Shown: positions 1 through 55,972 of the stretch, in pieces
Position numbering within the stretch: position 1 is the stretch's first letter
Layout: each line of letters begins with the position of its first letter
Source of the DNA: Candidatus Zixiibacteriota bacterium
GTDB lineage: Bacteria > UBP14 > UBA6098 > JBKHBT01
Direction: 5' to 3'
NCBI GenBank assembly: GCA_046542255.1
Contig: JBKHBT010000012.1
Span: 1-55,972, forward strand
DNA length: 55,972 nt
Notes under the pieces: model-generated
What the model was told of the DNA's origin: nothing
The model's input: the letters and a program-made list of their open reading frames with translations, nothing else
Database searches by the model: none
Program-made: the position numbers and the translations under genes

Positions 1-249
1 TTCGTGTTTTTCCTTCCCGTTTTGTTTAATAATCCCTTCTATCTCGCAATTCAAATAACTTCTTTTGGATTACGATAATATATATAGAAATAATCCGCCA
101 TAAGTCAAATAAAATATTGAATATAGATTTTTCTATAATACTGAAATATACACTTATTGCAAAATTTCTGCACTGCAAGCTTTTGAGATACATCGGCTTG
201 ATAGGTAATGTTTATAGCGAGCTTTCATCGCTTTGTCCAAAATCATAAG

Positions 250-364
250 AAATACTCTTTTAAAGTCATAATAATATATATAAAATACATAATATATATA
301 CTCAAAAGGCTTTACTGATGTTTTAGCCTGAAAAGTATGACAATGCTCAGCAGCGCATTCTCTG
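250..364 (+). repeat. Copy A of a ~115-bp interspersed repeat family. It has a conserved left end (TACTCTTTTAAAGYCATA), a variable (TA)n-rich middle, and a conserved ~62-nt core (AAAAGGNTTTACTGATGTTTTAGCCTGAAAAGTATGACAATGC..AGCAGCGCATT.TCTG).
   Basis: Near-identical to 25282-25398 (about 4 mismatches across the 62-nt core) and to a degenerate copy at 18112-18228, all in the same orientation. The core contains a 9-bp inverted repeat (GACAATGCG/CGCATTGTC) that is perfect in copy B. Confidence 0.7.
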
Positions 365-542
365 TTTTAAGATTGTGCCTTTCCATATTCATGTCTCCTA
401 TACAAAATTTGTATTTTTCTCTTTCGCAATACTTTTTTTTATTATATCTTCTTTGCATATTTTTTGGGCGAATTTTCGTCTTCATTAATAATTGACTAAA
501 TTGCTCGAGTATAAGTTATGTCCTAAGTGAAAGGAAGTTTTT

Positions 543-1784
543 ATGGCAAAGGTAAAACCATTCAAGAGTCTTCGTCCAAGGCCGGAAATAGCAGAAAAAG
601 TTGCCAGTCCGCCTTATGATGTCCTATCATCCAAAGAAGCAAGGGAGCTTGTAAAAGATAATCCCGAGAGCTTTCTTCATGTTGTAAAGCCTGAAATCGA
701 TCTTCCAGAAGGCACCGACCTGTATTCCGAGGAAGTCTATCAAAAGGGTGCAGAGAACCTAAAACGTCTGGAAGGCGCAGGATACCTTATCCGCGATGAA
801 AAGCCATGCTTCTATCTCTATAGACAGATTATGGGCGATCATTCACAGGTCGGCTTCGTTGCAGGCGCATCGGTGGATGAATACGATGAAGGGCTCATTA
901 AAAAGCATGAACATACCCGACAGAAAAAAGAAGATGACAGAACAAAGCATGTCGATACTTTGAATGCCAATACCGGCCCTGTTTTCCTGACATATAGAAA
1001 TACCGTGAAACTCGATGAAATAGCTAATAAAGTAACAGCACAGGAGCCGGATGTAGATTTTACATCTCCGGATGATGTGCAACATACTCTATGGGTTGTC
1101 GATGATGAGGAGATGATCAAAGAAATACAAAATGCATTCGAAGAGATTCCTGCATTATATGTTGCCGATGGGCATCATCGCTCTGCCAGTGCCAGCCGCG
1201 TGCAGAAGCTTCGAAAAGAAAAGAATCCAAATCACACCGGCGATGAAGAATATAATTATTTCCTAACTGTAATTTTCCCGGACAATCAAATGAAGATTTT
1301 GGATTATAATCGCGTTATAAAAGACCTAAATGGCCTATCGGAAGATGAGTTTATTGCAAAAATCAAAGAGAAATTCGAAATAGAAGAAATCGGTAAAGAG
1401 CAATACAAACCACAAAATCTTCATGAATTCGGAATGTATCTTGATGGAAAATGGTATAAACTAATAGCCAAAGAAGGCACTTTTGACCCGAATAATCCCG
1501 TCGAACAGCTCGATGTCGCCATCCTACAGGAGAATCTTTTGGCACCAGTTCTTGGAATAGGCGATCCTCGAAAAGATGAAAGGATTGATTTTGTCGGCGG
1601 AATTCGTGGACTCGGTGAACTAGAAAAAAGATGCGAAGAAGGCTGGAAAGTAGCATTCTCACTTTATCCAACTTCGATTGAACAACTTATGAATATAGCA
1701 GATGCAGATCTTATCATGCCACCGAAAAGCACATGGTTCGAACCTAAGCTAAGAAGCGGCATGATTATACATACTTTGGATTAA
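543..1784 (+). CDS. DUF1015-family conserved protein
   Basis: 413 aa. N-terminal pattern M..VKPFKSLRP...VASPPYDVLS is typical of DUF1015 as I recall it. A single long ORF followed by an intrinsic terminator. Confidence 0.55.
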   Translation: MAKVKPFKSLRPRPEIAEKVASPPYDVLSSKEARELVKDNPESFLHVVKPEIDLPEGTDLYSEEVYQKGAENLKRLEGAGYLIRDEKPCFYLYRQIMGDHSQVGFVAGASVDEYDEGLIKKHEHTRQKKEDDRTKHVDTLNANTGPVFLTYRNTVKLDEIANKVTAQEPDVDFTSPDDVQHTLWVVDDEEMIKEIQNAFEEIPALYVADGHHRSASASRVQKLRKEKNPNHTGDEEYNYFLTVIFPDNQMKILDYNRVIKDLNGLSEDEFIAKIKEKFEIEEIGKEQYKPQNLHEFGMYLDGKWYKLIAKEGTFDPNNPVEQLDVAILQENLLAPVLGIGDPRKDERIDFVGGIRGLGELEKRCEEGWKVAFSLYPTSIEQLMNIADADLIMPPKSTWFEPKLRSGMIIHTLD

Positions 1785-1808
1785 GTATCACTTAAATTTT
1801 TATAAAAG

Positions 1809-1838
1809 TACTCCCTGGCCTTTAGGGAGTATTTTTTT
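1809..1838 (+). terminator. Rho-independent terminator
   Basis: Stem TACTCCCT/AGGGAGTA with loop GGCCTTT, followed by a run of seven T. Confidence 0.7.
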
Positions 1839-1955
1839 ATTTACTTGTCTGTTTAATTTACTTATTCTATTAAGCGCTTTGCTGATTTACCGATAATTTG
1901 GCAGTAAGTATAATTTTGTTATCAGCCTGGCTTTTATCAAATAGAAGGGATATGG

Positions 1956-4943
1956 ATGGAATATAAAGAATATAAAAAGATGGAGAAATTCTTTTCTCGT
2001 TTTGAATATGGCGAAGATGTCTTCCATACTTTGATGAAGAAAAGAGTTCGTGAGGTACTTTTGGTTTCATCATTTTATGATGCATATATTTTCAAAAAGG
2101 ATGGCCGCCTCTCCGAACAGATATTTCGTGATTATCATGAATTGAATTTGACATCGGCAGCCAGAATAACTAATGTACCTACTGCTAAAGCAGCTCTCGA
2201 AAAATTAAAATACAAGAAGTTTGACCTTGTGATAACCATGATGCGAATAGGTGAGATTACGCCTTTTGACCTTGCAAGACGCATAAAAGAACAATATGAG
2301 AACCTTAAAGTACTTTTGCTATTAAATATGCAGTCTGATCTGGCCCTTGTCGATAAAAGCAAATCAGCTATGGAGCATATCGACAATGTTTTCCTCTGGA
2401 AAGGTGATTCCAAGGTATTTCTTGCAATGATTAAATATGTCGAAGACCAAATGAATGCTCCACATGATACCGAAGTTGGCATGGTTAGGGTTATTTTGCT
2501 GGTCGAAGATTCGATATTGTTTTATTCTCAATATTTACCCGAACTTTATGGCGAAATCATGGCACAGACTTCTCAGCTTATATCCGAAGAAACAGATGCG
2601 ATGCAAAAAAATTATCAGATGAGAACAAGGCCGAAAATACTAATGGCACACACCTATGAAGAAGCTATCGATATCGCAAATACCTATAGCGACAATCTAT
2701 TATGCATGATTACAGATGTACGATTTTCTAAAGATGGTGAAATAAATGATAATGCCGGAGTCGAATTAGCCAACCATATTAGAGAAGACCTACCTTATTT
2801 ACCTATAGTTGTGTGGTCGAGTGATGAGGATGCACGGTATAAAGTAGAAAACCTCGATGTAAAATACCTTTGTAAAAACTCCAAACATCTCATGGATGAC
2901 CTTTCGTATTTTATCCATACCGATTTGGGCTTTGGAGCTTTTATTTTCAGAGATATGCATGGAAATGAGATTCATAGGGCAGAAACTATGGCGGAATTTG
3001 AACAAGCATTGCCCAGTATATCTGATGAATGCTTGCTCTATCATGCAAAACAGAATCATTTCTCGGCATGGCTTATCGCTCACGGCGAGATTCAGATATC
3101 GAAAAAGGTTCGGCCTTTACAAATAGCTGATTTCGATTCAGTCGATGATTTACGCCAATATTTAATCGATATTTTCAAAAAGGTTCGGGATAAAAAAAAT
3201 AGAGGACATATCGTTGATTTTGATCCAAGAAATATCGATTCTGAATACGAAATAATCAGGCTTTTTGATGGTTCTCTGGGTGGAAAAGGCAGAGGCATTG
3301 CATTCTTGAATGCCCTTTTCGCTTCCATGGATTTCGAAGAAAGATATCCATCGGTCGATATCAAGGTTCCCAGAACAGCGTTTATTGGTACAGGTGAGTT
3401 TGATAGGTTTCTACATAAAAATGAAATAAATAATTGGATACTTAGCCAGGAGCATAGCGATGAACAAATCAGAAAGCGCTTTTTGAAAGGCGAGCTTTCC
3501 GAACAACTGAAATATCGCCTTAATGTCTATCTTCAGCATATAAAAAAACCGCTTGCTGTCAGGTCATCTGGCTTGCTTGAAGATTCGCAGTCTCAGCCCT
3601 TCGCAGGAATATATCAGACCTATATGATTCCAAATAATAATGAAAAGTTGGCTATACGCCAAAAGCAATTGGAATGTGCAATCAAATTGGTTTTTGCTTC
3701 GACATTTCTCGGCAGCGCTCGCGATTATGTCGAAAGAATAAAATACAAATCGCGAGAAGAAAAAATGGCTGTGATATTACAGGAGATTGTTGGAGACTAT
3801 TTCGATAATTATTATTATCCGCATATCTCTGGAGTGGGACAGTCCTATAATTTCTATCCGACATCATATCTGAAACATTCTGATGGCATTGCATCGCTGG
3901 CACTTGGCCTTGGGCATTGGGTAGTTGATGGCAATCCTTCATATAGGTATTGTCCAAAATATCCAAAATTCCAGATTCTTCAGCCAAAAGACCAGCTAAA
4001 AAATAGCCAGACACACTTTTTCGCTCTTAATATGGATAAAGCTATTTGCGACCTATTCGAAAATAGCTATAGCGAGACTACAACCCTGGAGAAACTGACA
4101 ATAGCAAAAGCTGAAAAACAGGGCAGCCTAACACATCTCGCTTCAGTATGGAGCCAGCAGGATGAACGCATTCGTGATGGCATTGATAATCCTGGCCCAA
4201 GAATAGTAACTTTCGCAGACATTATAAAGCATGAATATTTCCCGCTTTCTGGTATTCTTGAAGAATTGTTAGATTTAGGTGAAAAGGCATTTGGCGTGCC
4301 TGTCGAGATAGAATTTGCTGTTAATCTGAATAAGGATCCTGAACAAGGAAAAAAGCCATCTTTCTATATTTTACAAATCAGGCCGCTTTCTGTTCATGCA
4401 GAAGAAATCCTATTAGATCCTGATGAACTGGAAGAAGAGCAGCTATTTCTTTATACCGAACATGGCATGGGAAATGGCCATATCGATGAAATCCATGATA
4501 TCATCCTGGTCGCCCCGGAAAAATTCGACAAAACAGAAACTCTGAAAATCAAAGATGAGATCAGGCAGCTCAATCAAAAACTCGATGAAGAGAATCGCGA
4601 CTGTATCCTAATCGGCCCTGGAAGGTGGGGTTCACGTGACAGGTTTCTTGGCATTCCGGTTCAGTGGGCGGATATTTCAAGGGCGAGAGTTATTGTCGAA
4701 GCAGGTATCAAAGACTTAGTTGTCGATTCATCACAGGGAACGCATTTCTTCCACAATCTTGTTGCAATGGATGCTGGATATATTTCAGTAGAATATGCTT
4801 CAGATAAAGAATTCATAAAATGGGATTGGCTTTTAAGGCAAAATATAATAGAAAAAACCGATTATTGTTTACATATTCGACGTGATGAACCATTTGAAGT
4901 AAAAATGTTCGGCCGGGATGGAATTGCAGCACTCTTCAAATAG
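1956..4943 (+). CDS. Receiver-domain/PPDK_N fusion protein. The N-terminus carries a pseudo-receiver plus a receiver domain. The C-terminus carries a PEP-synthase/pyruvate-phosphate-dikinase-type ATP-grasp (PEP/pyruvate-binding) domain.
   Basis: A receiver-like start (ILLVEDS...LLCMITDVRF with a conserved Asp) is preceded by a degenerate receiver-like segment in which the acceptor Asp position reads DLVITM. The C-terminal half has GSLGGKGRGIAFLN and LAVRSSGLLEDSQSQPFAGIYQTY motifs matching the ATP-grasp N-domain of PEP synthase/PPDK/rifampicin phosphotransferase. No phosphohistidine or PEP-utilising domain was seen. Confidence 0.6.
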   Translation: MEYKEYKKMEKFFSRFEYGEDVFHTLMKKRVREVLLVSSFYDAYIFKKDGRLSEQIFRDYHELNLTSAARITNVPTAKAALEKLKYKKFDLVITMMRIGEITPFDLARRIKEQYENLKVLLLLNMQSDLALVDKSKSAMEHIDNVFLWKGDSKVFLAMIKYVEDQMNAPHDTEVGMVRVILLVEDSILFYSQYLPELYGEIMAQTSQLISEETDAMQKNYQMRTRPKILMAHTYEEAIDIANTYSDNLLCMITDVRFSKDGEINDNAGVELANHIREDLPYLPIVVWSSDEDARYKVENLDVKYLCKNSKHLMDDLSYFIHTDLGFGAFIFRDMHGNEIHRAETMAEFEQALPSISDECLLYHAKQNHFSAWLIAHGEIQISKKVRPLQIADFDSVDDLRQYLIDIFKKVRDKKNRGHIVDFDPRNIDSEYEIIRLFDGSLGGKGRGIAFLNALFASMDFEERYPSVDIKVPRTAFIGTGEFDRFLHKNEINNWILSQEHSDEQIRKRFLKGELSEQLKYRLNVYLQHIKKPLAVRSSGLLEDSQSQPFAGIYQTYMIPNNNEKLAIRQKQLECAIKLVFASTFLGSARDYVERIKYKSREEKMAVILQEIVGDYFDNYYYPHISGVGQSYNFYPTSYLKHSDGIASLALGLGHWVVDGNPSYRYCPKYPKFQILQPKDQLKNSQTHFFALNMDKAICDLFENSYSETTTLEKLTIAKAEKQGSLTHLASVWSQQDERIRDGIDNPGPRIVTFADIIKHEYFPLSGILEELLDLGEKAFGVPVEIEFAVNLNKDPEQGKKPSFYILQIRPLSVHAEEILLDPDELEEEQLFLYTEHGMGNGHIDEIHDIILVAPEKFDKTETLKIKDEIRQLNQKLDEENRDCILIGPGRWGSRDRFLGIPVQWADISRARVIVEAGIKDLVVDSSQGTHFFHNLVAMDAGYISVEYASDKEFIKWDWLLRQNIIEKTDYCLHIRRDEPFEVKMFGRDGIAALFK

Positions 4944-5048
4944 CGAGTTATGTAAAAAGTCCTTGCTGTCTGACATAATTCCCTTTATTATTATCTTGAC
5001 ATTTATATAATTAATGTTATAACACTCAATAATTGATAGGAGAAAATA

Positions 5049-5233
5049 TGATATCTTGGCTTTTGGTTATAATCGCCCTGGCAATATTTCAGATTATTGC
5101 CTTGAAATTTAGTTTTCCTGAAACATATGTTTATATTTCAACCGTTCTTGTTTTAGTCGCTGCTTTGGGGCTTCTTTATAGAGCACATCTTAAAATCGAT
5201 AGGAAAGACACAAAAGAGATAGAAAAAGACTAA
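5049..5233 (+). CDS. Small predicted membrane protein (two hydrophobic helices)
   Basis: AGGAG lies 5 nt upstream of the ATG. The peptide is hydrophobic with no recognisable family. It converges on the end of the permease gene. Confidence 0.3.
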
Positions 5234-6021
5234 AATTCTTTCCGCTTGAATAGCAATATCGAAAGAACAATACAAACACCAGTCAAAAAGGCTACGCTTA
5301 TCATTGGCAGATACCACATATCAAATGGTGTTCTTTGACCTAAACCAAATGATTGAATCAATGGATTGAATTTATTTGGCAAAAGAAGTGGAAGCCATTG
5401 ATTTACTTTGTTTAGTTGATTTGTTAGAATCATTTGTATGACAGCCAAAAAGAAGATGATGGCAAGTATAGCTGCTCTGCTTTGCAGAAGTGTCCCTAGA
5501 AAGATCATCAGCGATACAAAAAATAATAATTTCAGGCCTATCAGGGCAATGCCTTCGGAAAGGTAGAGTAGATTCGGAATTCCGCCAGATGCTATCAATG
5601 TGTGTATGAGTCCAAAAATTGTTTGGATAATTACAACTGTTATGAAAATCCCTAACCAATTACCCACTATTTTGGATAGAATATAAGATTCACGAGTGAT
5701 AGGCTTGGACATAACCCATTCGCTGGTTCCCATCTTATCTTCGCCAATTATACTTCCGAGAAGCATGATAATAGCCACGAAAAACACTAGTGTGCTGAGA
5801 ATAGGCAGCATAGCCGATGAACCATTTTCGGGTATAGGATTTTCTGGCATCCAGAGACTGAATGCGAGAATTGCATTTACAATAATTAGTGAGAATATTG
5901 AGATTATGATTCCTATTTTGGATTTTCCAAACCAGAATCCAAGTTCCTTTTTGAGCATATTAGGAAAACCGTGCACTATTCCGAGGTCTTGAACTTTTTC
6001 TAATCCTTTATTGCTTAGCAC
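5230..6021 (-). CDS. ABC-2 type transporter permease
   Basis: 263 aa with about six hydrophobic helices. It overlaps by 14 nt the upstream (minus-strand) ABC ATPase gene. Confidence 0.65.
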   Translation of the reverse strand: MLSNKGLEKVQDLGIVHGFPNMLKKELGFWFGKSKIGIIISIFSLIIVNAILAFSLWMPENPIPENGSSAMLPILSTLVFFVAIIMLLGSIIGEDKMGTSEWVMSKPITRESYILSKIVGNWLGIFITVVIIQTIFGLIHTLIASGGIPNLLYLSEGIALIGLKLLFFVSLMIFLGTLLQSRAAILAIIFFLAVIQMILTNQLNKVNQWLPLLLPNKFNPLIQSFGLGQRTPFDMWYLPMISVAFLTGVCIVLSILLFKRKEF

Positions 6022-6988
6022 CTGGTCCTCCTTGCACAGTCGATTTTTTTATTAGTTCCATAAAACTGCTTTCAAGATTGAAACTTGTTTTTTCATATTT
6101 TTTTATAGTTAAGGTTTCATCTTCGAGTAATTTACGAAGCAGATATTTATCTGCCAGAGTAGAATCGGTAACTGTAATGAGTAATAATACATTATCACCG
6201 AAATCTTTTATTTTCAGCTCTTTGACCCATTCGAAGGATTTAATTTTCTCAAATTTATTGTGTGAAGTCTTTTCTAATTCTATCTTAAAAACGGCATCTT
6301 CAGTGCTGCTGAGTATTTCGGTAATGGGTGCCTGTGCGAGCAATTTGCCCTGGTGAAGGACTCCGACAGTATCACTTACCCTTTCCACATCGCTTAAGAT
6401 ATGAGTGGAGTAAAAGACGGTGGTAAGGCCACGAAGTTTTTCCAGCGTGTCGAGTACTTTATGTCTTCCAATAGGGTCTAGAGATGCGGCAGGTTCATCG
6501 AGTATCAGAAGTTCTGGTGAATGGATCAATGCTTGAGCGATGCCGAGTCTTTGGATTTCTCCGCCGGAAAATCCTCGGACTGGCCGATTAGATTTATCCT
6601 GCAGTTCGACCATTTCAAGTAGCTCATCGATTTTGCTTTCGATTCTATTTTTGGGGCCAGAGAAATAGAATCCAGCACAAAAACGCAGCGTTTCTCTTGC
6701 TGTCATCTTTGGATAATAGCTGGGGCTTTGTGTAAGGTATCCGGTTTTTTTACGGATTTCAACGCTTTGACTTTTAATATTGTAACCGAGAATATCGCCT
6801 TTACCTTCGGTTGGATTAAGCAGGCCGAGAAGAAGTTTGATTGTAGTAGTTTTGCCAGCACCATTAGGGCCAATAAAACCATATATCGAGTTTTTCTTCA
6901 CCTTCAAATCAAGAGAGTCGAGTGCTGTGAAATTGCCATAATTTTTCTTTAATTCTCTGGTATCGATTGCATATTTTATTTCACTCAA
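6008..6988 (-). CDS. ABC transporter ATP-binding protein
   Basis: Walker A GPNGAGKTT, ABC signature LSGGEIQRLGIAQAL and Walker B LLILDEPAASLD. Confidence 0.85.
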   Translation of the reverse strand: MSEIKYAIDTRELKKNYGNFTALDSLDLKVKKNSIYGFIGPNGAGKTTTIKLLLGLLNPTEGKGDILGYNIKSQSVEIRKKTGYLTQSPSYYPKMTARETLRFCAGFYFSGPKNRIESKIDELLEMVELQDKSNRPVRGFSGGEIQRLGIAQALIHSPELLILDEPAASLDPIGRHKVLDTLEKLRGLTTVFYSTHILSDVERVSDTVGVLHQGKLLAQAPITEILSSTEDAVFKIELEKTSHNKFEKIKSFEWVKELKIKDFGDNVLLLITVTDSTLADKYLLRKLLEDETLTIKKYEKTSFNLESSFMELIKKSTVQGGPGAKQ

Positions 6989-7158
6989 ACTTCCTCCTTC
7001 GAGTTATTCAAATTTGCGAAAATATATCATTTATATTTATTTTAATCAAATCAATTTTCCATATTTGACAATTATTTCATCAGAAATCGGATATTTAACT
7101 TGATTTTTATCTTGTAGATAATATATTAATTCGGATTTGGAACTGAAAGGTTCGTTCT

Positions 7159-7611
7159 TTGAAAGCGATTGATACAAGATATTTGCGTATAGCAATCGAA
7201 GAGGCCGAGAAGGCTAATCAAAAAGGTGAAGTTCCAGTTGGCGCTGTAATTGTTCACGATGGAGATGTGATTGCTGTTGGTTATAATCTAACCGAAACCA
7301 ATCATGATCCGACAGCACATGCAGAGATAGTTGCCATACGGCGAGCTTGTCAGAAGCTCGAAAGCTGGCGTCTTTTTGATGCGAGCATTTATGTTACCCT
7401 TGAACCATGTCCTATGTGTATTGGGGCAATCATAAATGCTAAGATAAGCCGTCTTGTTTTTGGTGCATATGATGATCGTTATGGTGCTGCAGTTTCGAAA
7501 ATCAATATGCCCGAGCTATTTCCCGAATACGGTAGGTTGCAGGTTATAGGCGGTTTATTGAAGGAAGATTGCCAAAGGCTTCTTGAAAGATTTTTCGCAA
7601 TACGCAGATAG
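7159..7611 (+). CDS. tadA: tRNA-specific adenosine deaminase
   Basis: CDA-fold zinc motifs HAE (HAEIVAIR) and PCPMC. The ~150-aa length is typical of TadA. Confidence 0.85.
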   Translation: MKAIDTRYLRIAIEEAEKANQKGEVPVGAVIVHDGDVIAVGYNLTETNHDPTAHAEIVAIRRACQKLESWRLFDASIYVTLEPCPMCIGAIINAKISRLVFGAYDDRYGAAVSKINMPELFPEYGRLQVIGGLLKEDCQRLLERFFAIRR

Positions 7612-7621
7612 TTATAAATTT

Positions 7622-7707
7622 GGAGAGGTGTCCGAGTTGGCTTAAGGAGCACGATTGGAAATCGTGTATGCAGAGATGTATCGGGGGTTCGAATCCCCCC
7701 CTCTCCG
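7622..7707 (+). tRNA. tRNA-Ser (anticodon GGA), type II with a long variable arm
   Basis: Acceptor stem GGAGAGG/CCTCTCC. Anticodon stem-loop CACGA-TTGGAAA-TCGTG. T-arm GGGGG-TTCGAAT-CCCCC with discriminator G. No CCA is encoded, and an 11-T run follows. Confidence 0.85.
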
Positions 7708-7740
7708 TTTTTTTTTTTTAAAAAATCTGCAAAATTAGAC

Positions 7741-7770
7741 TTGACAAGGGACTCTGGCTTATCCTATAAT
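7741..7770 (+). promoter_or_regulatory. Near-consensus sigma70-type promoter (TTGACA, 18-bp spacer, TATAAT) facing an ORF-free region
   Basis: TTGACA at 7741-7746 and TATAAT at 7765-7770. The -10 context TATCCTATAAT recurs at about 7911-7921. Confidence 0.45.
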
Positions 7771-8437
7771 ATCATTAAGAAGCGTTTGTGACCAAAATGT
7801 GTCTAAACTAGTGAAAAATAATTATTTCCCAGATACTGAAGACAATTTAACCAAAAATTTAGCCCTAAAATCACCAAAATAGCTTCATTCCATAGCCAAT
7901 AGTTTCATGGTTATCCTATAATCTTTATTGGTTTATTTAGTCCCCCCTGAAAAACATCGTAACTCACTGATTTTTATATAGACAAGCTCTAAAAAATTGC
8001 TTATTTCCTACATGTTGAAATTTAATAAATTTTAGCAAAATGGGGGCTTTTTATGCTATCAAAAGAACCAAAATCAGAAGGTTTAGTTTGGGATGGTGAT
8101 GTGGGTTGTTCAGAATCGACTAAAGTAGTTACGCACAAAATCCTAGCCTTTTTTTATTTTTCTTCGGGACAGTACTGATGCCGAAACAGGTTCGCTTTAC
8201 TATGTTCCATTCAATTCCTATCACTTCCTTCCCACAATGCCATTACCAGCTATGCAGTTGTGATTCAGATTTAATTCCCCTTGTATGAGGCGTTGACACT
8301 TTCTTGCAAGCGTCCGGGATGCCGGCTTTTCTGGGCAAACAAAAAGTTGCGAAGGAAACCTCCGCAACTAAAATTGAACCTATCTAAAGATGTGCAAAAA
8401 ACCGTAAATATTGAATCTAATATCCTTTTTTTGCTTT

Positions 8438-9352
8438 TTATTTGATATATGAAACGCGGTCTATGGCTCTTTCCTCGCCATTATCGGCTTCAATGATATA
8501 AACTCCCGAAGAAATGCCATTATCCGGCGTCCATATCCTTTCATACCTTAGGTTCTCGATGAGCTTGCCATCGATATCATAAATTTTGATCATAGCTGAT
8601 GCTGGTGCATCTATGGAAACAGCGCCATTGAAAGGATTGGGAGCTGATGTAATGGTCATATTATCTGGTATATCGATCGTGTTTTCTTTCAGGCCTTCTG
8701 TGCTAAATGATATTAGATAAGAAATATCTTCTGTACCACCACCGCTCATGAAATCGATATTGTATGCATATTCCTTGACAATGCCCACATCTTCGGCTAA
8801 CCAATGACGGAATGAAACATATGTCATCGAATCTTCGAACATCGTTGATGAAACCTCATAATAGGTAGTCATTTCCGTCTTGATGCACTCATATTCGCCT
8901 GCTGGAGCGTTTACTGTCTCAAAGCCTATTATCTCGCCATGAGTTATTATGTATGCATCGACCGGGAAGCCCATGATCTCCATGACTGTATCGACTTCAA
9001 AAACCAACCACTCGTCGCCGATAGAAAATGGATCCGGTAGAACTCTCATCGGAACCTCGAAATCCATGCCCATATCCCCCAGCAATTGCTCAAATAAATA
9101 GATTCCATCGGTTCTAAATTGCATTGTGATAGTATCTGTACTGGTCGTTGTTTCCTGTAAGATGTCAACAGCATCTGCGCCCATATCTGTGTACATATCT
9201 ATCACGGTTTCTGTGCTATTTGTGAAACCATCCGCAGTTGAATCCCGATAAACCCATTCATATCCAAGCCCTACTGGATAAAAATCTCGTGCATCTTCAG
9301 CACATAGGACTATGGCCATAATCACAGAAACCAAAATAATAATTCTTTTCAT
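8438..9352 (-). CDS. Secreted protein with a T9SS-type (Por secretion) C-terminal sorting domain
   Basis: N-terminal signal peptide. The C-terminal ~75 aa (APNPFNGAVSI...IKIYDIDGKLI...GVYIIEA) matches the T9SS CTD pattern. Confidence 0.6.
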   Translation of the reverse strand: MKRIIILVSVIMAIVLCAEDARDFYPVGLGYEWVYRDSTADGFTNSTETVIDMYTDMGADAVDILQETTTSTDTITMQFRTDGIYLFEQLLGDMGMDFEVPMRVLPDPFSIGDEWLVFEVDTVMEIMGFPVDAYIITHGEIIGFETVNAPAGEYECIKTEMTTYYEVSSTMFEDSMTYVSFRHWLAEDVGIVKEYAYNIDFMSGGGTEDISYLISFSTEGLKENTIDIPDNMTITSAPNPFNGAVSIDAPASAMIKIYDIDGKLIENLRYERIWTPDNGISSGVYIIEADNGEERAIDRVSYIK

Positions 9353-9493
9353 AATTCCTCCTTATTTTTCTTCATTTCTCTAAAAGATAAGTCCTATATC
9401 AAACATTGTCAATCAATTAAAGAATTCTGACAAATGCAAGAAAATATTTATTTTATCCTTTCCATATTTTTTTTGATGTTTAGATTATTGACT

Positions 9494-10483
9494 ATGAAAA
9501 TTGGTATAACAACAACAATACCAGTAGAAATAATCTATGCAGCCGGGCATGTCCCCATCGATTTGAATAATTCACTTGTCAGCTCGCAGATTCGAGATAA
9601 ACTGATTTCCAGTGCAGAATACTCGGGATATCCCAGAAATATCTGTGGCTGGATAAAGGGAATCTATGGTTCTGTTATTCGAATGCTCGAAAAGGAAAAT
9701 CTATCTACTATAATTGCTGTAACACAGGGCGACTGTTCTAATACTCATGCCCTAATGGAAACACTGGAGCTTGCCGGTGTCCGCACGATACCATTTGCAT
9801 TTCCATATGATCGTTCCAGAAGGATACTAAAAGAGCAAATCGATGAGCTTGCAGATAAACTTGGCGCCGATTGGCCCAAAATCCGAAAATGGAAAAAACG
9901 TTTGGATGATATAAGGCATCTGGCACATCAAATCGATTTCATGACCTATGACAGCCTGAGATTTACAGGCCAGGAGAATAGCCTCGCACTCATAAATTGC
10001 TCCGATTTCAAATCTTCTCCGGATATTTTCGAAAAGGAACTTAAGGAAATGCTCGAAAAAAGGAAAACACAAAAGCGAGATGATAGTTTGCCCAGAATTG
10101 GTATGATTGGAGTTCCACCGATAATGCTCGATTTCCATGATACCATAGAAAATTATGGCTCACATATTGTTTTCAATGAGGTGCAAAGGCAATTTGCGAT
10201 GCCATTTGATACCGATGATATTTTGGAGCAATACCTTAAATATACTTATCCTTATTCTGTATTTCAAAGGCTGGATGATATCGATGAGCAAATCAAAAAT
10301 CGAAGAATCGATGGGCTTGTTCATTATGTGCAATCTTTCTGTTTTCGACAAATCGAGGATATGATATTCAGAAAGAAGCTCGATATCCCCATTCTCACAA
10401 TCGAAGGCGGCGACAACTTCGAAACAGATGAAAGACAAAAAATGAGAATACAAGCTTTCGTAGAAATGCTGGCTCGAAAATGA
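9494..10483 (+). CDS. 2-hydroxyacyl-CoA dehydratase family protein (HgdB/BcrC/BadD-like component)
   Basis: Start MKIGITTTIPVEIIYAAGHVPIDL resembles HgdB/D-component-family proteins, and it has conserved Cys residues. It overlaps by 4 nt (ATGA) the downstream activase gene. An alternative upstream start is at 9434. Confidence 0.5.
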   Translation: MKIGITTTIPVEIIYAAGHVPIDLNNSLVSSQIRDKLISSAEYSGYPRNICGWIKGIYGSVIRMLEKENLSTIIAVTQGDCSNTHALMETLELAGVRTIPFAFPYDRSRRILKEQIDELADKLGADWPKIRKWKKRLDDIRHLAHQIDFMTYDSLRFTGQENSLALINCSDFKSSPDIFEKELKEMLEKRKTQKRDDSLPRIGMIGVPPIMLDFHDTIENYGSHIVFNEVQRQFAMPFDTDDILEQYLKYTYPYSVFQRLDDIDEQIKNRRIDGLVHYVQSFCFRQIEDMIFRKKLDIPILTIEGGDNFETDERQKMRIQAFVEMLARK

Positions 10484-11253
10484 AAACCTATGGTATAGAT
10501 CTCGGTACAAGGAATATCAAAATTGCAGAATTTTCGAATAATGAGTTCCAATTTCGAATATTTGATACAGTGGATTTTTATAAGAATTATATCATCTCCA
10601 AAGAGGGCAGCTTCGAAATCGATCTCCAAAAATTACATATAAATGGCCAGATATGTGCGACAGGCTATGGACGTGAAATGGCAAATCTCACTGGCATTAG
10701 AAAGATATCAGAAATAATGGCTCATACAAAAGGCACAATATGGCAAACTGGGCTTTCTGATTTCATCCTCATCGACCTGGGTGGCCAGGATTCCAAAATA
10801 ATAGACATCGAAAACTACAATGTGCAGGATTTCAGGACAAATGACCGCTGTGCAGCATCGACAGGCCGATATCTTGAAAATATGGCGAATATTCTGGGAA
10901 TGAGTATCGATGAAATATCCAAATATCATCGAAATCCGGAGAAATTATCCAGCATTTGTGCTGTTTTTGGCGAGTCGGAACTTCTTTCGAAAATCGCTAT
11001 GGGTAGCTCGATTGAAAGTCTCGCATCGGGTGTGAACCATGCTCTTGTAAACAGGCTAAAGCCCTTTATTGCATCATTTATGTCCAAAACGATCGTCCTT
11101 ACCGGTGGTGTATCTAAAAGTGAAGCTATCCAAAAAATAATAGAAGAAAACTTCCAAACCGACCTTATAATCCCCCAATTTCCGCAGTTTAATGGAGCAA
11201 TCGGAGCGATAGCGGATATTATAGATATTGACATCACAAAGAGTATAATATAG
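10480..11253 (+). CDS. CoA-substrate-specific enzyme activase (BadF/BadG/BcrA/BcrD/HgdC ATPase family)
   Basis: N-terminal GIDLGTRNIK (ASKHA ATPase phosphate-1 motif) and DRCAASTGRYLE, matching the CAAGTGRFLE cluster-helix motif of HgdC-type activators. Confidence 0.7.
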   Translation: MKTYGIDLGTRNIKIAEFSNNEFQFRIFDTVDFYKNYIISKEGSFEIDLQKLHINGQICATGYGREMANLTGIRKISEIMAHTKGTIWQTGLSDFILIDLGGQDSKIIDIENYNVQDFRTNDRCAASTGRYLENMANILGMSIDEISKYHRNPEKLSSICAVFGESELLSKIAMGSSIESLASGVNHALVNRLKPFIASFMSKTIVLTGGVSKSEAIQKIIEENFQTDLIIPQFPQFNGAIGAIADIIDIDITKSII

Positions 11254-11415
11254 TCTTATATCCTTTATTTACAATAAATTACAATATTCATCTAAACAAA
11301 TATGCAAATAAAACAACTCTTTTAGCTAATTTTATGGAGCTTACGCATTTTTTACTTGACAAATGTTTTCTTATCGCTAAATATTATTAAAGGAATTTGA
11401 TGCACTGGAGATACT

Positions 11416-12420
11416 ATGCTGGGTGAGTTTTATAGTTTTGAAAAAAAAGATTTTGCAAAATTTATCTATAAATTAACAGAATATGGCAAAATCGCCAATT
11501 TTTTACCCCTTAAAGGCAAAAATCCTGCCCTTTCATTCATAAGTGAAAAAAATCATATCCAATTAGAAGATTTCGATTTCGATAGGCAATTGTCTATGGA
11601 CTCTCCGAGATTGCTTCTGCAGAAGCCATATGAGCAAATTGGTAAATTTGTCAACCCTACTGAAAAAGTCGTTTTCTTTGGTTTAAAAAACTGTGATATA
11701 TACTCTATCCTTATTCACGACAAAGTCTTTTTGTATAAAGAGCCTATCGATGAGAATTACAAAGAAATCCGAAATAATTCTATTATTGTTTCTTTCGATT
11801 GCCGAATTATTTGCGAGAATTGTTTTGCATCTTCTTTTCTTGACAATCCCTATCCAAGCGGCAATTTTGATTTGAATATTTCTATTGTCGATGATAGATT
11901 CCTGGTTCAAACCGGTTCCCAAAAGGGTGTTGAGATTATCGGCCAGCTCGAAAAAAAGAAAGCTAGCAATTCTGAAAAGCAACAGCTTTTCGATAAGCGC
12001 GAGATGCTAAAAACAGAATTTCAGAAGAGAAAAATCGACCTGGAAAATTTCTATCAGATAGAGAAATTAGAGTTTATAAATGAAGGCCTCGATGCTATTA
12101 CAGAACCCGATAAATGCCTTAATTGCGGCGCTTGCGATTATATTTGCCCCGCTTCTAATCAATTCAAGATACAATCGGGGTCCGAATATATTCATTCTAA
12201 ATGGTCAACGTTTTTTCAAAATTCAAACTTAGCTAGTTACAAATTCAAAGAGAGATTTATCTATAAATTTCTATATTTCAGGTATTTGTATAATTGCATC
12301 GCCTGTAGCGGATGCGGAAGATGTACAAATATCTGTCCGGGGGGGATCGATATAGCAGATATCCATAGAAAGCTAAATGCTTTCTTAGAAAGGCGTATAA
12401 ATGAAAACATCTCTATATGA
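11416..12420 (+). CDS. Fe-S oxidoreductase subunit, AsrA/HydB-like (C-terminal 2x[4Fe-4S] ferredoxin motifs)
   Basis: CLNCGACDYICPA and CIACSGCGRCTNICPGG motifs near the C-terminus. 334 aa. Translationally coupled (overlaps) with the next gene. Confidence 0.5.
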   Translation: MLGEFYSFEKKDFAKFIYKLTEYGKIANFLPLKGKNPALSFISEKNHIQLEDFDFDRQLSMDSPRLLLQKPYEQIGKFVNPTEKVVFFGLKNCDIYSILIHDKVFLYKEPIDENYKEIRNNSIIVSFDCRIICENCFASSFLDNPYPSGNFDLNISIVDDRFLVQTGSQKGVEIIGQLEKKKASNSEKQQLFDKREMLKTEFQKRKIDLENFYQIEKLEFINEGLDAITEPDKCLNCGACDYICPASNQFKIQSGSEYIHSKWSTFFQNSNLASYKFKERFIYKFLYFRYLYNCIACSGCGRCTNICPGGIDIADIHRKLNAFLERRINENISI

Positions 12421-13252
12421 TTTTGTCCCTGCTCAAATAATATCTATTCGTCAGGAGTCGAAAAAAACAAATACCTATTCTTTAAGGGTCGAAGAGCCTA
12501 TCGATTTTGCAATCGGGCAATTTATCATTGTGAATATGCCTTCGATTGGACAGTTTCCAGTTATGGGACATCCGATTTCAAAAAGCGGAGATATTTTAGA
12601 AATCACACTTTCCAAGGATAATGAACTTGAGAAAATATTTTGCATACAAAAGCACATCTCGGATACGATTATGATACGAGGCGGCTATGGCAATGCCTTA
12701 GATATATCATCTATGAAGGATAAAAATCTCCTTTTTATCGCATCCAATAGCGGCATAATCAATATAAAGCCAATATTTTACGGACTGCTGCAAGATAGAG
12801 ACAATTATCAAAAGATTGATATCAATTATAGTTCATGCAATTACGATGAATTGATTTACAAAGAAGAACACTCCCACTGGCAAGCTATCGATGATACACA
12901 ACTTACGATTTCACTCGAAAAGCCGAAAAAGGACTGGTCGGGTTATAAAGGAAACATATTAGACCTTTTATTAAAAAACCAGTTAAAATTAAAGAATACC
13001 ATAGCCTTTATTTCAGTAGAATCAAGATTATCAAGTTCAATAATGGAATATTTGCTTGCTCAGAATTTTGATAAGAAAAACATTTTCATAGTCTTATTAG
13101 AGGATATCAATTGCGGAGTTGGCAAATGCAGCAAATGCAATATCGGCCCCTATCTTAAATGCAAAGATGGGCCTATAATGAATTATTCTGATATTGAAAG
13201 ATTTCTTCTCAGCCACAAAAAAATGAAGAATATAGAAAGTGCATATGTCTGA
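12401..13252 (+). CDS. FAD/NAD(P)-binding oxidoreductase subunit, PyrK/HydG/AsrB-like with a C-terminal [2Fe-2S] motif
   Basis: TYSLRV (an RxYS-like FAD motif), GGYGNAL (NAD-binding) and C-terminal CGVGKCSKC...C. Confidence 0.6.
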   Translation: MKTSLYDFVPAQIISIRQESKKTNTYSLRVEEPIDFAIGQFIIVNMPSIGQFPVMGHPISKSGDILEITLSKDNELEKIFCIQKHISDTIMIRGGYGNALDISSMKDKNLLFIASNSGIINIKPIFYGLLQDRDNYQKIDINYSSCNYDELIYKEEHSHWQAIDDTQLTISLEKPKKDWSGYKGNILDLLLKNQLKLKNTIAFISVESRLSSSIMEYLLAQNFDKKNIFIVLLEDINCGVGKCSKCNIGPYLKCKDGPIMNYSDIERFLLSHKKMKNIESAYV

Positions 13253-14765
13253 TAAAAAATTAAAATGCCAATTCTGTAGCCTACAGGATGATATTTATAT
13301 TAACGAGTTATCATCCAATGATAAAAAAGATGCATTTTGTATCGACTATGATTCAACAAAGTCTGGAGTTTGCGCAAGAGGCCATTTGATGGCTAAATTA
13401 TATTCACATCCAAATAGAATAAAGGAGCCGCTTCTTTCTAATGAGAGAGCTTCATATGGCCTTGCCATCGAATCCCTCAGTCGGATGCTGGATAAAAATA
13501 CAGCATTTCTTCTCGGCCCAAGTTTGACTCTTGAGGATGCCTTATCAGCTATTAAGTTCTCTAAAGAATTGGGAAGTGACTTTGTATCTCTTGCTATTCC
13601 TGAAGATGAGACTGTTTCATTTCTCATGAATAGATTTTCTTTTGAGAGTTTCAATGACTCTAATCTAGTGATTATTGTAGGTGATGTATTAAGTACCCAT
13701 CCTACCATTTCTCGTTATTTCCTTTCTTTTTTCAAAAATGAAAATAAATCTTTGGTAGTAATCGATAATCACGAAACCGTTACATCTGGTTCGGCAGATT
13801 TGTTTTTACAGATATTACCCGGACAGGTTGGCGCATTCATTAAAGAGCTTGTCCGATATAATAATGAAGAATGGTCGAACCTGGATAAATATCGAATCGA
13901 TAAAAGCGAAATCGAGAGTTTTACCGATTTGATGAATGATGCTAAAAACCCGATAATTCTCTTTTCTAATAATTTTGGCCATTTCTATCAGCCAGAAAGA
14001 ATTGGCTATCAAGCGCAGAAACTGGCTCAATCCCTCGGTGATTCACATAATTTTGCATACCTCCCTATTGGTTCGAATAGTAGAGGCATATACAGGCTTC
14101 TTCGCCAGAACGATATGAAAAAGCTGCCTGAAACATTAAAAGCAATAGAATCCGGCAAGGTTAGCAAAATTGTTATGCTTCAAACAGACATCACTGAAGC
14201 AGTCCCAGCAATCGATCTTTTTAATATTGAAAGTATTATCCAGAGCACTTTATTGCCAACAGCTATTACGCCTTACTGTCATATAGTACTGCCAGGATTG
14301 CTTCTCGGTGAAAAAAAGGGCACATTATTGACTCTTGAAGAAAAACTCGAGAGACTAAATCCTATCAAGAATAAATACAACATCCTTCAAGAAAATCGCA
14401 TATTTTCTGGAATGGCGGGAATCTTAAATGGCATTACTCAAAAAGAAATAGCAGAAATTTTGAAAAGTTACCGGCAACCACCTAAAAAATCTGGCACTTT
14501 TTTTGCTATAAACAAACCTGTTTATATCGGCTTTTCTGAACCATTTCATCATTCAGATGGCTCTTTAACACGCTCCCTTTTACAAAATGATACCGATAAA
14601 TTCAAAGAAAAACTTTCTTTGAAGAAGGCAATGGATAATCCTGTCATAACTGATTTTGACCAAAATGATGAAAAATCGATTATAATGACACCGGTACATA
14701 TTCCAGAATTTAGAAGGCTTTTTACTCGTAAATTTGAACCCGGTATAATGCAGATGAAAGGCTAA
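13239..14765 (+). CDS. Truncated MopB-family (molybdopterin oxidoreductase/formate-dehydrogenase-like) protein. It has the N-terminal Fe-S domain but no apparent catalytic Cys/Sec and no C-terminal molybdopterin-dinucleotide-binding domain.
   Basis: N-terminal C-x2-C-x(n)-C...CARG. Motifs IIVGDVLSTHPT (the G.N...THP block), VVIDNHETVTSGSADLFLQILPGQ (the vvDPR.T.TA..AD.hL.irPGTD block) and HIVLPGLLLGEKKGT. Only 508 aa. Confidence 0.55.
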   Translation: MHMSDKKLKCQFCSLQDDIYINELSSNDKKDAFCIDYDSTKSGVCARGHLMAKLYSHPNRIKEPLLSNERASYGLAIESLSRMLDKNTAFLLGPSLTLEDALSAIKFSKELGSDFVSLAIPEDETVSFLMNRFSFESFNDSNLVIIVGDVLSTHPTISRYFLSFFKNENKSLVVIDNHETVTSGSADLFLQILPGQVGAFIKELVRYNNEEWSNLDKYRIDKSEIESFTDLMNDAKNPIILFSNNFGHFYQPERIGYQAQKLAQSLGDSHNFAYLPIGSNSRGIYRLLRQNDMKKLPETLKAIESGKVSKIVMLQTDITEAVPAIDLFNIESIIQSTLLPTAITPYCHIVLPGLLLGEKKGTLLTLEEKLERLNPIKNKYNILQENRIFSGMAGILNGITQKEIAEILKSYRQPPKKSGTFFAINKPVYIGFSEPFHHSDGSLTRSLLQNDTDKFKEKLSLKKAMDNPVITDFDQNDEKSIIMTPVHIPEFRRLFTRKFEPGIMQMKG

Positions 14766-14767
14766 AA

Positions 14768-15208
14768 TTGAATGCTAAGCTCTCAAAAAGGCTTTATCTA
14801 GAAAAAGATCTTTGCATAGGCTGTATGGCATGTGTGTTTGCGTGTAAATCAGCTCATGATGGAATAAACCATATGCAATATTGCAATTTTGAATCCAATT
14901 TCTATCTTCCCAATCCTTGCCGAAATTGTAATATCCCAATATGCAAGGATGTTTGCCCGGTAGATGCAATCGAGAAAACCGGAAATGGAACAATCAAATT
15001 AAACAAGTCAAAATGCATCGCATGTGGCTCCTGTCATATTGCCTGCCCATTTGGTTCGGTCGTAGAAAATGATAAATTAGTTTATTCAATATGCGATCTT
15101 TGTTATGATACTATATACCAGAACAATCCAGCGTGCATTGCAACATGTCCAACAAATGCTTTGAAAACAAAAAGACTTAAAATTAAAGAATCAGAGAAAA
15201 AATTATAG
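14768..15208 (+). CDS. 4x[4Fe-4S] ferredoxin-type subunit (HycB/FdhB-like)
   Basis: Four Cys clusters of the CxxCxxCxxxC(P) type in 146 aa. Confidence 0.7.
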   Translation: MNAKLSKRLYLEKDLCIGCMACVFACKSAHDGINHMQYCNFESNFYLPNPCRNCNIPICKDVCPVDAIEKTGNGTIKLNKSKCIACGSCHIACPFGSVVENDKLVYSICDLCYDTIYQNNPACIATCPTNALKTKRLKIKESEKKL

Positions 15209-15655
15209 ATGAAAACAATAGCTGAAAAAATCACTAAATTTCTTGGCGAAAAAATCGATATCCATATCGAAACAATGGGCAATCGAATCTATATATCGGT
15301 CGCTATTGATGATCTTATTGAATTGATGAGTCTGGTGAAAAATGAACTTAATTGCGAATTTTCCGCTGCTTCTGGTTTTGCAGAAAGTGACGGTTTTGTT
15401 CTTGTGTATATGCTTTTTAATAATGAAAAAAGTTATATGGCCAATATTAGAACAACATTAAAAGATGGAAAAGCAATCTTTCCATCTATCAAAGAAATCT
15501 ATCCCGAAGCAAATTGGGCTGAGAAAGAGCTTGCAAATAGATATAATATCGAGTTCAAAGATAGTCAAAACAAAACTTCCGAGAAAAATGAAAACGATGG
15601 CATCATCGATGTATATGCATCTGTGTTAGACCTTGATGTCGAAAGTATTATTTGA
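15209..15655 (+). CDS. NuoC/EchD-like 30-kDa-subunit-family protein (complex I/group 4 hydrogenase accessory subunit homologue)
   Basis: The C-terminal WAEKELANRYNIEF matches the WHEREVYDMFGIVF block of NuoC/HycE-N. 148 aa. Confidence 0.5.
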   Translation: MKTIAEKITKFLGEKIDIHIETMGNRIYISVAIDDLIELMSLVKNELNCEFSAASGFAESDGFVLVYMLFNNEKSYMANIRTTLKDGKAIFPSIKEIYPEANWAEKELANRYNIEFKDSQNKTSEKNENDGIIDVYASVLDLDVESII

Positions 15656-16217
15656 TATGGCTAATGGTATCATAAATAAGATTAGTACTGGATTACGAAA
15701 TATTATATCATCTGAAGAGCAGTCAAAAGAAGAGAATAGAATTAATGATGAGATAATCCTTTTCGATCCAGACAATTGCATTTTATGCGGCCTTTGTGCC
15801 AAGCATTGCCCAATAGACTCCATTCAAATACACGACATAAATGAAATACGTACAATAATTAGAGATCATTCAAAATGCTTGAAGTGCAATAACTGTATCG
15901 ATATCTGCCTAATTGGAGATGGTTCAATACAACAAGAACTAAACTGCATAGAGTCTGAAGAAATCGATAGTATTAGCAAAGAGCTAATCAGATGCGAGAA
16001 ATGTAGAAAACCAATCGGATCAAAATCATATCTTGAACATGTCGGAAATAAAATGTCCGATAAGATCTATTCCAATAAAACCCTACTCTACTTAAAATTT
16101 AAAAAATTAGGCATCATGGGCGAGAAAGAAAAATATCAAACGCGTCATTCTATCAATAATGATATTGAAATAATCTGTCCCAAATGCCGTATCAAACTTG
16201 AGATAGAGCAAAAATAA
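15633..16217 (+). CDS. 2x[4Fe-4S] ferredoxin (NuoI/EchF-like) with a C-terminal CxxC...CxxC zinc-ribbon
   Basis: CILCGLCAKHCP and CLKCNNCIDIC motifs, plus CEKCRKP...CPKCR at the C-terminus. Confidence 0.6.
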   Translation: MMSKVLFDMANGIINKISTGLRNIISSEEQSKEENRINDEIILFDPDNCILCGLCAKHCPIDSIQIHDINEIRTIIRDHSKCLKCNNCIDICLIGDGSIQQELNCIESEEIDSISKELIRCEKCRKPIGSKSYLEHVGNKMSDKIYSNKTLLYLKFKKLGIMGEKEKYQTRHSINNDIEIICPKCRIKLEIEQK

Positions 16218-16300
16218 TTTTTTAAAAAGCTCTCTTTAATCTTGTAGAATCTGTTCATGGATATTAAATTTAAATTAACATTTATAAAGGAGGTTCTATT

Positions 16301-17692
16301 ATGGAACTCAAGAGATTACTGGTTTTATTTTCTATCATTGCCATCCTCTTATTTGCTTTCGGTTGCCCGGATGATGATGATGATGATGACAATAATAGCA
16401 ATGATGATGACTCAGCCATGTACGAAGCATCTGGCGCAGTCGATTCTAATGGAGAATTATTGCTTGAAACAGAAAGTGGCGCAAAGCTTGCAATTCCTAG
16501 ATATGCTGTACCATTGACTATCGAAGAAGAAACAGGCACAATGGTCTTTTCTATAGAAAGAGATTTGTCTATAAGCCCTGTTTTGGATGAAGGGGCATCG
16601 AGTGCTTCTGATGTCTATCGCTTTGGGCCTGATGGTTTCGTTTTTGCTTCACCAGTTAGAGTAACAATACCTATCGATAATTTCGATGAGTCCAAGGAAT
16701 ATGAGATTTATCGTATTAATCAGACAACAGGTGAAGCCGAAGTATATTCATCATTTATCGATGAAGAAAATGCCACGATTTCAGCATATACATATCATCT
16801 TTCACCCTGGGCAATCTCAGAAAGAGAATACCGGGAACGCTCTGGTGGGGCCGTTCGCATTTCAAATACGAGTTCGACACATGCACTTCATGTCAGCGTA
16901 GCGGATTTCGTACCGGCCTATCCCATGGCAGATACAGTTACCTGTTCGCTCTATGATGCATATTTTCCGGCATTAGGCTCCGGTTCTTTTGTGGCCAGTA
17001 GCGGACTTTGGCATCTTCCACAGGGCACATATACCCTATGTTTCCGCATGTCGGAACAGGGCACTTTCATGAATCCACCAGGCGATCCTGTTCGCTGGTA
17101 TGAGCATGATGTTATAATTGATCAGCCCTGGTCAAGAACCAGTCCAAATATTTCGGATGAGTTCTCATATGGCCGTCCATCCGATGATGCTGTCGATGGC
17201 TTTTGTGATTGCCGTCCAGAACCGACTCCTTCAGCTGGAACCGGCGATGTTCAGGTAACATTGACATGGCATAATTCTGATCCGATAGACCTCGACCTCT
17301 GGATAATTGAACCAGATAGTACAGTATGTAATTATGCTACAACCCCAACTGCAAGCGGTGGCACTTTAGATAGAGACAATCTCTGTGGATCAACCTATAT
17401 CAATGGAAGGCCCGAGAATATCTTCTGGAGCTCCGCACCTGAAGGTACATATCGCGTTCAAGTTGACTGGTTTAGCGATTGTGGCAATGGCATGAGTTCA
17501 CAGGGCTATGATGTCAGAATTGTAAATGGTTCAGATGTCAGGACATTCTCAGGAACAATCCAGGCAGAAGAGACAATCGATATTGCAACATTTACCGTAT
17601 CAAGGCCTTCATTAGCAAAATCTTCGGGTAATTCGATATTCTATATCGGCCAGAAGACAGAAAGAATTGCCGAAAGGCCACCGAAATATTAA
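16301..17692 (+). CDS. Secreted or lipoprotein with a poly-Asp linker and a C-terminal proprotein-convertase P-domain-like beta-sandwich
   Basis: Signal peptide ending in FGC, followed by a D7NNSND3 tract. The C-terminus DLDLWIIEPDSTVC...GTYRVQVDW fits the P-domain/PPC pattern. Confidence 0.5.
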   Translation: MELKRLLVLFSIIAILLFAFGCPDDDDDDDNNSNDDDSAMYEASGAVDSNGELLLETESGAKLAIPRYAVPLTIEEETGTMVFSIERDLSISPVLDEGASSASDVYRFGPDGFVFASPVRVTIPIDNFDESKEYEIYRINQTTGEAEVYSSFIDEENATISAYTYHLSPWAISEREYRERSGGAVRISNTSSTHALHVSVADFVPAYPMADTVTCSLYDAYFPALGSGSFVASSGLWHLPQGTYTLCFRMSEQGTFMNPPGDPVRWYEHDVIIDQPWSRTSPNISDEFSYGRPSDDAVDGFCDCRPEPTPSAGTGDVQVTLTWHNSDPIDLDLWIIEPDSTVCNYATTPTASGGTLDRDNLCGSTYINGRPENIFWSSAPEGTYRVQVDWFSDCGNGMSSQGYDVRIVNGSDVRTFSGTIQAEETIDIATFTVSRPSLAKSSGNSIFYIGQKTERIAERPPKY

Positions 17693-17842
17693 GTGTTTAG
17701 CTAGATTTCATTTTTTTCTGAAAAAAAAAAGAAAAAAGCTTGCATAATAAATTATACGCCCTATATTAATAATGATAAGTTCTTATTAATGTAGTTTTGT
17801 TTCGGGGTTAGGGCACTGATACTAAATTTTTTAAGAACTTAG

Positions 17843-17872
17843 GGCGGCTTTTATAAAGCCGCCTTTTTTATT
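17843..17872 (+). terminator. Rho-independent terminator
   Basis: Stem GGCGGCTTT/AAAGCCGCC followed by TTTTTTATT. Confidence 0.65.
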
Positions 17873-18111
17873 ATATGGGGCTTTAGTCTGAAGTTCCACA
17901 GCCATTTCAAAAGCTACCCCAATCCACGCAAGGCCTTGCGCTGATTTGGGGGTTCACTTGGCATGACTACATTTCGATTTTCTCGATTAACTCCAGTGCT
18001 TTATGCTGCTTCTTATCTTGCTTGGTGACAGTTTCAAATGTCAGATTCTTGCTTTTTTCATGTATAATTTTGCAAGTGTTTTTCACAATTGTCGATAATG
18101 ATGAAAGAAGT

Positions 18112-18228
18112 GTTTATTTTTTATAGCCATATATTATAGAAAATATATATATTTTATAATATTTTTTGTAATGGTACCACTTATATTTTAGCCAAAAAGT
18201 ATGACAAGACGCAACAGCGCATTGCCTG
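18112..18228 (+). repeat. Copy C (degenerate) of the ~115-bp repeat family
   Basis: TTTATAGCCATATATTATAG...TTTTAGCCAAAAAGTATGACAAGACGCAACAGCGCATTGCCTG aligns with copies A and B. It lies in a convergent intergenic region. Confidence 0.6.
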
Positions 18229-18770
18229 AAGCTGTGATAGGTTTGTTTATCTTCTTCGGAATGCTTTGCTCTGCTGGATTTTTTGGCTTTCGCGCTTATT
18301 ACGGTTTTCAATCTCTGGAATGACCTGTGTTTGTAATAAATTATTTTCATCATAAGAGCTAAAAAGGTATTTCGTTTTTAAATTATCGACAATCGCCCAG
18401 GGCGTGGTCAAAAAGGGGTTATCGAAGATCAAAAAATTCGATTCTATTCGAATTCGAGAAAAAAATATTTGATTCTCCAAGAATCAAACTCATAATAAAT
18501 AATGTCCTATTGTATTCATTAACAACGACTTGCACAGCCCTGCAAAAAGGATAGAAATCGAAGTTCTTTCATGTAAAAATTATTTTGACTGGATAAAACA
18601 GAATCTCAAAATAAATCGTTTTTTAGGGATAAATAGAAATGCAATTGAAACACAGCTCTGGGTTGGAGTTTTCGCATGATCAATTTAAGCTCTTATGAAG
18701 GCAGAAAAGTGATGTGTTTGTTTTGATTCTTCGAGACAGTAGTGAAATGCATAAGAAAAACAATAATAAC

Positions 18771-21700
18771 CTATTTTTGCAAAACTTTCTCCACTACCTC
18801 ACGAAGACATTCCTTAGTATAAGGCTTTACAACTACTTCCTTGAATCCATAATCCGAATAATTTACCAAAACCTCGTCCTCAGCATATCCGCTGGAAACA
18901 ATAACATTTGCATTTTTATCGATTTTTAGTATTTCAGTTATTGTCTCTATTCCGCCTTTTCCACCTGGAATTGTAAGATCCATTATGATAATATCAAAAC
19001 CCTGGCCTTGTTGGTATGCCTTTTGAAAAATCTCGATAGCCTCTTCTCCTGATGCTGCAGTAGCAGTCTCGAAGCCCATGCTGACAAGACGATATTTGGT
19101 AACGCGTCGGACAATTTCTTTATCGTCCATTATCAATGCCCTTTTGCCTTCGAATTTTTTGTGGGGTTTTGGAGTTACTTTGGAATTCTTCTTCTTTTGT
19201 TCTTTTTCTATGGCAGGAATAAGCAGTTCGAAAATCGTACCTTTTCTCGCCGAAGACTTTACCTCGATATAACCCCCATGCTTTTTGATTATGGAATAAA
19301 CCGTTGTCAAGCCAAGCCCGCCTTCAGAATCTTTTGTGCTAAAATAAGGATCGAATATCTTATCGATATGGTTTTCGGAAATACCATGTCCCTCATCTGC
19401 AAATGTTATCTTGATATACTTCCCTGATTGAAATTGGGAGAAATTTTGAACATCGAGTTCAATATTTTCTAAATCTATGTATAAATTACCGCCATCTGGC
19501 ATGGCCTCTTTGGCATTTAATGTTAGATTAGAAAATACCTGCTGAATCTGGCCCTTATCGACATTCGCAATCCAAAGACCATCGGGACAATTATAAACAG
19601 GTTTCACATTGCTACCCGAAAGGTCAAATTGGACGATATCCTTCAGCACCTCGATCAAACGAATATCCTGTTTTACTGGAGCCCCCCCTTTCGAAAATGT
19701 TAGGAGTTGTTTGCTCAGACGCTTTGCCATATCCAATGATGCTTCTGAATCCTGAAGGAATTTCCATGCTGGATGCGATGGCTCGAGATTGTCTTTTACA
19801 ATCGAAAGATTACCAAAAAGGCCCATAAGAATATTATTAAAATCATGAGCGATACCACCTGCCAGAGTTCCGAGACTTTCTAATTTCTGAGTACGAATCC
19901 TTTGATCTTCGAGATTCTTTCTTTCGGTTATATCGCGAACCGTTGCCAATACTTTATCATCCTCGAAAGGAACCATTTGGGCATTGTAAATTTTTTCTTC
20001 TGAACCTTTTAAGAATTTATAGTCGAAAACCCTTTTGTTTTTAGTCTCGATAGTTTTTGCGATGTTTTCTAATATAATTTTCTGCTGTTCTTCTGAAAAA
20101 CCAGCATCCTTGATATTCTTGCCGATTATTTCTTCGGAAGATATAAGCAACTCTTCATCTATCTCGGCTTTGAAATCGATATATGTCCCATAGCTATCGA
20201 GAATAAACATCATCTCTGGCATCGCATCAAGAAGTGCTTGATTTCTATTGTAGGTGATTTCTAATTGCTTCTCCTGTTCCTTTTTTTCGGTAATGTCCCT
20301 AACCATTGAAAGCACCTGCCCTTCGCCACAAGGAACCATTCTTACTTCAAAGAAATGCTGCTTTTCATCTAATATCAGAGAATATTCATAATTTTGATTT
20401 TCCTTGGACTCCAGAGTTTTTATCACTTTCTTTTTGGTTAATTCAGATAGCTTTTTGGGCAAAACCTCATCAATTTTCTTACCAATGAACTCCTTCTCCG
20501 GAACAAGCAGCTTTTCGCTTTGCGGTGCGTGATTATCAATAAATCTGAATTGGTCATCTATTCTAAATAATAAATCGGGAATAGCGGCTAAAGTTGCACT
20601 ATATCTCTTTTCATTTTCACGGATCGCTTCTCGCATCTTGTATTCTTTTGTTACATCTCTAAAAACGAGTACGGTGCCTAAGATATTGCTATTTTTATCT
20701 TTTATGGGAGCTGCTGAATCTGCGATTTGATATTTCTTGCCACTTTTGGAAATAAGGGCAGTATGATTGGCAAGCCCAATAATTTTACCTGTTTGTAATA
20801 CTTTGCCTACCGGATTATCGACTTTTTTCAACGTATTGGAATCTACAATATTAAATACTTCTGTTAATCCTCTTCCAATTGCATCTTCAATCTTCCATTC
20901 AGTTAATTTTTGGGCGATAGGATTCATAGATTCAATATTACCCTTGGTGTCGGTAGTTATAACTGCATCGCCAATAGAATTGAGTGTCGTCTCCAATCGG
21001 TCTCGGCTTTCACTTAGCTGTAATTCGGTTTTTTTACGTTCGGTAATATCATCTATGATAGACAAAATCCTATTATGGCCATCCATCTTCAAGATTTCAG
21101 CAAAGAAAAGTCCGATTAAAATTCCACCGCTTTTCTTTTGTAATTCAACCTCGATACCATCTACTCTGCCCTTTTCTGCTAATTCATTTTTTATTTTTGT
21201 TCTGTTTTCTTGAGAAAGAATCTTCAAGTCAATGGATGTTTTGCCAATTATTTCGGCTCTTTTATAGCCAGTGGTTTTAATAAAATTACTATTAATTTCA
21301 ATATATCTATCTGTATCGATATCCTCGATACACATAAGTAACGGTCCATTATGAAACGCCCTGGAAAACAATTCTTCAGACCTTCTAAGCTCCTTTTCCA
21401 TTTCCTTTCTTTTGCTAATATCTTCAAAAACAGTAACGAAATGCGAGCTATCAGTTGAGAATGCAGAAATGGAAAAATATTTATTAAAAGGTTTGAAATA
21501 GACTTCAAATCGGTAAGGTAGTCCTGTTCGGGCAACTTTAGTGAAGATTTCAAGATAAGGCGGCCTGTCTGTTCCATAGACTTCGGTTGAAAATTTACCA
21601 ACTATATCTTCGGTTCTAAGCTCCAGAATATTTTCATACGCAAGGTTTACATCAGTGATACGATAATCCACTGGATTGCCAAGTTTATCATGGACAATCT

Positions 21701-22226
21701 CGTGGATTGCAACTCCTTCGTTCATATTTTCGTATAGTTTGCGATATTGCTTTTCGCTTTTTTTTATCTTTTCCCGCAAAAGGAAACTATTTGTGCTATC
21801 TCGAAAGACAATCACAACTCCTTTTATTTTTCCAAAACTATCGAATATCGGCGCGCCAGAATCTGAAATATGGTATTTATCACCATTTTTAGAAATTAAA
21901 ATGGCATGATTGGCCATATCGACTACAATACCTTTTTTTAATACTTTTTTTGCAGGAGAATCTATTCGTATGCCGTTTTTAGAATCCACAAGATGCAAAA
22001 TCTTGGATATTTTATGGCCAATAGCATCATCAGCATTCCACCCGGTGAGTCTTTCTGCTTCAGGATTGAGGCCGGTAATAATTTCTTTCGCATCACAAGA
22101 AATGACAGCATCACCCATGGAATTGAGAATCATTCGTAGATTATCGATCTTACTAGATAATGCTTTTATCTTCTCTTTGGCCTGTTGTAAATCGCTAATA
22201 TTCGAATCAATATGACCACTGTCCAT
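18771..22226 (-). CDS. Multi-PAS hybrid sensor histidine kinase with a C-terminal receiver domain
   Basis: Several PAS repeats, HisKA (LAGGIAHDFNNIL), HATPase (GxGLGL) and a receiver domain (RALIMDD...IIMDLTIPG). Confidence 0.85.
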   Translation of the reverse strand: MDSGHIDSNISDLQQAKEKIKALSSKIDNLRMILNSMGDAVISCDAKEIITGLNPEAERLTGWNADDAIGHKISKILHLVDSKNGIRIDSPAKKVLKKGIVVDMANHAILISKNGDKYHISDSGAPIFDSFGKIKGVVIVFRDSTNSFLLREKIKKSEKQYRKLYENMNEGVAIHEIVHDKLGNPVDYRITDVNLAYENILELRTEDIVGKFSTEVYGTDRPPYLEIFTKVARTGLPYRFEVYFKPFNKYFSISAFSTDSSHFVTVFEDISKRKEMEKELRRSEELFSRAFHNGPLLMCIEDIDTDRYIEINSNFIKTTGYKRAEIIGKTSIDLKILSQENRTKIKNELAEKGRVDGIEVELQKKSGGILIGLFFAEILKMDGHNRILSIIDDITERKKTELQLSESRDRLETTLNSIGDAVITTDTKGNIESMNPIAQKLTEWKIEDAIGRGLTEVFNIVDSNTLKKVDNPVGKVLQTGKIIGLANHTALISKSGKKYQIADSAAPIKDKNSNILGTVLVFRDVTKEYKMREAIRENEKRYSATLAAIPDLLFRIDDQFRFIDNHAPQSEKLLVPEKEFIGKKIDEVLPKKLSELTKKKVIKTLESKENQNYEYSLILDEKQHFFEVRMVPCGEGQVLSMVRDITEKKEQEKQLEITYNRNQALLDAMPEMMFILDSYGTYIDFKAEIDEELLISSEEIIGKNIKDAGFSEEQQKIILENIAKTIETKNKRVFDYKFLKGSEEKIYNAQMVPFEDDKVLATVRDITERKNLEDQRIRTQKLESLGTLAGGIAHDFNNILMGLFGNLSIVKDNLEPSHPAWKFLQDSEASLDMAKRLSKQLLTFSKGGAPVKQDIRLIEVLKDIVQFDLSGSNVKPVYNCPDGLWIANVDKGQIQQVFSNLTLNAKEAMPDGGNLYIDLENIELDVQNFSQFQSGKYIKITFADEGHGISENHIDKIFDPYFSTKDSEGGLGLTTVYSIIKKHGGYIEVKSSARKGTIFELLIPAIEKEQKKKNSKVTPKPHKKFEGKRALIMDDKEIVRRVTKYRLVSMGFETATAASGEEAIEIFQKAYQQGQGFDIIIMDLTIPGGKGGIETITEILKIDKNANVIVSSGYAEDEVLVNYSDYGFKEVVVKPYTKECLREVVEKVLQK

Positions 22227-22481
22227 GATTGTCCTAACTTAAGTCTAATTATAAGTTATAGGCTATACCATTTTTTCTTGACACTATTAAAACAATTTTT
22301 TGCTCTTCCTCATTTTAATTATACACAAATTTCCTAAAATGTCAATTTTTTTTACAAATTAATTCATGATAACAAAAATTTTAGAAGGTCTTTGGATACA
22401 ATTGCTCCATCAAAATTTTTCTTTCAATTTAATTCAGATTTTGTATTTTCTATAAAGGTATTTAATATTGAGGATAATTTA

Positions 22482-24905
22482 ATGGATTATAGCAAATTCA
22501 CAAAACAAGAGTTGATAGCGGAAATATTACACCTCGAAGAAAATGAAAAGAAATTGCTCTATCTAATCGAATCGATGACCTTTGGAATTGTCTTTCAAGA
22601 TAAGTCGGGAATAATCATATCCGCAAATAAAATGGCCGAAAAGATACTTGGCCTTTCACTCCAACAGATGCAAGGCCGCAAATCCACAGACCCCAGATGG
22701 AAATCGATACGTGAAGATGGCTCTTCTTTTCCCGGCGAAGAACATCCTGCAATGATTGCTCTGAAAACTGCCGAAAAAGTCCATAATGTCAAAATGGGAG
22801 TAAAAAAGCCTGGCAATCCAGAAATCACATGGATCAATATCAATGCTGTGCCATTATTTCGTGATGGAGAAAATGAGCCTTATCAAGTTTACTCTACTTT
22901 TGAAGATGTAACCCAAACAGTTAACTTTCAAAAAGGGCTACAAAAAAGCCAGAAGATTTTCGAGCTTTTTATGAAACATCTTCCCGGTGCGGTCTTCTTG
23001 AAAAACCAAACAGGTAAATTATTATTCGCAAATGCGACATTTGCAAAATTAATCGGTAAAAACCCAGAAGAAATAATCGGCAAAAATATTGATAGGATGC
23101 TGAATCCTAAAAATGTAGAAGCATTTGCCGAAGAGAATAGAAAAATTATTCTAAATCGCCAACCTATTGTATCCGAGCATGAGTTTACCTGGCAAGGCAA
23201 TACTTCTCATTTCTATAACTATAAATTCCCAATCGAATTAAAAACCGACTTTTTTGACATGCAGCAAAATATACTTATCGGCTCAATAAGTATCGATATA
23301 ACCGATCTAAAACAGATGCAGAACGCATTGGTCGAATCGGAAGAAAAATATAGAAACCTGGTAGAACACACTCCACAGGGCATTTGTACAATCGATGATA
23401 AAGGTATCTATATTTTCATGAATGAAGCAGCGGCAAAAGCCCTGGGCGGACTTCCTAATGATTTCATCGGCAAAAAGATGAATGAGATCTTCCCTGAAGA
23501 AATCGCGAATGAACAGCTATCAGAAATCCATAAGACAATTGAAAAGGGCAAATATCATCAGACAATAAAGCGCTCTTATGTCGCTGGTGAATATAGATGG
23601 TTCGAAGCTAGAATGCAGCCACTTCAAAATGATGAAGACCATTTTGACCGGGTCTTGCTTATCCTTACTGATGTAACAGAAATCAGAAAAGCCGAAAAAG
23701 AGAGAGAAGAATTACGCGCTAAATTGCAAAGAGCTCAAAAAATGGAAGCTCTGGGAACATTGGCTGGTGGAGTTGCCCATGATCTTAATAATATTCTCTC
23801 GGGAATCGTTGGTTACCCAGAAATCCTAATGATGGATATCGAAGATCTAAAAAATAAAACTAGTAACTACCTCTTTTTAGAAAAATTAGATGACATTCAC
23901 AAGACTATTGATATGATTAATAATTCAGGGCAAAGAGCTGCAAATGTGGTTCATGATCTTCTTACTCTTGCAAGAAGAGGAGTAAATATCAGCAAACCGG
24001 TTAATATCAATGATATAGTAAAATATTTCATCCATTCACCCGAATATGCAAAAATCCTAAAAGAAAATCCTGGAATCGAAGTAGAAACTCGACTGAATGA
24101 GAACACTCAAAATATCATTGGTTCGAAAGCGCATCTAAATAAAACATTATTGAACCTTGTCTTAAATGCCTTCGAGGCAATGCATAAGACTGGAACGATA
24201 AAAATTGAAACGAGAAATCAAACAATAATCGGCAACAAAAATGGATATGAGATAATACCCGAAGGTAGTTATTCTTTATTGATTGTTAAAGATGAAGGCA
24301 CTGGTATCAAAGATGAAGATTTGGAAAGAATTTTCGAACCTTTTTATACTCGCAAAATAATGGGCAGAAGTGGCACAGGGTTAGGAATGGCAATTGTATG
24401 GGGTACTGTTAAGGACCATAATGGATACATAGATATCGATACAAAAATAGGTTATGGCAGCACTTTCACAATATATCTACCTGTATCAGATCAAGACATA
24501 AAAAATGACAATGTACCAGAAAGTAAAGAAAATCTATATGGAAAAGGCCAAAAAATTCTCATAGTCGATGATATCGAAGCCCAAAGGAAACTGGCGAGTG
24601 ATATTTTATCGAGATTTGGTTATGAGACCATTACTGCAAGTAGCGGTGAAGAAGCGATTGAAAAATCTAAAAAACAGAAATTTGACCTCGTCATTCTCGA
24701 TATGATAATGAATCCTGGAATAGATGGCCTCGATACATATAAAATACTTCTCGAAATAAATCCTGAACAAAAAATCATTATTGCAAGTGGTTATTCTGAA
24801 AACGACAGAGTGAAAAAAGCCCTTGAATTAGGAGCGAGTAAATATATCAGAAAACCATATAGCATAATGCAATTGGTCAAAGATGTCAAAGAATCAATGT
24901 TTTGA
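22482..24905 (+). CDS. Multi-PAS hybrid sensor histidine kinase with a C-terminal receiver domain
   Basis: PAS repeats, HisKA (LAGGVAHDLNNIL), HATPase and a receiver domain (KILIVDD...LVILDMIMNPG). GAGGA RBS lies 8 nt before the ATG at 22482. The ORF is open from 22392. Confidence 0.85.
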   Translation: MDYSKFTKQELIAEILHLEENEKKLLYLIESMTFGIVFQDKSGIIISANKMAEKILGLSLQQMQGRKSTDPRWKSIREDGSSFPGEEHPAMIALKTAEKVHNVKMGVKKPGNPEITWININAVPLFRDGENEPYQVYSTFEDVTQTVNFQKGLQKSQKIFELFMKHLPGAVFLKNQTGKLLFANATFAKLIGKNPEEIIGKNIDRMLNPKNVEAFAEENRKIILNRQPIVSEHEFTWQGNTSHFYNYKFPIELKTDFFDMQQNILIGSISIDITDLKQMQNALVESEEKYRNLVEHTPQGICTIDDKGIYIFMNEAAAKALGGLPNDFIGKKMNEIFPEEIANEQLSEIHKTIEKGKYHQTIKRSYVAGEYRWFEARMQPLQNDEDHFDRVLLILTDVTEIRKAEKEREELRAKLQRAQKMEALGTLAGGVAHDLNNILSGIVGYPEILMMDIEDLKNKTSNYLFLEKLDDIHKTIDMINNSGQRAANVVHDLLTLARRGVNISKPVNINDIVKYFIHSPEYAKILKENPGIEVETRLNENTQNIIGSKAHLNKTLLNLVLNAFEAMHKTGTIKIETRNQTIIGNKNGYEIIPEGSYSLLIVKDEGTGIKDEDLERIFEPFYTRKIMGRSGTGLGMAIVWGTVKDHNGYIDIDTKIGYGSTFTIYLPVSDQDIKNDNVPESKENLYGKGQKILIVDDIEAQRKLASDILSRFGYETITASSGEEAIEKSKKQKFDLVILDMIMNPGIDGLDTYKILLEINPEQKIIIASGYSENDRVKKALELGASKYIRKPYSIMQLVKDVKESMF

Positions 24906-25000
24906 TTTAATTATCTAAACTACCGAAATCATTGAACTTTTCCTTGCTAAATACTTTATTTGCCATATTTTAAATATAAAGTCAACCATTTAGGAAGCGC

Positions 25001-25309
25001 ATGAAAAAACTTCTACCGCTCATTTTGTTAATACCAATAGTCTTTAGCCAAACAGAAATCAACTATAATCCAGCACACTACTTTGTCGGCAATATTTATA
25101 CAAACCGCACTGTCGAAGAAGTCAAATTTTCGATAGGTTCGACCGGAGGCCCACAGAAATGGGATTTCACTACTTTTCCTGATGGTGATGAATCTGATTT
25201 CGAGGTAGTCGAATACTCTTCTTCTCTACCCGAAGTCGCCAGTTGCGCTATGACTCCTAATTATGTGATTTACAATCACACAATTACTCTTTTAAAGCCA
25301 TATATATAG
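25001..25309 (+). CDS. N-terminal fragment (signal peptide plus ~80 aa) of a T9SS cargo protein. Its last codons and stop lie inside repeat copy B.
   Basis: Signal peptide MKKLLPLILLIPIVFSQ. The ORF terminates at TAG within the repeat's (TA)n segment. Confidence 0.45.
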   Translation: MKKLLPLILLIPIVFSQTEINYNPAHYFVGNIYTNRTVEEVKFSIGSTGGPQKWDFTTFPDGDESDFEVVEYSSSLPEVASCAMTPNYVIYNHTITLLKPYI

Positions 25310-25398
25310 CATATATATAATACTTAATATATTTAGCAAAAGGATTTACTGATGTTTTAGCCTGAAAAGTATGACAATGCGGAGCAGCGCATTGTCTG
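25282..25398 (+). repeat. Copy B of the ~115-bp repeat family, inserted between the two halves of a T9SS cargo gene
   Basis: Best-conserved copy, with a perfect 9-bp hairpin GACAATGCG-GAGCAG-CGCATTGTC. Confidence 0.7.
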
Positions 25399-26174
25399 AT
25401 ACTTCTGAAATCGAAGGATATGGATATATGCATCAAAACTCTTCCCGAGTTATTGGACTCGGGCTTTGGGGAGAAATGACTGACGATGGTTCGACATATT
25501 CACTAACAGCCTTTAATGAAGACTACAGCCCTTCGAATACATTCCCGATGAATTATGGAGACAGCTGGATCGAAACTTCTTATGGAACAGGCGAAATAAA
25601 TTATATCGTTACCATGGACTATGAATACTGGGACACAAGCTATTACGAAATCGATGCATGGGGACAGATTATTTTACCGATAGGCACTTTCGATGCATTA
25701 CGAGTAAAAAAGCGTCATCATAGGCATCAGGTTTCTGACCATTTTCTTTTTGGATTCGATAAATTCGAAAGAGAATTTGGTTGGCAATGGTACTGCTATG
25801 AAGTCGGCTTTGCTGGTTCATGGATGGGCCCAAAAGACACCCTGGATAATCTACCCGATTCGACATTTACGATAGGCAAGCTTAGCTATCAGATTGCAAA
25901 TTCAATGCTCTCCATTTCTGAAAAAGAAGCAAAGCCGGCGAAAGTTGAGATTTTAACATATCCTAATCCATTTAATTCATCGATTTCGATCCTTACGGAT
26001 GATAATGCAGATATATCGATTTTCGATTTGAATGGCAAGTGTATATTGCGAAATAGCTTGCCTTCAGGGGTTTTTAGATGGCAACCAAAAGGCGATTTAA
26101 CTTCCGGGATTTATATTATCGAGATAGAATCCCATAATGGCCGTATCCAAAAGCAAGTATTCTATATCGGATAG
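25371..26174 (+). CDS. C-terminal fragment of a secreted protein with a T9SS C-terminal sorting domain. It has no signal peptide of its own.
   Basis: C-terminus LTYPNPFNSSISI...DISIFDLNGKCI...GIYIIEIE. The annotated ATG (ATGACAATG) lies inside the repeat core. Confidence 0.5.
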   Translation: MTMRSSALSDTSEIEGYGYMHQNSSRVIGLGLWGEMTDDGSTYSLTAFNEDYSPSNTFPMNYGDSWIETSYGTGEINYIVTMDYEYWDTSYYEIDAWGQIILPIGTFDALRVKKRHHRHQVSDHFLFGFDKFEREFGWQWYCYEVGFAGSWMGPKDTLDNLPDSTFTIGKLSYQIANSMLSISEKEAKPAKVEILTYPNPFNSSISILTDDNADISIFDLNGKCILRNSLPSGVFRWQPKGDLTSGIYIIEIESHNGRIQKQVFYIG

Positions 26175-26258
26175 TTTATTTATTAGTTACATCTTTTTCA
26201 TTGCACTTGACAAGCCTTGCAGCCCTATTTATATTTTCGTAAGAATAAAGGAGATGTA

Positions 26259-26588
26259 TTGAGATATATAACTTTGATATTAATTACTTTGCTTCTTCTT
26301 GCTGGAGTTTATTTCTATGCACTAAACCTGGACCAAATGGTCGATAGATTGGATCTGGCATTTTCTAGCTTCGATGATATACCTCTTTTTATCATTGTAT
26401 TTGGTAGTCTCGGTGTCGGCATATTTTGGTCGCTTTTAATTTTTCTTATTCAAGAAATCAGGCTCCGGCTGAAGCTAATGCAGGTAAGAAGCGAAAATAA
26501 AAAATTAAGAAAAGAACTCGATATGCTTAGAATGCAACCACTTCAGGAAATTGACATAACCAATAAAATCAAAAAGGAAAAGCAATGA
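26259..26588 (+). CDS. LapA-like (DUF1049) inner-membrane LPS assembly protein
   Basis: Two TM helices followed by a basic coiled-coil tail. Probable TTG start with AAGGAG 5 nt upstream. The stop overlaps the lapB start (ATGA). Confidence 0.5.
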   Translation: MRYITLILITLLLLAGVYFYALNLDQMVDRLDLAFSSFDDIPLFIIVFGSLGVGIFWSLLIFLIQEIRLRLKLMQVRSENKKLRKELDMLRMQPLQEIDITNKIKKEKQ

Positions 26589-27712
26589 ATTGGATTATAG
26601 CATCGATATTTATTGTCGCTTTTCTTATCGCTCTTGGTTTCTATTGGAAAAGCTCTCAACGAGGAGTCAAAAAAGACAGAAGCACCAGAGAGCTCATCGA
26701 TGGTTTTGTAGCATTAATCGACAGCAACGTCGGAAAAGGCATCTACCATTTTAAAGATGCGATAAAATACGATACTAATTGCATAACTGCCTATATTGTA
26801 CTCGGTGAATTGCTTTCCCGGCAAGGCAATTACCAGGAAGCAACGAGAATATACAATTCTCTTCTTCTCCGTTCGAATATCCCCGCCGAAAAAAGACAAA
26901 AAATCCAAATCTCATTGGCTGAAAACTATCTTCGAAACCAGAACTACAATCTTGCAGCAAAGCTTTCCAAACAAGCCCTCGCACCGAAAACATCTGCAAA
27001 AGCTTATCAGATTTATCTCGAAGCATCAGAAGCTTTAGGCAACTGGGACGATGCTTATCAAGCACTCCTCAGAATGCAAAAAATGGATAAGAATCCAGAA
27101 AAATATAAATCACATCTCGCAGGATATAAACTCGAGATTGGCCAAAAGCATCTCAATAATGAAGAATATGAAAAGGCACGCTCCGTCTTTAATGAAGCTG
27201 CCAAATTAGATTCTACCTCGCCATTTCCCGATCTTCTTATAGGCGATACTTATCTCGAAGAGGGCAAATTAAAAGAAGCTATCGAGTCCTGGTCAAAATT
27301 GGCCAAAGAACATCCAGAAAAGGCCAGTATGGTTTTCGAAAGAATCGAAAAAGCGCTATATGATGTTGGCGATTTCCAGAAAATTACCGGATTCTATAGA
27401 AAACTTATCGAAAACGATCTGTCTAAACCCCAGGCTGCGAAAGCTCTGGCACGCATATACTTCAAGATGGGCGATTGGGAAAGAGCGATTCAAACTCTAT
27501 CTTATGCACCAAGTAATGACCTCGAAAGCATTATCCTGAAAATCGAGATTGCTGCAAAATCTGACAGCCTAATGATGAGCGAATCAATTGAAAATCTCAA
27601 AAAAGTAGTGGCTGAGAGCAATCGATATATCTGCACAAATTGTGGCAAAAAATACGAAAAACCTAATTTCTATTGCTCAAATTGCGGAAAATTCAATACA
27701 ATTGTAAAATAA
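26585..27712 (+). CDS. lapB: Lipopolysaccharide assembly protein B (TPR protein with a C-terminal rubredoxin-like zinc ribbon)
   Basis: N-terminal TM helix, TPR repeats and C-terminal CTNCGKKYEKPNFYCSNCGKF. It is coupled to a LapA-like gene. Confidence 0.75.
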   Translation: MNWIIASIFIVAFLIALGFYWKSSQRGVKKDRSTRELIDGFVALIDSNVGKGIYHFKDAIKYDTNCITAYIVLGELLSRQGNYQEATRIYNSLLLRSNIPAEKRQKIQISLAENYLRNQNYNLAAKLSKQALAPKTSAKAYQIYLEASEALGNWDDAYQALLRMQKMDKNPEKYKSHLAGYKLEIGQKHLNNEEYEKARSVFNEAAKLDSTSPFPDLLIGDTYLEEGKLKEAIESWSKLAKEHPEKASMVFERIEKALYDVGDFQKITGFYRKLIENDLSKPQAAKALARIYFKMGDWERAIQTLSYAPSNDLESIILKIEIAAKSDSLMMSESIENLKKVVAESNRYICTNCGKKYEKPNFYCSNCGKFNTIVK

Positions 27713-27713
27713 T

Positions 27714-28463
27714 ATGAAATACCTATCGAATATTTCGATTTTCATTCTTTTTATTTTTACTTCCATCGTTTTTTCAGCCAATTTTATAGATACAGGCAAA
27801 GGCGATGCATATCGAAATTTCTGGAAAAACCCGGAACTCGAGAAAATCATATTGGAAAGCGAAATACCAGAACAATTGGATTCCTTATCAGAACTCGATG
27901 GCAATGTGGCCAAGTTTGAGATGGGTAGGCTTTGTTTTTCGCTCGGGCTATATCGGCAGGCACAGCAGTATTTCGAGATGGCCGATGATACCGAGTTAAA
28001 ATTTCTTTTTCTTGCACAGATTAATATGATTTTATCAGAATATGATCTTGCACTCGTATATCTCGAAAAAATTCCAGACACCAGTTTCGCTGGATATCCC
28101 ATGCTTTGTAAAAAGCAAATATCATCTCTTAAACCAGATTTGACAGAAAATTTAGATATTAATGATGACTTTTCTAAATTTTATAGTTATTTTGTTAAAC
28201 AAGAAAGCTCTTTGGACGATTTTTCTTATGAAGATGGCAGTTTTACGATTCAGTTCGGTGCATTTAGCGATGAGTCTCGGGCCAAAGTCCTTGAAGAGAA
28301 GGTTTCCAAAGAAGGCTTAAATACCAGAATCGCCCAAAAATCCAAAGACGGCCAGATTTTATATCTTGTCCATGGCGGTAGTTTCAAAACTAAAGACCAG
28401 GCTGAAAAAAAGGCCGAACAGCTTAGTGGTGCGTTCATTTATAATATTGTCGAGATTCAATAA
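27714..28463 (+). CDS. SPOR-domain (peptidoglycan-binding) protein with an N-terminal signal/TM segment
   Basis: C-terminal FTIQFGAFSDESRAKVLEEKVSKEGL...ILYLVHGGSFKTKDQAE fits the SPOR domain. Confidence 0.6.
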   Translation: MKYLSNISIFILFIFTSIVFSANFIDTGKGDAYRNFWKNPELEKIILESEIPEQLDSLSELDGNVAKFEMGRLCFSLGLYRQAQQYFEMADDTELKFLFLAQINMILSEYDLALVYLEKIPDTSFAGYPMLCKKQISSLKPDLTENLDINDDFSKFYSYFVKQESSLDDFSYEDGSFTIQFGAFSDESRAKVLEEKVSKEGLNTRIAQKSKDGQILYLVHGGSFKTKDQAEKKAEQLSGAFIYNIVEIQ

Positions 28464-28474
28464 GGGAGTATAAA

Positions 28475-29401
28475 ATGAAGAATTTAATGCTATTTACAAT
28501 ATTAATTGGTATTTTTAACCTAATAGGTGCAGATTTGCCTGATAATGCCGGTACAAGCAGTTTCCCATTTCTAAAGAATATCCAAAGTACAAGAAGCGAG
28601 GCTATGGGGTCGGCATATTGCGGACTGCCGGCCGAGAATCCCTATGCTCTTGATAATCCTGCTCTATTGCCTTTTGCAAATAGAAATGCAGGCTTTTCAT
28701 ATAAAAACTTATGGGGTTTCGCAAATGGTGCTACGGCCTATTATATGCAGAGCAAAGAGGAAACCAATGGATTTGGTTTTTACGCGCATTATATCGGTTA
28801 TGGCAAAGTTAAAGAAACTGATTTTGAGGGTAATGTGCTGGGCGAGCTATCGCCTTCCGATATGGTTCTTGCCGGAGGTTACGGCCATAGGTTCACTAAA
28901 AGCTTCTCTGTGGGGGGAATTGGAAAGCTCATCTATGAAAATGCTGGGGATTTGAATGCTTCCGGGATTGCCCTTGATGCCGGACTATTGTATCGCTTTA
29001 TTAGAGCAAGAGCACAATTGGGTTTTATTGTCAAGAATCTGGGGATGCAGTTATCAGCTTTTGGCGATGAGACATACCCACTCCCTATGCAAATAGGTTT
29101 TGGCGGGAGTTCGAGAATACCCGGATTGCCGCTTCTTTTGTCCGCACAGGGTGATTACCTTGCTGATGACGGCTTTATGATTGGTGCCGGTGCAGAAATA
29201 TTAGCACTTGGGCCAATAAAGCCCCGAATCGGCTATAGAATGATGCCCAAAATCGATTCCGACCTCGCTGAAAACGAAAACAAAAAAGGACTTTCGGCCG
29301 GATTCGGCATCGAAGTGGATAGCTTCAAATTCGACTATGCACTTCGGCATTACGGAGTATTAGGACTGACGCATAACCTGGCTCTGGAATATCGATTCTA
29401 A
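28475..29401 (+). CDS. Putative outer-membrane beta-barrel protein (PorP/PorQ/UPF0164-like)
   Basis: Signal peptide, alternating amphipathic Gly/aromatic-rich strands, and a C-terminal YRF (terminal Phe). Family assignment is uncertain. Confidence 0.4.
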   Translation: MKNLMLFTILIGIFNLIGADLPDNAGTSSFPFLKNIQSTRSEAMGSAYCGLPAENPYALDNPALLPFANRNAGFSYKNLWGFANGATAYYMQSKEETNGFGFYAHYIGYGKVKETDFEGNVLGELSPSDMVLAGGYGHRFTKSFSVGGIGKLIYENAGDLNASGIALDAGLLYRFIRARAQLGFIVKNLGMQLSAFGDETYPLPMQIGFGGSSRIPGLPLLLSAQGDYLADDGFMIGAGAEILALGPIKPRIGYRMMPKIDSDLAENENKKGLSAGFGIEVDSFKFDYALRHYGVLGLTHNLALEYRF

Positions 29402-29555
29402 TTACATCGATTCTGTTTTATCGGAATGTAAACTTTTCTATTTGCATAATATTAAGAAACTTATAGCTCTAGAACCTTTGGCCTATAATGGTGATATTCA
29501 GTAACTATATAAACAAGGCTACCGTTCTCGATACATAGCTCCCAGCCTAATACAC

Positions 29556-29667
29556 CGCTACAAAGCTCTACCCCCCACTGCCCTCGCTACAAAGCTCTGC
29601 CCCCCACTGCCCTCGCTACAAAGCTCTGCTCCCCACTGCCCTCGCTACAAAGCTCTGCTTTGTAGCG
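29556..29667. repeat. Tandem array of about 3.9 copies of a GC-rich 29-bp unit (CGCTACAAAGCTCTGCCCCCCACTGCCCT). The last partial unit forms the hairpin CGCTACAAAG-CTCTG-CTTTGTAGCG.
   Basis: Units at 29556-29584, 29585-29613 and 29614-29642, with a partial unit at 29643-29667. Only 2-3 variable positions. No spacers, so this is not a CRISPR array. Confidence 0.8.
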
Positions 29668-29908
29668 CAAGCTTTCCGAAGCTCCGCTTCTATTCTTTAC
29701 TAATACCATAAAGAAGCAGAGCTTCTCAAGGAGGATAAAAATAAAATTTATTTACTTTACATAAATTTTAACACTGAATCTGGGTAATTAAGGCTAAAGC
29801 TCAAATCTGACAATCTCTTAAATCCATTCTCAATCTTATGAAAGTGTTTTGGTAGATATCTTAATATGTCTTGACGAAAGCCGGTGGCGATTTTATTTTA
29901 CAGATGCT

Positions 29909-30649
29909 ATGAAAACGATGATAATAAAAATCTTGATTGTTTCTTTGATTTGTTTTTCTCTATTTGGCGAGAACAATATCGACAAGACGCTTCGAACGGC
30001 TGATCAGATGATTCGAGTCGGCGATTATGAAAAGGCTGAAGACCAGCTTCGAGTAGCACTTCGCAATAATCCCGAAAATGGTGAGATTCTCTGGCGACTT
30101 GGCAAAGCACTCAATCGCAAAGCTATGCGCCTTTCTGGCATGAAAAGACATGATACATTCGAAGAGGCCAGCCAGATTCTGGCAAAAGCCATCAAATATG
30201 ATAGAAAATCTCCAGAACCACATGTCGAGATGGCGAGGACTCTCGGATATATGGGACTTTTCAAACCAGATTGGGACAATTATAATCTTGCAGGCAGGAT
30301 TTCCGAAGAACTCGATTATGCCATAAAACAGGACGCTGAATATGCTGATGCATACTTTGTCTATGGACTATGGAATCGCTTTGTCTGCAAAAGATCTTTA
30401 CTTGTCAGAATGCCTTATGACCTTGGCGAAGCCTGCGATGAATTAGCTCTCGAAAATCTACAAAAAGCAGTTGAATATGATGATGAAAATGCAGAATATA
30501 TGCTGGAGCTTGGAAAACAGTATTTGTATATGGAGCGTTTTGATGAAGCCAGAGATATTTTTAAAAAAACAACCGAATTTAAGAGCAATCTTTTCACAAA
30601 AAGATATATCAAACAGGCAGAAGAACAACTCGAAACTATGGACAAATAG
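29909..30649 (+). CDS. Secreted TPR-like repeat protein
   Basis: Signal peptide MKTMIIKILIVSLICFSLFG and helical repeat content. The ORF is open from 29849. Confidence 0.5.
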   Translation: MKTMIIKILIVSLICFSLFGENNIDKTLRTADQMIRVGDYEKAEDQLRVALRNNPENGEILWRLGKALNRKAMRLSGMKRHDTFEEASQILAKAIKYDRKSPEPHVEMARTLGYMGLFKPDWDNYNLAGRISEELDYAIKQDAEYADAYFVYGLWNRFVCKRSLLVRMPYDLGEACDELALENLQKAVEYDDENAEYMLELGKQYLYMERFDEARDIFKKTTEFKSNLFTKRYIKQAEEQLETMDK

Positions 30650-32726
30650 CAAGTTAGTTCTTTTTCTTTTTGTTACTATTACCCTATTTGCACAGCCAGA
30701 TAGCTCTCCTGAAATTTTATTGCGTGATATTCTCTATCTTCAAAATGGCGAAGAAGTATCTGGAAAACTGGTCAAGATTTCTCGAAGGAAGGTTTTATTT
30801 CAGAAAAATGATGGCCTTCACAAATACGACCGGGATGATATTTTAAGTATCGATATTCAGAAAAGCCGCGATGGAGATCATTGGCGCAAGGTTTCTGATA
30901 TCGATGATAAACTGCTCAAAAATACCCTCGAAAATCTACCAAAAGTAGAGAACTATCCCGATGCCAGTTATATCTCATTATTGGAAAAGCATGTTTTCCA
31001 AGTTTATAGCGATGGAAGCTCGCGATACTCTCATCGTCAGATAGATTATATTCTCGAAGAGCGCGCAAAACACCGCGGCCGGGCAGTATTTGATTATTTC
31101 AAGGATAATCAGCAATTCGAAATCGATTTTGCGCGCACTGTAAGCTCGGATAAATCGCTTTTCCATCTCGATGATTCAGCCCTGGAATATGGCCAACCCC
31201 ATGGAAGAATTCCTGAGTACAATCGCCTTATTCGAAGCAAGTTCGCTCTTGGCGAGACTCGTATTGGATCGATAATCGATTACAAGACAACATTGAGGCA
31301 GCGAAAAGTCGATTTTGCCAATCCTTTCTCAAAGACAATTATCGCTGGCGGCTTCGAACCAATAGAAAAACTGGAAATAGAATGCCTTGTCCACAAGGGC
31401 CAGGATAATAGATTCCATTATTTTCTTCAGGACATAGATAAAAAATTCGACAAAGAAATTGTAGCTGATTCCTTGATAAAATATAGCTTGCAGCTCGAAG
31501 AGAATCCAAACATCTCTCGCGAAGATTTTATGCCACCGCTTCATACTGCTCTCCCATATATTATGATTGGTTTCGGTGATTCTTTCGATAAAATCGCTCA
31601 TGAGTACCAAAATGCAATCTTCGATTCTGTACTCGATAAAACCCTTTACGACCAGATTCAGCTTATGATTTCAGAAGCAAATGCCAATAAAATCAGAACT
31701 GCCAAAAATATCTATGAACTGGTAATCGAAAATGTGCAGCTCAAAGGCCCTGAGTTCAAAGAGTTTTCGATAATACCAACACCGCCAGATGAGGTTTGGA
31801 AAAAAGGATATGGCAATTATCTCGATATTAACTTTTTACTCTATACCATGATGAATAACGCTGAACTGGACGTGAAATGGGGCTTTCTGACATCGCGTGA
31901 AATTGCTTTTTCGAAAGATGTCCCTACGGTTTCAATTTTTGCAATCCCAGCAGTCTATTATCAGGATGAAAACGAAAGTTATGTGCTTTCTATCGACAGC
32001 GAATATAGACATTTTGGTTCTTTTCGAAGAGAATGCTCTGAAGGTATTTTCTGGAATGCGCTCGAAAATGAATTCATAGAACATGACTTTAGTCCTTTCG
32101 CCGAAAATATATCAAATATTAGTGCTTCCTTAGATTCTATGGGCAATCTTTATGTAAAATTCTCTAATTTGATTAATGGTTTACCCACGATCGAACTTCG
32201 AAAACTCAAACAAAAAACAAAGCAAGAGCTGGACAAATATATTAAAATGAAAATCAATGAATTCCATCCTGCAGCAGAATTGGTTTCATATCATATTGAT
32301 GGAATAGCCAGTGTTTTCGATGGTATCGATTTTGAAATTACATATAGAATACCCAATTATGCTACTCTAACCAAAGACAAGATGATCTTTAGGCTTCCAC
32401 AGCTAAAACACACAAGCTGGGGCGGTTCCGGGCAGAGCCGCAATTTACCAATATATTTCGAGAATAAAAAATATAATAGATTCGATATGGAAATCACAGT
32501 TCCAGTAAATTATTCTATCTATAATGAAATAGAGGAAATCGATTTCGATGAGAAAGGCCTTTCTTTTTCGGCTAATCTATATCAAAAAGACGATAAAATC
32601 ATATACAAAGAAGATGAAGCACTCGGTAGGCTGTTTTATCCTGCAGATTTCTGGGATGAATACAGACTTTATAATAAATTTAAGACTTCACTCGATGAAC
32701 AATACATTATCCTGAAAAAGCAATGA
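30543..32726 (+). CDS. Hypothetical secreted protein (~728 aa); start uncertain
   Basis: Long ORF with an internal hydrophobic signal-like segment (KLVLFLFVTITLFAQPD). Its 5' end overlaps the upstream gene by about 100 nt. No family recognised. Confidence 0.5.
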   Translation: MKPEIFLKKQPNLRAIFSQKDISNRQKNNSKLWTNSKLVLFLFVTITLFAQPDSSPEILLRDILYLQNGEEVSGKLVKISRRKVLFQKNDGLHKYDRDDILSIDIQKSRDGDHWRKVSDIDDKLLKNTLENLPKVENYPDASYISLLEKHVFQVYSDGSSRYSHRQIDYILEERAKHRGRAVFDYFKDNQQFEIDFARTVSSDKSLFHLDDSALEYGQPHGRIPEYNRLIRSKFALGETRIGSIIDYKTTLRQRKVDFANPFSKTIIAGGFEPIEKLEIECLVHKGQDNRFHYFLQDIDKKFDKEIVADSLIKYSLQLEENPNISREDFMPPLHTALPYIMIGFGDSFDKIAHEYQNAIFDSVLDKTLYDQIQLMISEANANKIRTAKNIYELVIENVQLKGPEFKEFSIIPTPPDEVWKKGYGNYLDINFLLYTMMNNAELDVKWGFLTSREIAFSKDVPTVSIFAIPAVYYQDENESYVLSIDSEYRHFGSFRRECSEGIFWNALENEFIEHDFSPFAENISNISASLDSMGNLYVKFSNLINGLPTIELRKLKQKTKQELDKYIKMKINEFHPAAELVSYHIDGIASVFDGIDFEITYRIPNYATLTKDKMIFRLPQLKHTSWGGSGQSRNLPIYFENKKYNRFDMEITVPVNYSIYNEIEEIDFDEKGLSFSANLYQKDDKIIYKEDEALGRLFYPADFWDEYRLYNKFKTSLDEQYIILKKQ

Positions 32727-33811
32727 GAAAATTTATTTTAGCTATAATTTTTGTCGCTCTGGTTTTTGCACAAAATAAAAATATCCACAAAGAACTGGAT
32801 GCCAAAAAAGACAGAGTCAATCGTCTCGAAGAACAGGAAAAAAGCCTGACTGCCAGACTGGATAATACATTAAAAAAAATATCGCAAAATAAAGAGCAAA
32901 TAAAAGGCCTTAAAAATAAATTAGAGGTAATGGATTCAAAACTGGACAGTTTAGAAGGAAAAATCGAGAGTACGCAAAAAGACCTTAAAAAGGCTATAAA
33001 TTCTCAGAAAGATATCGTCAGAAATCTATATGTTTCAAGAAACAATCCAGAAATCGCTATCATTTATAAAGACAATTTCAATGATCTTCCACGAAAAGGC
33101 GCCTATCTTTCATCGATAGCGAATTATCGTGAAAATGCGATAACCGAGACAAAGATGCTGGTAAAAGAACTTGAAAAACAAAAGAAAGAGCAAAAATCAT
33201 TAATATCTCAGCATGAACAAGCTCTATCAAAAAAGAAAAATAACCTAAAAGAGCTTCAAGAGTTGACGGAATCGCAGGAAAATATCTTACAAAATATAAG
33301 AAATGAGAAATCGCAGTACAAAGATGCGATTGCTACATTGGAATCGCAACTGAAGAACATTCGTGGCCTTTCTCATTCTGAAACAAGAGTTCAGGGGCAA
33401 TTCTCCAGTCGATTGCCCTGGCCTATAAAAAGCCGTGAGATCATCCATGGTTTCGGCATGACCAGTGAAACAAAATTTGATACAGAATTTTACAATCCGG
33501 GAATCGATATTCGCGCAAAGCCCAATGAACAGGTTCGTGCTGTCGAAAATGGCGTGGTGGCTCATGTAGGTTGGCTTCGTGGCTATGGAAATATCATAAT
33601 CCTAAAACATGCTCAGAACTATTACACTTTATATGGAAATCTTGAATCTTCCACCATCGATAAGGGCGAGAGAGTTCCTCGAGGAATGATTATTGGCGAT
33701 GTTTCGCCATATGGCTGGTTGGAAGGCGCTAAACTTCATTTCGAAATCAGGCAGGGGAAAAAAGAACTCGATCCAATGAAATGGCTTTCGGAAAGTGTGA
33801 ATTTTTCTTAA
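32723..33811 (+). CDS. Coiled-coil M23/LytM-domain protein (EnvC-like murein hydrolase activator)
   Basis: Signal peptide, a long coiled-coil (Q/K/E-rich), and a C-terminal LytM fold (GIDIRAKPNEQVRAVENGVVAHVGWLRGYGNIIILKH). Confidence 0.6.
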   Translation: MRKFILAIIFVALVFAQNKNIHKELDAKKDRVNRLEEQEKSLTARLDNTLKKISQNKEQIKGLKNKLEVMDSKLDSLEGKIESTQKDLKKAINSQKDIVRNLYVSRNNPEIAIIYKDNFNDLPRKGAYLSSIANYRENAITETKMLVKELEKQKKEQKSLISQHEQALSKKKNNLKELQELTESQENILQNIRNEKSQYKDAIATLESQLKNIRGLSHSETRVQGQFSSRLPWPIKSREIIHGFGMTSETKFDTEFYNPGIDIRAKPNEQVRAVENGVVAHVGWLRGYGNIIILKHAQNYYTLYGNLESSTIDKGERVPRGMIIGDVSPYGWLEGAKLHFEIRQGKKELDPMKWLSESVNFS

Positions 33812-33812
33812 A

Positions 33813-34886
33813 TTGACAGATATGAAAGATGTTACTTTAGATAAAATATATTTTCAACCAGGCATCAAGGACTTCTTCGAAAAAGCGATAAATTCCGACA
33901 AGCTTGCCCATGCATACTTGTTTTGGGGCCAAAAAGGCGTTGGGAAAATATCGACAGCTATTCAGATTGCAAAATCATTAAAACAAAATGCTGGCGATAG
34001 TTTTTTTAATACAAAATTCTCCATTTTAGAGCATCCTGATATTAGAATACTTATACCCTGCTCTAAAAAACAAAGCACCGATCCGAATGAATATCAAGAG
34101 TTTATCGATCCACTTCATGAGAATCCCTTTATTATTCCTGTACCGACTAGCGGAAATAGGATTTATATCGACCTGGTACGAAAACTTGTAGAATGGTTAT
34201 CGGTTTCGCCAACATATCCGGGCGGGAAATATGCCATAATTGCCGATGCTCATAGGATGTATCCCGATGCTGCCAATACATTCCTCAAGACATTAGAAGA
34301 GCCAAAGCCCGATACCGCCATTTTTCTGACTACAAATGAACCTGATTCTCTTCTGGCGACAATACGCTCGAGAAGTCAATTCGTTAATTTCCCGCCAATC
34401 AGAGATGACTATTTAGCGGAACTTGTGAATAAATACTACAATGTAGAACAAAAGCGCATCCCCGAGATACTTAAAATGTCCGAAGGCTCTATGGCTATGG
34501 CTGATGAAATCATAAGCGGTTCTTTGGATGATATCAATAAAAATGCTGTAGAGATGATTGAAAATGCACTTTCTTATCAGCTAGATAGAATCCTTCTCTG
34601 GGCCAAAGAGCAACCATCTGACAGGCAATATATGGAATTTATGGTTTTGGAGCTTCTTAGGATCGTACGTAATTCTATGATTCATTTTGCGACCGACAAA
34701 ATGGCGCAATCTCCTATTGAGACACAAATTGCAGAACGGAGTAAAGGCTTCTCCGGTTTCAGGGATACTATCGAAATGTTAGAAAATATGCTCTATGAAA
34801 TTCGCCTGAATCCGCAAAAAGACCTTTTTTGGAGCAATTTACCTTTTTCATTCCTCGAAAGCCTCGATTTGAGATATCCAAAATGA
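33813..34886 (+). CDS. holB: DNA polymerase III delta' subunit
   Basis: AHAYLFWGQKGVGK (P-loop-like) and TLEEPKPDTAIFLTTNEPDSLLATIRSRSQ (sensor and SRC-region motifs typical of delta'). Confidence 0.7.
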   Translation: MTDMKDVTLDKIYFQPGIKDFFEKAINSDKLAHAYLFWGQKGVGKISTAIQIAKSLKQNAGDSFFNTKFSILEHPDIRILIPCSKKQSTDPNEYQEFIDPLHENPFIIPVPTSGNRIYIDLVRKLVEWLSVSPTYPGGKYAIIADAHRMYPDAANTFLKTLEEPKPDTAIFLTTNEPDSLLATIRSRSQFVNFPPIRDDYLAELVNKYYNVEQKRIPEILKMSEGSMAMADEIISGSLDDINKNAVEMIENALSYQLDRILLWAKEQPSDRQYMEFMVLELLRIVRNSMIHFATDKMAQSPIETQIAERSKGFSGFRDTIEMLENMLYEIRLNPQKDLFWSNLPFSFLESLDLRYPK

Positions 34887-35028
34887 TAGATGAAGCCTAA
34901 TCTAATCACAATTAATATAATTATGGTATGAGATTAAAGAACTTGACATTAGAGAAATCTGATATTTATTTGAGAGGGAAGTTTTATTATGTAATTTTGA
35001 AAATGTAAACTAAGTTCTTAGGAGAGTC

Positions 35029-36585
35029 ATGAAAAAGGCTATTTTCGTTTTGATTTTAATTTTAAGTGTAAATCTAATATTCGCAGCAGAAGCAGACACT
35101 CTTCCACCATTTATGATAAATTTCGCACATTCTGCGCCTGCACCTTCGGCACAGACATTTTTCCAGGCCGACCTTATCGAGGATCTACCCACCGTTGGAA
35201 TAGTAGAATCATACCTCGCATATTCAACTGATAATTGGTCGACGAAAACCGAAATTACTGCAACCGATATGGGAATCTCTGGTCATCAAACCTATGAAGC
35301 AGCCGTAACTAATCCTTCCGCTGGAAATGTCGATTATTATTTCTATTTTGAATCCGATGACAAATGGGCTGGCCAATGCCCTCTTTATGATGGCACAGCA
35401 TCACCATCTATACCTGAGAACTATATGTTGTATTGTGGGTATGATGGCGCTGGCACTGATTCCACCTTGCCTGATCATGATGAAGCAGAAGACTTAGATC
35501 TTCTCGAATACTGGTTTGGAATGTCTAATGGCCGTTTTTATGGCAAGATGCGTAATGCAACCGGTAGTTGGCATTTAGAAAATGGAAGTTTAATGTTTGG
35601 TGGAAAACATGTTTTCGGTTATGGTATTGCTATCAATAACCCGGACAGGCCGGATGAAGATTATATGTACCTTATGGCCCAATGTGGTAATTTATCCGTT
35701 TCTGGTATGGTCGATATTAGCCCTGGAGTTTTAGAGGCCTATACTGCTGAGGGTGCCGAAGAAGTCTGGAATATAGGCGATGCAGATATAACAACTACTG
35801 GTGATATTTTGGAGATATCTGCTCCTATAAGCACGTTTACCGGAGGAGATCATTTTGGCGGAACTACCCCAGCAAGTGGATTTTATCAGGTAACTGCTTT
35901 TACAATGTATCTTTATGCATCTCTTAGCGGTCAGGATTTTTCATTTGTTGAAGCTACGAAAATTGGTAAGCTTTATATTAATAATTTCAGCAGCCCGGAA
36001 GCATGGGAATATACAGTCGGCGGTGCAAATACTGCACCTCTTCTTTCCGGGCCCGGTTCTGATGATGAAGAGATCTGGGTAACCTATACCGATGCTGATA
36101 ATAATCAAGCAGTAGATGCATTTGTATCGATAGACGGCGGAAGCCCGATAGAGATGTCAACAGTCGATCATGTATATGATGATGGCGCTGTTTATAGATG
36201 CACCGTCGGCGACCTTTTCTATGGTGCCGAACTCGATTTTGATTTCTCTGATGGAATGGCTGATGCTACTATGGATTATTCTGTTGGTATCGATGAGCAC
36301 AAAGTAGTTTCATTACCAGAAAATCTCGAACTCGAATGTGCTCCGAACCCATTTAATCCCGCAGCCCAGATTAGCTTTAATATAGAAAATGACGATTTTG
36401 TAGAACTCGGCATCTACAATACAAATGGACATAAAATCACCAATCTTATCGTATCAGACTTAGAAGCAGGTGTACATAGCACAAGATTCGATGCATCTTC
36501 ATTTGATTTAGCTGCTGGAGTATATTTGGTTAATTTAAGAACTTCTAATGCAAGCGTTTCAGAAAAGATAATCTATATTAAATAG
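35029..36585 (+). CDS. Secreted protein with a T9SS C-terminal sorting domain
   Basis: Signal peptide. C-terminus CAPNPFNPAAQISF...LGIYNTNGHKI...GVYLVNLRT. Confidence 0.6.
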   Translation: MKKAIFVLILILSVNLIFAAEADTLPPFMINFAHSAPAPSAQTFFQADLIEDLPTVGIVESYLAYSTDNWSTKTEITATDMGISGHQTYEAAVTNPSAGNVDYYFYFESDDKWAGQCPLYDGTASPSIPENYMLYCGYDGAGTDSTLPDHDEAEDLDLLEYWFGMSNGRFYGKMRNATGSWHLENGSLMFGGKHVFGYGIAINNPDRPDEDYMYLMAQCGNLSVSGMVDISPGVLEAYTAEGAEEVWNIGDADITTTGDILEISAPISTFTGGDHFGGTTPASGFYQVTAFTMYLYASLSGQDFSFVEATKIGKLYINNFSSPEAWEYTVGGANTAPLLSGPGSDDEEIWVTYTDADNNQAVDAFVSIDGGSPIEMSTVDHVYDDGAVYRCTVGDLFYGAELDFDFSDGMADATMDYSVGIDEHKVVSLPENLELECAPNPFNPAAQISFNIENDDFVELGIYNTNGHKITNLIVSDLEAGVHSTRFDASSFDLAAGVYLVNLRTSNASVSEKIIYIK

Positions 36586-36765
36586 ATCTTCTTAAAATAA
36601 AGCTTGACATTAAACAGTTTTATTATAAAATTAGTAAACTAGGTCGTTACTTAGACTCGAGCACACTTGAGAATTCACTTCAGTCAAAATCAAGTATGAA
36701 AATGTGTAAATCGGCCTAATCGAATTGACAATAAGCATAGAGGTTCGTCCTCAAAATCCAATATT

Positions 36766-36838
36766 GCGGGCGTAACTCAGTTGGTAGAGTCCCAGCTTCC
36801 CAAGCTGGTTGTCGCGGGTTCGAACCCCGTCGCCCGCT
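36766..36838 (+). tRNA. tRNA-Gly (anticodon CCC); CCA encoded at 36839-36841
   Basis: Acceptor stem GCGGGCG/CGCCCGC. Anticodon arm CCAGC-TTCCCAA-GCTGG. T-loop GGTTCGAACCC. Confidence 0.8.
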
Positions 36839-37041
36839 CCAATTGAGTTCATATTTCGGCCTGATGATTTCGATATGGAATATTATTGAGTAATAGAAAA
36901 AATAGTAAAAAAAAGGGAAGGTTTTGTTTTGCCATTCCGATTATTCTAAACGTAAGTGTTCAATTTTTGTAAATGGATAATTAGTTTATGACACCAAAGT
37001 TAATCTTGATTTGAGAGTAAATAAATCTAATAGGAGTAATA

Positions 37042-38346
37042 ATGATTAATATCAAAGAAATTGCAGACAATTCACCGGCCAAAAGAGCAGGTATCGAAGA
37101 AACTGATAAAATCTTATCGGTAAATGGAAATGAAGTTAAAGACTCTGTCGAGTTTATCTTTTATACACAGGGCCAGAAAAAAGTCGAACTAGATATCAAA
37201 AAAGGACAGAAAAAATCCAAAATAAACCTCAGTATCAAAAGAGGTGGAAATACCGGAATTATCCCGGAATCATTCGATATCAAAGAATGCACCAATAATT
37301 GCGATTTCTGCTTTGTTGACCAGCAACCTTCGGATATGCGCAAGGCTCTTTTTATCAAGGATGATGATTACCGGCTAAGTTTTCTAAATGGAAATTTTGT
37401 TACGTTGACGAATATCAAAAGCACCGAATTAAAGAAGATCGCAGAAATGGGGCTTTCGCCATTATATGTTTCAGTACATACTACCGATAAAGATCTTAGA
37501 CGAAAAATGCTTGGTAGAAAACGCATCGCTGATATCAAAGAGCAATTAAAGGTTCTGACCGATGCTGGAATAACTGTCCATACACAGGTAGTGCTTTGTC
37601 CGGGAGTTAATGATGGCCCAGAACTTTTGAAAACTCTCAATGAACTATTTGAAATGTATCCGAAAATCGCATCTCTTGGAGTTGTTCCTGTCGGGCTGAC
37701 GAGATATAGGCAGCAAAACAATTTACCAGAAATTTCTGAAATTACCGAAGATTATGCGATGGAACTTATCAATCAGCACTATGATATGAGACGTAGAAAA
37801 CCAGAACTACGAAATTTCTTCTATATGGCAGATGAGCTATTTCTTAAGGCCGATTATCCAGTCCCACCAGAACAATATTACAATGGCTATCCGCAGATTG
37901 AAAATGGCATAGGTATGGTAAGACAATTCTTAAATGCAATATTGTCATATCCGGTTGCTAAAGGGTCAAATAAGAATAAAAAATCGCGAGTACATCTAGT
38001 TACCGGCGAAGCATTTGCGCCATTCCTCGAAAAATATCTATTGCCAAGATTAAATAGAGTCAGGGCAAAAGTCCATCCTGTTTTCAATCGCTTTTGGGGA
38101 AGAAGTGTTACCGTGGGCAATTTGCTGGCTGGTGGCGATGTTGCCAAGACTCTCCAAAATATTCCGATCGGCGAACCAATTATTCTGCCACCAAGAGTTG
38201 TAAATAGCGAATGGATTTTCCTCGATGGATATCATATAGATACCCTATCAGAAGAGCTGGGTAATGATGTATTTATTGCTCCAGAAAATCCCGGTAAACT
38301 GATAAAATTCATCGAAGGCGTTTCACTGACAGCTTATAAGAAATAG
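37042..38346 (+). CDS. PDZ-domain radical SAM protein (DUF512 family)
   Basis: N-terminal PDZ-like segment, CTNNCDFC (a Cx3Cx2C radical-SAM motif) and a long C-terminal DUF512-like region. Confidence 0.6.
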   Translation: MINIKEIADNSPAKRAGIEETDKILSVNGNEVKDSVEFIFYTQGQKKVELDIKKGQKKSKINLSIKRGGNTGIIPESFDIKECTNNCDFCFVDQQPSDMRKALFIKDDDYRLSFLNGNFVTLTNIKSTELKKIAEMGLSPLYVSVHTTDKDLRRKMLGRKRIADIKEQLKVLTDAGITVHTQVVLCPGVNDGPELLKTLNELFEMYPKIASLGVVPVGLTRYRQQNNLPEISEITEDYAMELINQHYDMRRRKPELRNFFYMADELFLKADYPVPPEQYYNGYPQIENGIGMVRQFLNAILSYPVAKGSNKNKKSRVHLVTGEAFAPFLEKYLLPRLNRVRAKVHPVFNRFWGRSVTVGNLLAGGDVAKTLQNIPIGEPIILPPRVVNSEWIFLDGYHIDTLSEELGNDVFIAPENPGKLIKFIEGVSLTAYKK

Positions 38347-38745
38347 TTACCCTATTTCATAAAAGAAATATAAATGATTTATTTTCAATCATAACAGTAA
38401 GTTATGTTAATCACTTAATAAATTTTATATTTTCTTCTTGACAAATGCCCTATAAATTCATAATTATTATATGTCGAATGGTTCAAATGTTTGTGCTTTT
38501 TGGATTATTTTTGAAAAGACATGGCTACTTTCGACGGGGGTTAGAAAGTTTTGGCTTTCTTTATGGGCAAATTCACGGAAAACATTAGAGCCGAATGTGT
38601 TAAATTGGCTATCTGAAATATGGGAGTTTTCTAAATCCATTATCCTGCTGGGAATGGGTATAGAAGCTTGCTCCTGGGGCATAACGGTATTTGCCGAAAT
38701 AATTATTTCGGTTAAAAAATTTAAAAAGTTAAGGTATATAAAGTT

Positions 38746-40044
38746 ATGGCAACCAGGAAATTACCAAAAATTGTCATTGTCGGTAGGCCCAATGTTGGCA
38801 AATCATCGATTTTCAATAGAATATTGGGAAGACGGCAGGCTATTGTCGGGGAAATGCCCGGCGTTACACGTGATGGCGTATCTGCAAAAATAGATTGGAA
38901 TAGAAAGAGTTTTATACTATCGGATTCTGCCGGAGTTACTTTTGAAGATGAGCATTTCCAGAAAAAGGTTATCCATTTCGTAAAGAGAGCAATCGAAGAG
39001 GCGGATTTACTTCTTTTTGTAGTCGAACCAGAGCTTACGGTTTTGGACGAAGAGGTGGCCATGCTCCTTCGAAGATCTTCGAAACCATCGGTAGTCGCAG
39101 TCAATAAAATTGATAATCCTAAGAAAATGTGGCAGAGCGCACTTGCTTCCGAGCTTGGATTCGATGAGATAATGCCGATATCTGCAACAGCAGGGCTTGG
39201 AATCGGTGATCTATTGGACAAAATAATCGAGGAAATGCCAGAAGCGCCAATAGAAGATGAAAAAATCGATATTTCGATTTCTATCGTAGGGCGGCCAAAT
39301 GTCGGAAAATCCACTCTCCTTAATCGAATAATCGGCGATGAAAAAGTGCTCGTCGATAATACGCCAGGAACAACAAGAGATGCCATAGATATCGGTTTCA
39401 ATTACTATAATAAACATCTTACGCTTATCGATACTGCCGGCATCCTGAAAAAACAGCAGGGAATTCAATATTATAGCTCGATTCGAAGCAAACAAGCGAT
39501 TCATAGATCAGATGTTTCGCTTCTATTAGTCGATGCTATTGAAGGTATCGGCAGAATCGAGAAGATAATCGCCAATGAAATTATTTCAAATTATAATGGC
39601 ATAATAATTCTTGTTAATAAATGGGACATTTACGAAGACAAAGATTCTAATACCGCTGAAAGATTTCGTGGAGAACTCCTTTATGATGCAGGATTTCTTA
39701 AATTAGCGCCAATTATTTTCATATCAGCAAAAACCGGGAAAAATATTCACCGAGTGCTGAATAAGGCGATCGAAGTATTCAATGCCCGTCAAAGAAGAAT
39801 AAAAACATCAGAGTTAAATAAATTTTTCGAATATCTATATCCCAGGCTTCCAGGTTCGGGATTTACAGGCACAGGCTTCAAATACATCACTCAGGTTTCC
39901 ACCGAGCCGCCGCATTTTGTTCTATTCCATAAAAATCCTAAAAAGGTTCCAAAGAGCTGGCATAATCAGATCAAAAATGCAATTCGCGAAGAATATGATT
40001 TTCACGGTGTGCCGATTAAAATATCAGTAAAGGCAAAGAAATGA
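38746..40044 (+). CDS. der: Ribosome-biogenesis GTPase Der (EngA)
   Basis: Two tandem GTPase domains (GRPNVGKSS twice; DTAG/DTPG; NKID/NKWD) plus a C-terminal KH-like domain. Confidence 0.9.
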   Translation: MATRKLPKIVIVGRPNVGKSSIFNRILGRRQAIVGEMPGVTRDGVSAKIDWNRKSFILSDSAGVTFEDEHFQKKVIHFVKRAIEEADLLLFVVEPELTVLDEEVAMLLRRSSKPSVVAVNKIDNPKKMWQSALASELGFDEIMPISATAGLGIGDLLDKIIEEMPEAPIEDEKIDISISIVGRPNVGKSTLLNRIIGDEKVLVDNTPGTTRDAIDIGFNYYNKHLTLIDTAGILKKQQGIQYYSSIRSKQAIHRSDVSLLLVDAIEGIGRIEKIIANEIISNYNGIIILVNKWDIYEDKDSNTAERFRGELLYDAGFLKLAPIIFISAKTGKNIHRVLNKAIEVFNARQRRIKTSELNKFFEYLYPRLPGSGFTGTGFKYITQVSTEPPHFVLFHKNPKKVPKSWHNQIKNAIREEYDFHGVPIKISVKAKK

Positions 40045-40673
40045 TAGGCAAAATCGACATATTACTAATATTAGCAGGATATTTAATAGGCTCCGTACCC
40101 AATGGTTATCTTATTGTAAAAGCCAAAAAAGGCATCGATATTCGTGATACAGGAAGCGGCGCAATAGGTGCTACAAATGTTTCTCGAGTACTTGGAACTA
40201 AATATTTCATGATAGTCAGCCTTCTGGATGTTTTGAAGGGAGTTTTAGCAGTAGCTATAGCTGCTTTAATTACAGGCAACCCATTCGGTAGCCTCATACC
40301 TGTTTTAGCAGGTTTTCTGGCTGTATTGGGCCATATTTTCCCGATTTGGCTCAAATTCAAAGGCGGAAAGGGTGTTAATACATCATTGGGTGTTGCTATT
40401 ATGGTTTTCCCGCTGGGAGTTCTTATGGCGATTCTTGTCTTTGCAATGGTTTTTGCTATTGGCAAATTTGTTTCGGCAGCATCACTTTCGGCCGGTCTAT
40501 TCTATATGATATCGGCTATTGTGATGCGCTATTACTTCAAAGTAGATATTTCAAATGCAGTAATCGGCTTTTCCATATTTCTGCCGATACTTTTCATATT
40601 AACACATAAAGAGAATATCAAACGTCTCCTTAAAGGCAAGGAGAACAGGTTTGGCAAAAATAAAAATAGGTAA
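40041..40673 (+). CDS. plsY: Glycerol-3-phosphate acyltransferase PlsY
   Basis: GSGAIGATNV motif and a multi-TM protein. It overlaps the der stop, giving the common der-plsY arrangement. Confidence 0.85.
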   Translation: MIGKIDILLILAGYLIGSVPNGYLIVKAKKGIDIRDTGSGAIGATNVSRVLGTKYFMIVSLLDVLKGVLAVAIAALITGNPFGSLIPVLAGFLAVLGHIFPIWLKFKGGKGVNTSLGVAIMVFPLGVLMAILVFAMVFAIGKFVSAASLSAGLFYMISAIVMRYYFKVDISNAVIGFSIFLPILFILTHKENIKRLLKGKENRFGKNKNR

Positions 40674-40681
40674 AGGTTAAA

Positions 40682-41059
40682 ATGGCAAAAAAGTATACAA
40701 AACTTTACTATTCCATTACCGAAGTCGGCGAGATTCTCAATCTCAAGCCACATATCCTGCGTTACTGGGAAACGGAATTTCCTATTCTGCATCCCAAAAA
40801 GAATCGCGCAGGAAATCGTGCCTACCGTAAAAAAGATATTGATATCGCAACGACTATCAAATATCTTCTCTATGAAGAAGGCTATACAATCGAAGGCGCA
40901 AGGAAAAAGCTTCAATGGCTGAAGGAACAGGATATCAATATCCGCACTTATCCGCAAAAAGCAGCAGCAGTTGCTAATAAAGTCACTGTACCACAGCTAA
41001 TTGGAGTTCTTCGTGAGGTAAGGGATGGTTTACAGGATATGAGACAAATGCTTACTTAA
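40682..41059 (+). CDS. MerR-family HTH transcriptional regulator (small)
   Basis: YSITEVGEILNLKPHILRYWETEFPIL...RAYRKKDI fits the MerR-type HTH. Confidence 0.55.
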   Translation: MAKKYTKLYYSITEVGEILNLKPHILRYWETEFPILHPKKNRAGNRAYRKKDIDIATTIKYLLYEEGYTIEGARKKLQWLKEQDINIRTYPQKAAAVANKVTVPQLIGVLREVRDGLQDMRQMLT

Positions 41060-41140
41060 GCTTTTTATCCACTTTCAAATTGCATAAGCTTTGACAATGC
41101 ATTAGATTAAATGAAGATAAAATTTTCAAGGAAGAATTGA

Positions 41141-44050
41141 ATGACAAATAGCATTTTTGCCGGACGCGAAAAAGAATTATCTATTCTAGACAATGTTAAT
41201 AAGAAGCTACAGCTTGGAAAACCGATACCTATTTATACTTTCTTTGGTAGGATCGGCCTGGGTAAAACAACCCTTCTTAATAAAATAATCGAACAATCTT
41301 CGAGCGTATTTCCGGGTTATTTCATAAATTCCATTTTTATGCCCAAGACACCTATCGAATTCATCCATAGAATTTGTTTAGAAATAACTAAAAATTTCGG
41401 TGCAGAATTCCCAAGAACCGGAATGATTCTTGCTAGAATTAAACTTATGATCGAATTAAATGAATTTGAAATCGATGGTACCTTCAATTTCAGAAATAAT
41501 ACTCTCGCCCGAGATGAAGATGACATATATCCTCAGGTTAAATATTTTTTCAAAGAACTTTTCGGCAAAGACTTCTACCAGTTATTCCTTGGACTCGAGT
41601 TGCGCGAGCTAATTGGAATTTTGCCCATAGCTTTTGGAAAAGATATCGACTCGATGATTTCGGATAATTCCCTTCGCGGTTTCATTCTGGCCATCGATGA
41701 TATCGATGATCTTAAACTACTACCCTGCTCCTGGCTTTTGAAAATAAAACAGCAAAGCCACAGAATACTTCTTCTTTTTACTTCCGAAAACCCTATCGAA
41801 CACCAAAAGATAGAAAATATTCAGGCACGGAGCTTTACAAAAAGTGACTTCTTTACCTTTCTTAGAAAAAAGGGAATTAATATCGAACCTGTTTCTCAAG
41901 ATATTGATTTCGAAAGTGCTATGCTTCGAGTTCCATTCTGGACAAATCTCTTTGCAGAAAATCTGCTTAAAAATATATTCCCAAAAGACGGACAGGTAAT
42001 TTCATACGATACAATCGGTGAAAATTTTTGGCAGCAATTGCCCATTCAATACAAAAACCTACTGGGATTGCTTTTTATAATTCCGAAATACAAAATTTCC
42101 AGGCTCGACACAATCATCGATGATTTCGATATTAATGTGATAGATAATGTCATAGTAAAACACCGAAATGAAATCGCTCTTTCAAAATCTTTTGTTGGCT
42201 TTATTGGCAAAAAGCTAAGAGAAGAATCAGAAATTCGGTCTTTTATCAAACAAATTGCAAATAGCAACATTTTCGACAATCCAGCTCTCGATGCCATAAA
42301 TGACAAAGATACAGCTATTTACAATTTAATTAGCGATATCCTAGTAGATATCTATCTCGTTAAGACCGACAATGCTGATAAAATCGCCAATAATTTGGAC
42401 AATATGCTTCGGATATTTCCAATGGTACCTTTCTGGGAATATTTATTACATAGATATCGCGAGATTTACTTTGATTCTGAATTATTACATGAAAATCAGA
42501 AAATAGAAAAGAAAAACCAGGACGGCATCTATCATTTTCTGAATCTTGGAATCTCGCAGATAAATATTTATCTCGACCTGGGCGAATTCAGGGCTGCTAA
42601 GGATGAACTCGATGAAATGGCAGAATATCTTGGTAATATATCTTCCAGTACTCTTTCCGGCATGAATCGCCGTTTTCTACGATGCCTTCTGACATATTCT
42701 GCAATTTCAATATACCGGAATCTTGGCGCAACCGAAAAGATGCTGGCCGAATACGATTCGCTCAAGTTATACTGGCATCGATTATCCGAAGTTTTGCCGA
42801 GGTCATTGCAGGATATTATTTTGATACTCGAAATTCATACCGACCTTGAAAAACTCAAAGACCTAATAATCCTAAGAAGTGAAGGCCTAATGGATGGTTT
42901 CGCAAATATCAACAGGAAACTTCAGAAACTTCGAAAGGGTAAAATGCATTCATATCTTGAATGGTCGATTAATTATCAGAAATCGATATTTCTAAGTTCT
43001 CATCAATCGACCCTCCGTGCACTATCGACTATCCAGCTTTCACGAAAACAGATAATCCAATTTCTAAAAAATATCGAAATCTCTGATAGAAAGAAAACCT
43101 TATTACTGGTTAAATATGGTACAGACTTCGCGGATATGATCAGTGCTTTGAGCGATGCTAATGCTTTCAATAAATATATAAATGATGTAATCAAAAGCCT
43201 AAAATCGATAAAAGAATCGATCTTAGAAAATGACCCTGAGCTCCTTTTCACTTTGGGGCGAGCTTACTTTGTTTCTGGTAATTTCCTCTTTTACCAGAAT
43301 AAATATGTCGAATCTTATTCGCAACTATCGCTGGCGACCGGACTTTATCAAAGGTATTTGGATTTTCGCAAAGACGATAGAAAAATCGAGTCTTTCCTTT
43401 CGGATGCTTATTATTTATGTGGTAGAGCTTCTGAGAAACTTCGCAATTACAAAAATGCACAGGAGCTATTCAAGCTTGCAGAAGATTATACAAGAATGCT
43501 TCTAAAAAGGAAAGAAAATGAAGAATTTCTGCTTACCAGATTAGGAATGATTATTTTCCGAAAATCCAGAGCCTATGAGATCCTTGGATTCGAATCCAAA
43601 AGCAGGGATTCACTGGAAAAGGGAATCAGGATATATGAGCTTCTTTTGAAATCCGGCGCATCCGAACCGCAAAGAGTACTATTCAATCTTGGCCAGGCCC
43701 AGCTTTTCAAGGCCACAACAGTTAAAATGTCCAATCGAGAAGCTCTCGATGTCCTTGAAAAGTCTCTGGAAAATCTTGAAAAATCCGCACGCCTTGGTTT
43801 TGAGAAAAGCTCATCTCTTATCGAGCATATTGGTTCTGTCGCTCTTTCAATATACAATAATGCTATCGATGGCAATGATTATAATGATGCATTTAAGGCG
43901 ACTCTTCTTGCTGGAAAGACTGCGCTTCTTACAGATCATACCAAATTGAAAAACAATACGATTGAATTAATTCTGCAATGGGAGCAATTTCCATTAAATC
44001 AGGAGTATTACCAAATGCTCAAAGACCTTGAAATAAATCTAAAAGACTAA
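41141..44050 (+). CDS. STAND-type P-loop NTPase (AAA_16-like) with a C-terminal TPR-like repeat array
   Basis: FAGREKELSILDNV...YTFFGRIGLGKTTLL (AAA_16 pattern) and Walker B-like LAIDDIDDL. The ~600-aa helical repeat region has TPR-like periodicity. No N-terminal effector domain and no HTH. Confidence 0.5.
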   Translation: MTNSIFAGREKELSILDNVNKKLQLGKPIPIYTFFGRIGLGKTTLLNKIIEQSSSVFPGYFINSIFMPKTPIEFIHRICLEITKNFGAEFPRTGMILARIKLMIELNEFEIDGTFNFRNNTLARDEDDIYPQVKYFFKELFGKDFYQLFLGLELRELIGILPIAFGKDIDSMISDNSLRGFILAIDDIDDLKLLPCSWLLKIKQQSHRILLLFTSENPIEHQKIENIQARSFTKSDFFTFLRKKGINIEPVSQDIDFESAMLRVPFWTNLFAENLLKNIFPKDGQVISYDTIGENFWQQLPIQYKNLLGLLFIIPKYKISRLDTIIDDFDINVIDNVIVKHRNEIALSKSFVGFIGKKLREESEIRSFIKQIANSNIFDNPALDAINDKDTAIYNLISDILVDIYLVKTDNADKIANNLDNMLRIFPMVPFWEYLLHRYREIYFDSELLHENQKIEKKNQDGIYHFLNLGISQINIYLDLGEFRAAKDELDEMAEYLGNISSSTLSGMNRRFLRCLLTYSAISIYRNLGATEKMLAEYDSLKLYWHRLSEVLPRSLQDIILILEIHTDLEKLKDLIILRSEGLMDGFANINRKLQKLRKGKMHSYLEWSINYQKSIFLSSHQSTLRALSTIQLSRKQIIQFLKNIEISDRKKTLLLVKYGTDFADMISALSDANAFNKYINDVIKSLKSIKESILENDPELLFTLGRAYFVSGNFLFYQNKYVESYSQLSLATGLYQRYLDFRKDDRKIESFLSDAYYLCGRASEKLRNYKNAQELFKLAEDYTRMLLKRKENEEFLLTRLGMIIFRKSRAYEILGFESKSRDSLEKGIRIYELLLKSGASEPQRVLFNLGQAQLFKATTVKMSNREALDVLEKSLENLEKSARLGFEKSSSLIEHIGSVALSIYNNAIDGNDYNDAFKATLLAGKTALLTDHTKLKNNTIELILQWEQFPLNQEYYQMLKDLEINLKD

Positions 44051-44210
44051 TCATCTTTCATTAAAACTTCTCCAAATTTGCTTAAAATCCCTGTTTTTAA
44101 TAAAATAAAAAAAAATCTTGTCGATATTAGAGTTTTTACTTGTCATGTTTAAGTAAATATGCTTAATTATGCAAAATTTGTGGTTTATTGGGAAGTTATG
44201 AATATTTATA

Positions 44211-44240
44211 TTGACATAGGGCAAGGCGGCCTTTATATTC
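44211..44240 (+). promoter_or_regulatory. Putative sigma70-type promoter of the S10 ribosomal operon
   Basis: TTGACA at 44211-44216 and TATATT at 44234-44239 with a 17-bp spacer, 28 nt upstream of rpsJ. Confidence 0.4.
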
Positions 44241-44267
44241 ACGACTTGTCTATGCGAAGGAGTTTAG

Positions 44268-44573
44268 ATGGCACAGAAAATGCGAATAAAACTAAGGGCT
44301 TATGACAATGTTATCCTGGACAAATCGGTTCAGGAAATAATTATGACTGCGAAGAAGGCAGGAGCAATCATCTCTGGTCCGGTTCCCCTTCCTACAAAGA
44401 AGCGTGTTTACACGATTCTTCGTTCGCCACATGTCAACAAGCGTTCGAGAGAACAATTCGAGATTCGAATTCATCGTCGCTTGATCGACATACACGAGGC
44501 GGACAGCCGGATTGTGGATGGAATGATGAAGATAGATCTTCCTGCTGGAGTAGATATTGAGTTATTACTATAA
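44268..44573 (+). CDS. rpsJ: 30S ribosomal protein S10
   Basis: Conserved S10 sequence (RIKLRAYD...[11 protein letters not shown]...RSPH). Confidence 0.95.
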
Positions 44574-44598
44574 TAAGCTCTAATTAGAAGAGGTACAA

Positions 44599-45225
44599 AT
44601 GTTAGGACTATTTGCGAAAAAGGTTGGAATGACAACCATCTTTGGGGAAGATGGCGCTGCCATACCAGTAACCGTCATGCGTGCAGGGCCCTGTAAGGTC
44701 GTTCAGGTAAAAACACCTGACCTCGACAAATACAGTGCTCTTCAACTTGGTTTCGAACCTACCAACAAAAGGGTAACGAAGCCAAAACTTGGACATTTCA
44801 AGAAAGCACGCGTCCAGCCGCACAAAAAAATCGGAGAATTCCGTGTTCCCCCTGATATCGCAGGCAAATACAAAGCCGGCGATACAATAGATGTTTCTAT
44901 TTTTGAAGCAGGAAACAAAGTCTCCTGCACAGGAACTACCAAAGGAAAAGGCTTTCAGGGTACAGTTAGACGCTGGAAATTTGGCGGCGGACCTAAGACT
45001 CATGGCCAAAAGGATAAATTCCGTGCCCCCGGCTCAATTGGTGCAAGCGCTACACCTTCAAAAGTGATAAAAGGCATGAAGATGGCCGGCCAGATGGGCA
45101 ATGCCAGAAGAACAATTAAAGGCCTTAGTGTTGTTAAAGTCGACCAGGAAAACAATCTGCTTCTGGTTAAAGGTTCTGTACCCGGCGCAAAAGGCGGATT
45201 TATTAAAATTGTACAGGAGCGATGA
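44599..45225 (+). CDS. rplC: 50S ribosomal protein L3
   Basis: GLFAKKVGMTTIF... is an L3 signature, and operon position fits. Confidence 0.95.
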   Translation: MLGLFAKKVGMTTIFGEDGAAIPVTVMRAGPCKVVQVKTPDLDKYSALQLGFEPTNKRVTKPKLGHFKKARVQPHKKIGEFRVPPDIAGKYKAGDTIDVSIFEAGNKVSCTGTTKGKGFQGTVRRWKFGGGPKTHGQKDKFRAPGSIGASATPSKVIKGMKMAGQMGNARRTIKGLSVVKVDQENNLLLVKGSVPGAKGGFIKIVQER

Positions 45226-45860
45226 AGATGTTAAAAGCAGCACTTTATAATTCAAATGGTGAAAATGCTGGCGATATTGAGCTTCCAGTTGATATTTTTG
45301 GAATAGAACCCAATGAAGCTGTTGTTCATCAATACGTTAAGGCATATTTAGCAAATCAAAGGCAGGGTTCCGCCAAAGTAAAAACAAGGTCAGAAGTTTC
45401 TGGCGGCGGTAGAAAACCTTGGCGTCAAAAAGGCACGGGTAGGGCAAGAGTCGGTACGATTAGGTCTCCATTATGGAGACACGGTGGTGTCATATTCGGG
45501 CCATCTCCAAGATCTTATCGAAGCAGATTACCCAAAAAAATGAAAAGACTCGCATTGCTTTCGGTTCTATCCGACAGAGCAAGTGAAGAAAAAATCGATA
45601 TCATAGAATCGCCAAAAATTGATAAACCTTCTACAAGAGAAGTGAAATCATTAATCAACAAAGTTGAAACCGGCGATGATAAGAAAATCCTTATGGTTAC
45701 TGCCAAATCTGATAAGAATATCTATCTTTCAGCAAGAAATATCAAAGGATTAGAGATCAGTCATATGGGTGAGCTAAATACTTACCAGATATTGAAAGCT
45801 GATAGAGTTATCTTTACCTCGGATGCACTAAATCTTATGAAGGAGCTATGGACATCATGA
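45222..45860 (+). CDS. rplD: 50S ribosomal protein L4
   Basis: [16 protein letters not shown] motif. Confidence 0.95.
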
Positions 45861-46147
45861 AGAACCCAAGAGATATTATTATAGCGCCGCTTCTTACAGA
45901 AAAAAGCACCTTGAAAAGAGAAGCTGAGAATGTATATTCTTTCAAAGTTGCTAGAGGCGCGAATAAAAGGCAGATCAAGGAAGCTTTCGAGGAACTTTTC
46001 AAGGTCGAAGTAATTTCTGTAAATACAATGAATAACTTAGGCAAGATGCGAAGAATGGGCAGATTCACAGGAAGACGCCCTTCATGGAAAAAAGCAAATG
46101 TCAAACTCGCTCCAGGTGGAACGATACCGATATTTGAAGGCATTTAA
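45848..46147 (+). CDS. rplW: 50S ribosomal protein L23
   Basis: [11 protein letters not shown]...FKV motif and operon position. Confidence 0.9.
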
Positions 46148-46170
46148 TTAGGAAATAAAGGAAATTTAAA

Positions 46171-47001
46171 ATGGGTACAAAAAGGTATAAACCCACAACA
46201 CCAACTCAACGCTACCGCGAGATCAATAGTTACGAAGAATTGACTCGCTCGAAACCAGAAAAATCTCTACTCCGCAAGCATACCAAAACCGGTGGTAGAA
46301 ATGCTGATGGTAGAATTACGGTTCGAGGTAGAAGCGGTGGCAATAAGAGAAGGTACAGGGTTATCGATTTCAAGCGAGATAAGCATGATATTCCTGCAAG
46401 GGTAGTATCTATTGAATACGATCCCAATAGAACTGCTTTTATATCTCTTGTGCATTATGCTGACGGAGAAAAGCGTTATATTCTCGCAACACAGAAAAGC
46501 AAAGTAGGCGATGAGATCATAGCTGGCGAAAATGCACCTTTCAAGAATGGATGCGCATTGCCGCTTCGTGCGATACCTCTTGGTACGAGAGTACATAATA
46601 TCGAAATGCAACCCAAAGGCGGCGGTAAGATTGTGCGGGCTGCTGGACAGAGCGCTCAGATTGTCGGCCGTGAGAAGGGTTTTGTCATTTTAAGGCTCCC
46701 GTCCAGAGAAATCCGCATGTTCCCGGGCGATTGTTTTGCGACTATCGGAATTATATCAAATCCCGATAATTCAAATATTACATATGGAAAAGCAGGCGCC
46801 CGAAGATGGATTGGACGCTCACCAAAAGTAAGAGGTATGGCTATGAATCCGATCGACCATCCTCACGGCGGTGGAGAAGGCAGAAACAAGGGTTACAAAA
46901 GGCCTACATCACCAACTGGTGTCCCATCTAAGGGCTATAAGACAAGAAATCCAAAGAAGAAGTCTAATCGACACATATTAAAGAATAGGAAGTCGAAGTA
47001 G
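46171..47001 (+). CDS. rplB: 50S ribosomal protein L2
   Basis: HPHGGGEGR motif; 276 aa. Confidence 0.95.
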
Positions 47002-47002
47002 T

Positions 47003-47278
47003 ATGGCAAGATCATTAAAAAAAGGACCGTATGTAGATCCAAAGCTGCTTAAGAAGATTGAAGAACTTAATGAGTCCGGCCAGCAGAAGGTCGTAAAGAC
47101 TTATTCACGCGCATGTACAATTGTTCCGGAATTCATCGGACACACTATATCAGTGCACAATGGCCACAAATTCATACCAGTTTACATAACCGAAAACTTA
47201 GTCGGCCATAAACTTGGTGAATTCTCGCTTACAAGAACTTTCCGCGGACATGGCGGCTCAAAAGTAACCGAGGCGTAA
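47003..47278 (+). CDS. rpsS: 30S ribosomal protein S19
   Basis: SLKKGPYVD...[13 protein letters not shown]. Confidence 0.95.
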
Positions 47279-47359
47279 TATTTTATAAGCCTAAAGCTTC
47301 TTAAGTGCTTGTTAAAACAAGATTTATAAAGCGCTTTTATTTAGGAGGAATTAATAAAT

Positions 47360-47704
47360 ATGGTATCAAAAGCTAGAGCAAAATATGTCAGGATTTCGCC
47401 CAAGAAGCTAAGGCTTATTACAGGCGAACTGAAAGGGCAACCAGCTCAGGAAAGTTTGCAGAAACTATCTCTGCAAAAAACCCGAATTGCATCGATCGCA
47501 GAAAACACATTGAAACAGGCTGTCGCAAATGCTTTATCCGAATCGAATGAAATCGATGAAGAGGACCTCTTTATCAAGAAAATTTATGTCGATAAAGCTA
47601 ATCATCTGCCAAGATTCCGTGCAGGTGCAATGGGACGTTATAAGCCCTTAAAGCATCGCTACAGCCATTTAACAATAGAACTCGACCAATACGAAATTAA
47701 ATAA
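47360..47704 (+). CDS. rplV: 50S ribosomal protein L22
   Basis: AKYVRISPKKLRL... and operon position. Confidence 0.9.
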   Translation: MVSKARAKYVRISPKKLRLITGELKGQPAQESLQKLSLQKTRIASIAENTLKQAVANALSESNEIDEEDLFIKKIYVDKANHLPRFRAGAMGRYKPLKHRYSHLTIELDQYEIK

Positions 47705-47715
47705 AGGGGATTATT

Positions 47716-48453
47716 TTGGGTCAGAAATCACATCCTATAGCCACAAGGCTCGGTATTTCCAGAGGCTGGAATTCTAATTGGTTTTCTCAGGGAAAAGATT
47801 TTGTTACTAATCTACAAGAGGATATCAAAATCAGAGAATACACTTTAACCCGCCTGGATGATGCCGATGTATCTAGTGTCGAGATTCTTCGTTCCCCAAA
47901 GCGTGTAGTGATAAATGTTTACACCGCAAGACCGGGCATTGTTATCGGTAAAAGCGGTATTCGCGTTGAGGGATTCAAAAAAGAACTCGAACACCTTACA
48001 AGCAAAGAAATACAACTGAATGTACTCGAAATTAATAAACCGGAACTCGATGCATACCTTGTATCTAAGAATATTGCCCGACAGCTCGAAGGCCGTGTAA
48101 ATCATCGTCGTGCGATGAAAAGGGCCATTACGCAGTCCATGCGAATGGGCGCAAAAGGCATTAAGATAATCTGCCGTGGCAGACTTCGTGGTGCAGAAAT
48201 TGCGCATCATGAAGCTTATCAAGAAGGTCTCGTACCACTCCATACATATCGAGCAAAAATCGATTATGCCAAAACAACGGCACATACTACTTATGGCTCG
48301 GTTGGAGTTAAGGTATGGATCTGCAAAGGCGAAGTTCTTGGCGGAATGAGAGAGGTTCTCGAGATGGAAGAATTTGCGGCCAAAAAGCGCCAGAAACGAT
48401 CGCGTGGTGGCGGCGGCAAACGAAGGCCTCGTTCCGGTTCAAGAAGGCGTTAA
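47716..48453 (+). CDS. rpsC: 30S ribosomal protein S3
   Basis: MGQKSHPIATRLGISRGWNSNWF is a KH-domain S3 signature. Confidence 0.95.
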   Translation: MGQKSHPIATRLGISRGWNSNWFSQGKDFVTNLQEDIKIREYTLTRLDDADVSSVEILRSPKRVVINVYTARPGIVIGKSGIRVEGFKKELEHLTSKEIQLNVLEINKPELDAYLVSKNIARQLEGRVNHRRAMKRAITQSMRMGAKGIKIICRGRLRGAEIAHHEAYQEGLVPLHTYRAKIDYAKTTAHTTYGSVGVKVWICKGEVLGGMREVLEMEEFAAKKRQKRSRGGGGKRRPRSGSRRR

Positions 48454-48477
48454 TAGTAATTTACTCAGGAGAAAATA

Positions 48478-48906
48478 ATGTTACAACCAACAAGATCAAA
48501 ATATCGCAAACATCATCGAGGCCGAATGAAAGGCAATGCCCAAAGAGGCAATTCTCTGAATTTCGGTGATTTTGGTATGAAGGCATTAGAACCTGGATGG
48601 ATTACTGCAAATCAGATAGAATCAGCTCGTGTTGCAGTTATGCGCCATGTTAAAAGAAGCGGAAAATTATGGATCAATATATTCCCGCAGAAAGTTGTTA
48701 CGAAAACAGCGGCTGAAACAAGAATGGGAAAAGGAAAAGGCGCTCCCGATCATTGGGTTGCAGTAGTTAAACCAGGTAGAATAATGATGGAACTTTCAGG
48801 TGTCGATGAAAAAGTAGCTTATAATGCATTCAAGCTCGCAGCCAGAAAAATGCCGATTAAGACAAGATTCTTCAGTAAAGCTACCAGGGAAGGTGCGAGA
48901 TTATGA
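48478..48906 (+). CDS. rplP: 50S ribosomal protein L16
   Basis: [15 protein letters not shown]...[23 protein letters not shown]. Confidence 0.95.
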
Positions 48907-49115
48907 AGACATTCCAACTTCGCGATATGACTGAAGAGCAGCTTATTGCTCATATGTTTGAAGTTGAAGAAGAAATCTTCAACCTTCGTATGCAGAAAGC
49001 AATAAAGCAAATTCCAGATGTGAAAAAGCTATCTAATCTCAAGCACGAACTTGCCAGGTGTAAGACCATTTTGCAAGAACATAACGATGGCATACGCAAG
49101 TTAAAAGGCGCTTGA
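48903..49115 (+). CDS. rpmC: 50S ribosomal protein L29
   Basis: LRDMTEEQL...[11 protein letters not shown]; ~70 aa. Confidence 0.9.
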
Positions 49116-49130
49116 TTTTTCAAAGTATTA

Positions 49131-49165
49131 AAATCCTGCTTTCCCGGGCAGGATTTTAATATTTT
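49131..49165 (+). terminator. Rho-independent terminator after rpmC
   Basis: 9-bp stem AAAATCCTG/CAGGATTTT with a CTTTCCCGGG loop, followed by a T-rich tail. Confidence 0.55.
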
Positions 49166-49176
49166 AAAGAGTAAAT

Positions 49177-50112
49177 ATGAAAATTGCGATATCCTGTGGA
49201 GATCCTGCCGGAATTGGCCCTGAGATAGTCAATAAGGCTTTATCACATTTCGAAAATGACAATATTAAATTTCGATATTTTTGCAATAGTCATCTCATAG
49301 AAAAACTCTATGCAATAATGCCACAAGTTCCTAAAATCAAATCAAATACAGATATAATCGATATAGATGTTGATATAGAATCGCCCAAATTCGGCAAAGC
49401 AAGCCCGGAAGGCGGTGAAATATCCTGGCAATCTTTTATACAGGCTACCGAAGATGTAATTTCCGGGCACTCTGATGCCATTGTAACAGCTCCTATCAAC
49501 AAATATTCCTGGAAATTGGCTGGTTTCGACTGCCCCGGACATACAGATAAGCTTGCCGAAATATTCAGAATTGATGATTTTGCAATGGCTTTTATCAAAG
49601 AGCCGTATCGACTGATATTGCAGACAATTCACGAACCTCTCTCGCATATAAGTACTATGATTACATCCGATTCTGTTTACAAAAAAATCATTATGGCTGC
49701 TGATTTCTTGAATCGAATTGGCGAAGATATCCATATCGATGTACTTGGATTGAATCCTCATGCTGGCGAGAAAGGAAAATTTGGCCATGAAGAAAAGCCA
49801 ATCAAAGATGCAATTATAAAGGCCCAAAATGAAGGCATCGATTGCTATGGGCCGCATGTGCCGGATGCTTTTTTCACTAAATGGCAAAATTCCCCCGAAG
49901 GCATGGTTATAGCAATGTATCACGACCAGGGTTTGATACCTTTCAAGATGATTTCGAAAGGTTATGGCGTAAATACGACTCTCGGCCTGCCAATTATCCG
50001 CACTTCTCCTGAACATGGTACAGCCATGGATATTGCGGGTAAAAACCTGGCATATCCCACCAGCATGATCGAAGCAATCAAGCTAGCAATAAAGCTGCAC
50101 AAAACAACCTAA
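49177..50112 (+). CDS. pdxA: 4-hydroxythreonine-4-phosphate dehydrogenase
   Basis: MKIAISCGDPAGIGPEI start, metal-binding His motifs (GHTD, NPHAGE) and ~310 aa. Confidence 0.8.
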   Translation: MKIAISCGDPAGIGPEIVNKALSHFENDNIKFRYFCNSHLIEKLYAIMPQVPKIKSNTDIIDIDVDIESPKFGKASPEGGEISWQSFIQATEDVISGHSDAIVTAPINKYSWKLAGFDCPGHTDKLAEIFRIDDFAMAFIKEPYRLILQTIHEPLSHISTMITSDSVYKKIIMAADFLNRIGEDIHIDVLGLNPHAGEKGKFGHEEKPIKDAIIKAQNEGIDCYGPHVPDAFFTKWQNSPEGMVIAMYHDQGLIPFKMISKGYGVNTTLGLPIIRTSPEHGTAMDIAGKNLAYPTSMIEAIKLAIKLHKTT

Positions 50113-50129
50113 AACAATTCTGCCTTGAT

Positions 50130-50354
50130 TTAATCAAATAGGATTTTTTTATTTTCCATATCTTCGACAGCTTCTTCCAATGATTCGACAAATTTTATAA
50201 ACATACACCGATTCGTGATTATATTCTCTATGAATTTTAAGTCCTTTGGGCAATATCCCATTTTTTCTTTAAGGATTTTAGCTACTTCAACCCTTGGCTT
50301 TTCAACTCCATCGATGCTAAAATCTTCATAATGTTTGATGTAAACAAATCGCAT
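50130..50354 (-). CDS. Hypothetical small protein (74 aa)
   Basis: An ORF only. No recognised motif and no clear RBS. Confidence 0.25.
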   Translation of the reverse strand: MRFVYIKHYEDFSIDGVEKPRVEVAKILKEKMGYCPKDLKFIENIITNRCMFIKFVESLEEAVEDMENKKILFD

Positions 50355-50521
50355 TTTTTTTCAAATCAATTTTGTATACCATATAGCTCCCCATGGATAG
50401 TATTCAATTTTTGTTATAATTGTTTTTCACTTAATTTCAGGTTTTTTTCTTGTTTATACACAAAAGAACTTGATTAAAGCTGCTTTTTACCTTTTTTTAA
50501 AATATAATAGAAGGAGCTATT

Positions 50522-51193
50522 TTGATAGAATTCCACAATGTGAGTAAAACCTTTAAGGACTGGATAGCATTATCGAATGTGAGTTTCGATTTTGATGATG
50601 AGGAGTTTCTTTATCTTGTCGGCAATTCCGGCGCTGGCAAGACTACCCTACTCCGATTAATATATATGCAACAACTTCCAACAAGCGGATATGCCGAAAT
50701 TCTTGGATTCAGGACTGATCAGATAGAAGAGAATAAAATTCCAGAGCTAAGGCGGCAATTCGGTTATGTGTTTCAGGATTTCAGGTTGCTTCCCGAGCTA
50801 AATGTCGAGCAGCAGGTGCAATTTGTAATGACAGTAACTGGCAAGTCTAAGAGGTTTATCAAGCAGAGGACTTTTCAGGCATTATCCGAGGTAGGGCTTT
50901 TGCATAAGGCCAAAGCTATGCCAAATGAGCTTTCCGGCGGCGAGGCACAGAGAGTCGCCATAGCAAGGGCAATATCAAATTATCCCAAGGTAATCCTTGC
51001 AGACGAGCCAACAGGAAATCTCGACCCAGGAGCAACACAGGATGTGATAGAACTTCTATTGAAGATAAACAAGCAAGGCACTGCTGTAATTATGGCAACA
51101 CATGATATCGATATTGTCGAAGAAAACCCATCGAGGACAATAGAGCTTCAAGACGGAGTGGTTGTGGGCGATACCAAGCTGGGAGGAAGATGA
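50522..51193 (+). CDS. ftsE: Cell-division ABC transporter ATP-binding protein FtsE
   Basis: GNSGAGKTTLLRL, LSGGEAQRVAIARAI and ILADEPTGNLD motifs. TTG start with AAGGAG 7 nt upstream. It overlaps ftsX. Confidence 0.8.
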   Translation: MIEFHNVSKTFKDWIALSNVSFDFDDEEFLYLVGNSGAGKTTLLRLIYMQQLPTSGYAEILGFRTDQIEENKIPELRRQFGYVFQDFRLLPELNVEQQVQFVMTVTGKSKRFIKQRTFQALSEVGLLHKAKAMPNELSGGEAQRVAIARAISNYPKVILADEPTGNLDPGATQDVIELLLKINKQGTAVIMATHDIDIVEENPSRTIELQDGVVVGDTKLGGR

Positions 51194-52041
51194 CAAAGTT
51201 TCTTTTTGCGCTTCGGGAATCTCTGAAATCATTCTATAAACGCGCTTTTGTTACATGGCTTTCAATCGCTACAATAACCGGTGCAATCTTTGTACTGGGA
51301 CTTTTCATTTTTGTCAGCTATAACCTGCAACAGCAGCTAAAAGGCATTCAAAGCCAGGTTCATGCAGAATTGTTTTTCAAAGCAGATACAGATGAAAATG
51401 ACGCAAAAGCCCTAGAGAGGAAATTCGATAAGCTCGATTGGGTAGATAGGACCAAATTTATTAGCAAAGATGATGCGCTGGAGATTTTCAATAAAGAATT
51501 CGACCCTACCCTTCTCGAAGGTTTACCCCAAAATCCTTTGCCAGCCTCAGTAATCATCTATTTTACAGGAGAAAAAGATCTCGGCGAGGTGGCGGGGAAA
51601 CTCGAGGGTTTTGTAGAAAATCATAACATAATCGATGCAACTTTTCTACCGACTGAGACAATGCGTTCACTTGCCAATGCACGCGAGATTTTCTCATGGC
51701 TGACAATTGCTTGGGCAATAATCATTCTATTCGCATCCATAATAGTAGTTACCAACACAATTCGACTTGCAATGCTTTCTAGGCGTGAAACAATCGATGT
51801 TATGAAATTAGTAGGTGCTGATAGATCTTTTATCCGTTTGCCTTTTATTTTTGAAGGAATTTTCCAGGGCATATTTTCTTCGCTATTTTCAATCGGACTT
51901 CTATTTCTGATTGGCCACATAATAAAATATGCGCTTCCATCTGTCTTTTTACTGCCCAATCCTTTAATTATAATTTTAGGGCTATTTGGAATTGTTTTTG
52001 GGGTTCTTGGTAGCCGTATAGCTATTAGTAAATACGTTTAA
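51190..52041 (+). CDS. ftsX: Cell-division permease-like protein FtsX
   Basis: N-terminal TM helix, a periplasmic domain and three C-terminal TM helices. Translationally coupled to ftsE. Confidence 0.7.
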   Translation: MTKFLFALRESLKSFYKRAFVTWLSIATITGAIFVLGLFIFVSYNLQQQLKGIQSQVHAELFFKADTDENDAKALERKFDKLDWVDRTKFISKDDALEIFNKEFDPTLLEGLPQNPLPASVIIYFTGEKDLGEVAGKLEGFVENHNIIDATFLPTETMRSLANAREIFSWLTIAWAIIILFASIIVVTNTIRLAMLSRRETIDVMKLVGADRSFIRLPFIFEGIFQGIFSSLFSIGLLFLIGHIIKYALPSVFLLPNPLIIILGLFGIVFGVLGSRIAISKYV

Positions 52042-52168
52042 GCTTTCCTAACATCCAATAAATAAATAATTTTTCTTGACAATTCATGCATTTTAATACA
52101 TATTTACACCATTGAGACAAAGTTAAACAAAATCAATAACTATAAAAATGATCGCAAAGGAGACGGAA

Positions 52169-52507
52169 ATGTCACAATATCATGAACCAGTTGAAGAACT
52201 GAGTACTAAGACAAGAAACATTACACGAGCAATACAGAGCTTCAAAGAAGAGCTCGAGGCCATCGATTGGTACAATCAGCGAGTAGATACAACCAATGAT
52301 GAATCGCTAAAAAAAATTCTCGAACATAATCGCGATGAAGAGATCGAACATGCATGTATGACCCTCGAATGGCTGAGGCGCAATATGGATGCCTGGGATG
52401 ATGAGCTTAAGACCTATCTATTCACAGAAGGCGATATTACAAAGCTCGAAGAGGGTGAAGAAGATGATGAAGAAGACAGTACCGATCTTCAGATTGGAAA
52501 ACTTTAA
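52169..52507 (+). CDS. Encapsulin-associated ferritin-like cargo protein (EncFtn) with a C-terminal targeting peptide
   Basis: LEAIDWYNQRVD...ILEHNRDEEIEHACMTLEWLRRN...LKTYLFTEGDI closely matches the EncFtn family as I recall it (R. rubrum type). An acidic linker leads to C-terminal DLQIGKL. AAGGAG lies 6 nt before the ATG at 52169. It sits immediately upstream of the encapsulin gene. Confidence 0.75.
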   Translation: MSQYHEPVEELSTKTRNITRAIQSFKEELEAIDWYNQRVDTTNDESLKKILEHNRDEEIEHACMTLEWLRRNMDAWDDELKTYLFTEGDITKLEEGEEDDEEDSTDLQIGKL

Positions 52508-52530
52508 TTAATACAAACATAGGAGAAATA

Positions 52531-53325
52531 ATGGATATTTTTAGAAAATCACTTGCGCCTATTAGCGAAGCTGCCTGGGATGAAATCAATGAGCAGGCCA
52601 AAATAACACTTACTACCTTTCTATCTGCAAGAAAGTTTGTCGATGTAGAAGGCCCTAAAGGACTTGATTTTTCGGCAGTTAATCTCGGTAGATTATCGAT
52701 CGAGCCGGACCATGAAAAAGATGATGTAAAATTTGGAATGCGCAAAGTCTTGCCTCTTATCGAAACGCGGATACCATTCGAGCTGAATATCTGGGAACTC
52801 GATGATGCTGCTCGAGGCGCAGAAGATATCGATCTTGGACCACTTGAAGATGCCGCAGAGAAAATTGCAAAATTTGAAGATAATGCAATATACAATGGCT
52901 TCAAAAAAGCAGCGATAGCAGGACTAAAAGAAGTTTCCGAGCACAAAATTATGACATGCCCCAAAGATGCAGAAGAAGCTCTTTGCTCGATTCCAGAGGG
53001 TATTCGAATACTCAAAGAATCAGCCATAGATGGACCCTATGCATTGGTAGTCAATCCTGCAAAATGGCAGGAAATTGCAGCTTATGCCAAGGGATATCCC
53101 CTGAGAAGACAAATCGAAGAGATGTTAGATGGCAAATTGGTCTTCTCGCCAAATATTGATGGAATGTATCTTGTTTCACAGCGCGGTGGCGATATGATAC
53201 TTACAATCGGACAGGACATGACAATCGGCTATGATGGACATGATTCAAAGAAGGTCAAGCTCTATCTTATGGAGTCATTCACTTTCCATATTACCGATCC
53301 TGCTGCCTTCATTGTTTTTGGCTAA
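52531..53325 (+). CDS. Family 1 encapsulin shell protein (HK97 fold; linocin M18 family)
   Basis: MDIFRKSLAPISEAAWDEINEQA...RKFVDVEGPKGLDF closely parallels the T. maritima encapsulin ([23 protein letters not shown]...RKFVDVEGPYGWEY). 264 aa. C-terminus GQDMTIGYDGHD...LYLMESFTFHITDP. Confidence 0.85.
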   Translation: MDIFRKSLAPISEAAWDEINEQAKITLTTFLSARKFVDVEGPKGLDFSAVNLGRLSIEPDHEKDDVKFGMRKVLPLIETRIPFELNIWELDDAARGAEDIDLGPLEDAAEKIAKFEDNAIYNGFKKAAIAGLKEVSEHKIMTCPKDAEEALCSIPEGIRILKESAIDGPYALVVNPAKWQEIAAYAKGYPLRRQIEEMLDGKLVFSPNIDGMYLVSQRGGDMILTIGQDMTIGYDGHDSKKVKLYLMESFTFHITDPAAFIVFG

Positions 53326-53339
53326 ATATAAGAGCTATA

Positions 53340-53367
53340 AAAGCCCCACAATTGTGGGGCTTTTATT
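53340..53367 (+). terminator. Rho-independent terminator after the encapsulin operon
   Basis: Perfect 18-bp palindrome GCCCCACAATTGTGGGGC followed by TTTTATT. Confidence 0.7.
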
Positions 53368-53520
53368 ATGCAAAATGAATACTCAAATATTAAGTTTGTG
53401 AATATCTTCCCAAACTATTTGACAAACTAAGGCTAAGTTAATAAATTACTAAAAATTTCCGGCAGCAGATGTCGGATTTGAAATTTTATGAATATACTTG
53501 TTTTGAAGGAGTCAGAATAA

Positions 53521-54246
53521 ATGGCACGCTTATCAGTAAATTTGGATCATGTAGCTTCGCTTCGAGAGGTTCGTGCTGCAAGAAATCCAGACCCGGTTCA
53601 TGCGGCTGTGATTGTCGAGCAAGCTGGCGCAGATGGTATCACATTGCACCTCAGAAAGGATAGACGTCATATAAAAGATAGAGATCTTTTTCTAATTCGT
53701 CAGGTCATCTCGGCGAATTTGACACTTGAGATGGCACCGATTGAAGAAATGCTTCAAATCGCAATCAAGCTAAAGCCTAATATGGTTACGCTGGTCCCTG
53801 AACTTACCACAGAACTTACCACCGAAAGAGGTTTTAATCTGGTGGAGGAAGGCGAATCTATCGAAGGGTATATATCGACTCTGCGCGAGGCTGGAATAGC
53901 TGTATCACTATTTATCGACCCTGATGAGAATAATATCAAAATGGCAAATGAATTGGTTGCCGATTTTGTCGAGCTGAATACTTCGCGATATGCAGATGCA
54001 TCCAGCTATGATGAAGAAATCGATTCATTGCGCGAAATCGAAAAAGCAGCCAGCCTTGGCGATAATAAAGGCTTGGGGATTGCAGTTGGCCATGGATTGA
54101 ACTATAAAAATGTCGGAAATATTGCAAGAATTTTACCAATCGAAGAATTCTCTATCGGGCATGCAATCATTGCAAGAAGCGTATTCACTGGAATCGATAA
54201 GGCTGTTAAAGAAATGAAGGATGAGATAGAAAAGGTCAGAACATAA
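53521..54246 (+). CDS. pdxJ: Pyridoxine 5'-phosphate synthase
   Basis: VNLDHVASLREVR...PDPVHAAVIVEQAGADGITLHLRKDRRHIKDRDL parallels E. coli PdxJ almost motif for motif. Confidence 0.9.
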   Translation: MARLSVNLDHVASLREVRAARNPDPVHAAVIVEQAGADGITLHLRKDRRHIKDRDLFLIRQVISANLTLEMAPIEEMLQIAIKLKPNMVTLVPELTTELTTERGFNLVEEGESIEGYISTLREAGIAVSLFIDPDENNIKMANELVADFVELNTSRYADASSYDEEIDSLREIEKAASLGDNKGLGIAVGHGLNYKNVGNIARILPIEEFSIGHAIIARSVFTGIDKAVKEMKDEIEKVRT

Positions 54247-54644
54247 TGATAGAAGAGATCGAACATACAGCCGATGCAGGAATCAGAGTAAAAGCAGAAA
54301 GCCTGGAAGAGCTTTTCTATGATGCTGCTAAGGGTATGCTCGAGCTAATTATAGAAGACGACGGCTCATCGCCCGATAAGGAGATAAAAATAAAACTCAA
54401 GGCTAATTCAATAGAAAAACTCCTTATCAAATTCTTATCAGAAATACTTTTCCATGTGCAGGATGAATATAATAATCCTCGCAAACTGAAAATTAATAGG
54501 ATAAAGAAAAACCGCATCGAAGCAACACTTATGGTCAATAATAATAATGCACAAACTGGCGAAATCAAAAATGTAACTTACCATAATTTCAAGCTGGAAA
54601 AGGTTGATTCTGGTTGGATTTGTGAGATAATTTTCGACCTATGA
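54246..54644 (+). CDS. Archease-family protein
   Basis: EEIEHTADAGIRVKAESLEELFYDAAKGM is the N-terminal archease signature. 132 aa. Confidence 0.6.
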   Translation: MIEEIEHTADAGIRVKAESLEELFYDAAKGMLELIIEDDGSSPDKEIKIKLKANSIEKLLIKFLSEILFHVQDEYNNPRKLKINRIKKNRIEATLMVNNNNAQTGEIKNVTYHNFKLEKVDSGWICEIIFDL

Positions 54645-54667
54645 TAATAAATATGAGGTGATTTTAG

Positions 54668-55351
54668 ATGGGTCTAAAAGACAATATCGATAAAGTTCTC
54701 GATAATATAAAAGAAACAGCAGAAAAGCATGGCAGAGATGCCGATGAAATAAAACTCGTAGCGGTAACCAAATATTCTGATACCAATGAGATACTCGAAG
54801 CATACAATAATGGCCTGGACATCTTCGGAGAAAACCGCGTACAACCTGCTTTGCCCAAAATAGAAAAACTGCCAAATGATATAGAATGGCATATGATCGG
54901 CCATCTGCAGCGCAATAAAGTCAAATATGTGCTGGGTAAATTCGAGATGATTCACTCTGTGGATTCTCTTCGATTGGCAAAAGAAATCCAAAAGCGTGCT
55001 GCAAAAATGGATTTGACACAGAAGATACTTCTCGAGGTCAATGTATCTGGCGAAGAATCTAAATTTGGCCTTAATCCTAAGACTGCGGCCGAACTTACCG
55101 GGCAAATTTTGGAGATGCCTAATATTCATCTACTTGGTTTTATGACAATGGCACCATTTATCGGCGATGAGAAGGTGATTGCTAATGTTTTCAAGATCCT
55201 ACGGCTAATGCGCGATAATATCGAGACCGAGTATGCACATAAATTCCCCGAACTATCGATTGGTATGACCAATGACTACAAGATCGCTATTGCCGAGGGT
55301 GCAACAATCCTAAGAATCGGTTCTGCGATTTTCAAAGGAGATGAATCTTAA
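54668..55351 (+). CDS. yggS: YggS/PLPHP-family pyridoxal-phosphate homeostasis protein
   Basis: LVAVTKY (PLP-binding Lys), IGHLQRNK and a TIM-barrel of typical length. Confidence 0.8.
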   Translation: MGLKDNIDKVLDNIKETAEKHGRDADEIKLVAVTKYSDTNEILEAYNNGLDIFGENRVQPALPKIEKLPNDIEWHMIGHLQRNKVKYVLGKFEMIHSVDSLRLAKEIQKRAAKMDLTQKILLEVNVSGEESKFGLNPKTAAELTGQILEMPNIHLLGFMTMAPFIGDEKVIANVFKILRLMRDNIETEYAHKFPELSIGMTNDYKIAIAEGATILRIGSAIFKGDES

Positions 55352-55972
55352 TGTTCGATACCTCGATTGGTATAGTCGGTTCCGGACGTGTTGGAGGCAA
55401 CCTTGCATATCGCCTTGGGCAAGCAGGATGGCATATTAAAGGTATTTACGACATCGATAACCAGAATGCTTTAAGAGTAGCAAAATCGGTACCTACTGGT
55501 GTCTATCCAAAACTCGAAATGATATTAAACCGTTGCGAAGCGGTTATAATTGCAACTCCGGATACCAAAATACTCGAAATTGCCGATTTGATTTCAGAGC
55601 TTAGAAAGCCTCGTGCAAGATGCCTTTTCCATACATCTGGAGTTTTGCCATCGAGGATTCTTCGTGCTGCTGGTGCAGAATTTAGCATCGGTTCTATGCA
55701 TCCTGCGAAGCCTGTCCCGCCTCTATCGAAAAATAATGACCCATTTTTGGATGCAAACTGGACTGTCGAAGGCGACAGCGAATCGGTCGAACTATCATCG
55801 AAAATGATCGAGAGCTTAGGCGGTAGCTCGATGGATATTAGATCAAATAAAAAAGCGATTTACCATGCGGCCTGCGCTTTACTAAGCAACCATATCTTCT
55901 GTATTCTCGAACACGGTAAAGAATTGCTGGAGCTTTCCGGATTGAATGAGGAAAGAATTCAAAAAACTATAG
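55351..55972 (+). CDS. NAD(P)-binding Rossmann-fold protein (ProC/DUF2520-like), 5' partial. It runs off the window end.
   Basis: IGIVGSGRVGGNLA dinucleotide-binding motif. The start overlaps the yggS stop (TAATG). No stop codon before the end of the window. Confidence 0.5.
   Translation, partial: MFDTSIGIVGSGRVGGNLAYRLGQAGWHIKGIYDIDNQNALRVAKSVPTGVYPKLEMILNRCEAVIIATPDTKILEIADLISELRKPRARCLFHTSGVLPSRILRAAGAEFSIGSMHPAKPVPPLSKNNDPFLDANWTVEGDSESVELSSKMIESLGGSSMDIRSNKKAIYHAACALLSNHIFCILEHGKELLELSGLNEERIQKTI

What the first reader, a model, noticed from the sequence alone, without database searches (positions are those of the whole stretch)
25001..26174. T9SS cargo gene apparently split by insertion of the 115-bp repeat
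ORF 25001-25309 has a signal peptide but no C-terminal domain, and its last roughly seven codons and TAG stop lie inside repeat copy B. ORF 25371-26174 ends in a canonical T9SS CTD but has no signal peptide, and its annotated ATG (ATGACAATG) is itself inside the repeat core. A T9SS substrate needs both a Sec signal and the CTD. The simplest reading is one ancestral gene interrupted by the element. With plausible element boundaries (25281-25398, 118 bp) the two halves return to the same reading frame after excision, but the boundaries are not certain.
Basis: partly seen in the sequence, partly recalled or inferred. Interest (0 to 1): 0.6.

Follow-up and report, generated by a model that had tools for sequence, protein, structure and literature searches.

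The report
Secreted-protein gene broken by small repeat
A gene for a secreted protein in an uncultured Zixibacteria genome has been cut in two by a 109-base insertion of a small repeat that occurs elsewhere in the genome, so it is most likely a recent pseudogene that databases list as two genes.

Summary
ORF 25001-25309 carries a signal peptide. ORF 25371-26174 carries a T9SS type-A C-terminal sorting domain (CTD). They are the two halves of one ancestral gene of about 354 codons.

Six full-length homologues (337-385 aa, single ORFs in UBP14, Zodletone and other MAGs) align without a gap across the junction once 25289-25397 (109 bp) is removed: window ...PNYVIYNHTIT|DTSEIEGYGY against P0003 ...PNYIVYYHTVTDTSEIEGWGY. 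The break falls in a beta-turn inside a single YmcC-like beta domain.

The inserted DNA is copy B of a roughly 112-bp dispersed repeat (conserved block 25287-25398). I found four copies: three in the window and one on another contig of the same species. They are 74-93% identical, with sharp edges. The repeat has no terminal inverted repeats, has two internal hairpins, and is flanked by CT...CTG, with the CT duplicated at this site.

The same insertion is present in three assemblies, and no intact allele was found. The halves show no further decay, and the "ATG" of ORF2 is element-derived and lacks a ribosome-binding site.

Verdict: a recent inactivating insertion of an unclassified MITE-like element. 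This is ordinary biology. The useful outputs are an annotation correction and the description of a new small repeat.

The parts
25001..25288 (+). 5' fragment of the ancestral gene: Sec signal peptide (MKKLLPLILLIPIVFS|Q) plus the first ~80 mature residues (codons 1-96)
   Evidence: Aligns to residues 1-~100 of P0003-P0009 at 35-47% identity. Hydropathy 3.05. SD-like AGGAAG lies upstream.
25289..25397 (+). Net 109-bp insertion (copy B of the dispersed repeat). It supplies ORF1's last 6 codons and its stop, and ORF2's first 9 codons
   Evidence: Gapless homologue alignment after deletion. There is a 2-nt CT slide ambiguity (25287-25395 to 25289-25397), read directly from the sequence.
25287..25398 (+). 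Conserved repeat block, copy B: CTCTTTTAAAG...GCGCATTGTCTG (112 bp)
   Evidence: In the four-copy alignment A5, identity is 93% to D, 90% to A and 75% to C inside the block, and drops to 30-58% outside it.
25297..25337 (.). AT-rich inverted repeat near the left end (GCCATATATAT / ATATATTTAGC)
   Evidence: The equivalent pair is 91% complementary in copy D.
25373..25396 (.). GC-rich hairpin at the right end (GACAATGCG-N6-CGCATTGTC). On the minus strand it is followed by ATACTTTTCA and looks like a terminator
   Evidence: It is perfect in B and imperfect in A, C and D, with no compensatory changes.
25398..26174 (+). 3' fragment of the ancestral gene (codons 97-354 plus stop): the rest of the beta domain, a linker and the CTD
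   Evidence: 37-49% identity to homologues. phmmer E 2.6e-58 to P0003.
25959..26159 (+). T9SS type-A C-terminal sorting domain
   Evidence: PF18962 E 2.6e-9 and TIGR04183 E 4e-10, ORF2 residues 197-263.
255..364 (+). Repeat copy A, intergenic, 179 bp upstream of the gene at 543
   Evidence: nhmmer E 8e-34; alignment.
18116..18228 (+). Repeat copy C, the most diverged, in a 1.08-kb gene-free gap between convergent genes
   Evidence: nhmmer E 4e-31; ORF list.

Best explanation
One ancestral gene encoded a T9SS cargo of about 354 aa: a Sec signal peptide, a single YmcC/DUF3108-like beta domain of unknown function, a linker and a type-A CTD. A small non-coding dispersed repeat of about 107-112 bp inserted into it, between the codons for T96 and D97, with the dinucleotide CT present on both sides.

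The insertion shifts the frame and brings a TAG six codons in. The first fragment would therefore be exported but is a 4-strand stub. The second fragment has the CTD but no signal peptide and no ribosome-binding site, so it cannot reach the periplasm or the T9SS. The locus is therefore a loss-of-function allele, a young pseudogene, which automatic annotation has recorded as two genes.

Shown here: one gene was interrupted, where exactly the break lies, that the inserted DNA is a multi-copy repeat, and that the insertion is present in three assemblies.

Inferred: that the repeat is, or was, mobile in the manner of a non-autonomous element, that the gene product is lost, and that the event is recent.
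For: - Homologues of 337-385 aa span both halves. Homology to ORF2 starts at its residue 8-9 and at residue 84-102 of the homologue.
- The alignment across the junction is gapless after deleting 25289-25397, and the invariant T and D are restored.
- Four genome loci (UBP14 UBA6098, Zodletone, Guaymas, one uncultured) match query residues 1/4/14 to 353, or to 297 for L006, whose match runs to within 19 bases of the end of the stored locus. Two of them were checked as single ORFs.
- In the AlphaFold model of homologue P0005 (pLDDT 93.2), the junction sits in a 3-residue turn between strands 94-101 and 105-115 of one beta domain spanning 39-271.
- The repeat has four copies with sharp boundaries. 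Three are intergenic and one lies on another contig, in the opposite orientation to its neighbouring genes.
- The same insertion is in GCA_964582205.1 (99.97% identical over 18 kb with a few SNPs). In Logan unitigs of SRR11308339, one contig runs 25 nt into the left side of the element and another starts 29 nt before its right edge.
- ORF2's ATG has no SD pairing (+0.3 kcal/mol, against a median of -5.5 for 30 long ORFs).
- The fused protein shows no excess of private changes at otherwise invariant columns (5, against 2-8 in the homologues). This points to a recent event.
Against: - Loss of function is inferred, not measured. There are no transcript or protein data.
- Both fragments are perfectly intact. 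That is also what one would see if function were restored in some way, such as excision in part of the population.
- The three assemblies may derive from the same or related samples, so fixation in nature is not established.
- Mobility of the repeat rests on four copies and one reconstructed empty site. No partner transposase was seen.
- The repeat was not found in any other organism.
Confidence: 0.85

Rival explanations
1. The insertion is a reversible switch. The element excises precisely, for example by a recombinase acting on the flanking CT dinucleotides. The cargo gene would then be on in some cells and off in others, as in phase variation.
For: - Removing one CT plus the 107 bp between the two CTs restores the ancestral codons exactly.
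- Both halves are undecayed.
- All four copies are flanked by CT...CTG. IS110-type recombinases use a conserved CT core in donor and target (PMC11208160).
Against: - No intact allele is in the 15-billion-protein collection, by exact look-up or by a junction-peptide search. Neither test is read-level.
- All three assemblies carry the insertion.
- No recombinase was seen near any copy.
- Lack of decay is equally explained by a recent event.
Confidence: 0.06
2. The element supplies a promoter and a start codon, so the C-terminal 267-aa protein is made on its own and has a function.
For: The element carries ATGACA at its right end in all copies, and an ORF runs out of the element in copies A (52 aa), C (40 aa) and B (267 aa).
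Against: - The ATG has no SD, unlike most genes of this genome.
- No sigma-70-like promoter was found on the + strand in the element.
- Other frames are equally open in the T-rich flanks of A and C, so those ORFs are a composition effect.
- The product would lack a signal peptide and four strands of its single beta domain. A CTD is useless without Sec export (established T9SS knowledge).
- The element-encoded codons differ non-synonymously between copies.
Confidence: 0.03
3. This is an assembly artefact: a repeat wrongly placed inside an intact gene.
For: - Repeats are classic sites of misassembly.
- Logan contigs break inside the element.
Against: - Each junction is independently contained in a unitig that extends 25-29 nt into the element.
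- Two MAG assemblies that differ by SNPs and by a tandem-repeat copy number have the identical structure.
- The flanks abut at adjacent codons with a CT duplication, which is the signature of a real insertion.
Confidence: 0.02
4. The gene is read through the interruption at the RNA or ribosome level, by splicing or by translational bypass from the ACT codon before the element to the ACT codon after it.
For: - Identical ACT codons lie just before the element (25286-25288) and just after it (25401-25403).
- A stable hairpin is present.
Against: - 109-115 nt is far beyond known bypass gaps. The T4 gene 60 gap is 50 nt (from my own knowledge).
- There is no stop codon directly after the take-off codon.
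- A landing at 25401 would drop the invariant D97.
- Rfam gives no intron or ribozyme match.
- The fold z-scores of copies A and C are unremarkable.
- The same element sits in intergenic DNA in both orientations relative to genes.
Confidence: 0.01

Closest known systems
Bacterial MITEs and small dispersed repeats that disrupt or sit between genes (Correia/NEMIS of Neisseria, RUP of Streptococcus pneumoniae, ERIC/IRU of enterobacteria)
   Same: About 100-150 bp, non-coding, several dispersed copies at 74-93% identity, mostly intergenic, internal hairpins, and occasional insertion into a gene with loss of function.
   Different: There are no terminal inverted repeats. The flanking duplication is CT rather than the TA typical of Correia and RUP. 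No related full-length IS has been identified. The repeat is known so far from one Zixibacteria species only.
IS200/IS605-family ends and their non-autonomous derivatives (palindrome-associated transposable elements)
   Same: No terminal inverted repeats, a hairpin close to each end, no long target duplication, and a short conserved sequence at the left flank (A/T-CT in copies A, B and D).
   Different: A 2-nt duplication or shared core is present. The spacing between hairpin and end differs from IS608. The G after the right end is conserved in all four copies, which the single-flank target model does not predict. No TnpA gene was seen.
IS110-family bridge-RNA elements (IS621)
   Same: No terminal inverted repeats, and a CT dinucleotide on both sides of the element (CT core in donor and target, PMC11208160).
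   Different: 112 bp is too short to encode a bridge RNA. The 7 nt left of CT are not conserved among sites (A against B 5/7, D against either 1/7). No DEDD recombinase was seen.
Rickettsia palindromic elements (RPE) inserted in protein-coding genes
   Same: A small repeat found inside a coding sequence.
   Different: RPEs insert in frame and are translated as part of the protein. This element is 109 nt (not a multiple of 3) and introduces a stop after six codons.
T9SS type-A cargo proteins with a YmcC-like / DUF3108-like beta domain (structures 3fzx BF2203, 4fvs BDI_3050)
   Same: The reconstructed protein has a signal peptide followed by Gln, one all-beta domain and a Por_Secre_tail CTD. Its homologue's model matches 3fzx and 4fvs (Foldseek E 6e-5 to 1e-4, probability 1.0).
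   Different: Sequence identity to the solved structures is 10-13% and TM-scores are 0.41-0.47 normalised to the target. Function is unknown for both. The solved proteins are not CTD cargos.

Membership tests
T9SS type-A cargo (reconstructed gene) | C-terminal Por_Secre_tail / TIGR04183 sorting domain | tested here: met
   PF18962 37.7 bits (cut-off 27) and TIGR04183 39.5 bits (cut-off 23) at ORF2 residues 197-263. 40 of 43 family members also match.
T9SS type-A cargo (reconstructed gene) | N-terminal Sec signal peptide on the same polypeptide | tested here: not met
   The signal-like N-terminus is on ORF1 only (hydropathy 3.05 against 0.74). It is separated from the CTD by a frameshift and a stop. 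It is met only in the in-silico reconstruction and in the homologues. No dedicated signal-peptide predictor was available.
T9SS type-A cargo (reconstructed gene) | The host encodes T9SS machinery | tested here: met
   A PorV/PorQ family protein (NF033709, 137 bits, cut-off 90) is at 28475-29401. A second CTD protein is at 35029-36585. The core PorKLMN/Sov genes were not searched for.
MITE (non-autonomous IS derivative) | Short, non-coding and in multiple dispersed copies | tested here: met
   112 bp, four copies on two contigs, 74-93% identity. Stops in all + strand frames.
MITE (non-autonomous IS derivative) | Terminal inverted repeats | tested here: not met
   The inverted-repeat search finds only internal hairpins. 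The ends CTCTTTTAAAG and CATTGTCTG are not complementary.
MITE (non-autonomous IS derivative) | Target-site duplication | tested here: inconclusive
   At copy B the ancestral ACT-GAT site now has CT on both sides. Copies A and D are also flanked by CT...CT. The identical dinucleotide at every copy could be a target preference, a crossover core or part of the element.
MITE (non-autonomous IS derivative) | A related autonomous element with the same ends | not testable with these tools
   Only about 76 kb of this genome could be read. Collection scans for the element found nothing outside the species.
IS200/IS605-derived element | Subterminal hairpins at both ends, no TIR | tested here: met
   Hairpins at 25297-25337 and 25373-25396, and no TIR. 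The GC hairpin is imperfect in three of the four copies.
IS200/IS605-derived element | Insertion 3' of a fixed tetra- or pentanucleotide without duplication, with a Y1 TnpA partner | tested here: inconclusive
   The left flanks end ATACT, TTACT and GATCT. Three informative sites are too few. No TnpA was seen.
IS110 / bridge-RNA element | CT core flanking the element | tested here: met
   CT on both sides in copies A, B and D. The feature is defined in PMC11208160.
IS110 / bridge-RNA element | Conserved target flanks matching a bridge-RNA guide, with the bridge RNA encoded in the element end | tested here: not met
   The seven bases left of CT are AGAAATA, ACAATTA and GAATGAT. The element is 112 bp, while the IS621 left end alone is 191 bp (PMC11208160).
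Rickettsia palindromic element type (in-frame coding insert) | The insert keeps the reading frame and is translated | tested here: not met
   109 nt is 1 mod 3, and a TAG follows six codons after the junction.

The most novel reading that the evidence does not exclude
The 112-bp repeat is a non-autonomous member of a family moved by a site-specific recombinase that exchanges strands at a CT dinucleotide, either IS110-like or a small serine/tyrosine recombinase. Insertion would then be precisely reversible, and the element would work as an on/off switch for a T9SS surface or secreted protein in Zixibacteria.
Probability: 0.06. Interest if true: 0.55.

Novelty: new member of a known kind. Interest (0 to 1): 0.25.

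Why it matters
There are three practical consequences.

First, two GenBank proteins are fragments of one pseudogene and should not be treated as separate families or as a complete cargo. They are MFP4458586.1 ("hypothetical protein") and MFP4458587.1 ("T9SS type A sorting domain-containing protein").

Second, the case gives a clean, homologue-defined empty site for a previously undescribed small repeat of Candidatus Zixiibacteriota. This fixes the insertion to the nucleotide and shows the CT duplication, which is a starting point for finding the enzyme that moves it.

Third, it defines a small family of about 350-aa T9SS cargos with a YmcC-like beta domain in FCB-group candidate phyla.

None of this overturns current understanding. 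Gene disruption by small repeats is common.

Tried and rejected
- **Frame test alone.** All 1036 deletions of length 1 mod 3 in the scanned range give a continuous ORF, so the test does not discriminate.
- **Word-indexed search with the fused protein.** It found only the same-species fragment and a CTD-only hit. The exhaustive phmmer search was needed.
- **Element core pattern in the genome and metagenome collections.** 0 and 0 matches.
- **Relaxed 19-nt pattern.** It gave 40 loci, but all score 17.4 bits or less against the element profile, compared with 103-129 bits for true copies. They are chance hits. There were 0 hits in viral contigs.
- **Rfam.** Only two tRNAs pass the gathering threshold in the window. 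In E-value mode, nothing credible lies over the element.
- **Plasmid and phage BLAST of the element.** No match.
- **Conserved RNA structure.** The fold z-scores are -1.1 to -2.9, and the differences in the hairpin between copies are not compensatory. I did not pursue this further.
- **The idea that the ORFs leaving copies A and C are real small genes.** Rejected, because other frames and the opposite strand are equally open there.
- **Synteny with the closest homologue, P0003.** Its neighbours are unrelated, so it is a family member rather than a positional orthologue.
- **Search for an intact allele.** The exact fused sequence is not in the collection. The junction peptide retrieves only the ORF1 fragment.
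- **Literature on Zixibacteria and T9SS.** No papers found.

Full report
**1. The observation**

The window has ORF 25001-25309 (102 aa) and ORF 25371-26174 (267 aa) on the + strand, in different frames (25001 is 2 mod 3, 25371 is 0 mod 3).

ORF1 begins MKKLLPLILLIPIVFSQ. It has a strongly hydrophobic core (11-residue hydropathy 3.05) and an AGGAAG ribosome-binding site upstream.

ORF2 matches the T9SS sorting domain at residues 197-263: PF18962 E 2.6e-9 and TIGR04183 E 4e-10, both above their curated cut-offs. It has no hydrophobic N-terminus (0.74).

Between and overlapping the two ORFs lies a repeat with two further copies in the window, all on the + strand. Copy A is at about 243-368 and copy C at about 18103-18233. 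The nhmmer E-values are 4e-39 to 4e-31, and no match is expected by chance.

**2. Is it one gene?**

The frame argument alone is weak. Every deletion of length 1 mod 3 with ends anywhere in 25255-25309 and 25360-25419 gives one ORF. The decisive evidence comes from relatives.

An exhaustive phmmer search of the ORF2 core (without its CTD) against 1.84 billion representatives gave 58 hits. The best non-self hits (P0003-P0007 and P0009, E 2.6e-58 to 2e-31) are 337-385 aa long. Their homology starts at ORF2 residue 7-9 and at residue 84-102 of the homologue. So homology begins exactly where the repeat ends, and each homologue has about 90 extra N-terminal residues, which is the size of ORF1.

Those N-termini align to ORF1 at 35-47% identity, and the C-terminal parts align to ORF2 at 37-49%.

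Deleting 25289-25397 (109 bp) gives ...CAMTPNYVIYNHTIT-DTSEIEGYGYMH.... P0003 reads ...CIMVPNYIVYYHTVT-DTSEIEGWGYFH.... None of the seven aligned sequences has a gap within 15 residues of the junction, and T96 and D97 are invariant columns.

A scan of one genome per species found four loci: UBP14 UBA6098, a Zodletone MAG, a Guaymas MAG and one uncultured. They match query residues 1/4/14 to 353, except L006, which matches 4-297 because its match runs to within 19 bases of the end of the stored locus. I confirmed two of these on raw DNA as single ORFs of 371 and 368 aa. P0008 (245 aa) starts without Met and looks like a fragment cut by a contig end. No relative is naturally split.

**3. What the gene encoded**

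An AlphaFold model of homologue P0005, built on a 43-sequence alignment, is confident (mean pLDDT 93.2). It shows a signal helix, one continuous all-beta domain (strands from 39 to 271), a short disordered linker and a beta-sandwich CTD.

The junction maps to the 3-residue turn between strands 94-101 and 105-115. The insertion therefore splits a single domain into four strands and about nine strands.

Foldseek against the PDB gives the YmcC-like fold: 3fzx at E 6.3e-5 and 4fvs at E 6.9e-5, both with probability 1.0. The CTD matches a T9SS substrate complex (8glk_D, TM 0.71). Seven family members also hit Pfam DUF3108_like. The function of the domain is unknown.

The residue after the predicted signal peptide is an invariant Gln (Q17). 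This fits the N-terminal Gln rule described for Bacteroidetes exported proteins (from my own knowledge).

The host has T9SS parts nearby: a PorV/PorQ family gene at 28475-29401 (137 bits, cut-off 90) and another CTD protein at 35029-36585.

**4. The inserted element**

I translated the stop-free minus-strand frame of copy B and searched it as a protein. This retrieved a 61-aa spurious ORF (P0062, 86% identity) on a different contig of the same species. That is a fourth copy (D), at L051 10058-10172 between fmt and a DUF116 gene, in the opposite orientation to those genes.

The four-copy alignment shows a sharply bounded block from CTCTTTTAAAG to GCGCATTGTCTG. In the window this is 25287-25398, 112 bp. 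B-D identity is 93% without gaps, B-A is 90% and C is about 74%. Flank identity is 30-58%.

The net insertion is 109 bp and the block is 112 bp, and the reconstructed empty site is ...ATTA-CT-GAT.... So the CT is present on both sides of 107 internal bases. Copies A and D also carry CT...CT, the right-hand CTG is shared by all four copies, and the left end of copy C has decayed to AT.

I cannot tell from these data whether the CT is a 2-bp target duplication, a CT^G target, or a crossover core.

The element has no terminal inverted repeats. It has an AT-rich inverted repeat near the left end (25297-25337) and a 9-bp GC-rich hairpin at the right end (25373-25396). That hairpin is perfect in B only, and the differences between copies are not compensatory. 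On the minus strand it is followed by ATACTTTTCA and scores as terminator-like.

There is no Rfam family and no plasmid or phage match. There is no credible match in the genome, metagenome or viral collections.

Logan unitigs of SRR11308339 break inside the element, as expected for a multi-copy repeat.

About 76 kb was read and it holds four copies. If that density held genome-wide, the genome would carry on the order of a hundred or more copies. That is an extrapolation.

**5. Is the insertion real and fixed?**

The organism is a Candidatus Zixiibacteriota MAG. NCBI lists the two halves as MFP4458586.1 (hypothetical protein) and MFP4458587.1 (T9SS type A sorting domain-containing protein).

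A second assembly, GCA_964582205.1, is 99.97% identical over 18 kb. It differs by five SNPs and by one unit of a 29-bp tandem repeat, and it carries the identical insertion.

Logan unitigs contain each junction separately.

The exact reconstructed protein is not in the 15-billion-protein collection. A junction-spanning peptide retrieves only the ORF1 fragment.

These are not read-level tests, and the three assemblies may share samples.

**6. Consequence and mechanism**

ORF1's frame runs into the element and stops after LLKPYI.

ORF2's annotated ATG and its first nine codons are element sequence. That ATG has no SD pairing (+0.3 kcal/mol, in the weakest tenth of 30 long ORFs whose median is -5.5). 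No sigma-70-like promoter was found on the + strand in the element.

A CTD without Sec export cannot reach the T9SS (established knowledge of the pathway), and a beta domain missing four strands is unlikely to fold. The most likely state is a null allele.

The fused sequence has no more private substitutions at otherwise invariant columns than its relatives (5 against 2-8), so the insertion is evolutionarily young.

The alternatives cannot be excluded without reads or expression data, but each has specific evidence against it. They are reversible excision, independent expression of ORF2, bypass or splicing, and assembly artefact (see the rival explanations).

**7. Comparison with known systems**

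Functionally this is the familiar case of a MITE-like small repeat knocking out a gene.

As to family membership, the element fails the TIR criterion of classical MITEs. It shares with IS200/IS605-type ends the lack of TIRs and the subterminal hairpins. It shares with IS110 elements the flanking CT (PMC11208160). However, it lacks conserved target flanks and is too short to encode a bridge RNA. It is not an in-frame coding insert of the Rickettsia RPE type. It is best left as an unclassified small dispersed repeat of Zixibacteria.

**8. Verdict**

Novelty is low: a new member of a known kind. The value lies in the annotation correction and in a nucleotide-exact insertion site for a new repeat.

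Noticed in passing
window 29556-29658 (wider 29527-29687): A 29-bp tandem repeat (CGCTACAAAGCTCTGCCCCCCACTGCCCT, 3.6 copies, 97% matches) lies in the gap between the PorQ-like gene and the next gene. The GCA_964582205.1 assembly has one more unit, so the copy number is variable within the species.
   Followed up: partly
window 17693-18770: A 1.08-kb stretch without any convincing ORF lies between convergent genes (16301-17692 on +, 18771-22226 on -). It contains the most diverged repeat copy C. It is unusually long for this otherwise tightly packed contig and could hold a decayed gene or an RNA.
   Followed up: partly
L051 10058-10172 (GCA_964582205.1 contig CAZORF010000003.1): A fourth repeat copy lies 8 bp after the fmt stop and before a DUF116 gene in a def-fmt operon. 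It is oriented so that its hairpin plus T-run reads as a terminator-like signal in the direction of transcription. A spurious 61-aa ORF (P0062) was called across it.
   Followed up: partly
window 18771-22226 (-) and 22392-24905 (+): Two large PAS/HisKA/HATPase/response-regulator hybrid kinases are divergently arranged immediately upstream of the split gene. An 80-nt, 74% inverted match (19812-19891 against 23734-23813) shows that they are paralogues.
   Followed up: no
window 28475-29401: A PorV/PorQ family T9SS outer-membrane protein gene (NF033709, 137 bits) lies 2.3 kb downstream of the broken cargo gene, after LapA-domain, LapB-like TPR and SPOR-domain genes.
   Followed up: partly
window 16301-17692: The predicted lipoprotein-like protein has a run of acidic residues right after the Cys (CPDDDDDDDNNSNDDD). 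It has no NCBIfam match.
   Followed up: no
family alignment A3, column of Q17: In the fused protein and in all six homologues, an invariant Gln immediately follows the signal-peptide hydrophobic core (..SQT/AQT/SQE..). This suggests cleavage before Gln, as described for Bacteroidetes exported proteins.
   Followed up: no
The word-indexed protein search with the full fused query did not return the 102-aa ORF1 protein (P0060), although that protein is in the collection and was returned for a shorter query. Negative results from that tool should be read with caution.
   Followed up: no

Follow-up and report, generated by a model that had tools for sequence, protein, structure and literature searches.

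A C-rich 29-bp minisatellite of variable copy number, located between two operons in an uncultured Candidatus Zixiibacteriota bacterium

The stretch of DNA analysed here (55,972 bases, hereafter the window) belongs to an organism whose proteins carry the NCBI label 'Candidatus Zixiibacteriota bacterium'. Its gene content is that of ordinary chromosome. Genes for ribosomal proteins L3, L4, L2 and S3, pdxA, pdxJ and ftsEX occur together with genes for encapsulin, ABC transporters, sensor kinases and several T9SS-sorted proteins. Pfam scans, which covered almost every ORF of 150 aa or more, revealed no cas, reverse transcriptase, transposase, integrase, toxin or rho gene in these 56 kb, and no phage genes near the locus under study.

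This locus is a spacer of 507 bp (29402-29908) between two operons on the same strand. On its left side lies porQ, the final gene of a lapA-lapB(TPR/zinc-ribbon)-SPOR-porQ cluster, the other members of which were named from Pfam domains; a promoter-like TTGACA-17-TATATT sequence precedes the cluster at 26207-26235. On its right side, an operon of TPR, DUF3857, M23 peptidase and holB genes begins. The TPR protein has TPR matches only in Pfam, and its N-terminus is signal-peptide-like if translation starts at ATG 29909. A tRNA-Gly gene is found 7 kb from the array. Coordinates of all features are listed in Table 1.

Tandem Repeats Finder detected in the spacer an array with period of 29 at 29556-29658 (score 192, 97% matches, 3.6 copies). 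No other tandem repeat in the window is as strong, the runner-up scoring 65. Among the three full units, variation is confined to two positions (A15 in unit 1, T17 in unit 3); they are followed by a partial fourth unit of 16-17 nt, the first 17 nt of which match unit 3. Three near-identical units with a partial one had been reported in a preliminary description of this DNA, and the program bears this out. That description also called for a search with the 29-mer. With up to three mismatches allowed, the consensus is found in the window at 29556, 29585 and 29614 and nowhere else, and it appeared in 0 of 100 dinucleotide-preserving shuffles.

Table 1. Features of the spacer and of the genes that border it
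Feature	Position	Strand	Sequence and remarks
porQ, gene of PorV/PorQ-family outer-membrane protein	28475-29401	+	ORF; NCBI name; PorQ homologues
Inverted repeat, left arm, 22 nt	29399-29420	+	overlaps porQ stop codon; pairs with 29769-29790
TATAAT hexamer	29484-29489	+	weak promoter; -35 is TTATAG, 3/6
Degenerate proto-unit	29529-29555	+	GATACATAGCTCCCAGCC resembles GCTACAAAGCTCTGCCCC, 2-nt offset; 60% copy; weak nhmmer match at 29530-29541
Unit 1	29556-29584	+	CGCTACAAAGCTCTACCCCCCACTGCCCT; A at position 15
Unit 2	29585-29613	+	CGCTACAAAGCTCTGCCCCCCACTGCCCT; equals consensus
Unit 3	29614-29642	+	CGCTACAAAGCTCTGCTCCCCACTGCCCT; T at position 17; occurs twice in the second assembly (L001)
Hairpin	29643-29667	+	CGCTACAAAGC-TCT-GCTTTGTAGCG; stem 11 bp, loop 3 nt; no U-tract after it
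Palindrome GAAGC-TCC-GCTTC	29678-29690	+	GAAGCTCCGCTTC; then T-rich tail TATTCTTTAC (element 29678-29700)
Palindrome GAAGC-AGA-GCTTC	29713-29725 (element 29712-29725)	+	GAAGCAGAGCTTC; inverted copy of unit core AAGCTCTGCTT
AAGGAGG, perfect Shine-Dalgarno-like, orphan	29728-29734	+	no ATG/GTG/TTG at expected distance; ATAAAA-ATA next
AT-only hairpin	29742-29770	+	TAAAATTTATTTA-CTT-TACATAAATTTTA; z -4.1
Inverted repeat, right arm, 22 nt	29769-29790	+	bounds 392-bp segment 29399-29790
Promoter-like TTGACG-17-TATTTT	29871-29899	+	immediately ahead of TPR gene; array about 200 bp upstream of its -35
Secreted TPR protein gene	29909-30649	+	opens TPR-DUF3857-M23 peptidase-holB operon

A coding role of the repeat was considered and rejected. 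The period is not a multiple of three, no ORF with a start codon crosses the array, and the sole open frame across it contains no ATG, GTG or TTG and is shifted by one added unit. Nor is this a CRISPR array, although 29 bp lies within the range of CRISPR repeats and the repeats are direct. The units abut (start-to-start distance of 29 for a 29-bp unit), so that spacers are missing, and the unit is devoid of an internal palindrome. Scans with the 29-mer, its two variable positions open to any base, retrieved neither a spaced repeat nor any other match from GTDB species representatives, from JGI metagenomes or from IMG/VR. Cas genes had not been expected, in agreement with the Pfam scans of the window.

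Composition of the array is exceptional. Its GC content of 0.61-0.62 is the highest 100-nt value in the window (mean 0.38) and exceeds even that of a tRNA gene (0.58); the earlier remark on a GC content of about 60% that stands out against the AT-rich genome is thus confirmed. Each unit consists of 15 C and 4 G among its 29 bases, and is therefore unable to pair with itself and is predicted unpaired in folds. The array has the largest excess of C over G in the whole 56 kb. Its best 78-nt segment (29566-29643) contains 42 C and 9 G (C/G 4.7), a difference of 33 (z 6), the next best being 17. YC dimers number 26 per 78 nt in comparison with a mean of 8.2 (sd 3.1), which is the top count on both strands, with at most 21 elsewhere. 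A G-quadruplex is weakly supported at best, since there is no canonical G3-N1-7 motif and a single relaxed long-loop motif on the minus strand (29600-29641). At the gathering threshold, Rfam recognizes two tRNAs only in the window and no family in the array region; under permissive settings, the highest-scoring family in the spacer, BTnc231 (minus strand), reaches 20.9 bits as against a threshold of 80.4. Scans for RNA genes based on GC islands call for caution here, as a one-strand C-rich repeat mimics the GC signal of structured RNA without the structure.

The array closes with a hairpin, formed by the partial unit as previously described. Its DNA folding energy is -11.3 kcal/mol (z -6.3), none of 200 shuffles folds equally well, and its right arm can base-pair with the opening 11 nt of each unit. 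The next palindrome (29678-29690) was absent from the preliminary description. Together with its tail it makes up a weak intrinsic-terminator-like site, and its AAGC-N3-GCTT core lies exactly 29 bp past that of the hairpin, which suggests that the periodicity runs on into a degenerate unit at 29678-29700. The second small inverted repeat, reported earlier along with the AAGGAGG that follows, is likewise present. This element can pair with 29678-29691 as a 14-bp stem, or with any unit core, and its fold amounts to -9.1 kcal/mol (z -4.4). Of five AAGGAGG sequences in the window, the four others are all located 5-8 nt ahead of gene starts. Finally, a 22-nt imperfect inverted repeat encloses the array and these elements. 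It matches at 17 of 22 positions (at most 16 in 40 shuffles) and, when 29395-29795 (401 nt) is folded as RNA (z -3.8), forms the stem that closes the structure. No flanking target-site duplication is seen in sequence around 29399-29790.

Three AAGC-N3-GCTT motifs fall within 75 bp at the array and only one in the remaining window, against 1.4 expected in total. Such clustering, with a half-site in each unit, could mean that direct repeats and palindromes are iterons bound by a regulator, a nucleoid protein or a replication protein; transcription-factor iterons were one of the options initially put forward. However, 29 bp correspond to 2.76 helical turns, which places successive sites on different faces of the helix, no DNA-binding regulator or replication-initiator gene is adjacent, and the window's other spacers are without the motif. 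The palindromes are, moreover, accounted for by descent from one duplicated hairpin. The iteron option gains no support from these results and we regard it as very improbable. A replication origin or integration site was considered as well; Pfam scans found no dnaA, integrase or transposase gene in the window, and the nearby tRNA-Gly gene is 7 kb off.

A second assembly of the same organism is available. Contig CAZORF010000031.1 of GCA_964582205.1 (L001) covers positions 18475-39372 of the window (20.9 kb), over which the two sequences differ by one SNP (25731 G/A) and one indel, and by nothing else. The indel is an additional copy of unit 3, an exact duplicate of the neighbouring unit, so that 4.6 copies are present in L001 and 3.6 in the window. 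The array is thus a copy-number-variable minisatellite that changes by a whole unit between near-clonal genomes. This is direct support for the VNTR among the options of the preliminary description, which had proposed to compare copy number between strains. Gain of one unit is what single-unit replication slippage predicts, and marks the array as the most mutable site in these 21 kb.

Could the difference between three and four full units be an artefact of assembly, with the array itself genuine? An assembler may collapse two identical adjacent units, and the additional unit is identical to its neighbour. k-mer-based Logan contigs of SRR11308339 break at the array as well; one ends at 29454 and another begins at 29646, which confirms the right-hand junction independently and provides no further allele. 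On the other hand, an array of 103-132 bp is shorter than a typical read of 150 nt, its units carry distinguishing variants, and the assemblies are otherwise colinear without any other indel. We therefore find an artefact unlikely.

No second copy of any part of 29402-29908 exists in the 56-kb window, and blastn of the intergenic region against phage and plasmid collections gave no match. A pattern restricted to the hairpin retrieved one sequence from JGI metagenomes (L009), in which a lipoprotein gene of a higher-GC organism is followed by a longer terminator palindrome that is unrelated; this match was put down to chance, because no more than 11 positions of a 22-base palindrome are independent. 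The organism belongs to a very isolated lineage. Its nearest L2 protein is 73% identical, and the best PorQ homologues reach 37% and 34% identity. In both of the latter cases the following gene comes with little or no spacer (after 10 bp in the nearest one), and genome contigs queried with PorQ yielded no related locus. A single relative of the TPR protein was retrieved (L010, 60% identity). Its downstream operon is syntenic, in the order TPR, DUF3857-like, M23, ..., radical SAM, ..., plsY, and the TPR gene opens this operon divergently from mutS. The spacer upstream of it measures 214 bp, and no tandem repeat was detected in the 18 kb of this locus. To judge from these comparisons, the array is not a conserved feature of either flanking operon. 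Comparison of the array is therefore confined to the two near-identical assemblies. A literature search with the accession numbers returned no paper.

These data also bear on a possible cis-regulatory role, in which unit number would act as a rheostat or phase-variable element and tune expression of the TPR-DUF3857-M23-holB operon through spacing or read-through. Copy number does differ between near-clonal genomes, the array is situated upstream of a secreted-protein operon, and each unit would change helical phase by about 0.76 turn. Yet in known promoter-located repeat switches, repeats occupy the spacer between -35 and -10 positions, and the array is far from such positions, the predicted -35 being about 200 bp downstream of it. 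Neither an activator site nor a gene for a regulator is evident, the L010 operon, which is syntenic, is driven from its short spacer without repeats, and on/off switching is unlikely for an operon that includes holB, an essential replication gene. Regulation of this kind appears improbable. The original wording, an array upstream of a secreted TPR gene, is correct as to position and as to the signal-like N-terminus, but is probably misleading, given that the TPR gene has its own promoter-like site and that its sole syntenic relative has no array in front of it.

As to transcription, a TATAAT box at about 29486 had been proposed to drive the array. The hexamer exists, but its -35 is poor and it fails a promoter scan that finds promoters of 11-12/12 in other intergenic regions. 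Clear TTGACA/TATAAT promoters and hairpin-plus-U terminators are present elsewhere in the window; between the porQ stop codon and the array (29402-29555), promoter and terminator scans detected neither. Because a canonical terminator and a good promoter are both missing from this interval, the array is probably transcribed as a continuation of the porQ operon, and its most likely location is the untranslated 3' tail of lapA-lapB-SPOR-porQ mRNA.

Alternatively, the array could be expressed as an independent small RNA that starts at about 29495 (from the TATAAT at 29484) and ends at the hairpins at about 29667-29700. Three to four exposed C-rich modules would then either serve as repeated seeds that target G-rich Shine-Dalgarno regions or titrate an RNA-binding protein as a sponge. 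The AGGAGG-type Shine-Dalgarno sequences of this genome could pair with such seeds. The array is also the GC-richest island, set in a 507-bp spacer of an AT-rich genome, its predicted single-stranded units are followed by stable hairpins, and a 211-nt region here folds better than shuffles (z -2.9). Nevertheless, no upstream promoter passes the scan, though good ones are easily found in other spacers, and no hairpin-plus-U terminator follows the array. The region has no Rfam match and is not conserved in any relative found, and variable copy number combined with recent homogeneity of units would be unusual for a functional seed array. In total, an independent transcript seems rather improbable, and the structured sRNA of the preliminary description is weakened further by units that are too C-rich to pair.

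Slippage with read-through from porQ is the preferred reading. The array would have originated from a 16-17-nt direct repeat that included the left arm of a pre-existing hairpin and gave rise to slipped-strand mispairing. The hairpin and the asymmetry between G-rich and C-rich strands would have promoted further slippage. Degenerate copies on both flanks may represent older units, and near-identical central units between degenerate copies are what a minisatellite in ongoing turnover would usually look like. Slippage alone leaves the orphan AAGGAGG and the bounding 22-nt inverted repeat unaccounted for.

Transcripts of the porQ operon would read through into the array as their 3' tail, and the TPR gene would be transcribed from its own site at 29871-29899. 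The RNA produced would contain about 100 nt of extremely C-rich, G-poor, unstructured sequence, and then stable hairpins without U-tracts. [quoted passage not shown] The segment 29566-29643, with the C, G and YC counts given above and with units unpaired in folds, agrees with this description, as do candidate pause hairpins at 29643-29667, 29678-29690 and 29678-29725, all within 150 nt downstream. Rho-dependent termination would be the most likely effect of the array, because its predicted RNA bears the signature by which a rut site with pause hairpin is recognized; a rut-like tract and pause hairpin may terminate read-through and so insulate the TPR operon. Any C-rich repeat scores as rut-like, whether it is used or not. 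The lack of a rho gene in the 56-kb window counts against a Rho effect. Other operon ends in the window have ordinary hairpin-plus-U terminators and no comparable C-rich tract, which indicates that rut sites of this kind are not general in the genome.

On balance, we favour, with some reserve, the explanation as a whole: a young, lineage-specific, non-coding minisatellite between same-strand operons, with a possible Rho-dependent termination effect. Its parts differ in strength. That the array is a VNTR which evolves by slippage can be held with good confidence. Termination by Rho on array RNA, with insulation of the downstream TPR operon, is a tentative proposal drawn from base composition and predicted folds. 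The array may equally have no selected function and be a neutral by-product.

The orphan Shine-Dalgarno sequence directs attention to type III toxin-antitoxin loci. These consist of a tandem array, a short palindromic terminator, a Shine-Dalgarno/ribosome-binding site and a toxin gene, in this order, and their families have repeats of 31-62 nt in 1.9-5.6 copies (PMC3401426, Table 2). The locus resembles them in that an array of 3.6-4.6 copies is followed by palindromes (the hairpin at 29643-29667 and those within 29678-29725) and then by AAGGAGG. The unit of 29 nt, in contrast, is just below the 31-62 nt range (PMC3401426), and it is C-rich, without similarity to the known antitoxin repeats tested (ToxI/CptI/TenpI). 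A complete locus of this type was rejected, as neither a gene of ToxN/CptN/TenpN type nor any ORF after AAGGAGG is present. PADLOC assigned no defence family to the TPR protein or its neighbours, and Pfam scans showed no toxin domain in them.

It may still be argued that the segment is the remnant of an acquired module, either an orphan type III antitoxin-like array with a deleted toxin or a 392-bp non-autonomous mobile element bounded by 22-nt inverted repeats. Order of parts fits the type III definition up to the Shine-Dalgarno sequence (PMC3401426), the bounding repeat beats 40 of 40 shuffles, and composition looks foreign. AAGGAGG, too, marks a genuine gene start at all four other sites in the window. 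Behind it, however, only 173 bp without an ORF are left before the TPR gene, and apart from the short unit and the missing toxin and defence matches, the segment has no second copy in 56 kb, no evident target-site duplication and no transposase, integrase or phage genes in its vicinity. We assign a very low probability to such a remnant. Hardly more probable is a bolder version, in which 29399-29790 would be a self-contained acquired RNA module with expandable C-rich 29-nt units, terminator hairpins and a ribosome-binding site, that is, an orphan or new repeat-RNA antitoxin or protein sponge, or a new, small non-autonomous mobile element that includes a Rho-loading insulator. Acquisition is kept under consideration because of the orphan Shine-Dalgarno sequence and the bounding inverted repeat.

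The array provides a hypervariable marker for strains of a deeply branching uncultured bacterium, with little reach beyond this organism. If the proposal of Rho-dependent termination were true, the locus would exemplify a natural minisatellite that gives rise to a terminator at the end of an operon.

Among known systems, pneumococcal BOX elements (with their variable number of boxB) and REP/BIME share with the locus an intergenic position, variable internal tandem modules and stem-loop ends. Those elements number tens to hundreds of dispersed copies per genome, in contrast to the array, which has no second copy within the 56-kb window. With Rho-dependent terminators the locus shares a C-rich, G-poor, predicted-unstructured tract of more than 78 nt after a stop codon, with hairpins within 150 nt; natural rut sites, however, are not tandem repeats and are usually far less extreme. 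The closest analogues are intergenic VNTR loci, such as MIRU-VNTR of mycobacteria and MLVA loci. Likeness to them extends to head-to-tail units of tens of bp (about 10-100 bp in minisatellites, with similarity above chance), to genes on the same strand around the array, to whole-unit change of copy number among very close genomes, observed here at assembly level, and to degenerate edge units. MIRUs form a dispersed multi-locus family, and some of them contain short ORFs coupled to flanking genes. The array described here is known at one locus and, unlike MIRUs, has a strongly C-rich unit and closes with a hairpin derived from its own initial 11 nt. It is a bacterial intergenic minisatellite, unusual in its composition.

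The 29-bp tandem repeat array between porQ, a PorV/PorQ-family outer-membrane protein gene, and the gene of a secreted TPR protein lies within a 392-bp segment that is bounded at both ends by an imperfect inverted repeat, whose left arm overlaps the porQ stop codon. Two copies of ATCGATTCT are found in direct orientation at 29391 and 29406. The same segment carries an orphan Shine-Dalgarno sequence, AAGGAGG, after which no usable start codon is present, the bases ATAAAA-ATA being found there instead. The four remaining AAGGAGG 7-mers in the window (16287 on the plus strand; 9357, 6993 and 6027 on the minus strand) are all followed by a gene start 5-8 nt further on. The orphan copy may thus be what is left of a gene start that has decayed, or it may pair with the C-rich array units. 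Coordinates of these and other features of the window are listed in the table.

Features of the window
Feature	Position	Details
Non-coding segment, ~120 bp	~245-370 and ~25277-25400	two copies, 87% identity
ZU5-domain protein, 463 aa	16301-17692	ZU5 domain match, E 8e-8
Imperfect inverted repeat, 22 nt	29399-29420 / 29769-29790	17/22 matches; better than in 40 shuffles
AAGGAGG, perfect Shine-Dalgarno, orphan	29728-29734	next bases ATAAAA-ATA
Ribosomal protein cluster	44599-50112	L3, L4, L2, S3, then pdxA
Encapsulin shell protein gene	52531-53325	Linocin_M18, E 7e-86

Downstream of the array, the publicly annotated TPR protein comprises 234 aa and begins with a TTG that corresponds to position 29945, by which its signal peptide is lost. 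Translation from the ATG at 29909 gives the N-terminus MKTMIIKILIVSLICFSLFG; the 60%-identical relative likewise begins with a signal peptide, MKYTFLILAVFITLLGAD.

Both copies of the duplicated non-coding segment contain a TATATA-rich tract, CAAAAGGNTTTACTGATGTTTTAGCCTGAAAAGT and a 9-bp hairpin formed by ATGACAATGC..AGCAGCGCATT, in this order. The first is followed by a 52-aa ORF, and the start of a Por_Secre_tail ORF (25371) is located inside the second. Possible identities of this segment are a promoter/leader that was duplicated and a small RNA.

The encapsulin gene, flanked by ftsEX and pdxJ, is overlapped by a minus-strand ORF and immediately preceded by a GAAGAGGATGAA tandem repeat (52448-52476). 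The ZU5-domain protein, whose domain has so far been found mostly in eukaryotic proteins, is encoded by a gene that has AAGGAGG as a perfect Shine-Dalgarno sequence and is followed by a canonical terminator at 17841-17865. L3-L4-L2-S3 ribosomal protein clusters usually continue with L16/L29/S17; here, the next gene identified is pdxA (at 49177), separated from S3 by 723 bp (48454-49176) that may hold small ribosomal protein genes.

Follow-up and report, generated by a model that had tools for sequence, protein, structure and literature searches.

The analysed Zixibacteria contig very probably carries an EncFtn-type operon of family 1 encapsulins in its classical two-gene form. The operon lies within a window of 55,972 nucleotides, the whole stretch of DNA that was analysed, and comprises a gene for a 112-aa encapsulated ferritin-like protein (encFtn) followed by a gene for a 264-aa shell protein. 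Both ORFs reported in the first-pass annotation exist, on the plus strand, and 23 nt separate the encFtn stop codon from the start of the shell gene (Table 1). The assignment is carried by family membership, conservation of catalytic and tag residues, the predicted fold of the shell, the operon architecture and a terminator. Chance resemblance is ruled out because the E-values of the family-model matches range from 1e-43 to 1e-86, and no evidence contradicting an EncFtn-type encapsulin operon was found in this analysis. The pair is preceded by ftsX (51190-52041, +) and followed by pdxJ (53521-54246, +), and the flanking genes had been correctly named as ftsE, ftsX and pdxJ, judging from Pfam and NCBIfam profile matches. 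The peptide motifs quoted earlier for the two proteins (EEIEHACMTLEWLRRN, the C-terminal DLQIGKL and RKFVDVEGP) are all present.

Table 1. Features of the encapsulin locus, with positions counted from the first nucleotide of the window
Feature	Position	Strand	Evidence
Candidate sigma-70-like promoter, TTGACA-17 nt-CATATT, in the ftsX-encFtn spacer	52076..52104	+	10/12 consensus positions
Shine-Dalgarno sequence AAGGAG of encFtn, 6 nt before ATG 52169	52157..52162	+	sequence read directly
encFtn, 112-aa encapsulated ferritin-like cargo (predicted ferroxidase)	52169..52507	+	family models, R. rubrum EncFtn, conserved residues
Acidic linker (LEEGEEDDEEDSTD region), from ferritin-like domain to targeting peptide	52442..52483	+	homologue alignment
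C-terminal targeting peptide DLQIGKL, predicted cargo-loading tag	52484..52504	+	alignment, published consensus
Shine-Dalgarno sequence AGGAG, shell gene, 5 nt ahead of the ATG	52521..52525	+	sequence read
Family 1 encapsulin shell, 264 aa, predicted HK97-type fold	52531..53325	+	family models, 3dkt, AlphaFold2 model
Intrinsic terminator, 13-bp G+C-cored hairpin and U-rich tract (UUUUAUUAU)	53337..53370	+	folding and palindrome

The smaller protein belongs to the EncFtn family, as had been proposed, and passes the cut-offs of two models. It matches PF22277 (EncFtn-like) with 145.2 bits (cut-off 27) over model positions 1-85 of 85, and TIGR04535 (ferrit_encaps, encapsulin-associated ferritin-like protein) with 156.8 bits (curated cut-off 125). 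Its closest solved relatives are the encapsulated ferritins of R. rubrum and H. ochraceum (E = 6e-33 to 3e-29). Residues E31, E32, E34, W38, Y39, H57, E61, E62, E64 and H65 of the R. rubrum protein correspond here to E27, E28, E30, W34, Y35, H53, E57, E58, E60 and H61, each of which is invariant in an alignment of 26 sequences. A check of the di-iron ligands thus finds Glu32, Glu62 and His65 (ExxH) as well as Tyr39, in R. rubrum numbering, all kept (E28, E58, H61 and Y35). Replacement of Glu32, Glu62 or His65 by alanine lowers or abolishes ferroxidase activity, and Tyr39 is highly conserved and adjoins the ferroxidase centre (review PMC11202242). Given 57% identity to the R. rubrum EncFtn, for which the decamer has been solved, we infer that the protein could form a decameric (D5) ring with ferroxidase activity.

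The ferritin-like domain is followed by an acidic, probably disordered linker (LEEGEEDDEEDSTD), whose length and composition differ from homologue to homologue. A disordered C-terminal domain of 10-40 aa is carried by this cargo class (review PMC11202242). At the tag positions of the homologue alignment, which read L-G/N/Q-I-G-K/D-L/I/M with the consensus LGIGKL, I109 and G110 are invariant and L107 is nearly so. The extreme C-terminus, L-Q-I-G-K-L, also matches the published FLP targeting-peptide consensus, L(F)-X-V(I)-X-X-L(I) (PMC11202242), and both the acidic linker and the short cargo-loading tag described earlier are accordingly present.

Apart from one spurious antisense ORF, EncFtn is the only one of 259 ORF segments of at least 60 aa in the window to have a tag-like C-terminus. 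Because this kind of tail occurs on no other ORF across the 56 kb of the window, EncFtn is the only locally encoded cargo. The shell might nevertheless mainly package cargo encoded elsewhere, such as a DyP peroxidase, rubrerythrin or hemerythrin, with EncFtn as a minor cargo or co-cargo. Family 1 shells with several cargo types are known, M. xanthus EncB, EncC and EncD appear among the matches to the shell in sequence and structure searches, and the window represents only 56 kb of the genome. The confinement of the tag-like tail to EncFtn argues against a principal cargo from elsewhere, as does the strict EncFtn-shell pairing in the nearest relatives, which have no other adjoining cargo gene, and we consider such an arrangement improbable.

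The 264-aa protein is a family 1 encapsulin shell by its match to the equivalog model NF041155 (encap_f1; 286.5 bits, cut-off 100), and it aligns to model positions 1-253 of 253 of PF04454 (Linocin_M18; 287.9 bits, cut-off 24.3). The close parallel to the T. maritima encapsulin that had been drawn from its sequence holds, with a match to 3DKT at E = 3e-63 and 41% identity over residues 1-262. An AlphaFold2 model built on a 40-sequence alignment has a mean pLDDT of 88.3 and a pTM of 0.84. In a Foldseek search of the PDB, the top matches of the predicted shell are all encapsulin shells, with TM scores of 0.90-0.93 and E-values down to 4e-31. The rmsd to the wild-type shells among them, those of E. 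coli, K. pneumoniae, T. maritima, M. tuberculosis, M. smegmatis, H. ochraceum and B. linens, is 1.8-2.9 A. The expected HK97 fold is thus recovered, in that the model superposes on solved T=1 encapsulins with TM 0.90-0.93. The predicted structure has the A-domain, P-domain and E-loop of an HK97-type fold, without extra domains, and the adjacent cargo gene coding for a targeting peptide at the C-terminus, encFtn, is located 23 nt upstream.

The pattern of structural similarity also bears on the size of the particle. The 27 best structural matches of the model are all T=1 shells. TM scores of 0.74-0.79, at about 20% identity, are obtained for M. xanthus EncA (including engineered T=1 assemblies), for the other T=3/T=4 shells (Q. 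thermotolerans and B. methanolicus), and for the D. quercicolus encapsulin. The greater likeness to T=1 than to T=3/T=4 shells suggests that the protein would most likely form a T=1 60-mer.

Encapsulins and phage capsids have the HK97 fold in common, and a few homologues of the shell carry a precomputed match to PF05065 (phage capsid). The shell gene could on these grounds be the remnant of an HK97-type major capsid protein from a degraded prophage. The equivalog-level match, however, is to family 1 encapsulins rather than to a capsid family, and the top structural matches are all encapsulins. In addition, the surroundings, with ftsEX and pdxJ as neighbours, contain no phage genes, no integrase and no flanking repeats, and a dedicated cargo gene with a targeting peptide is found directly upstream. 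Together, these observations effectively refute a prophage origin, to which we assign a negligible probability. We likewise reject, as having next to no likelihood, the notion that the two genes are a relic without activity or, following old annotations, encode a secreted 'linocin M18' bacteriocin. Databases still give several homologues the names 'bacteriocin' or 'linocin/CFP29 family', but the bacteriocin label is a historical error of attribution that the structural work on encapsulin PDB entries has replaced. Both ORFs are intact here, their ribosome-binding sites are good, and every functional residue is conserved.

The start of encFtn had been placed at 52148, which would give a 119-aa ORF and is 21 nt too far upstream; the 112-aa protein begins at ATG 52169. 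The reading frame is open from ATG 52148, but no Shine-Dalgarno sequence precedes that codon, whereas ATG 52169 has one at suitable distance (Table 1). The same start methionine is found in 25 of 25 aligned EncFtn homologues, in the context Met-Ser/Thr/Ala-x-Tyr/Phe-His-Glu. On the strength of the Shine-Dalgarno sequence and the homologue alignment, we take ATG 52169 as the start and regard ATG 52148 as probably not used.

A promoter-like TTGACA had been noted in the 127-nt spacer between ftsX and encFtn. The site exists, although it begins at position 52076 and not at 52075, and with the downstream CATATT it forms a promoter candidate. Such matches to the consensus occur at chance frequency in this AT-rich region, the scanner having found nine sigma-70-like sites against 10.5 +/- 2.9 expected in shuffled sequence, with no enrichment, and the candidate is thus suggestive only. 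No terminator-like site was found between ftsX and encFtn, and read-through from ftsEX is therefore possible. The strong terminator reported after the shell gene is real. A perfect palindrome of 15+15 nt (53337-53366) forms a hairpin of 13 bp closed by a loop of 4 nt, its 3' arm ending in UUUUAU. The hairpin has a dG of -22.6 kcal/mol (z = -5.06), and none of 200 shuffled sequences folded as well. A consensus terminator scanner missed this plus-strand hairpin, probably since the maximal stem absorbs the T-run. No riboswitch or sRNA was detected near the operon, as an Rfam scan of the whole window at gathering thresholds returned two tRNAs only.

The first-pass annotation had not expected such a locus to be annotated. 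This expectation was wrong, because GenBank already labels both proteins exactly as proposed. EncFtn is identical to MFP4458616.1, 'MAG: encapsulin-associated ferritin-like protein [Candidatus Zixiibacteriota bacterium]', and the shell to MFP4458617.1, 'MAG: family 1 encapsulin nanocompartment shell protein [Candidatus Zixiibacteriota bacterium]'. Their GenBank neighbours are MFP4458615.1 (FtsX) and MFP4458618.1 (PdxJ). The reading of the locus as an EncFtn encapsulin operon is correct, and the operon is an already known one of an ordinary, textbook kind.

In a collection of 5.8 billion proteins, more than 4,100 homologues of EncFtn were found, the nearest being 75-79% identical. For the shell, none of the 120 best matches listed in the search of the same collection exceeds 59% identity, and among these its nearest relatives, at 57-59% identity, come from KSB1 and from Bacteroidales/Bacteroidota. 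Except for the query itself, no Zixibacteria occur among the named proteins in the 120 best matches for either EncFtn or the shell, and we found no work pairing encapsulins with Zixibacteria in the searchable literature. The EncFtn-then-shell pair also occurs in the KSB1 and Bacteroidales relatives, in wholly different neighbourhoods, and behaves as a self-contained module.

Whether the pair was inserted between ftsEX and pdxJ, as had been stated, is unproven. Its GC content is the same as that of its flanks, with 41-42% in the encapsulin genes, 41% in ftsEX and 42.6% in pdxJ, and there is no compositional step. Direct or inverted repeats flanking the pair are absent, only short chance matches and the terminator palindrome having been detected, and there is no syntenic relative without the pair. 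Of 80 pdxJ loci drawn from representative genomes, which include several Zixibacteria, not one places ftsX, EncFtn or encapsulin beside pdxJ; the best PdxJ identity is only 59%, and a close comparator is lacking. The housekeeping protein PdxJ is 51-59% identical to its nearest relatives and is thus about as diverged as the shell (57-59%), so that the data fit vertical descent within the FCB group and lateral transfer equally well. We tentatively raise the possibility, which we hold to be rather less probable than its converse, that the genes represent a divergent Zixibacteria encapsulin lineage, perhaps taken up as a portable cassette of two genes whose donor resembled Bacteroidota or KSB1. 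If true, this would widen the known phylogenetic range and illustrate cassette mobility, and would imply no new mechanism.

Other features of the window concern the surroundings of the operon. Genes of vitamin B6 (PLP) metabolism, pdxA (49177-50112), pdxJ and yggS (54668-55351), bracket ftsEX and the encapsulin genes, so that cell-division and encapsulin genes break up the PLP cluster, with no evident functional link. An archease-family gene (54246-54644; PF01951, 109 bits) shares an ATGA overlap with the pdxJ stop codon (54243-54246), which suggests translational coupling to pdxJ. Archease normally partners the RtcB RNA ligase, and no rtcB was seen near the archease gene. Between pdxA and ftsE, a 74-aa ORF (50130-50354, -) without a Pfam match is the only candidate minus-strand gene in an otherwise plus-strand run.

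Further upstream, a ribosomal-protein S10 cluster (S10 at 44274-44561, then L3, L4, L2, S3 and L16, with L29 reaching to 49115) immediately precedes pdxA at 49177. The expected rpsQ gene (S17) and spc operon are missing there, and a tblastn search of the whole window with query sequences representing E. coli S17 and L14 gave no match. The discontinuity is either a lineage-specific break in the ribosomal protein superoperon or a join made during MAG assembly. A 969-aa ORF (41141-44050), immediately upstream of the S10 operon, matches no Pfam family above cut-off, its only match being a weak N-terminal one to ATPase_2 (20.8 bits, cut-off 33.2). Two large divergent hybrid histidine kinases, of 1151 aa (-) and 837 aa (+), are encoded at 18771-24905, and both have multiple PAS domains and C-terminal receiver domains. 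In a 995-aa protein (1956-4943), a PPDK_N domain (pyruvate phosphate dikinase nucleotide-binding) accompanies a partial match to a receiver domain. The Por_Secre_tail (type IX secretion sorting) domain of a 518-aa protein (35029-36585) agrees with the FCB-group (Zixibacteria) origin indicated by the NCBI protein names.

By analogy with the R. rubrum, T. maritima and H. ochraceum homologues, we can propose an assembly state, mode of packaging, ferroxidase activity, mineralisation and physiological role for the two proteins. The 264-aa shell protein would self-assemble into an icosahedral shell, most likely T=1, of 60 subunits and about 24 nm. EncFtn would form ring-shaped decamers with a di-iron ferroxidase centre at each dimer interface (Glu28, Glu58 and His61, with Tyr35 nearby, in the numbering of the 112-aa protein). 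The LQIGKL at the end of its flexible acidic tail could dock in a hydrophobic P-domain cleft on the inner face of the shell, and the cargo would therefore be packaged during assembly. Fe2+ might then pass through the shell pores and be oxidised at the ferroxidase centres of the EncFtn dimer interfaces, and the Fe3+ mineral would be deposited in the shell lumen rather than within EncFtn, itself devoid of a cavity. The expected outcome would be high-capacity iron storage and protection from Fenton chemistry and the oxidative damage driven by iron and oxygen.

The structure and biochemistry of EncFtn-type family 1 encapsulins are well characterised, and such proteins are recognised by automatic annotation pipelines. 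The locus records, for an uncultured lineage of Zixibacteria, a nanocompartment with predicted roles in iron storage and oxidative stress. Its fairly distant shell (at most 59% identity among the 120 best matches listed) could serve the mining of encapsulin diversity for engineering and phylogeny.

Among characterised shells, we compared the predicted protein with the T. maritima encapsulin (maritimacin; 3DKT/7KQ5), which is of the T=1 type and equal in length, with two single-residue gaps and 41% identity over residues 1-262. A ferritin-like cargo gene, TM_0786, lies directly upstream of the T. maritima shell gene, as encFtn does here. Arg79 and Trp87 of the T. maritima shell, which we take to be flavin-site residues, are kept here as R80 and W88. 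The loop at T. maritima residues 184-188, presumably the five-fold pore loop, is one residue shorter here and lacks His187, as it does in the consensus of the nearest relatives. The hosts also differ, a mesophile-like, AT-rich member of an FCB-group lineage here and a member of the Thermotogae in the case of T. maritima. Among published tags, the T. maritima DLGIRKL is the closest in likeness to the DLQIGKL found here, and it has been seen bound to the shell in 3DKT (PMC11202242).

For the cargo, the counterpart in our comparison is the R. rubrum EncFtn (5DA5, 33BF, 9RY4), which is 57% identical over 102 residues (E = 6e-33). Its ferroxidase centre (E32, E62, H65 and Y39) and entry site (E31, E34 and W38) are identical here. 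The R. rubrum shell matches the shell described here with E = 5e-58, and the order of the R. rubrum operon, EncFtn and then shell, is the same. The tags differ, SLGIGSLK in R. rubrum and DLQIGKL here, and the linker is shorter and more acidic than that of the R. rubrum EncFtn.

The closest sequences come from uncharacterised operons in KSB1 and Bacteroidales MAGs (L081 and L083), with shells 57-58% and EncFtn proteins about 75% identical to those described here. These operons have the same two-gene architecture with a short gap. Their neighbours are AOX-like and sulfatase genes in KSB1 and glycosyltransferase and MscS-channel genes in Bacteroidales, whereas the operon described here is flanked by ftsEX and pdxJ.
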